Source: a virus
Lineage: Duplodnaviria; Heunggongvirae; Uroviricota; Caudoviricetes
Reading direction: 5' to 3' (one strand)
IMG/VR virus record: IMGVR_UViG_3300045988_076720
Location: 1 to 15,928 of that record
DNA length: 15,928 nucleotides
The notes under the pieces were generated by a model. That model made no database searches and had not been told where the DNA came from. It was given only the letters and a program-made list of their open reading frames with translations. Within the stretch, counting starts at the first letter, position 1. Every line of letters starts with the position of its first letter. Position numbers and translations under genes: made by a program. This document shows positions 1-15,928 of the stretch, one piece after another.

Positions 1-12
1 TCAGAGGTAGTC

Positions 13-522
13 ATGATGACGCTGATTATTCCGCGAAAGGAGGCTCCCGTGTCCGGTGAGGGTACGGTGGTCATCCCGCAACCGGCAGGCGACGAGCCGG
101 TGATTAAAAACACGTTCTTTTTTCCAGATATCGACCCGAAGCGCGTCCGGGAACGTATGCGCCTTGAGCAGACCGTCGCCCCCGCCCGTCTGCGTGAGGC
201 CATCAAGTCAGGCATGGCGGAAACAAATGCGGAGCTGTACGAGTACCGCGAACAGAAAATTGCTGCCGGTTTTACGCGTCTGGCGGACGTCCCGGCGGAC
301 GACATCGACGGTGAAAGCATCAAAGTTTTTTACTACGAGCGCGCCGTGTGTGCGATGGCGACCGCATCGCTTTATGAGCGTTATCGCGGCGTGGATGCCA
401 GTGCGAAAGGCGACAAGAAGGCCGACAGCATTGACAGCACCATTGATGAGCTGTGGCGGGATATGCGCTGGGCGGTGGCGCGCATCCAGGACAAGCCGCG
501 CTGCATCGTGAGTCAAATCTGA
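13..522 (+). CDS. L: capsid (head) completion protein
   Basis: 169-aa ORF (MMTLIIPRKEAPVSGEG...) recognised as P2 gpL; first gene of the block; stop overlaps the start of X (TGATG). Confidence 0.88.
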   Translation: MMTLIIPRKEAPVSGEGTVVIPQPAGDEPVIKNTFFFPDIDPKRVRERMRLEQTVAPARLREAIKSGMAETNAELYEYREQKIAAGFTRLADVPADDIDGESIKVFYYERAVCAMATASLYERYRGVDASAKGDKKADSIDSTIDELWRDMRWAVARIQDKPRCIVSQI

Positions 523-725
523 TGAAGACCTTTGCGCTACAGGGCGACACGCTCGACGCCATCTGTGTCCGGTATTACGGGCGCACTGAGGGCGTGGTTG
601 AGACCGTGCTCGCCGCAAATCCGGGACTGGCTGAACTGGGTGCGGTGCTGCTGCATGGCACCGCCGTCGAACTGCCCGACGTTCAGACCGCGCCCGTGGC
701 TGAAACTGTCAATCTGTGGGAGTAA
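522..725 (+). CDS. X: tail protein X
   Basis: 67-aa ORF MKTFALQGDTLDAICVRYYGRTEGVVETVLAANPGL... matching P2 gpX; in-frame ATG at 522 overlapping the L stop; ORF track shows the same frame extending from 453. Confidence 0.85.
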   Translation: MKTFALQGDTLDAICVRYYGRTEGVVETVLAANPGLAELGAVLLHGTAVELPDVQTAPVAETVNLWE

Positions 726-728
726 CGC

Positions 729-1010
729 ATGACAGCAGAAGAAAAAAGCGTCCTGTCGCTTTTCATGATTGGGGTGCTGATTGTTGTCGGCAAGGTGCTT
801 GCCGGTGGTGAACCCATCACCCCGCGTCTGTTTATCGGGCGCATGTTGCTCGGTGGTTTTGTCTCGATGGTTGCCGGTGTTGTTCTGGTGCAGTTTCCTG
901 ACCTGTCACTGCCTGCGGTGTGCGGCATCGGCTCCATGCTGGGTATCGCCGGTTATCAGGTGATTGAGATTGCCATTCAGCGCCGCTTTAAGGGCAGGGG
1001 GAAACCGTAA
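729..1010 (+). CDS. Y: holin
   Basis: 93-aa ORF, strongly hydrophobic with charged C-terminus (RRFKGRGKP); position and size match P2 holin Y. Confidence 0.88.
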   Translation: MTAEEKSVLSLFMIGVLIVVGKVLAGGEPITPRLFIGRMLLGGFVSMVAGVVLVQFPDLSLPAVCGIGSMLGIAGYQVIEIAIQRRFKGRGKP

Positions 1011-1501
1011 TGCCGGTAATTAACACGCATCAGAATATCGCCGCCTTTCTCGACATGCTGGCCGTGTCCGAAGGGACGGCGAATCATCCGCTGACGAAAA
1101 ACCGTGGCTATGACGTGATAGTCACCGGACTGGACGGGAAGCCGGAAATTTTCACCGACTACAGTGACCACCCGTTCGCGCATGGCCGACCGGCGAAGGT
1201 GTTTAACCGTCGCGGTGAAAAATCCACGGCCTCCGGTCGCTATCAGCAGCTTTACCTGTTCTGGCCGCATTACCGCAAACAGCTTGCCCTGCCGGATTTC
1301 AGTCCGTTGTCACAGGACAGGCTCGCCATTCAGTTGATCCGCGAACGCGGTGCACTGGATGACATCCGGGCGGGACGCATTGAGCGCGCCATTTCACGCT
1401 GTCGCAATATCTGGGCGTCCCTGCCGGGTTACGGTCAGCGTGAGCATCCACTGGAAAAACTGGTCACCGTCTGGCGTACCGCCGGCGGCGTACCGGCTTA
1501 A
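1010..1501 (+). CDS. K: endolysin (phage lysozyme-type muramidase)
   Basis: 163-aa ORF MPVINTHQNIAAFLDMLAVSEGT... matching P2 gpK; start overlaps holin stop (TAATG). Confidence 0.9.
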   Translation: MPVINTHQNIAAFLDMLAVSEGTANHPLTKNRGYDVIVTGLDGKPEIFTDYSDHPFAHGRPAKVFNRRGEKSTASGRYQQLYLFWPHYRKQLALPDFSPLSQDRLAIQLIRERGALDDIRAGRIERAISRCRNIWASLPGYGQREHPLEKLVTVWRTAGGVPA

Positions 1502-1515
1502 ACGGAGTAAACACC

Positions 1516-1941
1516 ATGAAGAAATTATCCCTTTCACTGATGCTGAATGTGTCGCTGGCGCTGATGCTGGCACTGTCCATGATTTACCCGCAGAGCGTGG
1601 CCGTCAATTTTGTCGCCGCCTGGGCGATTCTGGCGACGGTTATCTGTGTGGTTGCCGGTGGTGTCGGCGTGTATGCCACTGAGTATGTGCTGGAACGCTA
1701 CGGGCGGGAGCTGTCGCCGGAATCGCTGGCCGTGAAGATTGTCACGTCGCTGTTTTTACAGCCGGTGCCGTGGCGCAGGCGGGCAGCGGCTCTGGTGGTG
1801 ATGGTGGCGACGTTTATCTCGCTGGTCGCTGCCGGGTGGATTTTTACCGCGCTGATTTATCTTGTGGCGTCGCTGTTTTTCCGGCTGATACGTAAAGCCT
1901 GTCGTCAGCGTCTTGAGGGGCGGGAACCATGTCAAAGCTGA
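1516..1941 (+). CDS. lysA: lysis timing/accessory membrane protein LysA
   Basis: 141-aa ORF with several hydrophobic segments, directly after the endolysin, as in P2 lysA. Confidence 0.85.
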   Translation: MKKLSLSLMLNVSLALMLALSMIYPQSVAVNFVAAWAILATVICVVAGGVGVYATEYVLERYGRELSPESLAVKIVTSLFLQPVPWRRRAAALVVMVATFISLVAAGWIFTALIYLVASLFFRLIRKACRQRLEGREPCQS

Positions 1942-2354
1942 TGATTGTGCTGGTCGTGTTGCTATCGCTGGCGGTGGCCGGTCTGTTTCTGGCGAAGCAT
2001 GAAAACGCCAGGCTGCGCGTCTCGCTGGACAGGGCGAACAATGTCGCCAGCGGGCAGCAGACAACCATCACCATGCTGAAAAATCAGCTTCATGTTGCCC
2101 TCACCAGGGCAGACAAAAACGAGCTGGCGCAGGTGGCACTGCGTCAGGAACTGGAGAACGCCGCGAAGCGTGAAGCACAGCGCGAGAAAACCATCACGAG
2201 GTTACTGAATGAAAACGAAGATTTTCGCCGCTGGTACGGCGCTGGCCTGCCTGATGCTGTGCGCCGGTTGCACCAGCGTCCGGCCTGCACCGACGCCAGT
2301 GATTGTCCCCAACGTCTGCCCGAAAGTGAGCCTTTGCCCGATGCCGGGCAGTGA
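1929..2354 (+). CDS. lysB: i-spanin (Rz-like) LysB
   Basis: 141-aa ORF with N-terminal transmembrane anchor (MSKLMIVLVVLLSLAVAGLFLA) and charged coiled-coil-like periplasmic part; overlaps the lysA 3' end. Confidence 0.88.
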   Translation: MSKLMIVLVVLLSLAVAGLFLAKHENARLRVSLDRANNVASGQQTTITMLKNQLHVALTRADKNELAQVALRQELENAAKREAQREKTITRLLNENEDFRRWYGAGLPDAVRRLHQRPACTDASDCPQRLPESEPLPDAGQ

Positions 2355-2499
2355 CCCGGAGACGAACGGCGATTTAAGTGCCGATATCCGGCAGCTTGAG
2401 AACGCGCTGGCACGCTGTGCCAGCCAGGTAAAAATGATTAAACACTGTCAGGACGAAAACGATGCTCAAACCCGACAGCCTGCGCAGGGCGCTGACTGA
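2209..2499 (+). CDS. lysC: o-spanin (Rz1-like outer-membrane lipoprotein) LysC
   Basis: 96-aa ORF in the +1 frame starting inside lysB and running past it into R; signal peptide with lipobox (LMLCAGC) and Pro-rich mature region. Confidence 0.85.
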   Translation: MKTKIFAAGTALACLMLCAGCTSVRPAPTPVIVPNVCPKVSLCPMPGSDPETNGDLSADIRQLENALARCASQVKMIKHCQDENDAQTRQPAQGAD

Positions 2500-2929
2500 T
2501 GCCGTCACGGTGCTGAAAACTAACCCCGATATGCTGCGGATATTCGTGGATAACGGGAGTATTGCCTCCACACTGGCGACGTCGCTGTCATTTGAAAAGC
2601 GTTACACGCTCAATGTCATTGTGACCGACTTTACCGGTGATTTTGACCTGCTCATCGTGCCGGTGCTGGCGTGGCTGCGGGAAAATCAGCCCGACATCAT
2701 GACCACCGACGAAGGCCAGAAAAAGGGCTTCACGTTTTATGCGGACATCAACAATGACAGCAGCTTTGATATCAGCATCAGCCTGATGCTGACCGAGCGC
2801 ACGCTGGTCAGTGAGGTGGACGGCGCACTGCATGTGAAGAATATCCCGGAACCTCCGCCGCCGGAGCCGGTCACCCGCCCGGTGGAGCTTTATATCAATG
2901 GCGAACTGGTGAGCAAGTGGGATGAATGA
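2462..2929 (+). CDS. R: tail completion protein R
   Basis: 155-aa ORF MLKPDSLRRALTDAVTVLKTNPDMLRIFVDNG... matching P2 gpR by sequence and position. Confidence 0.88.
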   Translation: MLKPDSLRRALTDAVTVLKTNPDMLRIFVDNGSIASTLATSLSFEKRYTLNVIVTDFTGDFDLLIVPVLAWLRENQPDIMTTDEGQKKGFTFYADINNDSSFDISISLMLTERTLVSEVDGALHVKNIPEPPPPEPVTRPVELYINGELVSKWDE

Positions 2930-3374
2930 GTTTAAGCGTTTTGAAGACCGGCTGACCGGACTTATTGAATCGCTGTCACCGTCAGGGCGTCGGCGACTGA
3001 GCGCCGAACTGGCGAAACGTCTGCGGCAGAGTCAGCAGCGCCGGGTGATGGCACAGAAAGCCCCGGACGGCACACCCTACGCACCACGCCAGCAGCAGAG
3101 CGCCAGAAAAAAGACCGGTCGCGTTAAGCGAAAAATGTTTGCGAAACTTATCACCAGTCGTTTTTTGCATATCCGCGCCAGCCCGGAACAGGCATCAATG
3201 GAGTTTTACGGCGGAAAGTCACCGAAAATTGCGAGCGTGCATCAGTTCGGTCTGTCGGAAGAAAACCGAAAAGACGGTAAGAAAATTGATTATCCGGCGC
3301 GTCCCCTGCTCGGCTTTACCGGTGAGGATGTGCAGATGATTGAAGAGATTATTCTGGCGCACCTCGACCGTTAG
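2922..3374 (+). CDS. S: tail completion / virion morphogenesis protein S
   Basis: 150-aa ORF MNEFKRFEDRLTGLIESLSPSGRRRLS... matching P2 gpS; overlaps the R stop by 8 nt. Confidence 0.88.
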   Translation: MNEFKRFEDRLTGLIESLSPSGRRRLSAELAKRLRQSQQRRVMAQKAPDGTPYAPRQQQSARKKTGRVKRKMFAKLITSRFLHIRASPEQASMEFYGGKSPKIASVHQFGLSEENRKDGKKIDYPARPLLGFTGEDVQMIEEIILAHLDR

Positions 3375-3440
3375 TTGTGCCATTCCCGACACCTCATCGT
3401 CACATTGCCGCCGGTATGACACGGCGGCATCCTTCCCGTT

Positions 3441-4076
3441 ATGAACACTCTCGCAAATATTCAGGAACTCGCGCGCGCACTGCGCAACATGATCCGCACC
3501 GGCATTATCGTCGAAACCGACCTTAACGCCGGTCGCTGCCGTGTGCAGACTGGCGGCATGTGCACCGACTGGCTTCAGTGGCTGACCCATCGTGCCGGGC
3601 GTTCGCGCACATGGTGGGCACCTTCCGTGGGGGAACAGGTGCTGATTCTGGCCGTGGGCGGTGAACTCGACACGGCGTTCGTTCTGCCGGGGATTTATTC
3701 CGGCGATAACCCTGCGCCGTCTGCGTCGGCGGATGCACTGCATATCCGTTTCCCTGACGGGGCGGTGATTGAGTATGAACCCGAAACCAGTGCGCTTACG
3801 GTAAGCGGAATTAAAACGGCCAGCGTGACGGCTTCTGATTCTGTTACCGCCACGGTGCCGGTGGTCATGGTGAAAGCATCAACCCGCATCACTCTGGACA
3901 CGCCGGAGGTGGTCTGCACAAACAAGCTGATCACCGGCACGCTGGAAGTGCAGAAGGGCGGGACGATGCGCGGCAACATTGAACACACCGGCGGTGAACT
4001 CTCATCAAACGGTAAGGTACTGCATACCCATAAACACCCCGGTGACAGTGGCGGCACAACAGGGGGACCTCTATGA
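3441..4076 (+). CDS. V: baseplate spike / assembly protein V
   Basis: 211-aa ORF MNTLANIQELARALRNMIRTGIIVETDLNAGRCRVQTGG... matching P2 gpV; follows a 66-bp intergenic gap (expected late promoter position). Confidence 0.9.
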   Translation: MNTLANIQELARALRNMIRTGIIVETDLNAGRCRVQTGGMCTDWLQWLTHRAGRSRTWWAPSVGEQVLILAVGGELDTAFVLPGIYSGDNPAPSASADALHIRFPDGAVIEYEPETSALTVSGIKTASVTASDSVTATVPVVMVKASTRITLDTPEVVCTNKLITGTLEVQKGGTMRGNIEHTGGELSSNGKVLHTHKHPGDSGGTTGGPL

Positions 4077-4420
4077 CTGCGCGTTATCTCGGAATGAATC
4101 GCAGTGATGGCCTGACTGTCACTGACCTTGAGCATATCAGCCAGAGTATCGGCGATATCCTGCGCACACCGGTCGGCTCACGGGTGATGCGTCGTGATTA
4201 CGGCTCGTTGCTGGCGTCAATGATTGACCAGCCGCAGACCCCGGCGCTTGAGTTGCAGATTAAGGTCGCCTGTTACATGTCCGTGCTGAAATGGGAACCC
4301 CGCGTCACCCTGTCATCCGTCACCACTGAGCGCAGTTTTGACGGGCGAATGACGGTCACGTTAACCGGTCAGCACAACGACACCGGCCAGCCACTTTCGT
4401 TAACCATCCCTGTGAGTTGA
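4073..4420 (+). CDS. W: baseplate wedge protein W
   Basis: 115-aa ORF matching P2 gpW; ATGA overlap with the V stop. Confidence 0.9.
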   Translation: MTARYLGMNRSDGLTVTDLEHISQSIGDILRTPVGSRVMRRDYGSLLASMIDQPQTPALELQIKVACYMSVLKWEPRVTLSSVTTERSFDGRMTVTLTGQHNDTGQPLSLTIPVS

Positions 4421-4424
4421 AACC

Positions 4425-5333
4425 ATGCCGATTATCGACCTGAACCAGCTACCTGCACCGGATGTGGTCGAGGAGCTGGACTTTGAAACCATTCTCGCTG
4501 AACGCAAGGCGACACTGATTTCCCTTTACCCGGAAGACCAGCAGGAGGCGGTTGCCCGTACCCTGACGCTGGAATCCGAGCCTCTCGTCAAACTGCTGGA
4601 GGAAAATGCTTATCGTGAGCTTATCTGGCGTCAGCGTGTGAATGAGGCCGCACGGGCGGTAATGCTGGCCTGTGCCGCCGGTAATGACCTTGATGTGATT
4701 GGTGCCAATTACAACACCACGCGCCTGACTATCACCCCGGCAGATGATTCGGCCATCCCGCCGACACCGGCAGTGATGGAATCTGATACTGATTATCGTC
4801 TGCGTATTCAGCAGGCGTTTGAAGGTTTAAGCGTTGCCGGGTCGGTGGGTGCTTATCAGTATCATGGTCGCAGTGCCGACGGGCGTGTCGCGGATATCTC
4901 TGTCACCAGTCCGTCTCCTGCCTGCGTCACCATCTCTGTGCTGTCCCGTGAAAATAACGGCGTCGCATCCGAAGACCTGCTGGCCGTGGTGCGTAACGCC
5001 CTTAATGGCGAGGACGTCAGGCCGGTGGCCGACCGCGTGACCGTGCAGTCTGCCGCCATCGTTGAATACCAGATAAACGCCACGCTTTACCTTTACCCTG
5101 GTCCCGAAAGCGAACCCATCCGCGCTGCTGCCGTGAAAAAACTGGAAGCGTACATCACGGCACAGCACCGGCTGGGGCGCGACATCCGTCTGTCTGCCAT
5201 TTATGCCGCTTTGCATGTGGAAGGCGTGCAGCGTGTCGAGCTGGCCGCACCACTGGCCGACATCGTGCTCAACAATACGCAGGCGTCTTTCTGTACTGAA
5301 TACAGCGTCGTGACGGGAGGCTCGGATGAGTGA
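4425..5333 (+). CDS. J: baseplate assembly protein J
   Basis: 302-aa ORF MPIIDLNQLPAPDVVEELDFETILAERKATLISLYPEDQQ... matching P2 gpJ. Confidence 0.9.
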   Translation: MPIIDLNQLPAPDVVEELDFETILAERKATLISLYPEDQQEAVARTLTLESEPLVKLLEENAYRELIWRQRVNEAARAVMLACAAGNDLDVIGANYNTTRLTITPADDSAIPPTPAVMESDTDYRLRIQQAFEGLSVAGSVGAYQYHGRSADGRVADISVTSPSPACVTISVLSRENNGVASEDLLAVVRNALNGEDVRPVADRVTVQSAAIVEYQINATLYLYPGPESEPIRAAAVKKLEAYITAQHRLGRDIRLSAIYAALHVEGVQRVELAAPLADIVLNNTQASFCTEYSVVTGGSDE

Positions 5334-5937
5334 TTCGCGACTGCTGCCAACCGGCTCATCACCGCTTGAAGTTGCCGCCGCAAAAGCCTGTGCGGAAATT
5401 GAAAAAACACCGGTCAGTATTCGTGAGCTGTGGAACCCGGACACCTGCCCGGCAAATCTGCTGCCGTGGCTGGCGTGGTCATTTTCGGTTGACCGCTGGG
5501 ATGATAAGTGGCCGGAAGCGACAAAACGCGCTGTTATCCGCGATGCGTATTTCATTCACTGCCATAAGGGCACTATAGGCGCAATCCGGCGTGTGGTGGA
5601 GCCGCTCGGCTATCTGATTGAGGTGAGGGAGTGGTGGCAACTCAACGAGGAGCCGGGGACGTTCCGCATCGTTGTTGGCGTGCTTGAGCAGGGTATTACC
5701 GAGGAAATGTATCAGGAGCTGGAGCGCCTCGTTGCTGATGCAAAACCGGCAAGCCGCCATCTGACGGGACTGGCTATCAGTTTAAGTACAACCGGCAACA
5801 TTTTTGCCGGTGCGGGATGCTATCACGGTGACGCCCTGACGGTTTATCCCTACACCCCGGAGGCCATTATTGTCGGAGGGGATTATTTCCCGGCCTCGGC
5901 CATTCATTTAATTGATAACCTGAGAGTAAACGCATGA
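5326..5937 (+). CDS. I: baseplate / tail protein I
   Basis: 203-aa ORF MSDSRLLPTGSSPLEVAAAKACAEIEK... matching P2 gpI; overlaps J and H ends. Confidence 0.88.
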   Translation: MSDSRLLPTGSSPLEVAAAKACAEIEKTPVSIRELWNPDTCPANLLPWLAWSFSVDRWDDKWPEATKRAVIRDAYFIHCHKGTIGAIRRVVEPLGYLIEVREWWQLNEEPGTFRIVVGVLEQGITEEMYQELERLVADAKPASRHLTGLAISLSTTGNIFAGAGCYHGDALTVYPYTPEAIIVGGDYFPASAIHLIDNLRVNA

Positions 5938-7256
5938 CAGTGAAATACTACGCCATTCTGACTAATCAGGGCGCAGCACGGCTGGCTAACGCGACGATGC
6001 TCGGCAGTAAGCTGAATCTGACGCAAATGGCCGTTGGTGATGCGAATGGTGTCTTGCCGACACCAGACCCGGCACAGACAAAACTGATTAACCAGAAACG
6101 CATCGCGCCGCTGAATCTTCTGAGTGTTGACCCGAACAACCAGAGCCAGATTATTGCGGAGCAAATCATCCCTGAGAACGAGGGCGGATTCTGGATCCGT
6201 GAGATTGGGCTTTATGATGATGAAGGCGTACTCATTGCGGTGGCGAACTGCCCGGAAACGTACAAACCGCAGTTGCAGGAAGGCAGTGGTCGTACCCAGA
6301 CTATCCGCATGATTCTGGTTGTCACGAATACCGAAGCTATTACGCTGAAAATCGACCCGTCGGTGGTACTGGCGACCCGTAAATATGTGGATGATGAAGT
6401 CCTGGAATTAAGGCTGTATGTGGATGACCAGATGAGCAAACACATTGCAGCACAGGACCCTCATACCCAGTATGCACAGAAACATAATCCGACATTTACC
6501 GGAGAACCAAAAGCGCCGACGCCTGCCGCAGGAAATAACACCACGCGGATTGCGACCACTGCGTTTGTACAGGCCGCTATTACCGCTCTGATTAACGGTG
6601 CGCCTGACACGCTGGACACACTGAAAGAAATTGCCGCGGCCATTAACAATGACCCGAAATTCAGCACCACCATTAACAATGCGCTGGCAGGTAAACAACC
6701 GCTGGACAATACGCTGACTCATTTGAGTGGAAAGGATGTTGCCGGTCTTCTCGCATACCTTGGTTTGGGAGAAGGCTCAGCGTTACCCGTTGGTGTGCCT
6801 GTTCCGTGGCCTTCAGCCACACCACCAACAGGCTGGCTGAAATGCAACGGTGCACCTTTTTCTGCCGAAGAGTACCCCAAACTGGCAAAGGCTTACCCAA
6901 AGTTAAAATTACCGGATTTGCGCGGTGAGTTTATTCGCGGGTGGGATGATGGGCGAGGTGTTGATTCCGCGAGACTGCTACTTTCAAGTCAGGCGGCATC
7001 TATCCTTGAACATAACCATGAAATGCATGGATGGACAGGGAACCCACTCATGGCTAGAGATGTTTATTCATCCGGTTCATCCGTATTTGCGGTGCAGTTG
7101 AGCATTGGCGATGGCGGGTTATTGTATTCGTGGAAGGATGGGAGTGGAACAACAAATGACAGTAAACGAATGGATAGAACAAATCATGTCAGTTCCGGCG
7201 CCGGTGATGGTAGCCCGCGAAACATTGCATTTAACTACATTGTGAGGGCTGCATAA
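5934..7256 (+). CDS. H: tail fiber protein H: constant N-terminal ~276 codons (5934-6761) fused to the currently expressed variable receptor-binding cassette (6762-7256)
   Basis: 440-aa ORF after gpI; C-terminal part has a tail-collar-type motif (PVGVPVPWPS...GWLKCNGA...LPDLRGEFIRGWDDGRGVD); constant/variable junction ...LLAYLGLGE lies on the 26-bp crossover site at 6748-6773. Confidence 0.88.
   Translation: MTVKYYAILTNQGAARLANATMLGSKLNLTQMAVGDANGVLPTPDPAQTKLINQKRIAPLNLLSVDPNNQSQIIAEQIIPENEGGFWIREIGLYDDEGVLIAVANCPETYKPQLQEGSGRTQTIRMILVVTNTEAITLKIDPSVVLATRKYVDDEVLELRLYVDDQMSKHIAAQDPHTQYAQKHNPTFTGEPKAPTPAAGNNTTRIATTAFVQAAITALINGAPDTLDTLKEIAAAINNDPKFSTTINNALAGKQPLDNTLTHLSGKDVAGLLAYLGLGEGSALPVGVPVPWPSATPPTGWLKCNGAPFSAEEYPKLAKAYPKLKLPDLRGEFIRGWDDGRGVDSARLLLSSQAASILEHNHEMHGWTGNPLMARDVYSSGSSVFAVQLSIGDGGLLYSWKDGSGTTNDSKRMDRTNHVSSGAGDGSPRNIAFNYIVRAA
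6748..6773. repeat. hix/gix-like 26-bp inversion crossover site, left (inside H coding sequence)
   Basis: TTCTCGCATACC-TT-GGTTTGGGAGAA: two imperfect 12-bp half-sites around a 2-bp core, resembling Hin/Gin sites as I recall them; 15 bp (TTGGTTTGGGAGAAG) are identical in inverted orientation to 8592-8606. Confidence 0.7.
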
Positions 7257-7859
7257 ATGGAACAGGCTATTTTGGGAAAAGACGGTTACGCTTTAAATGA
7301 TGGGGAAATCATCGTACATAACTATGATGGCGAAACGCGGGAATATATTTCTACATCAACTGAATATCTTGCGGTTGGCGTCGGTATCCCGGCATGTTCC
7401 TGTCTGGATGCACCAGGTACACATAAAGCTGGTTATGCAATCTGTCGCTCTGTAGATTTAAATTCATGGGAATATGTGCCAGACCATCGCGGTGAAGTTG
7501 TCTATAGTACCGAAACGGGAGATACCAAAGAAATCACAGTTCCGGGTGATTACCCTGAAAATACAACCACTATCGCCCCATTAACGCCATACGATGAATG
7601 GGATGGTGAGAAATGGGTGACGGATACCGAGGCACAGCATAGCGCCGCAGTAGGCGCGGCAGAAGCACAGCGTCAGTCACTGATTGATACTGCAATGGCT
7701 TCCATTAGTCTGATTCAACTGAAATTACAGGCCGGGCGGAAGCTGATGCAGACAGAAAACACCCGACTTAACGCTGTGCTGAATTACATTGACGCGGTGA
7801 CGGCAACAGATACCAGCACCGCGCCGGATGTCATCTGGCCTGAACTGCCGGAGGAGTAG
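7257..7859 (+). CDS. G: tail fiber assembly protein (chaperone), paired with the currently expressed fiber C-terminus
   Basis: 200-aa ORF immediately after the H stop (TAAATG); C-terminal motif ...DTSTAPDVIWPELPEE shared with the convergent alternative assembly gene. Confidence 0.85.
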   Translation: MEQAILGKDGYALNDGEIIVHNYDGETREYISTSTEYLAVGVGIPACSCLDAPGTHKAGYAICRSVDLNSWEYVPDHRGEVVYSTETGDTKEITVPGDYPENTTTIAPLTPYDEWDGEKWVTDTEAQHSAAVGAAEAQRQSLIDTAMASISLIQLKLQAGRKLMQTENTRLNAVLNYIDAVTATDTSTAPDVIWPELPEE

Positions 7860-8274
7860 GCCATTCAATATCTGGCGCACTGGAAGTATCGACCAGCTCC
7901 AGTGCGTCCAGATAATCCAGCCACAAATTATATTGCGCCAGTTCCTCACCTTTCAGACGACCAATAGCCGCTTTACCAACCCATTGTCTACTGTTCATAT
8001 AATCGTTGGCCTGATTAATCAATTGCTGCTTTTTAGTTTCGGCTGATGCAATTTGTTCTTCACGTGTTGGTGGAGGAATATCTGCCCATGCAGGCAGTCC
8101 ATCTTCTCCAACACATCTGTATTTTCCTTCTGGTGGTGTGTCATAGAAATATTCCCTGAAAATTACTTCGTCTATATCAACACCTTTTTCTTCAGGCCAT
8201 TCACCTTTTTCAACATAAAGAGACTGAAGTTCGTAAGGATATGCCAGGTTGTTTACGTACAGATATTTCATCAT
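7831..8274 (-). CDS. alternative tail fiber assembly protein (G'/U'-like), silent partner inside the invertible segment
   Basis: 147-aa - strand [32 protein letters not shown]... with C-terminus ...LVDTSSAPDIEWPTPPAVQAR homologous to the gpG C-terminus; start overlaps the stop of the upstream - strand fiber cassette (TAATG); 3' end overlaps G convergently by 29 bp. Confidence 0.82.
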   Translation of the reverse strand: MMKYLYVNNLAYPYELQSLYVEKGEWPEEKGVDIDEVIFREYFYDTPPEGKYRCVGEDGLPAWADIPPPTREEQIASAETKKQQLINQANDYMNSRQWVGKAAIGRLKGEELAQYNLWLDYLDALELVDTSSAPDIEWPTPPAVQAR

Positions 8275-8648
8275 TACCAGCCCTTAGCGAAAAACGCACC
8301 ACCTTCAAGACCATAATTGCAGTGAGCTATGAAGCCGGTAGTGCTCCAGTTGGTCGCCCCCCACATATTCCCGCCCCCGAAACCACCATCGCACACAATT
8401 ACAATGCCCGGTGTCTGTGTAAATGGAATCGGGAATGAAACATTGGCGGATACAGGCCCGTGTTCACCAGGAAAACTAATTCGTCCCCACTGTTCAATTG
8501 AACCATCTGGCATTTTTCGCCAGCCTGAACCTGATGCATATGATGACATATCAGGTATCTGATTTTCCCCTGTTCCCACATTCCGTTTTGCCGCTTCTCC
8601 CAAACCAACGTTTATGAAAATGCAGAGATAACGGGCAACTGGCATCAT
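8274..8648 (-). CDS. alternative tail-fiber C-terminal cassette (Hv'/Sv'-like); functional part is 8274-8606, expressed only as an H fusion after inversion
   Basis: - strand ORF whose segment after the crossover ([35 protein letters not shown]...) is Gly-rich fiber-tip-like; it contains the same GLGE codons (ggt ttg gga gaa) as H at the crossover, in frame. The ATG at 8648 lies outside the segment and is probably not a real start. Confidence 0.7.
8595..8620. repeat. hix/gix-like 26-bp inversion crossover site, right (inverted relative to 6748-6773)
   Basis: TTCTCCCAAACC-AA-CGTTTATGAAAA; its reverse complement shares the 15-bp block TTGGTTTGGGAGAAG with the H site; lies ~55 bp upstream of the invertase start. 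Confidence 0.7.
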
Positions 8649-8675
8649 CTCCGGTTTTTATTCAGGGGGATGCTC

Positions 8676-9269
8676 ATGCTTATTGGCTATGTACGCGTGT
8701 CAACAAATGACCAGAACACGGAATTGCAGCGTAATGCGCTGGAGTGTGCAGGATGTGAGCTGATTTTTGAGGATAAAATCAGCGGCACGAAGTCTGACCG
8801 ACCGGGACTGAAAAAACTGCTCAGAACATTATCAGCAGGTGACACTCTGGTAGTCTGGAAGCTGGACAGGCTGGGGCGTAGTATGCGGCATCTGGTCATT
8901 CTGGTTGAGGAACTGCGCGAACGCGGCGTTAATTTTCGCAGCCTGACAGATGCTATTGATACCAGCACGCCGATGGGGCGTTTTTTCTTTCATGTGATGG
9001 GTGCCCTGGCTGAAATGGAACGAGAACTCATTGTCGAGCGGACACGCGCCGGACTGGAAGCGGCCAGAGCTAAAGGTCGTATTGGTGGCAGACGTCCGAA
9101 GCTCACCGCGAGTGAGTGGGAACAGGCAGGACGGTTGCTGGCTGCGGGTGAATCACGTCAACGCGTGGCGCTGATTTTTGATATTGGCCTGTCCACGCTC
9201 TATAAAAAATTCCCCTCATCAGCGACAAAGAATAAATTGTGTCATCCCTTAGCCAACCGGGACAAATAG
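8676..9269 (+). CDS. serine DNA invertase (Gin/Hin/Cin/Pin family site-specific recombinase)
   Basis: N-terminus MLIGYVRVSTNDQNTELQRNAL... with catalytic-Ser motif, VVWKLDRLGRS, GRFFFHVMGALAEMERELIVERT and a C-terminal HTH (GRIGGRRPKLT...LSTLYKK) are hallmark invertase sequences. ORF track starts at 8670 (MLMLIGY...); the ATG at 8676 has better spacing from the GGGGG Shine-Dalgarno-like run. Confidence 0.93.
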   Translation: MLIGYVRVSTNDQNTELQRNALECAGCELIFEDKISGTKSDRPGLKKLLRTLSAGDTLVVWKLDRLGRSMRHLVILVEELRERGVNFRSLTDAIDTSTPMGRFFFHVMGALAEMERELIVERTRAGLEAARAKGRIGGRRPKLTASEWEQAGRLLAAGESRQRVALIFDIGLSTLYKKFPSSATKNKLCHPLANRDK

Positions 9270-9328
9270 CCTGACATCTCCGGCACAACTGAAAATATCA
9301 CTCACCCATTAACCACGGAGTTAAACGG

Positions 9329-10519
9329 ATGAGTGACTATCATCACGGCGTGCAGGTGCTGGAGATTAACGACGGCACCCGCGTCATTTCCACCGTATCC
9401 ACTGCCATTGTCGGCATGGTCTGCACGGCCAGCGATGCGGATGCGGAAACCTTCCCCCTCAATAAACCGGTGCTGATTACCAATGTGCAGAGCGCAATTG
9501 CAAAGGCCGGTAAAAAAGGCACGCTGGCGGCATCGTTGCAGGCTATCGCTGACCAGTCAAAACCGGTCACCGTTGTTGTGCGTGTGGAAGACGGCACCGG
9601 CGACGACGAGGAAACGAAACTTGCGCAGACCGTTTCCAATATCATCGGCACCACCGACGAAAACGGTCAGTACACCGGACTGAAAGCCCTGCTGGCGGCA
9701 GAGTCGGTAACCGGTGTTAAACCGCGTATTCTCGGTGTGCCGGGACTGGACACCAAAGAGGTGGCTGTTGCACTGGCATCCGTCTGTCAGAAGCTGCGCG
9801 CTTTCGGGTATATCAGCGCATGGGGCTGTAAAACCATTTCCGAGGTGAAAGCCTACCGCCAGAATTTCAGCCAGCGTGAGCTTATGGTCATCTGGCCGGA
9901 TTTCCTCGCATGGGATACGGTCGCCAGTACCACCGCCACCGCGTATGCCTCCGCCCGTGCGCTGGGTCTGCGCGCTAAAATCGACCAGGAGCAGGGCTGG
10001 CATAAAACGCTGTCCAACGTCGGGGTGAACGGTGTTACCGGCATCAGCGCGTCCGTATTCTGGGATTTGCAGGAGTCCGGCACCGATGCTGACCTGCTTA
10101 ACGAGTCAGGCGTCACAACGCTGATTCGCCGTGACGGTTTCCGCTTCTGGGGTAACCGTACCTGCTCTGATGACCCGCTGTTCCTCTTTGAAAACTACAC
10201 CCGCACCGCGCAGGTGCTGGCCGACACGATGGCTGAGGCGCACATGTGGGCGGTGGACAAGCCCATCACCGCAACGCTGATTCGCGACATCGTTGACGGC
10301 ATCAATGCCAAATTCCGTGAGTTGAAAACAAACGGCTATATCGTGGATGCGACCTGCTGGTTCAGCGAAGAATCCAACGATGCGGAAACCCTCAAGGCCG
10401 GAAAACTGTATATCGACTACGACTATACACCGGTACCTCCTCTTGAAAACCTGACCCTGCGCCAGCGTATTACCGATAAATACCTGGCAAATCTGGTCAC
10501 CTCGGTTAACAGCAATTAA
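9329..10519 (+). CDS. FI: contractile tail sheath protein
   Basis: 396-aa ORF MSDYHHGVQVLEINDGTRVISTVSTAIVGMV... matching P2 FI in sequence and length. Confidence 0.92.
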   Translation: MSDYHHGVQVLEINDGTRVISTVSTAIVGMVCTASDADAETFPLNKPVLITNVQSAIAKAGKKGTLAASLQAIADQSKPVTVVVRVEDGTGDDEETKLAQTVSNIIGTTDENGQYTGLKALLAAESVTGVKPRILGVPGLDTKEVAVALASVCQKLRAFGYISAWGCKTISEVKAYRQNFSQRELMVIWPDFLAWDTVASTTATAYASARALGLRAKIDQEQGWHKTLSNVGVNGVTGISASVFWDLQESGTDADLLNESGVTTLIRRDGFRFWGNRTCSDDPLFLFENYTRTAQVLADTMAEAHMWAVDKPITATLIRDIVDGINAKFRELKTNGYIVDATCWFSEESNDAETLKAGKLYIDYDYTPVPPLENLTLRQRITDKYLANLVTSVNSN

Positions 10520-10531
10520 GGAGCCTGACCG

Positions 10532-11047
10532 ATGGCAATGCCGCGCAAACTCAAGTTAATGAACGTCTTTCTGAACGGCTACAGCTATCAGGGCGTCGCG
10601 AAGTCCGTCACGCTACCAAAACTGACCCGTAAGCTCGAAAACTATCGCGGTGCGGGGATGAACGGCAGCGCACCGGTAGACCTCGGCCTTGATGACGATG
10701 CGCTGTCAATGGAGTGGTCGCTCGGTGGCTTCCCGGATTCGGTTATCTGGGAGCTTTACGCCGCAACCGGTGTGGATGCCGTACCGATTCGTTTTGCAGG
10801 TTCTTACCAGCGCGACGATACCGGCGAAACGGTGGCCGTCGAGGTGGTCATGCGTGGACGTCAGAAAGAAATCGACACCGGCGAGGGCAAACAGGGAGAA
10901 GACACCGAGTCGAAAATCTCCGTGGTCTGCACCTATTTCCGGCTGACGATGGACGGTAAGGAGCTGGTCGAAATCGACATCAACATGATTGAGAAGGTGA
11001 ACGGCGTCGACCGGCTGGAGCAACACCGCCGCAATATCGGCCTGTGA
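10532..11047 (+). CDS. FII: tail tube protein
   Basis: 171-aa ORF MAMPRKLKLMNVFLNGYSYQGVAKSVTLPKL... matching P2 FII; GGAG RBS upstream. Confidence 0.92.
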   Translation: MAMPRKLKLMNVFLNGYSYQGVAKSVTLPKLTRKLENYRGAGMNGSAPVDLGLDDDALSMEWSLGGFPDSVIWELYAATGVDAVPIRFAGSYQRDDTGETVAVEVVMRGRQKEIDTGEGKQGEDTESKISVVCTYFRLTMDGKELVEIDINMIEKVNGVDRLEQHRRNIGL

Positions 11048-11054
11048 TTTTCAT

Positions 11055-11075
11055 CCGGTCAGCCTGGCTGACCGG
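11055..11075 (+). other. perfect palindrome / predicted RNA hairpin in the FII-E intergenic region
   Basis: CCGGTCAGC-CTG-GCTGACCGG: 9-bp perfect stem with 3-nt loop, seen directly in sequence; followed by TTAACCCC, so no U-tract. Confidence 0.5.
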
Positions 11076-11103
11076 TTAACCCCGATTCAGAAGTGAGAAA
11101 ACC

Positions 11104-11379
11104 ATGAACAAAGAAAACGTCATTACCCTGGACAATCCGGTCAAACGTGGTGAGCAGGTTATCGAACAGGTCACGCTGATGAAACCCAATGCCGGGACGC
11201 TGCGCGGTGTCAGTCTGGCTGCGGTCGCAAACTCCGAAGTCGATGCACTGATTAAAGTGCTGCCGCGCATGACGGCACCGATGCTGACCGAGCAGGAGGT
11301 CGCCGCGCTGGAACTGCCTGACCTTGTGGCGCTGGCCGGTAAGGTGGTCGGTTTTTTGTCGCCGAACTCGGTGCAGTGA
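11104..11379 (+). CDS. E: tail assembly chaperone E
   Basis: 91-aa ORF MNKENVITLDNPVKRGEQVIEQVTLMKPNAG... matching P2 gpE; slippery heptamer near its 3' end. Confidence 0.9.
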   Translation: MNKENVITLDNPVKRGEQVIEQVTLMKPNAGTLRGVSLAAVANSEVDALIKVLPRMTAPMLTEQEVAALELPDLVALAGKVVGFLSPNSVQ

Positions 11380-11531
11380 CGTTTCCGAAAAATCTGTCGG
11401 TCGATGACCTGATGGCGGATGTGGCAGTGATATTTCACTGGCCGCCATCAGAACTGTATCCCATGAGCCTGACCGAACTCATCACATGGCGCGAAAAGGC
11501 GCTCCGGCGAAGCGGAAACACGAATGAGTAA
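11104..11531 (+). CDS. E+E': tail assembly chaperone E+E' produced by programmed -1 ribosomal frameshift at 11352-11358
   Basis: Slippery heptamer T-TTT-TTG in the E frame; the -1 frame is open from 11358 to TAA at 11529-11531 (checked codon by codon), giving 85 + 57 = 142 aa; overlaps the T start, as in P2. Confidence 0.8.
11352..11358 (+). other. -1 programmed frameshift slippery site (TTTTTTG)
   Basis: X-XXY-YYZ heptamer in the zero frame of E (codons TTT TTG at 11353-11358). Confidence 0.8.
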
Positions 11532-12252
11532 CAATGTAAAATTACAGGTATTGCTCAGGGCTGTTGACCAGGCATCCCGTCCGTTTAAATCCATCCGCAC
11601 AGCGAGCAAATCGCTGTCGGGGGATATCCGGGAAACACAAAAATCACTGCGCGAGCTGAACGGTCAGGCATCCCGTATTGAGGGATTTCGCAAGACCAGT
11701 GCACAGCTCGCCGTGACTGGTCATGCACTTGAAAAGGCACGGCAGGAGGCCGAAGCCCTTGCCACACAGTTTAAAAACACCGAACGTCCGACCCGTGCTC
11801 AGGCGAAAGTGCTGGAATCCGCAAAGCGTGCGGCGGAGGACTTACAGGCGAAATATAACCGCCTGACGGATTCCGTTAAACGCCAGCAGCGGGAACTGGC
11901 CGCTGTGGGAATTAATACCCGCAATCTTGCACATGATGAGCAGGGACTGAAAAACCGTATCAGTGAAACCACTGCACAGCTTAACCGTCAGCGTGACGCG
12001 CTGGCGCGTGTCAGTGCGCAACAGGCAAAACTTAACGCAGTAAAACAGCGTTATCAGGCAGGCAAGGAACTGGCCGGAAATATGGCCTCAGTGGGCGCTG
12101 CCGGTGTGGGGATTGCGGCGGCGGGAACGATGGCCGGAGTTAAGTTGCTGATGCCCGGTTATGAGTTTGCGCAGAAAAACTCAGAATTGCAGGCTGTGCT
12201 CGGAGTGGCAAAAGACTCCGCCGAAATGACCGCACTACGCAAACAGGCGTGA
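11524..12252 (+). CDS. T: tail tape measure protein T, N-terminal portion ending at an in-frame TGA
   Basis: 242-aa ORF MSNNVKLQVLLRAVDQASRPFKSIRTAS..., coiled-coil-like and Ala/Gln/Arg-rich; same frame as the 12370-13971 ORF. Confidence 0.85.
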   Translation: MSNNVKLQVLLRAVDQASRPFKSIRTASKSLSGDIRETQKSLRELNGQASRIEGFRKTSAQLAVTGHALEKARQEAEALATQFKNTERPTRAQAKVLESAKRAAEDLQAKYNRLTDSVKRQQRELAAVGINTRNLAHDEQGLKNRISETTAQLNRQRDALARVSAQQAKLNAVKQRYQAGKELAGNMASVGAAGVGIAAAGTMAGVKLLMPGYEFAQKNSELQAVLGVAKDSAEMTALRKQA

Positions 12253-12369
12253 CAGCTCGGGGCCAATACCGCCGCTTCGGCGGATGATGCGGCCGGTGCA
12301 CAGATAATCATCGCGAAAGCGGGTGGGGATGTTGATGCCATTCAGGCGGCAACGCCGGTCACGCTGAAT

Positions 12370-13971
12370 ATGGCGCTGGCGAACCGCCGCACGATGGAAG
12401 AAAACGCCGCCCTGCTGATGGGGATGAAATCCGCCTTTCAGCTTTCAAACGATAAGGTCGCTCATATCGGGGATGTTCTCTCCATGACGATGAACAAAAC
12501 CGCCGCCGATTTTGACGGCATGAGCGATGCCTTGACCTATGCCGCACCTGTGGCAAAAAATGCCGGTGTCAGCATTGAAGAAACCGCCGCAATGGTCGGG
12601 GCGCTGCATGATGCAAAAATCACAGGCTCAATGGCGGGGACGGGAAGCCGTGCCGTGTTAAGCCGCCTGCAGGCACCGACGGGAAAAGCATGGGATGCAC
12701 TCAAAGAGCTTGGAGTGAAAACCTCAGACAGCAAGGGAAACACCCGGCCAATATTTACCATTCTGAAAGAAATGCAGGCCAGTTTTGAGAAAAACCGGCT
12801 CGGTACTGCCCAGCAGGCTGAATACATGAAAACCATTTTCGGGGAGGAGGCCAGCTCAGCCGCCGCTGTGCTGATGACTGCCGCCTCAACCGGAAAGCTG
12901 GACAAACTGACCGCTGCGTTTAAAGCCTCAGACGGGAAGACCGCAGAGCTGGTAAATATCATGCAGGACAACCTCGGTGGTGACTTTAAGGAGTTTCAGT
13001 CCGCTTATGAGGCGGTGGGGACTGACCTGTTTGACCAGCAGGAAGGCGCACTGCGTAATCTCACGCAGACGGCCACAAAGTATGTGTTAAAACTCGACGG
13101 CTGGATCCAGAAAAACAAATCACTGGCGTCAACCATCGGCATCATTGTCGGTGGTGCACTGGCACTGACTGGTGTCATCGGTGCCATTGGCCTCGTAGCC
13201 TGGCCGGTTATCACCGGCATTAATGCCATCATCGCGGCAGCAGGCGCAATGGGTGCAATCTTCACGACGGTTGGCAGTGCTGTTATAACCGCCATCGGGG
13301 CGATTAGCTGGCCGGTTGTGGCCGTGGTGGCCGCCATTGTCGCCGGGGCGTTGCTTATCCGTAAATACTGGGAGCCTGTCAGCGCATTCTTTGGCGGTGT
13401 GGTGGAAGGGCTGAAAGCGGCATTTGCGCCGGTGGGGGAACTGTTCACGCCACTTAAACCGGTGTTTGACTGGCTGGGTGAAAAGTTACAGGCCGCGTGG
13501 CAGTGGTTTAAAAACCTGATTGCCCCGGTCAAAGCCACCCAGGACACCCTGAACCGTTGCCGTGACACGGGGGTCATGTTCGGGCAGGCACTGGCTGACG
13601 CGCTGATGCTGCCGCTTAATGCGTTCAACAAACTGCGCAGTGGTATTGACTGGGTACTGGAAAAACTCGGTGTTATCAACAAAGAGTCAGACACACTTGA
13701 CCAGACCGCCGCAAGGACTCATGCCGCCACGTATGGCACCGGTGGTTATATTCCGGCGACCAGCTCTTATGCAGGCTATCAGGCTTATCAGCCGGTTACG
13801 GCACCGGCTGGCCGCTCTTATGTGGACCAGAGTAAAAACGAATATCACATCAGTCTGACGGGCGGTACTGCGCCGGGGACTCAGCTCGACCGCCAGTTAC
13901 AGGATGCGCTCGAAAAATACGAGCGGGATAAACGTGCGCGCGCCCGTGCCAGCATGATGCATGACGGTTAA
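12370..13971 (+). CDS. T: tail tape measure protein T, C-terminal portion (first ATG after the internal stop; frame is open from 12253)
   Basis: 533-aa ORF with Gly/Ala-rich hydrophobic repeats (IGIIVGGALALTGVIGAIGLVAWPVITGINAIIAAAGAMGAI...) typical of tape measure proteins; same frame as 11524-12252. Confidence 0.85.
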   Translation: MALANRRTMEENAALLMGMKSAFQLSNDKVAHIGDVLSMTMNKTAADFDGMSDALTYAAPVAKNAGVSIEETAAMVGALHDAKITGSMAGTGSRAVLSRLQAPTGKAWDALKELGVKTSDSKGNTRPIFTILKEMQASFEKNRLGTAQQAEYMKTIFGEEASSAAAVLMTAASTGKLDKLTAAFKASDGKTAELVNIMQDNLGGDFKEFQSAYEAVGTDLFDQQEGALRNLTQTATKYVLKLDGWIQKNKSLASTIGIIVGGALALTGVIGAIGLVAWPVITGINAIIAAAGAMGAIFTTVGSAVITAIGAISWPVVAVVAAIVAGALLIRKYWEPVSAFFGGVVEGLKAAFAPVGELFTPLKPVFDWLGEKLQAAWQWFKNLIAPVKATQDTLNRCRDTGVMFGQALADALMLPLNAFNKLRSGIDWVLEKLGVINKESDTLDQTAARTHAATYGTGGYIPATSSYAGYQAYQPVTAPAGRSYVDQSKNEYHISLTGGTAPGTQLDRQLQDALEKYERDKRARARASMMHDG

Positions 13972-13985
13972 GGAGGTGACGAAAA

Positions 13986-14465
13986 ATGATGCTCGCGTTA
14001 GGTATGTTTGTTTTTATGCGCCAGACGCTGCCACACCAGACCATGCAGCGCGAATCAGATTATCGCTGGCCGTCAAATTCCCGTATCGGTAAACGGGATG
14101 CCTTTCAGTTTCTCGGTGTGGGTGAGGAAAACATGACGCTTGCCGGTGTGCTTTATCCCGAACTGACCGGCGGAAAGCTGACGATGACCACGCTCAGGCT
14201 GATGGCAGAGGAAGGCCGGGCGTGGCCGTTGCTGGATGGCACCGGCATGATTTACGGCATGTATGTCATCAGCAGGGTGAGTGAAACAGGGAGTATTTTC
14301 TTTGCAGACGGCACACCCCGGAAAATTGATTTTACGCTGTCACTTACCCGCGTTGATGAATCACTGGCCGCGCTTTATGGCGATATCGGTAAACAGGCGG
14401 AATCGCTCATCGGTAAGGCGGGCAGTATGGCAACTAAATTCACGGGTATGACGGGGGCGGGATAA
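13986..14465 (+). CDS. U: tail protein U
   Basis: 159-aa ORF MMLALGMFVFMRQTLPHQTMQRESDYRWPSNS... matching P2 gpU; GGAGGTGA RBS upstream. Confidence 0.9.
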   Translation: MMLALGMFVFMRQTLPHQTMQRESDYRWPSNSRIGKRDAFQFLGVGEENMTLAGVLYPELTGGKLTMTTLRLMAEEGRAWPLLDGTGMIYGMYVISRVSETGSIFFADGTPRKIDFTLSLTRVDESLAALYGDIGKQAESLIGKAGSMATKFTGMTGAG

Positions 14466-15628
14466 TGCTGGATACGCTGACATTTGATGCAGGCAGTACG
14501 CTGACGCCGGATTACATGCTGATGCTCGACAGCAGGGATATTACCGGCAATATCAGCGACCGTCTGATGAGCATGACCCTGACGGATAACCGGGGCTTTG
14601 AGGCTGACCAGCTTGATATTGAACTGAACGATGCCGACGGGCAGGTCGGGCTGCCGGTTCGTGGCGCTGTCCTGACGGTGTATATCGGCTGGAAAGGTTT
14701 TGCCCTGGTATGCAAAGGGAAATTTACCGTTGATGAGGTTGAACACCGGGGCGCGCCGGATGTGGTCACCATCCGTGCCCGGAGTGCAGATTTTCGCGGG
14801 ACGCTCAATTCCCGCCGGGAAGGCTCATGGCATGACACCACGCTCGGTGCGATTGTTGAGGCGATAGCCTCCCGTAACAGGCTGGAAGCCAGTGTCGCTC
14901 CGTCACTGGCCGGAATTAAAATTCCGCACATCGACCAGTCGCAGGAGTCTGATGCGAAATTCCTGACCCGTCTTGCAGAACGCAACGGCGGTGAGGTCTC
15001 GGTAAAAATGGGAAAACTGTTGTTTCTCAAAGCGGGGCAGGGGGTGACGGCCAGCGGTAAAAAAATCCCGCAGGTCACCATAACCCGCAGCGACGGCGAC
15101 CGCCACCATTTTGCGATTGCTGACCGTGGAGCCTATACCGGCGTAACGGCAAAGTGGCTTCACACCAAAGACCCGAAGCCGCAAAAGCAGAAGGTAAAAC
15201 TGAAACGCAAAAAGAAAGAAAAACACCTGCGCGCACTGGAGCACCCCAAAGCGAAACCGGTCAGGCAGAAGAAAGCGCCAAAAGTACCGGAAGCGCGCGA
15301 AGGTGAATACATGGCCGGTGAGGCTGACAACGTTTTTGCCCTGACCACGGTATATGCCACGAAAGCGCAGGCCATGCGCGCCGCTCAGGCGAAGTGGGAT
15401 AAACTGCAACGGGGCGTAGCGGAGTTCTCCATCAGTCTGGCTACTGGTCGGGCAGATATTTACACGGAAACGCCGGTCAAAGTATCAGGCTTTAAGCGCG
15501 TCATAGACGAGCAGGACTGGACAATCACTAAGGTGACACATTTTCTGAATAATAGCGGCTTCACGACGTCCTTAGAGCTTGAGGTCAGGCTTTCTGATGT
15601 GGAGTACGAAACAGAAGATGATGAGTGA
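14465..15628 (+). CDS. D: tail protein D
   Basis: 387-aa ORF MLDTLTFDAGSTLTPDYMLMLDSRDITGNISDRLMSM... matching P2 gpD; start overlaps the U stop (TAATG). Confidence 0.9.
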   Translation: MLDTLTFDAGSTLTPDYMLMLDSRDITGNISDRLMSMTLTDNRGFEADQLDIELNDADGQVGLPVRGAVLTVYIGWKGFALVCKGKFTVDEVEHRGAPDVVTIRARSADFRGTLNSRREGSWHDTTLGAIVEAIASRNRLEASVAPSLAGIKIPHIDQSQESDAKFLTRLAERNGGEVSVKMGKLLFLKAGQGVTASGKKIPQVTITRSDGDRHHFAIADRGAYTGVTAKWLHTKDPKPQKQKVKLKRKKKEKHLRALEHPKAKPVRQKKAPKVPEAREGEYMAGEADNVFALTTVYATKAQAMRAAQAKWDKLQRGVAEFSISLATGRADIYTETPVKVSGFKRVIDEQDWTITKVTHFLNNSGFTTSLELEVRLSDVEYETEDDE

Positions 15629-15709
15629 TGTGTTTTATTTATCTGTTTGTTTTATAAGGATAAATTAACTAAAATGGCACCATCAACAAAACCGGAAGAG
15701 GTGCTCGCG

Positions 15710-15928
15710 ATGTTTCATTGTCCTTTATGCCAGCATGCCGCACATGCGCGTACAAGTCGCTATATCACTGACACGACAAAAGAGCGTTATCACCAGTGCC
15801 AGAACGTGAATTGCAGCGCCACGTTCATCACTTATGAGTCGGTACAGCGATACATCGTGAAGCCGGGAGAAGTCCACGCCGTAAGGCCGCACCCGTTGCC
15901 GTCAGGACAGCAAATTATGTGGATGTAA
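15710..15928 (+). CDS. ogr: late transcription activator Ogr (Cys4 zinc-finger)
   Basis: 72-aa product MFHCPLCQHAAHARTSRYITDTTKERYHQCQNVNCSATF... with C-x2-C...C-x4-C; matches P2 Ogr; GGAAGAGG RBS 9 nt upstream; stop at the window end. The ORF-track start at 15647 is an upstream in-frame ATG without RBS support. Confidence 0.9.
   Translation: MFHCPLCQHAAHARTSRYITDTTKERYHQCQNVNCSATFITYESVQRYIVKPGEVHAVRPHPLPSGQQIMWM

Follow-up and report, generated by a model that had tools for sequence, protein, structure and literature searches.

A probable Pin-type invertible tail-fibre segment in a P2-like Escherichia coli prophage

The P segment of the e14 element of E. coli K-12 and its invertase PinE were reportedly described by Plasterk and van de Putte in 1985. 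This lambdoid element is defective, and its fibre is a short stub (StfP, 209 aa). Its inverted repeat, TTGGTTTGGGAGAAGG, has been validated experimentally, and flipping of the segment reportedly gives rise to StfE2 and inhibits T2 adsorption (PMC12529663). The G segment of Mu (Gin) and the C segment of P1 (Cin) follow a related logic, in which a constant N-terminus of S is joined to Sv or Sv' and accompanied by the chaperones U or U'. These segments are larger (Mu about 3 kb, P1 4.2 kb), and neither phage is P2-like. Invertase-linked fibre segments are, however, common and published in P2-like prophages. Coexisting orientations were shown experimentally for P2-like prophages of EPEC E2348/69, one of which carries three inverted repeats and forms a shufflon with four variants (PMC4272514), and in Salmonella Fels-2 a fibre inversion adjoins fin (PMC7953296). 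Multi-site shufflons with three or more sites are also represented by Min of p15B. Furthermore, in Carotovoricin Er (Nguyen et al., 2001) and other P2-type tailocins with contractile tails, inversion switches the fibre C-terminus and the target range (PMC4272514 and PMC13280938).

We compared these systems with a stretch of 15,928 nucleotides of viral DNA, here called the window. We conclude, with a probability of about 90%, that the window carries a two-state Pin-type invertible tail-fibre segment ("P segment") of a P2-like (Peduovirus) E. coli prophage. The anatomy of the locus, the frame compatibility, the homology of all parts and the presence of the segment in either orientation in prophages that are otherwise identical were observed directly. 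The features are listed in Table 1. The switch is of an already known kind and brings no new principle, and, in view of the published P2-like cases, the graft onto a P2-like fibre that the sequence-only reading described is not novel. Going by published descriptions, the window shares with the P2-like segments, including those of EPEC and Fels-2, the P2 I-H-G context, an inverted chaperone and cassette, the invertase and the FI sheath gene, while cassette alleles vary between the phages. Likened in the same way, Carotovoricin Er and the other tailocins are headless bacteriocins, whereas the window spans head-completion and lysis genes up to ogr, like a complete P2-like phage.

Table 1. Features of the invertible fibre region, in positions of the window.
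Feature	Position	Strand	Remarks
Tail-fibre gene H, constant N-terminal region (~275-276 aa)	5934..6759	+	upstream of crossover site
Left 26-bp recombination site (pixL-like)	6748..6773		within H; TTCTCGCATACC-TT-GGTTTGGGAGAA; core TT 6760-6761
Variable cassette Sv (164 aa from GLGE), now fused to H	6760..7256	+	collar-type receptor-binding tip
Chaperone G (200 aa) for tail-fibre assembly, now co-expressed with H	7257..7859	+	PF02413 Caudo_TAP, E=1.5e-29
Second chaperone G' (147 aa), silent as the segment now lies	7831..8274	-	PF02413 Caudo_TAP, E=3.2e-33
Second variable cassette Sv' (110 aa counted from GLGE), silent as the segment now lies	8274..8608	-
Right 26-bp recombination site	8595..8620		before invertase; TTCTCCCAAACC-AA-CGTTTATGAAAA; core AA 8607-8608
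Serine DNA invertase (197 aa, Pin/Gin/Cin/Hin family)	8676..9269	+	outside invertible segment
Putative recombinational (Fis) enhancer	8694..8765		5' end of invertase gene; position homology with P1 cin

Judged by sequence comparison, the closest relative is the Pin/P-segment system of e14, and Mu G and P1 C are more distant. The 15-bp block TTGGTTTGGGAGAAG is common to the window and the e14 repeat, and both loci are ordered as constant fibre part, cassette and chaperone facing chaperone, cassette and invertase. In both, the invertase lies outside the segment beside the right site, and the 3' ends of the chaperone genes overlap by 29 nt. The right site is identical to e14 pixR (26/26), and the left one matches pixL at 23 of 26 positions, counted by hand from the printed sequences. 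G is 85% identical to e14 TfaE, and the invertase shares 86% identity with PinE, as compared to 78% with Gin and 78.5% with Cin. Differences concern the length of the segment (1,847 bp in the window, 1,797 bp in e14) and the fibre itself, which is a P2-type H in a near-complete tail module and not a short stub. Sv' gave no BLASTP match to the e14 StfP protein. Among the proteins of the variable region, the sole BLASTP match to Mu or P1 was that of G' to U' (~30% identity); Sv and Sv' had none to Mu or P1 S/U proteins. We therefore dropped the idea that the cassettes are relatives of Mu/P1 Sv/Sv' and prefer relatedness to e14. The Mu/P1 switch logic that had been proposed from the letters applies, but the nearest kin is e14.

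The first-ranking inverted repeat detected between 5900 and 9300 is formed by 6748-6774 and 8594-8620 (27 nt, 81% complementary, arms 1819 nt apart). Within it, the exact 15-mer common with e14 has just two copies in the window, at 6760-6774 (+) and 8594-8608 (-); we estimate the chance of an exact inverted 15-mer in 16 kb at about 3e-5. At both sites 12-bp half-sites flank a 2-bp core, as in gix and cix, and the core dinucleotides TT and AA, which P1 cix has in common with the window, are inverted relative to each other. The half-sites agree with those taken from Mu, P1 and e14, with AAACC at positions 8-12. Repeat search and 15-mer count thus bear out the sequence-only reading, which had described two inverted 26-bp sites with a shared 15-bp block and the half-site/2-bp-core layout of Hin and Gin sites, and every one of its coordinates and lengths that we checked holds. 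A search of the window for a third crossover site, using the core block with up to three mismatches, returned two occurrences. Likewise, a scan with the half-site consensus found paired half-sites at the two sites only, with a total number of matches not above chance. The locus is a two-state switch and not of the multi-site shufflon type; in this it differs from the three-repeat EPEC prophage and from p15B Min.

The constant part of H contains the Phage_tail_fib N-terminal domain (PF12571, E=1.3e-62), and between residues 184 and 266 it shares 63-76% identity with repeats of P1 S. This part is unaltered in H (440 aa) and in the product of an in-silico inversion, H' (386 aa). Sv carries a Collar domain (PF07484, E=2e-14) and is 52% identical to the stfE cassette of e14. 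Sv' matches Gp53-like_C (PF21882, E=9.8e-8) and a tail fiber family (phrog_1396, E=6.5e-26), and the C-terminal 98 aa of its chaperone G' are 62% identical to e14 TfaP. The genes of G and G' converge in the window with 3' ends that overlap by 29 nt. Translation agrees with the earlier proposal that the crossover falls on codons for G-L-G-E, in frame at both sites: these residues are encoded by the block both in H, on the + strand, and in the cassette on the - strand, as compared to G-L-R-E, likewise in frame, at the P1 crossover. Inversion between the cores in silico yields an in-frame H' in which constant H (276 aa) is joined to Sv', and the predicted C-termini of 164 and 110 aa were both reproduced. 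The minus-strand cassette is in frame and has fibre homology, and the sequence-only reading thereby withstands the check that it had set for this cassette. The proposed swap from G to G' is reproduced in silico as well, since the inversion places G' right behind H', with the H' stop overlapping the G' start (TAATG). According to their Pfam domains, Collar and Gp53-like_C, the two tips belong to unrelated families, and we assume that they differ in receptor specificity.

Both orientations are found in public genomes. The window is colinear with the genome of E. coli EA2 at about 97%, except for 6760-8611, which is inverted there (98.9% identity). The alignment breaks on the left within 6760-6774 and on the right within 8594-8611, and the window inverted in silico aligns to EA2 end to end. 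In EA2, Sv' is fused in frame to the constant part of H. An E. coli draft contig (JADIHE010000001.1, here L008) codes for the exact H of the window. Its flanks are 100.000% identical to the EA2 chromosome (8,841 + 6,663 bp) while the segment lies in opposite orientations, and once L008 is inverted at the core dinucleotides, a single mismatch in 17,323 bp separates it from EA2. At the protein level, the exact 440-aa H is present in public databases as WP_196611948.1 and the exact predicted 386-aa H', with Sv' fused in frame to constant H, as WP_249960176.1. The segment thus occurs in either orientation, and the breakpoints coincide with the sites, the evidence being between isolates. The sequence-only reading would have fallen with a single orientation; two were found in genomes of essentially the same prophage, again between isolates. 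In principle, such differences could stem from RecA-dependent homologous recombination between short inverted repeats, and an inverted repeat is indeed present, though nothing more specific speaks for this. The identical stretch is only 15 bp long, well below the length that RecA needs for efficient recombination. In addition, the sites have the 12-2-12 architecture of serine invertase sites, the repeats are identical to the validated e14 sites, and a cognate invertase adjoins the segment. We regard the RecA route as extremely improbable.

The invertase contains the domains PF00239 Resolvase (E=3e-52) and PF02796 HTH_7 and matches the DNA invertase family phrog_125 (E=2.5e-101). Its residues 1-182 align with the Gin crystal structure 3uj3 (E=2.9e-94), and likewise with 4m6f (E<1e-92). 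The catalytic-serine motif GYVRVSTNDQ (Ser9) is conserved. Inversion is probably catalysed by this protein. In the P1 record, cin nt 19-90 are annotated as "enhancer of Cin-mediated C-segment inversion". The corresponding stretch of the window aligns without gaps at 78% identity and is separated from the right crossover site by about 97-146 bp; it is also conserved coding sequence, so that the similarity does not count as independent evidence. With the Fis consensus in view, 15-mers of the form G-N13-C occur at nt 22-36 and 71-85 of the invertase gene in the window and in gin, and in cin at the second position only. A Fis-dependent enhancer may reside near the start of the invertase gene, a position that would be conserved with Mu and P1.

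According to the mechanism that we propose, the invertase, encoded just outside the segment, would bind both inverted 26-bp sites, presumably assisted by host Fis bound at the putative enhancer within its own gene. It would then cut both 2-bp cores (6760-61 and 8607-08) in a staggered manner and invert 1,847 bp. Transcription of H is expected to start outside the segment, in the P2 late V-W-J-I-H-G operon, and therefore no promoter would move; what would change is the coding sequence downstream of the G-L-G-E codons. In the present orientation H would end in the 164-aa collar-type tip, followed by the 200-aa chaperone G, and in the other orientation in the 110-aa gp53-like tip, followed by the 147-aa chaperone G'. 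Consequently, a lysogen population would release particles with two alternative receptor-binding tips. This would correspond to the textbook mechanism of phage host-range bet-hedging through site-specific inversion.

The surroundings of the segment fit the P2-type tail module that had been suggested from the sequence. All 21 EA2 proteins compared are colinear on the window (94-100% identity), and the gene order, on which annotation and Pfam names agree, is that of P2 late genes: L-X-Y-K-lysABC-R-S-V-W-J-I-H-G ... FI-FII-E-T-U-D-ogr. The best phage matches are Peduovirus genomes. Peduovirus magyaro (KC618326) and Salmonella phage MET_P1_103_31, both with annotated DNA invertases, cover 78-81% of a 3.4-kb query at 91-94% identity. 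Among the 21 tail and lysis genes compared with EA2, all are intact save the tape-measure gene T, which has an in-frame TGA at 12250-12252 (codon 243). If this stop is real, no tails would be built and the switch would have no host-range effect in this copy. The stop is missing from a 99.93% identical contig, L011, and lies within a cluster of 4 substitutions in 14 nt; it may be an assembly or sequencing error.

The T stop would fit a frozen relic, that is, an inherited architecture that has stopped flipping in this copy or has no relevance in a defective prophage, with the orientation differences between isolates being old events. That the orientation evidence for this copy comes from different isolates and not from within one culture would also fit. 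We nevertheless consider a relic unlikely. The invertase has its full length and shares 99% identity with that of EA2, and the left site does not differ between the window, L008 and EA2. In the right site a single base varies, 8615 in the outer half-site, which is T in the window and in e14 pixR, and A in L008 and EA2. The flanks of L008 and EA2 are 100% identical although the orientations are opposite, and the flip between them is hence very recent on the scale of point mutations. The absence of the T stop from L011 also speaks against this alternative.

A different possibility is that the inversion serves the host. The Sv' reading frame runs on across the right site to an ATG at 8648, and this 124-aa ORF (8274-8648) on the silent side might be made as a short protein that blocks the adsorption of other phages, in the way reported for StfE2. 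e14, with the same sites and a homologous cassette and chaperone set, has a comparable minus-strand ORF reading through its site, as a comparison of the leaders revealed. The window, in turn, holds a near-complete phage module, with the compared genes intact apart from T, and the classical host-range role is therefore the simplest reading. A promoter and terminator scan of 5800-9400 detected promoter-like matches no more often than in shuffled sequence, and the GGAG in front of ATG 8648 abuts it with essentially zero spacing, as read from the sequence. None of these results supports expression of the ORF. A role for the host in place of the phage thus appears very unlikely. An unlikely extension of the host-range switch is that the invertase-side cassette is not silent and that the 124-aa ORF (-) would yield a fibre-tip protein in free form, making a dual switch. 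After inversion, the equivalent ORF would then carry the collar tip. By covering receptors on the host surface, such a free tip might guard the lysogen against other phages, a role recently claimed for StfE2, and the switch would be a phage host-range device and a phase-variable host defence at once.

The two-state host-range switch has consequences for annotation. Neither the minus-strand "gp53-like domain protein" nor the second "tail fiber assembly protein" would be an independent gene: the former would represent the other possible 3' end of H, and the latter the chaperone belonging to it. Host-range predictions for P2-like prophages should take in both tips. Cassette counts in 5,426 complete E. 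coli genomes show that the system is widespread and modular. The collar cassette was joined to constant H in 439 genomes and adjoined the invertase in 859, and the gp53-like cassette in 6 and 50, respectively; these junction-probe counts are not clean orientation ratios, since the constant-H half of the probes shows lower conservation than the invertase half, and the invertase-side probes match e14-type loci as well. Contig breaks or apparent mis-assemblies at the site are to be expected in short-read and metagenome assemblies. In 27 metagenome contigs with an identical 40-nt end of constant H, the sequences diverge exactly past the shared block into at least three cassette types, and two of these contigs terminate at the site.

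The tail-fibre gene H and its surroundings were assigned domains by Pfam and PHROG scans (see table). The neighbouring genes make up a complete P2-type late region (head completion, lysis genes, R, S, V, W, J, I, then FI, FII, E, T, U, D and ogr), which is colinear with the annotated P2-like prophage of the E. coli EA2 chromosome (NZ_CP069710.1) at 94-100% protein identity. Residues 1-182 of the invertase align with the Gin crystal structures 3uj3 and 4m6f (E<1e-92), and the serine motif GYVRVSTNDQ is kept.

Genes of the fibre region, with window coordinates and domain assignments
Feature	Position	Strand	Product and domains
H	5934-7256	+	440-aa ORF; Phage_tail_fib N-terminal domain (Pfam), Collar domain in variable part
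G	7257-7859	+	200-aa ORF; Caudo_TAP tail-fibre assembly protein
G'	7831-8274	-	147-aa ORF; Caudo_TAP tail-fibre assembly protein
gp53-like cassette ORF	8274-8648	-	124 aa; Gp53-like_C; phrog_1396 'tail fiber protein'
invertase	8676(8670)-9269	+	197/199 aa; Resolvase + HTH_7; phrog_125 'DNA invertase'
FI sheath gene	start 9329

The longest inverted repeat that a repeat finder returned for 5900-9300 pairs 6748-6774 with 8594-8620 (27 nt, 81% complementary), and the exact 15-mer TTGGTTTGGGAGAAG occurs only twice, at 6760-6774 (+) and 8594-8608 (-). In both sites 12-bp half-sites flank a 2-bp core, TTCTCGCATACC-TT-GGTTTGGGAGAA on the left and TTCTCCCAAACC-AA-CGTTTATGAAAA on the right, with the core dinucleotides in inverted orientation. 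ORF listing, repeat finding and splitting of the sites bore out all coordinates and lengths of the sequence-only reading, including cassettes of 164 and 110 aa counted from GLGE. Its claim that H stays in frame with the minus-strand cassette also held: in-silico inversion between the core dinucleotides yields a predicted product H' of 386 aa, ending ...FAKGW and with Gp53-like_C/phrog_1396 fibre homology. The H' stop codon then overlaps the start of the G' ORF (TAATG), an arrangement by which fibre and chaperone genes are usually coupled in translation. A search for the 15-mer block and for half-sites found no third crossover site in the window, and the system is thus a two-state switch and not a shufflon.

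Public genomes contain both orientations. Positions 1-6774 and 8594-15928 are colinear with EA2 (96.5-97.4%), while 6760-8611 matches it on the opposite strand (98.9%); once inverted in silico, the window aligns with EA2 over its full length in one block. In the annotation of EA2, the 147-aa chaperone comes directly behind a 386-aa fibre. Exact copies of the 440-aa H (WP_196611948.1) and of the predicted H' (WP_249960176.1) are present in public E. coli data. The contig JADIHE010000001.1 (GCA_015731195.1) encodes the exact window H. On either side of the switch (8,841 and 6,663 bp) it matches EA2 at 100.000%, the 1,852-bp segment in between is reversed, and after inversion at the core dinucleotides it equals EA2 with 1 mismatch in 17,323 bp. 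One and the same prophage is thus present in both isolates, and essentially the sole difference is a flip at exactly the predicted points. Judged by this comparison of isolates, which answers the question more directly than expected, the segment appears to flip at the predicted core points. RecA-type recombination is an unlikely cause of the orientation differences, since the repeats share only 15 identical bp and match invertase sites. The proposed inversion mechanism is thus supported by the sites, the invertase family and the genomes in both orientations.

We extracted the sites of Mu, P1 and the e14 element of MG1655 for comparison. The right-hand site of the invertible e14 P segment is identical to that of the window (26/26), whereas the left site differs at 3/26 positions (hand count). 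Sequencing and qPCR have shown inversion at the e14 inverted repeat TTGGTTTGGGAGAAGG (PMC12529663), which is the window 15-bp block plus one base. Mu gix and P1 cix share the layout and half-site consensus (...AAACC-NN-GGTTT...), and cix also the TT/AA core. The invertase is 86% identical to PinE of e14, 78% to Gin of Mu and 78.5% to Cin of P1. From e14, TfaE shows 85% identity to G, TfaP 62% to the C-terminal part of G', and the StfE cassette 52% to the collar cassette joined to H. The BLASTP comparison with Mu and P1 S/U proteins that the sequence-only reading had proposed gave no match for either the collar or the gp53-like cassette. Positions 8694-8765 are the counterpart (78% identity) of P1 cin nt 19-90, annotated in the P1 record as inversion enhancer. 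Their distance to the right crossover is ~97-146 bp, compared with ~95 bp in Mu between gixR and the centre of the equivalent first 15-mer. As the same DNA is conserved coding sequence, we can only infer a putative enhancer here.

G and G' are convergent and share 29 nt at their 3' ends (7831-7859), an overlap of the same length as in e14 tfaP/tfaE (L007, 3518-3546), and the overlapping chaperones have a common C-terminal motif, ...TSxAPD(I/V)xWPxxP. Within the constant part of H, residues 184-266 (6483-6731) are 63-76% identical to two tandem P1 S repeat units (aa 256-329 and 331-412), one example of the fibre-shaft modules that unrelated phages are known to share in mosaic fashion.

Using 400-nt junction probes against 5,426 complete E. 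coli genomes and counting places that covered >=80% of the probe, we found each cassette in both positions. The collar cassette was joined to the constant N-terminal part of H (H-const) in 439 genomes and adjoined the invertase in 859, the gp53-like cassette in 6 and 50, respectively; flank divergence both raises and lowers these counts, which are not clean orientation ratios. Furthermore, 27 metagenome contigs with identical last 40 nt of H-const plus site part ways directly after ...GGGAGAAG. Twelve run into the collar cassette, seven into the gp53-like cassette and two more into a more distant relative of it, three into a second collar-like allele and one into something else. The remaining two stop at the site: L018 (match 5510-5549 of 5550 nt) 1 nt and L040 (3438-3477 of 3477 nt) 0 nt past the shared block. 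Such ends are typical of an assembly graph that branches at an invertible junction, and they hint that the two samples contain a mixture of orientations or cassettes. In metagenomes, at least three or four different cassette families follow the identical 40-nt end of H-const; the fibre cassettes are modular. In E. coli 2017.02.04CC (L004), 5572-5984 holds an unrelated silent-position cassette opposite window 8135-8520 in a prophage otherwise 96-97% identical, and L016, L030, L033 and L035 show likewise modularity.

The idea of a Mu/P1 logic newly grafted onto P2 did not stand, as P2-like invertible fibre switches have already been published. In EPEC E2348/69, coexisting orientations were detected in a two-state P2-like prophage and in a second one with three repeats (Goldberg et al., PMC4272514). 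In Fels-2, a fibre inversion adjoins fin, a pin homologue (Zaworski et al., PMC7953296), and a 2024 preprint reports a DNA invertase with inverted adjacent genes as frequent at this P2-like hotspot (10.1101/2024.10.15.618418). Passages in PMC4272514 and PMC13280938 also describe invertible fibres in P2-type tailocins. Among phage-collection records, 137 match the 3.4-kb region; these include genomes of Peduovirus that share its gene order and have a DNA invertase annotated. Consequently, the switch is a known system, correctly recognised.

The minus-strand cassette ORF crosses the right site to an ATG at 8648, and its leader resembles that of e14 stfE (window 8621-8675). Its conservation may reflect either expression of the ORF or an overlap with both the site and the region upstream of the invertase. 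According to a 2025 paper (PMC12529663), flipping of the e14 P segment gives rise to StfE2, a short chimeric protein that blocks T2 adsorption; this raises the possibility that ORF 8274-8648 is expressed and acts in host defence. We consider this improbable; a promoter scan of the region gave no support for it.

The tape-measure gene T (11524-13971, 815 aa) has an in-frame TGA at codon 243 (12250-12252, CGC to TGA), within a cluster of 4 substitutions over 14 nt (12250-12263) when compared with metagenome contig L011, which is 99.93% identical and has an unbroken T. CGC and a full T gene were also seen in every other relative examined. Either the prophage is defective or the sequence is locally in error, and the latter may be the case; a real stop would make the prophage tail-defective. 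The match to L011 spans 4796-15256, and the window probably originates from a gut metagenome or from an E. coli lineage not yet sampled. The nearest same-orientation relative among complete genomes reaches no more than 93.8% at the left junction, and 4169-8493 is 100% identical over 4,325 bp to a human gut metagenome contig (L013, ERR589754).

Follow-up and report, generated by a model that had tools for sequence, protein, structure and literature searches.

Sequence features of a Gin/Pin-type invertase module in the late region of a P2-like prophage

The interval 8649-9328 of the DNA analysed here (the window, a stretch of 15,928 nucleotides) very probably comprises the recombinase gene and the control sequences of a tail-fibre switch of the Mu-G/e14-P type, carried by a P2-like prophage. 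An intact invertase gene, two inverted crossover sites, an enhancer within the invertase coding sequence and two alternative fibre cassettes can be recognised, and a closely related prophage carries the segment in the opposite orientation. The arrangement is already known: it is annotated in deposited phage genomes and has been published, and inversion in P2-like prophages of EPEC was detected by sequencing (Goldberg et al., 2014, PMC4272514). The details that we add, namely the joint at the pF activator site, the missing terminator, the extended -10 element and the wobble constraint at the Fis cores, are refinements rather than surprises; they leave current understanding unchanged and have little significance beyond correct annotation.

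Gene order, invertase and invertible segment

The ORF map together with Pfam assignments identified the window as late-region DNA from a P2-like (Peduovirus) prophage. The genes follow the order V-W-J-I-H-G-(slot)-FI-FII-E-T-U-D and are accompanied by an Ogr-activated pF promoter, the combination by which a P2-like late region is recognised. The DNA was 97% identical to that of P2 from 9249, within pF, through gene D, and H showed homology to P2 in short stretches only. The H tip and its assembly gene were ~91% identical to HK97 stf/tfa, and this similarity began at the left crossover site (Table 1). An Rfam search of the window gave no match. The initial annotation had placed an alternative fibre cassette, an alternative assembly gene and an invertase in the slot between G and FI, and all three were found; the invertase stop codon (9267-9269) is separated from the start of FI by a spacer of exactly 59 bp.

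Table 1. Coordinates of the features discussed in the text (positions in the window).
Feature	Position	Strand	Details
Gene I	5326-5937		
H, tail fibre gene, present orientation	5934-7256	+	440 aa; Pfam Phage_tail_fib N-terminal domain and Collar
H, constant part	5934-6760	+	
Left crossover site	6748-6773		TTCTCGCATACC-TT-GGTTTGGGAGAA; inside H (codons ...AYLGLGE)
H, variable tip	6761-7256	+	
Predicted invertible segment	6761-8607		1847 bp; two convergent sets of fibre tip and assembly gene
G-like tail fibre assembly gene, for the currently expressed tip	7257-7859	+	200 aa; Pfam Caudo_TAP, E 1.5e-29
Alternative tail fibre assembly gene, silent in present orientation	7831-8274	-	147 aa; Pfam Caudo_TAP, E 3e-33
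Alternative fibre C-terminal cassette, promoterless	8274-8648	-	Pfam Gp53-like_C
Right crossover site	8595-8620		TTCTCCCAAACC-AA-CGTTTATGAAAA; alignable with gixR of Mu and with the e14 site
Candidate extended -10 element of the invertase	8641-8649	+	TGGCATCAT; from conservation
Gin/Pin-family serine DNA invertase	8676-9269	+	197 aa; Pfam Resolvase and HTH_7
Recombinational enhancer homologue	8694-8765		CDS nt 19-90, within the invertase gene
Fis-like core I	8698-8712		TGTCAACAAATGACC
Fis-like core II	8746-8760		GTGCAGGATGTGAGC
Late promoter pF, P2 backbone	9237-9328	+	ungapped alignment with P2 activator and start sites
FI, tail sheath gene, first of the F operon, then FII	9329-10519	+	Pfam sheath domains

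The open reading frame of the invertase spans 8670-9269 on the plus strand and matched the Pfam families Resolvase (E 3e-52) and HTH_7 (E 1e-12). Translation likely starts at the ATG at 8676 rather than at 8670, giving a protein of 197 aa instead of 199 aa, because the resulting N-terminus, MLIGYVRVS..., matches those of Gin, Cin and Pin as well as the RefSeq start in the related prophage of E. coli EA2. A Shine-Dalgarno sequence (GGGGG, 8665-8669) lies ~6 nt 5' of this ATG but directly adjoins the one at 8670. The protein was 82% identical to Mu Gin (PDB 3uj3/4m6f) over 182 residues (E 3e-94) and 88% identical to e14-type Pin, and its HTH_7 region aligned with Hin's DNA-binding domain (1hcr). 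The catalytic serine, whose absence on alignment had been put forward as a sign of an inactive ORF, is present as Ser9, aligned with Ser9 of Gin. Across 58 homologues, residues S9, R42, D64, R65 and R68 were invariant and R7 was found in 98%; the window protein has them all. Its C-terminal ~16 aa form a non-conserved tail, and the protein conforms to the family in its length, for which ~185-195 aa is the expectation, and in carrying HTH_7. Residue 114 is the wild-type Met, and is Val in the crystallised Gin proteins, which we take to be a Fis-independent mutant.

Enhancer-dependent invertases can also be told apart by the residues that contact Fis or the enhancer. In Hin, those distinguishing Fis/enhancer-dependent enzymes are K47, K/R48, K/R51, Q151, R154 and L155 (McLean et al., 2013, PMC3798978). 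The window invertase has K46, K47, R50, Q150, R153 and L154 at the equivalent positions, with the one-residue offset taken from the 1hcr alignment. With a catalytic domain, a DNA-binding domain, paired sites, an enhancer and the contact residues all found at the sequence level, the protein belongs to the Gin/Hin/Cin/Pin group, and as judged from its sequence it is an intact Gin/Pin-type enzyme.

The longest inverted repeat between 5900 and 9400 pairs 6748-6774 with 8594-8620, and from its sequence and position this pair is identified as the two 26-bp crossover sites. Their central dinucleotides, TT and AA, are complementary, as needed for sites in inverted orientation, and their 13-bp inner arms match exactly. 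The centre of the right site lies 68 bp 5' of the invertase ATG, in agreement with the earlier expectation that it would be close to the start of the gene. Only 8274-8607 of the alternative fibre cassette falls within the invertible DNA, the initial 14 codons of this ORF lying across and beyond the right crossover site.

When 6761-8607 was inverted in silico, H codons 1-279 were joined in frame, after ...LGLGE, to the alternative cassette, giving an H' of 386 aa; the 147-aa alternative tfa then followed directly 3' of H' with overlapping stop and start codons. Over 320 nt, E. coli EA2 matched the predicted inverted junction with 100% identity. The prophage of this strain and the window are 96.5-98.9% identical, and in EA2 the stretch corresponding to 6760-8611 lies on the opposite strand as a gapless alignment of 98.9% identity, with breakpoints exactly at the two predicted sites. 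Both orientations therefore occur among close relatives, and the difference between EA2 and the window is the footprint expected of site-specific inversion, seen here by comparing the sequences of two strains.

In the mechanism that we propose, invertase dimers would bind the inverted sites at 6748-6773 and 8595-8620, and two Fis dimers seated on the enhancer in the first 90 coding nucleotides would join them in an invertasome, which would flip the 1.85-kb segment. A flip would exchange the Collar-type tip and its 200-aa tfa for the gp53-like tip and its 147-aa tfa; since the C-terminus of H and its chaperone would thus be swapped together, progeny phage with two receptor specificities would be expected. 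The module would in this way set which of two receptor-binding tips the phage displays. A weak extended -10 promoter beside the right site would drive the invertase, and bound invertase could occlude its own promoter.

The tape-measure gene T of the window carries a private in-frame TGA (12250-12252) at a codon that encodes Arg in 70 relatives, so this prophage may be unable to produce phage and its switch may be without phenotypic effect. This private nonsense codon would be in keeping with a frozen relic, intact in sequence and non-functional in a defective prophage, its invertase either silent or retained for a role at the level of the host. So would the decay seen for this module in relatives, where the invertase of NC_041848 is frameshifted and the contig L101, described below, bears a deletion scar. 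We consider a frozen relic unlikely: the invertase ORF, the two sites, both enhancer cores and the two cassettes have all remained intact and in frame, close relatives show both orientations, and a single nonsense codon in T leaves the chemistry of inversion unaffected. By analogy with PinQ and PinR, there is a remote possibility that a host-level role has preserved an intact invertase beside a defective tape-measure gene; such a role has reportedly been proposed of late for these two cryptic-prophage invertases.

Putative recombinational enhancer and invertase promoter

The GenBank record of P1 annotates the enhancer of Cin-mediated inversion at nucleotides 19-90 of cin. The 5' part of the window gene, where the initial annotation had anticipated paired Fis sites, does contain two Fis-like sequence cores, both within the first 90 nt. 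Their centres are 48 bp apart, and each fits Y at -4, A at -3, T at +3, R at +4 and C at +7. A Fis consensus and a rule of 48-bp spacing are known from work on Hin and Gin; our literature search returned nothing usable on 48-bp Fis spacing or on the gin/cin promoter. Among 41 plus-strand matches to this degenerate pattern in the window, cores I and II were the sole pair at this spacing. An earlier register of the core, GTGTCAACAAATGAC (G-N13-C), fitted the consensus poorly, gave a spacing of 49 bp and was dropped; with core I moved by one base, Y-4, A-3, T+3, G+4, C+7 and the 48-bp spacing were obtained.

Conservation at synonymous positions was then used as a measure of constraint on the DNA itself. 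To gin, cin and pinE we added 80 invertase loci taken from GTDB genomes and reduced the collection to 30 non-redundant enterobacterial genes; codon identity was scored in pairs sharing the amino acid, minus the expectation from codon usage. Excess synonymous conservation in these 30 genes formed two peaks, nt 13-48 and 61-96, separated by a trough, and fell to about zero past nt 110; each peak contains one of the two Fis-like cores, and codons 7-30 lay above the remainder of the catalytic domain (Mann-Whitney p = 0.002). A set of 58 genes that included GC-rich beta-proteobacterial invertases had diluted the signal, which was revealed by the restriction to the 30 enterobacterial genes and the normalisation for codon usage. 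The -3 and +3 positions of the cores coincide with codon third bases and were nearly invariant in the 30 genes: Asn11 was encoded by AAT in 26, Ala25 by GCA in 25 and Cys27 by TGT in 27, and Ser9 by TCA in 29, since the final base of this codon supplies the -3 A of core I.

Core I is centred ~97 bp from the right crossover point. The Hin enhancer spans 65 bp, with a Fis site at each end, and lies about 100 bp from a crossover site (PMC3798978); the two systems thus agree in the distance from enhancer to site and also in enhancer span. Taken together, these observations support the presence of a Fis enhancer within the invertase gene, and would predict that Fis binds there and that inversion depends on Fis. 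The element would be a clean textbook case of a coding sequence constrained by an overlapping DNA element, with the codon of the catalytic serine fixed as TCA.

A simple sigma-70 scan found no convincing promoter between the right site and the invertase ATG. Alignment of 26 invertase upstream regions, in contrast to the scan, brought out one conserved element, which reads TGGCATCAT in the window and in e14 and TGGCATGAT in Mu, with variants such as TGCCATTAT and TGTAAAAAT at other invertase loci. The pattern TGnNAnnnT occurred at -33 to -45 in 14 of the 26 regions; shuffled sequences gave 4.1 +/- 1.8 and, in 500 shuffles, never more than 11. The scan had missed this extended -10 because the element is without a -35. 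We also considered a terminator-like hairpin at 8637-8656 as a conserved insulator, and rejected it: its fold was no better than that of shuffled sequences (z = -0.48), and by eye the loop motif, not the stems, was conserved across homologues, so that the stretch was re-read as the extended -10. A weak extended -10 promoter adjoining the right site, just outside the invertible DNA, thus probably drives the invertase, its position being suggested by the pattern of conservation. With the right site at about -37 to -62, occlusion of the promoter by bound invertase is plausible, and site occupancy could in this way provide autoregulation.

It had been suggested that the proximity of the right site to the gene could couple inversion to invertase expression. 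For this, the invertase promoter would have to lie partly within the invertible DNA, such that flipping alters invertase synthesis. The right site is indeed just 68 bp from the ATG, and a sigma-70-like sequence, TCGCCA-16-TATGAT (8517-8544), lies inside the segment facing the invertase. Such matches, however, were at the level expected from shuffled sequence (3 observed and 2.0 expected), and the element conserved in Mu, e14 and 12 other loci is that at 8641-8649, which falls 34-42 bp beyond the crossover point on its right side and hence outside the invertible DNA. Inversion, in addition, leaves the 13 bp left of the crossover point unchanged, so that the context of the promoter would be orientation-independent to about -62. 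Finally, P1 cin reads towards its site, so coupling is not a feature of the family. Orientation-coupled expression therefore appears highly improbable, and the suggestion found no support; with an extended -10 outside the invertible DNA, invertase expression should be independent of orientation.

The G-FI slot and the joint with pF

The P2 genome (NC_001895) has fun(Z) in the interval from G to FI, on the minus strand, with the activator site and the transcription start of pF annotated just 5' of FI. The invertase module of the window therefore occupies the Z/fun slot, as the initial annotation had proposed. A Z/fun homologue elsewhere in the window would have argued against a replacement; a tblastn search of the window with P2 Fun(Z) returned a best E of 2.6, that is, no homologue.

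We compared 63 IMG/VR P2-like contigs with enough upstream DNA and with FI 86-99% identical (mostly 98-99%) to that of the window. The gap from G to FI ranged from 131 to 4407 bp across these contigs. No fun(Z) was found in any of the 63, and the slot is empty in some relatives. The gap cargo that was sampled included a type I-B retron (RT and ATPase-Toprim), PARIS AriA/AriB, PD-T7-1 and a DpdB-like protein. An invertase lay directly 5' of FI in nine contigs, eight of which (97-99% identical) had the same 59-bp spacing. The ninth, L155, is divergent (invertase 79%, FI 88%); its invertase is placed slightly further from FI, and the 3' end of the gene crosses the pF activator-site region. In L101, which is without an invertase, tfa runs straight into a remnant of that gene, its final ~160 nt, marking this contig as a deletion derivative. 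PADLOC defence models gave no match to the window invertase at E <= 1e-5; since the hotspot is here filled by a host-range switch and not by a defence gene, such lysogens would carry no hotspot defence gene at this site. In P2-like phages, the Z/fun hotspot has been described as mixed-purpose, with a DNA invertase often present together with inversion of adjacent genes (Egorov et al., bioRxiv 10.1101/2024.10.15.618418). Rousset (2022) and a 2026 NAR paper on P2 hotspots make no mention of invertases. Among complete E. coli genomes, about 681 of 5,426 covered 8560-9340 at >=80%, and the presence of an inversion module explains the frequent assembly breaks and differences at this locus.

The right end of the module could be placed precisely. 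Homology to P2 is lost inside gene I (window position 5762) and regained at 9237-9249, and an ungapped alignment placed the beginning of the P2 backbone at TTGTG (9237), which forms the left half of the activator site annotated for pF. The Ogr-type half-sites TGT (9238-9240) and CCA (9253-9255) are retained, TGT-N12-CCA being common to the window, P2 and a second common pF allele, and the equivalent of the P2 transcription start is at 9303-9305. On the invertase side, homology to pinE and gin stops at ...LYKKFP (~9217), followed by unique sequence at 9218-9236; the stop codon native to the invertase has therefore been lost. The ORF runs for ~16 extra codons and stops seven bases past the activator site annotated in P2. 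Because the joint is at the activator site, the ORF ends within the promoter, and pF overlaps its final 11 codons.

A GC-rich hairpin followed by a T-run lies just 5' of pF in cargo-bearing and empty loci and is absent from invertase loci, leaving nothing terminator-like between invertase and FI. With no terminator and an ORF that ends in pF, constitutive transcription of the invertase in the lysogen could enter the F (sheath/tube) operon. If the fusion were functional, late activation of pF could interfere with invertase expression and tie fibre switching to the lysogenic phase; that the fusion is functional rather than accidental seems to us very doubtful.

The DNA replaced relative to P2 extends from the interior of gene I to the pF activator site, and therefore the whole fibre module has been replaced. 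This bears on the proposal that the slot records a modular swap at a recombination-prone junction: the junction is a cargo hotspot in the 63 contigs, as proposed, but the event was not a simple exchange of Z/fun for an invertase. The right joint is identical in all nine invertase-bearing IMG/VR relatives and NC_041848, which also have a single pF allele, and this common joint points to one old event followed by spread. Together with L155 and L101, the shared joint makes the module look, from these sequences, like an old resident that is sometimes lost, and a recent one-for-one replacement of Z/fun is not favoured.

The swap may even have run in reverse, with the fibre module as the old resident and Z/fun, retrons, PARIS and the like, or the empty slots, arising by later replacement or deletion. 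The joint and pF allele common to all these relatives would fit such a history, as would the position of the invertase in the more divergent L155, which also ends just 5' of FI across the activator-site region, and the ~160 nt of invertase kept in L101. Against it, we searched the spacer between G and fun(Z) of P2 for relics of the invertible segment or the invertase and found none, with no remnant of an invertase or an inverted cassette at the protein level; and the terminator 5' of pF, present in cargo-bearing relatives and missing at invertase loci, fits either direction. We therefore regard a reversed swap as possible, if on the unlikely side.

Comparison with known inversion systems

Among known systems, the hin gene of Salmonella offers a contrast in layout. 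Hin and the window invertase both belong to the Fis-enhancer-dependent subfamily, with conserved contact residues, but hin lies inside its own invertible segment and switches a promoter, whereas the predicted switch of the window is in coding sequence. P1 Cin is likewise homologous to the window invertase, and the enhancer in cin matches that at 8694-8765. The cin gene, however, flanks its segment on the opposite side and is oriented towards cixL, which consequently overlaps the 3' end of cin; in the window the site is 5' of the gene. P2 itself shares with the window module the slot and its right boundary, the pF activator site, but its slot holds fun(Z) on the minus strand with terminators and no invertible DNA.

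Among annotated P2-like phages, NC_041848/KC618326, pro483, S164, 500465-2 and Salmonella MET_P1_103_31 have the same order, with a 'DNA invertase' between inverted fibre genes and FI. They differ from the window in their cassette sets (coverage 52-83%), and the invertase of NC_041848 is frameshifted, whereas that of the window is intact.

The closest correspondence in design is with the Gin/G segment of Mu and the Pin/P segment of e14. These have the same layout as the window: a constant 5' part of the fibre gene, a site, a tip with its chaperone, an inverted second chaperone and tip, and a second site. In all three the invertase reads away from the segment, the distance from site to ATG is 67-68 bp and the enhancer cores fall at the same codons. 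The window differs in its P2-like backbone, as against Mu or lambdoid backbones for the Gin and Pin systems, in a segment of 1.85 kb compared with about 3 kb for Mu G, in its Collar-type and gp53-like tips, and in an invertase ORF that, unlike Mu gin and e14 pin, has no stop codon of its own and ends in the pF promoter of P2.

Invertase active-site codon and the pF region

Of 30 enterobacterial invertase genes, 29 use TCA for the catalytic serine (Ser9), whose codon lies at 8700-8702 of the window. The third base of this codon (8702) doubles as the -3 A of the first predicted Fis core of the recombinational enhancer, and the overlapping enhancer therefore constrains the active-site codon.

Downstream, we compared the pF region, taken as the 160 nt upstream of FI, in the window (9169-9328) and in the P2-like loci L086-L165. 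At least two diverged alleles of this region were found alongside near-identical FI genes. A hairpin followed by a T-run (GGCGGGC...GCCCGCCTTTTCTTT) lies just upstream of the pF activator site in the loci that have no invertase, and is absent from the invertase loci.

The module and the G-FI slot in relatives

The same module is present in L001 (NC_041848; region 4529-5177), a sequence from O157:H43 T22 deposited as 'Escherichia phage P2'. The invertase of L001 has a frameshift near codon 129, through which the HTH domain is lost; the segment is therefore probably locked in one orientation. In the P2-like contig L101 (region 5081-6010), the gap between G and FI is 282 bp, and the last ~160 nt of an invertase gene directly abut tfa (the counterpart is window 9109-9328), a deletion scar of the module. 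The cargo of this slot across L105, L120, L142 and L088 included a type I-B retron (RT and ATPase-Toprim), PARIS AriA/AriB, PD-T7-1 and a DpdB-like gene. A 675-aa protein of L152 had no match in PADLOC.

Tape-measure gene T and FII of the window

In the tape-measure gene T, codon 243 (12250-12252) reads TGA in frame; P2 and 70 relatives encode Arg at this position (CGC 64, CGT 5, CGA 1). The prophage in the window may therefore be defective, or the TGA may be a sequencing error. The FII protein has 171 residues versus 172 in P2, one Thr being absent, in frame, at about 10975-10985 (...VEIDINMIEK in the window, ...VEIDTINMIEK in P2).

Positions of the T and FII genes in the window
Gene	Coordinates
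Tape-measure gene T	11524-13971
FII	10532-11047

Crossover sites and fibre mosaicism

In many draft genomes (L007, L009, L010, L011, L013, L016, L017, L019, L022, L025 and other GTDB invertase loci), the contig terminates at the crossover site, which leaves 70-200 bp of sequence ahead of the invertase ATG. These ends are consistent with assembly breakage at a segment that exists in both orientations within the sequenced culture.

The H tip and tfa in the current orientation (window 6754-7911) are ~91% identical to stf/tfa of the lambdoid phages HK97 and HK106, and this homology begins at the left crossover site, a classic case of tail-fibre mosaicism. A gix-like sequence (TTTCCTGTAAACCGAGATATTCGATA) was also observed within H of P2 (about 1859-1884 of locus L002, minus strand), although P2 carries neither an invertase nor an inverted cassette.

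Follow-up and report, generated by a model that had tools for sequence, protein, structure and literature searches.

Between the tail tube gene (FII) and the tail assembly chaperone gene (E) of a P2-like phage lies a short spacer carrying a perfect palindrome, and the question this locus raises is what such an element does on the transcript of a late tail operon. In the window (the whole stretch of 15,928 nucleotides of viral DNA analysed here), the palindrome CCGGTCAGC-CTG-GCTGACCGG occupies positions 11055-11075. The reading that we favour, with a confidence somewhat above even, is that it would act as a leaky intrinsic terminator combined with a 3'-end-protecting hairpin in the pF late operon, favouring FI and FII over E, E', T, U and D.

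Peduovirus (P2-type) phages share 98-99% identity with the region, and of 5426 complete E. coli genomes 1596 hold a P2-like prophage that matches it, none exactly and the best at 98.6%. The genes flanking the spacer had been assigned to tail tube and chaperone in the initial annotation, an assignment with which the Pfam matches agree, and the features that frame the hairpin are these:

9236 to 9305, + strand: pF-type late promoter region, from the right part of the Ogr-activator site to the transcription start (~9303-9305), recognised by homology only.
9329 to 10519, + strand: FI, tail sheath (Pfam Phage_sheath_1, Phage_sheath_1C and Gp18_domIII_N), an abundant product whose gene precedes the hairpin.
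10532 to 11047, + strand: FII, tail tube (Pfam Phage_tube PF04985, E 1e-57), 99% identical to Peduovirus FII and likewise an abundant product.
11104 to 11379, + strand: E, tail assembly chaperone (Pfam Phage_TAC_7 PF10109, E 3e-12), the first gene past the hairpin.
Up to 11531, + strand: E', reached by -1 frameshift from E (Phage_P2_GpE match at 11376-11531; the frameshift is annotated in the P2 record).

Downstream of the hairpin lie E', T, U, D and ogr. Positions 9236-9340 are near-identical to the P2 region with the annotated activator binding site and F-operon start, and pF is, as predicted from sequence, the promoter driving an FI-FII-E-E'-T-U-D transcript that contains the hairpin about 1.75 kb from its start, where the only intergenic gap of any size occurs. 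E, E', T, U and D appear to be without a promoter of their own and to depend on pF.

Some peculiarities of the surrounding genes deserve mention in their own right. FII has 171 codons here and 172 in all close relatives (516 versus 519 nt), with an in-frame 3-nt difference between 10950 and ~10980. The tape-measure gene T (11524-13971) has the length of its P2 counterpart (2448 nt) and an in-frame TGA at 12250-12252 (…CAG GCG TGA CAG…), and is split in the list of open reading frames into pieces of 242 and 533 amino acids; the prophage may be defective, or the stop in T may be read through. A serine invertase gene (8670-9269; Resolvase and HTH_7) adjoins oppositely oriented tail-fibre-assembly genes (7257-7859 on the + strand, 7831-8274 on the - strand), with a further - strand open reading frame beside it (8274-8648), and 7257-9269 looks like a Gin/Cin-type invertible tail-fibre segment, in place of which reference P2 has fun(Z) upstream of pF. 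The invertase stop falls almost upon the pF promoter (9200-9260), where the left part of the Ogr-activator region differs from reference P2 and the right part is conserved, and pF activation here might differ from that in P2.

The spacer itself (11048-11103, 56 nt in its entirety) can be divided as follows:

11055 to 11063, + strand: 5' hairpin arm, CCGGTCAGC, whose bases form core pairs in the alignment to the covariance model.
11064 to 11066, + strand: hairpin loop, CTG, which among relatives differs in sequence and in length (3-10 nt).
11067 to 11075, + strand: 3' arm of the hairpin, GCTGACCGG, whose A at 11071 is a G in reference P2 and 186, giving a U.G pair.
11076 to 11083, + strand: weak tail, TTAACCCC, two U and then C-rich, the likely release region if the element is a leaky terminator.
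11084 to 11103, + strand: conserved spacer, GATTCAGAAGTGAGAAAACC, with the E ribosome-binding site, outside the hairpin.

As DNA, the element is a perfect 10+1+10 palindrome (repeat finder on the window), and as RNA it folds into a hairpin with a 9-bp stem and a 3-nt loop (RNAfold), at -16.5 kcal/mol in a 48-nt context and -15.8 kcal/mol alone; a 71-nt context of the spacer folds at -19.6 kcal/mol (z = -2.36), and 4 of 200 shuffles fold equally well. The stem begins 7 nt past the FII stop codon TGA (11045-11047) and ends 28 nt before the start codon ATG of E (11104). The initial annotation, which had described a perfect 21-bp palindrome forming a GC-rich 9-bp stem-loop just past the FII stop and had proposed a folding-energy calculation as a check, is thus borne out by both sequence and fold, the calculation having returned a hairpin of about -16 kcal/mol. 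The perfection of the palindrome is a sub-clade variant, the 3' arm in reference P2 (NC_001895) being GCTGGCCGG, with U.G instead of U-A.

Might such a palindrome be a product of chance, or a neutral relic devoid of function? A dinucleotide shuffle of the window contains on average 0.45 perfect 9-bp hairpins whose loop has 3-8 nt; the window itself has three, the two others lying inside genes (2772-2792 in gene R and 8759-8783 in the invertase gene, the latter AT-rich), and the palindrome by itself is only mildly unusual and weak evidence. The expected number within a 56-nt spacer, by arithmetic from the same figure, is ~0.0016, and the motif CCGGYCAG-N3-12-CTGRCCGG has one match in the window and none in 200 shuffles. 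Chance is nevertheless not the explanation, because the element is conserved at the same position across relatives: hundreds of diverged phages have a hairpin there, an invariant stem stands beside diverged flanks, and different stems take its place elsewhere, all of which leaves a functionless palindrome scarcely credible.

One relative with a label at this site is phage 186, in whose record (NC_001317.1) positions 15906-15932, between I (the equivalent of FII) and H (the equivalent of E), are annotated as "terminator; tI; partial terminator of pJ transcript". The 186 tI sequence is CCGGTCAGC-ACT-GCTGGCCGG, with a stem equal to that of reference P2, and the window stem is identical to it at 17 of 18 bases. 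Site and strand are the same, as is the setting in a late tail operon under an Ogr/B-activated promoter, and the tails are alike (TTATTACCCCC in 186 tI, TTAACCCC in the window), whereas the loop is ACT in one and CTG in the other, stem position 5 pairs as U.G in 186 and as U-A in the window, and 186 tI can add three outer pairs to form a 12-bp stem against the 9 bp of the window. A covariance model of the P2/186 clade gives one strong match each in the window (38.7 bits, E 2e-11), the P2 segment (41.0 bits) and the whole 186 genome (45.9 bits), and between P2 and 186 the stem is invariant and the loop and the bases on both sides have diverged. By position, sequence and structure, the window hairpin is the orthologue of 186 tI. 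A dispersed (REP-like) repeat was considered and rejected, given the single match in the window and one strong model match per genome; Rfam, searched over the whole window at gathering score, returned no matches.

The P2 RefSeq record, otherwise annotated in detail, marks nothing at the hairpin site and treats FI to D as one operon ending past ogr, and a Mannheimia P2-like phage record has a terminator predicted by TransTermHP in the same spacer. A full-text literature search, whose reach excluded the primary papers on the 186 and P2 late regions, returned no paper on the FII-E hairpin or on 186 tI; a preprint on P2D1 tailocin expression measured sheath, tube and fibre genes only.

The conservation of the palindrome among P2-like phages, which had been put forward as a check, proved strong. 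A hairpin with 6-12 pairs and a loop of 3-10 nt lies 3-10 nt past the tube stop in 76 of the 83 sequences compared, a set made up of the window, 186, a Klebsiella phage and 80 tube loci of 62-99% FII identity drawn from a collection of species-representative genomes. The covariance model finds the element in three of the seven others (L071, L073 and L078), all three with a disrupted tube reading frame. On a wider scale, a hairpin of 6 bp or more, within 50 nt, is present in 208 of the 225 distinct 60-nt stretches that follow tube genes, and three viral-contig scans contributed clades of P2/186 type, Fels-2 type and Burkholderia type. A control at random positions within the tube gene discriminated poorly, with hairpins of at least 7 bp in 41% against 88%. 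Tube relatives without a downstream hairpin are found in Yersinia and related prophages (L061, L081, L083, L084 and L146), a Halomonas phage (L093) and Zymomonas pZM36 (L097), and some of these have a very short or AT-rich spacer; all are natural "deletion" cases, which could reveal what takes the place of the element. As an aside, assemblies labelled Chryseobacterium sp. (L009) and Vagococcus sp. (L071/L078) carry enterobacterial P2-type tube genes (81-94% identity), and these Bacteroidota and Firmicutes labels probably reflect contamination or mislabelling.

Beyond the P2/186 clade, it is the structure rather than the sequence that persists. Just past the tube gene, Fels-2-like phages have the stem GGCGCGG/CCGCGCC, Burkholderia phages GCCCGCG/CGCGGGC or GCCCGGCCGG/CCGGCCGGGC, and phiCTX-like phages CCGCCGGCC/GGCCGGCGG, while Ralstonia, Stenotrophomonas and Micavirus phages have versions of their own. 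The distance from stop codon to hairpin is 3-10 nt in the P2/186 clade, 11 nt in Fels-2-like phages and 5-20 nt in Burkholderia phages. Across Peduoviridae clades whose stem sequences differ, the structure is preserved.

Whether what is preserved is an RNA structure or a double-stranded DNA site can be judged from the pairs themselves. The latter would be bound by a protein dimer, for instance a regulator or an enzyme of restriction or methylation, and the initial annotation had named a protein-binding site as one alternative; the two-fold symmetry is perfect in the window, CCGG sites and a Dcm CCTGG are present, and CCWGG is central in the closest relatives. Against this, the symmetry of the DNA is broken in about half of the relatives, reference P2 and 186 among them, by a T.G at stem position 5 (32 of 68 by pair count, 41 of 88 in the model alignment), and these imperfect palindromes still pair through G.U on the + strand only. 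The covariance-model alignment has U.G at this position in 41 sequences, C-G in 39 and U-A in 7, and an outer pair swaps between A-U and C-G. Hairpins with at least one G.U pair number 106 when read as the + strand and 16 as the - strand, and the + strand is stabler by more than 2 kcal/mol in 73 cases, the - strand in 8. This G.U excess on the mRNA-sense strand argues for an RNA structure rather than a DNA-binding site. Moreover, the centre of the palindrome varies in sequence and in length (3-10 nt), the stems of other clades are unrelated, and there is one copy per genome, with no second, operator-like copy. A Dcm or restriction site in particular was rejected, the centre being unconserved beyond the closest relatives. 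Protein binding to DNA is accordingly disfavoured, highly improbable in our estimate and, like chance, effectively excluded.

Pair statistics speak for the stem, within limits. With the covariance-model alignment, pairing holds in 81.9% of cells but in at most 43% once the 3' side is shifted by 1-3 columns, and the covariation score is 0.197 versus 0.135 in shuffles, with none of 500 shuffles as high and a similar result from a MAFFT alignment, although such shuffle statistics overstate independence, the sequences being related and the core of the P2/186 clade mostly conserved rather than covarying. RNAalifold on a plain MAFFT alignment, in which several long-loop rows were misaligned, recovered three pairs only, and that run was replaced by explicit pair counts and the covariance-model alignment.

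If the element acts as RNA, the next question is whether it stops RNA polymerase. Its stem (9 bp, 7 of them G-C, with a loop of 3 nt) falls within the range of the GC stem of intrinsic terminators (5-14 bp, loop 3-8 nt). Its tail, TTAACCCC, has 2 T in 8 nt, where a U-tract would have at least 5 T in 8 nt, and a consensus terminator scan of the window did not call the hairpin site; tail and scan together uphold the earlier remark that the palindrome lacks a U-tract and is no classic intrinsic terminator. Canonical terminators of the same phages (that after ogr in P2; tB, tW and t95b in 186) resemble the window hairpin in having a GC-rich stem with a short loop, in sense orientation, directly past a stop codon, but have 5-7 T after the stem, where the window has TT and then AACCCC. 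A d'Aubenton-Carafa-type score, of which the ranking alone is trustworthy and whose window value is borderline, is 3.9 for the window, 2.0 for P2 and 0.1-12.3 for 186 tI, compared with 10.7-37.2 for the full terminators tW, tB, tLys and P2 t_ogr, the annotated 186 t95b being an outlier at -1.3. The T-score is 2.65 for the window and 3.35-5.06 for tW, tB, t95b, tLys and P2 t_ogr. Tails of relatives contain little G (7%) and much C+T (70%), and in most of them only 2-3 of the first 8 nt are T; true T-runs follow the stem in a minority, and two U straight after it are common in the P2/186 clade. The hairpin is hence not classed as a canonical intrinsic terminator and probably works like a weak one. 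It must be leaky if it is a terminator, because essential genes lie downstream in the operon, and annotation pipelines miss it because the U-tract is consistently absent.

The terminator scan did produce matches elsewhere, at 11331-11358 (a hairpin and TTTTTTG), which coincide with the slippery site G GTT TTT TG of the E/E' -1 frameshift; a terminator at 11331-11353 was dismissed as a false positive, since it overlaps the E/E' frameshift region. A stem just before the slippery run of E/E' is unusual.

We propose that the GC-rich hairpin would form on the pF late transcript directly past the tube gene, and that a strong stem joined to a very weak U-tail (UUAACCCC) would cause some of the RNA polymerases to be released after FII. 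Transcripts so terminated would end in a hairpin shielding the FI-FII mRNA from 3'-exonucleases, the other polymerases would read on into E, E', T, U and D, and the predicted outcome is a level of sheath and tube mRNA above that of the chaperone, tape-measure and tail-tip mRNA. Each tail calls for sheath and tube subunits by the hundred, and for few copies of the chaperone, tape-measure and tail-tip proteins. A leaky terminator is suggested because the combination of a strong hairpin and a poor release signal agrees with the "partial" of the 186 record, and because E, T, U and D are essential and, going by the P2 record, apparently dependent on pF. That termination occurs, how efficient it would be and what it would do to stoichiometry we infer from homology and sequence features. 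The idea that the palindrome is a partial attenuator or a 3' stability element, keeping sheath and tube transcripts above the E-T-U-D message, had already been voiced in the initial annotation, and gains support from the conservation and from the 186 tI label.

The two halves of that idea are separable, and the hairpin might serve mRNA stability or processing without any stop of the polymerase, exonucleases stalling at it so that FI-FII outlives E-T-U-D once an endonuclease has cut downstream or the full transcript undergoes 3'-to-5' decay. The stem, at about -16 kcal/mol, is strong enough to suit this purpose, and the element is a stable sense-RNA hairpin 3' of the more abundant cistron; the sense-strand bias and the conservation speak for it just as they do for a terminator, and the near-general lack of a U-tract across clades, with C/T-rich and G-poor tails, fits about as well. 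Even a Northern band ending at the hairpin would be identical under both mechanisms, so that the label in 186 could reflect stability. What tilts the balance is that the 186 curators write terminator here while marking other sites in the same record as "predicted" or "expected", and that some relatives have clear T-runs after the stem, with two U common in the P2/186 clade; stability without termination is, in our estimate, rather unlikely. Two other fates of the RNA were set aside. RNase III needs an RNA duplex of some two helical turns (roughly 20 bp), and the stem is too short at 9 bp here and at most 12-14 bp in relatives; a Rho-dependent site in the C-rich tail is made unlikely by an untranslated spacer of only 56 nt, which is our inference.

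Proximity to the FII stop codon brings translation into play. The hairpin, 7 nt past that stop, is probably within reach of the terminating ribosome, and it could accordingly control translation of E, through access to the ribosome-binding site or through FII-E coupling; the spacer up to the E start is, besides, conserved. Yet the stem ends 28 nt before the ATG, the Shine-Dalgarno sequence is unpaired in the centroid fold (in which 11084-11103 is unpaired, save that its final CCA forms the 3' strand of a weak outer helix of 3 bp), no alternative pairing between an arm and the ribosome-binding site was seen, and the distance from hairpin to start varies widely in length and sequence among relatives, all of which makes such control very unlikely. 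The spacer holds ATTCAGA and GAGAAAA blocks, between hairpin and E start, common to the window, P2 and 186, the rest of it diverging, and these conserved blocks may be more than a Shine-Dalgarno sequence; CTGAA-type motifs occur in the spacer of many other relatives.

A related possibility, which we rate as improbable, is an attenuator that senses translation, in place of a terminator of fixed efficiency. The 5' arm would be covered by a ribosome that terminates at the stop codon of FII, so that read-through would occur only where a ribosome closely trails the polymerase and lagging FII translation might lead to termination. If it were true, the dosage of the minor tail genes would be tied to the rate of tube synthesis.

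The leaky terminator with a protective hairpin, if correctly read, would allow one late promoter to supply hundreds of sheath and tube subunits together with few chaperone, tape-measure and tail-tip proteins, and knowledge of it would be of use in annotating P2-like prophages and in engineering P2-type tailocins. The gain in biology is small, the orthologous site in 186 having been annotated before: the element is known in that sister phage and is ordinary, and the present analysis adds, modestly, that it is conserved family-wide, biased to the sense strand and consistently devoid of a U-tract.

The logic has precedents in both of the functions proposed. Intra-operon partial terminators after abundant structural genes include T-phi of T7, after capsid gene 10, and the f1/M13 terminator after coat gene VIII, where likewise a hairpin past a high-copy structural gene lowers transcription of low-copy genes downstream; those elements differ from the window hairpin in having unrelated sequences, different polymerases (T7 RNAP for T-phi) and clear U-tracts. 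Intercistronic hairpins that stabilise mRNA are exemplified by the REP element in malE-malF and by the Rhodobacter puf operon, and these resemble the window hairpin in being stable, 3' of the more highly expressed cistron and without a U-tract, whereas REP elements are dispersed repeats and the window hairpin occurs once per genome.

Follow-up and report, generated by a model that had tools for sequence, protein, structure and literature searches.

A premature opal codon in the tape measure gene T of a metagenome-assembled P2-like prophage

A tape measure gene that reads in one frame from end to end save for a single TGA may be a broken gene, a gene with a leaky stop codon, a pair of adjoining genes, or a product of faulty assembly. 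Which of these descriptions fits gene T in the stretch of viral DNA analysed here, a window of 15,928 nucleotides (positions 1 to 15,928 of IMG/VR record IMGVR_UViG_3300045988_076720), is the question that this locus raises. Our analysis points to a genuine, rare nonsense allele of T which probably makes the prophage tail-defective, and the most likely account is that one gene of the prophage was recently knocked out in the ordinary way, no new kind of decoding being involved.

The interrupted gene and the prophage around it

The window, assembled from a metagenome, covers the late region (lysis, baseplate and tail genes) of a P2-like prophage (Peduovirus) that is integrated in an E. coli chromosome. 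It is 100% identical to contig NODE_1585 of ENA assembly ERZ773226 (20,543 bp, stated coverage 3.02), on which the host genes fieF, pfkA, sbp, cdh and tpiA come after ogr; the window is therefore part of a prophage in an E. coli chromosome, and the flanking genes fix both the host as E. coli-like and the integration site as next to fieF-pfkA. The left end of the window, where gene L lies (13-522), is the end of the contig, and the head and early regions fall outside the sequence. The features that bear on gene T are as follows.

11524-13971, plus strand: gene T (tail length tape measure) of the P2-like prophage, 816 codons including the terminal stop, with one interruption at codon 243.
12250-12252, plus strand: premature opal codon TGA at codon 243, in place of Arg (CGC); the next base, 12253, is C.
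11524-12252, plus strand: truncated product, a 242-aa N-terminal coiled-coil-like gpT fragment with weak coiled-coil-type matches and a match to TIGR01760 positions 2-45.
12253-12369, plus strand: 39 sense codons of T, open and without an in-frame ATG, GTG or TTG, translated only if the TGA is read through.
12370-13971, plus strand: downstream ORF of 533 codons, the C-terminal two thirds of T, which gene finders call as a separate gene.

The first-pass annotation had described two T ORFs in the same frame, separated by 117 nt that are open in that frame and interrupted solely by the TGA at 12250-12252, and our single-frame translation of 11524-13971, with 816 codons and one internal stop at codon 243, confirms it. 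The local sequence reads ...AAA CAG GCG TGA CAG CTC GGG GCC..., and the C at 12253 that gives the UGA-C context is present as that annotation had it.

The identity of the gene is clear from its relatives. Aligned with gene T of P2 (2448 nt), window T is gap-free over its full length at 96.7% identity, and full-length 2448-nt matches occur in 92 phage records, such as P2 (96.7%), pro147 (97.8%) and vB_EcoM-720R8 (98.0%). Among 5,426 complete E. coli genomes 1,611 have a T match, the best at 98.6% identity, so that nucleotide identity to the T genes of P2 and E. coli prophages spans 96.7-98.6% with no indels. The P2 record describes the same 2448 nt as 'tail length tape measure protein; essential tail protein', with E and E+E' (carrying a -1 frameshift site) before T and U and D after it, and the order FI-FII-E-E'-T-U-D-ogr is the same in the window and in P2. 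The downstream piece scores far above the cut-offs of the tape measure models TIGR01760 (tape_meas_TP901; 319 bits, cut-off 28.8) and PF10145 (PhageMin_Tail; 148.7 bits, cut-off 33.2). Window T thus has the domains and the gene order of the P2 gpT type, and lacks the uninterrupted frame of about 815 codons. Because of the TGA at codon 243 we class it as a disrupted allele (pseudogene) of the P2 gpT-type tape measure family.

The stop lies inside the conserved domain. In intact P2 gpT, TIGR01760 covers residues 199-549 and PF10145 residues 239-440, and the stop falls on position 46 of 349 of the former and position 5 of 201 of the latter. The stretch 12253-13968 takes up both models directly after it, matching TIGR01760 at 47-348 and PF10145 at 6-201, while the 242-aa piece accounts for the positions of TIGR01760 that precede the stop.

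The rest of the late region is in good order. Compared gene by gene (tblastn) with the intact prophage of E. coli 2017.02.04CC, the other late genes, 25 of 25, all have their full length and contain no stop; they include L, X, Y, K, lysA, lysB, lysC, R, S, V, W, J, I, H and G, and also the invertase, FI, FII, E, E', U, D and ogr. The end of E' (11531) overlaps the start of T (11524), as in P2. In-frame indels leave K (lysozyme, 1010-1501) two codons and FII (tube, 10532-11047) one codon shorter than in the reference prophage. The surrounding features are these.

11104-11531, plus strand: tail chaperone genes E and E+E', intact, with E 98.9% and the E' part 100% identical to the proteins of the intact prophage.
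11352-11358, plus strand: -1 slippery heptamer TTTTTTG of E/E+E', intact.
6748-9269: invertible tail-fibre module, not in canonical P2, with imperfect inverted repeats at 6748-6774 (inside H) and 8594-8620.
7257-7859: G, within the invertible module.
7831-8274, minus strand: second tail-fibre assembly gene, in opposite orientation, within the invertible module.
8274-8648, minus strand: alternative C-terminal segment of H, within the invertible module.
8670-9269: Resolvase/HTH_7 serine recombinase, following the segment that the inverted repeats flank (G, the second assembly gene and the alternative H segment).
15647-15928 of the window and 14187-19020 of the source contig: ogr, the prophage end, and then the host genes fieF (cation efflux), pfkA, sbp, cdh and tpiA.

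The module at 6748-9269 looks like a host-range switch of the Gin/Cin/Pin type, and one inverted-repeat arm, TTCTCCCAAACCAACGTTT, resembles a crossover site of the gix/cix/pix kind.

Codon 243, the mutation cluster and the occurrence of the allele

What codon 243 should be is well defined by the relatives. Eleven close T alleles, those of P2, pro147, 720R8 and E. coli chromosomal copies, have CGC, as do two more diverged peduoviruses, while Erwinia phage EtG has CGT; the related DNA alleles, close or moderately related, thus carry CGC or CGT in 14 of 14 cases, and CGC is also named for the T genes of P24C9 and YpM_50. At the protein level all of the best 120 database matches (812-856 aa) have Arg in this column (120/120) and read ...LRKQARQLGDNT... 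around it, one of them with N in place of D. Even in an alignment that reaches phages of Vibrio, Pseudomonas, Staphylococcus and Bacillus (31-39% identity) Arg is found in eight of nine sequences, the ninth, phage P88, having Leu. The first-pass annotation had offered CGA or TGG as examples of the ancestral sense codon, in place of which the relatives have CGC (CGT in EtG), and a change from CGC to TGA therefore needs two substitutions. Its central proposal, that one opal codon interrupts an otherwise intact P2-like tape measure gene, is supported by the replacement of a conserved Arg within one domain and by the 25 other intact late genes.

The two substitutions do not stand alone. Compared with a panel of nine intact T alleles, against which private sites were defined, window T has 15 private substitutions, and four of them form a cluster.

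12250-12263, plus strand: four lineage-private substitutions within 14 bp, namely 12250 C>T, 12252 C>A, 12261 C/T>G and 12263 A>C.

The changes at 12250 and 12252 together give R243*, the third is synonymous at G246, and the fourth gives D247A. Since column 247 is variable and has Ala in several distant relatives, D247A by itself appears unremarkable. In a simulation, at least four of 15 private sites fell within 14 bp with P ~6e-4. The other 11 private changes are all synonymous (11/11), compared with only 24% of random point changes in gene T; on this ground purifying selection has evidently acted on gene T through almost the whole of its divergence. As these other private changes are all synonymous and the other late genes are intact, the inactivation of T looks recent.

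The cluster itself has the look of a single multi-nucleotide event of recent date. As a mutational pattern, four substitutions in 14 bp are odd, and the search for a donor was negative: among the T-gene places of complete E. coli genomes (1,254) the best candidate keeps all four mismatches in the surrounding 40 nt, none of these genomes having fewer than four there, and within the window the cluster has no second copy, no local direct or inverted repeat and no quasi-palindrome partner. The relaxed pattern CAGGCGNNNCAGCTCGGGGCCAA gave, among the matches listed, chance ones only, in unrelated GC-rich genomes and in metagenome and viral contigs, and yielded neither a donor nor an intermediate allele.

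Whether the allele is real depends on where else it is found. An exact look-up of the 242-aa product returned three contigs: the source, a contig of ERR589754 and a Logan contig of ERR862924. The second, a 4,639-bp contig from human gut (assembly ERZ914719), has the same TGA and the same four-base cluster; ERR589754 belongs to PRJEB6997, described in papers as a rheumatoid arthritis microbiome cohort. The third (ERR862924_586, 727-1453) was rejected as a carrier, in that the contig ends one base after codon 242 and this last base is C, which gives CGC; the allele is 97.9% identical to the window and is an ordinary one. The end of a contig can thus mimic a truncated protein in exact-sequence look-ups. 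The 533-aa product is on the same two contigs only, the database listing two contigs for each product. None of the 5,426 complete E. coli genomes has the TGA allele, and scans of species-representative genomes and JGI metagenomes for the exact TGA-containing sequence gave no match; a 31-mer across the cluster is GCAAACAGGCGTGACAGCTCGGGGCCAATAC.

These observations bear on the possibility of a sequencing or assembly artefact, in which the true codon is CGC and the TGA comes from low-quality or chimeric reads in a low-coverage metagenome. The coverage of the source contig is only about 3x (a k-mer value, stated as 3.02); the four clustered changes are private and absent from the 1,254 T-gene places; the allele is missing from the species-representative genomes and the JGI metagenomes; and the exact product is on just two database contigs, the apparent third carrier reading CGC. 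Moreover, one set of reads, or one person, may lie behind both carrier assemblies, in which case they could share a read-level error. However, the contigs come from different assemblers, to judge by their names (SPAdes-style NODE and MEGAHIT-style k127), and they have the identical cluster together with three other differences. Over 4,639 bp these are the only differences (12666, 13221 and 13254), all in T and downstream of the stop, all synonymous at third positions, and for at least one of them other E. coli alleles of T show standing variation. Because three sites differ, the two carrier contigs are not copies of one sequence; mixed strains or recombination may account for the differences, which do not have to imply selection. 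It also counts against an artefact that random errors in Illumina reads seldom produce four substitutions together that pass k-mer filtering, and the contig is not generally error-ridden, the 25 genes of the 15.9-kb window having no frameshifts or stops. We therefore regard an artefact as doubtful. The sequencing error that the first-pass annotation had listed as an alternative is weakened by the second assembly with the same allele, yet it keeps some ground from the coverage of about 3x and from carriers that are possibly of the same source. Most likely the allele is genuine; if real it is rare, at most two samples carrying it.

Readthrough, recoding and a possible gene boundary

If the allele is genuine, the stop could still be leaky: a near-cognate tRNA-Trp would read UGA-C and supply the few gpT molecules that each tail needs, leaving a prophage viable at reduced yield. 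The stop is indeed a UGA with C at +4, and UGAC was reportedly ranked the weakest stop signal in E. coli by Poole, Brown and Tate in 1995, a study that PMC9841425 cites. Few copies of gpT are needed per tail. The 573 codons downstream of the stop are fully open and their private changes are only synonymous, including, as a weak hint in favour of leakiness, those at the three sites that differ between the contigs, and the Leu of phage P88 in the Arg column suggests that a hydrophobic residue may be tolerated there. Because the +4 base affects termination and UGAC reportedly ranks as the weakest signal, some full-length gpT with Trp243 should, going by that ranking, be made.

Several observations nonetheless make functional readthrough unlikely. 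The TGA is not conserved, being present in at most two samples against Arg in every close relative examined, whereas conservation of the stop in related genomes is what programmed readthrough should display. A stimulatory RNA structure was not detected, the 67 nt from 12244 being no stabler than shuffled sequence (z = +0.42), and the sole stable element, a 6-bp hairpin at 12269-12283 that starts 17 nt after the stop, is also present in intact CGC alleles. Searches of 12150-12400 against Rfam families, bacterial SECIS included, gave no match at E <= 10, and no tRNA gene that could act as a suppressor was found on the window or the longer contig. The synonymous changes are equally explained by selection before a recent mutation or by recombination, and the truncated fragment, if made in excess, could tie up the E/E+E' chaperones. 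The work that documents an effect of the +4 base on termination efficiency in E. coli also bears on the host: the B-type RF2 of natural E. coli is the more active form, and in its presence a UGA readthrough product that had been visible in K-12 could no longer be seen (PMC5373646); this too speaks against a leaky stop. The low-level readthrough suggested by the first-pass annotation is left with its UGA-C context; nothing else was found in its support, and the stop is not conserved. The stronger form of the idea, in which UGA-C read as Trp suffices for an attenuated but viable prophage and the synonymous downstream differences reflect continuing purifying selection, seems less likely still. 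Only if readthrough were functionally sufficient would the locus stand as a natural, if modest, case of a leaky opal codon in the gene of a low-copy virion protein.

It is very improbable that the tape measure is naturally encoded by two genes, or that the UGA undergoes other programmed recoding, for instance as selenocysteine. Gene callers do annotate ORFs of 242 and 533 aa, but the homologues examined or listed are annotated as single tape measure genes (the one exception has an IS2 insertion), the best 120 proteins are all 812-856 aa long, the break splits one curated domain model, no in-frame start occurs in the 117 nt between the stop and 12370, no promoter- or terminator-like site was found in 12100-12500, no Shine-Dalgarno-like motif is apparent by eye before the ATG at 12370, and with regard to selenocysteine no SECIS match was obtained at E <= 10. 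In agreement with this, a 182-aa query across the junction gave one tblastn alignment, at least 80% covered, in 449 phage records, and the two separately conserved proteins which the first-pass annotation had said would overturn its reading are not seen, the homologues having no gene boundary at this point.

Consequences and comparison with known systems

A recent nonsense mutation in T, the reading that we prefer, would act as follows. The conserved Arg codon CGC would have become TGA as part of a small multi-nucleotide change, and translation would then mostly end at codon 243, giving a 242-aa N-terminal fragment. As encoded, this product ends after residue 242, so that it is without the hydrophobic segment, the C-terminal part and almost the whole conserved tape measure domain. 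A tape measure protein has to reach along the tube from baseplate to terminator, and classical genetics has established T as essential for P2 tail formation. Since T is annotated as essential in P2 and the tape measure must span the tube, the prophage is expected to be tail-defective; it would make no tails or very few, and would be defective for infectious particles. Both the phenotype, a tail-defective, cryptic prophage, and the timing of the event are what we infer from sequence comparison, and given the UGA-C context the knock-out may be leaky.

The inactivation of a prophage structural gene by a point lesion is a well-known kind of event and the finding is not novel in that respect. In practice, annotation should join the ORFs at 11524-12252 and 12370-13971 into one disrupted tape measure gene, and counts of inducible prophages in gut E. 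coli should treat this one as probably defective.

Three known systems help to place the allele. The coat/A1 gene of Q-beta is a case of programmed UGA readthrough in which the stop is conserved and both products are functional. Gene T resembles it in having an in-frame UGA within a longer open frame and in encoding a virion protein needed in few copies; unlike that of Q-beta, the stop in the window is private and rare as an allele and takes the place of a conserved Arg within a domain, and no role is known for the short product. The closest comparison is with P2 gpT (NP_046782.1) and its Peduovirus homologues in E. coli, Salmonella and Yersinia, which share length, gene position and domains with window T; with respect to P2 gpT the window has TGA instead of CGC (Arg) at codon 243 and Ala instead of Asp at codon 247. 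A parallel for the lesion is the prophage of E. coli strain 32-4 (NZ_CP048310.1), whose T is interrupted by IS2: there, too, a P2-like prophage that is otherwise complete has one lesion, in an essential tail gene. With one complete genome carrying IS2 in T, decay of T in such prophages is not unusual. In contrast to the IS2 insertion, however, the lesion in the window is a nonsense codon, which is potentially leaky and which can revert by two changes to CGC or by one change to CGA, TGG, TGC/TGT, GGA, AGA, TTA or TCA.
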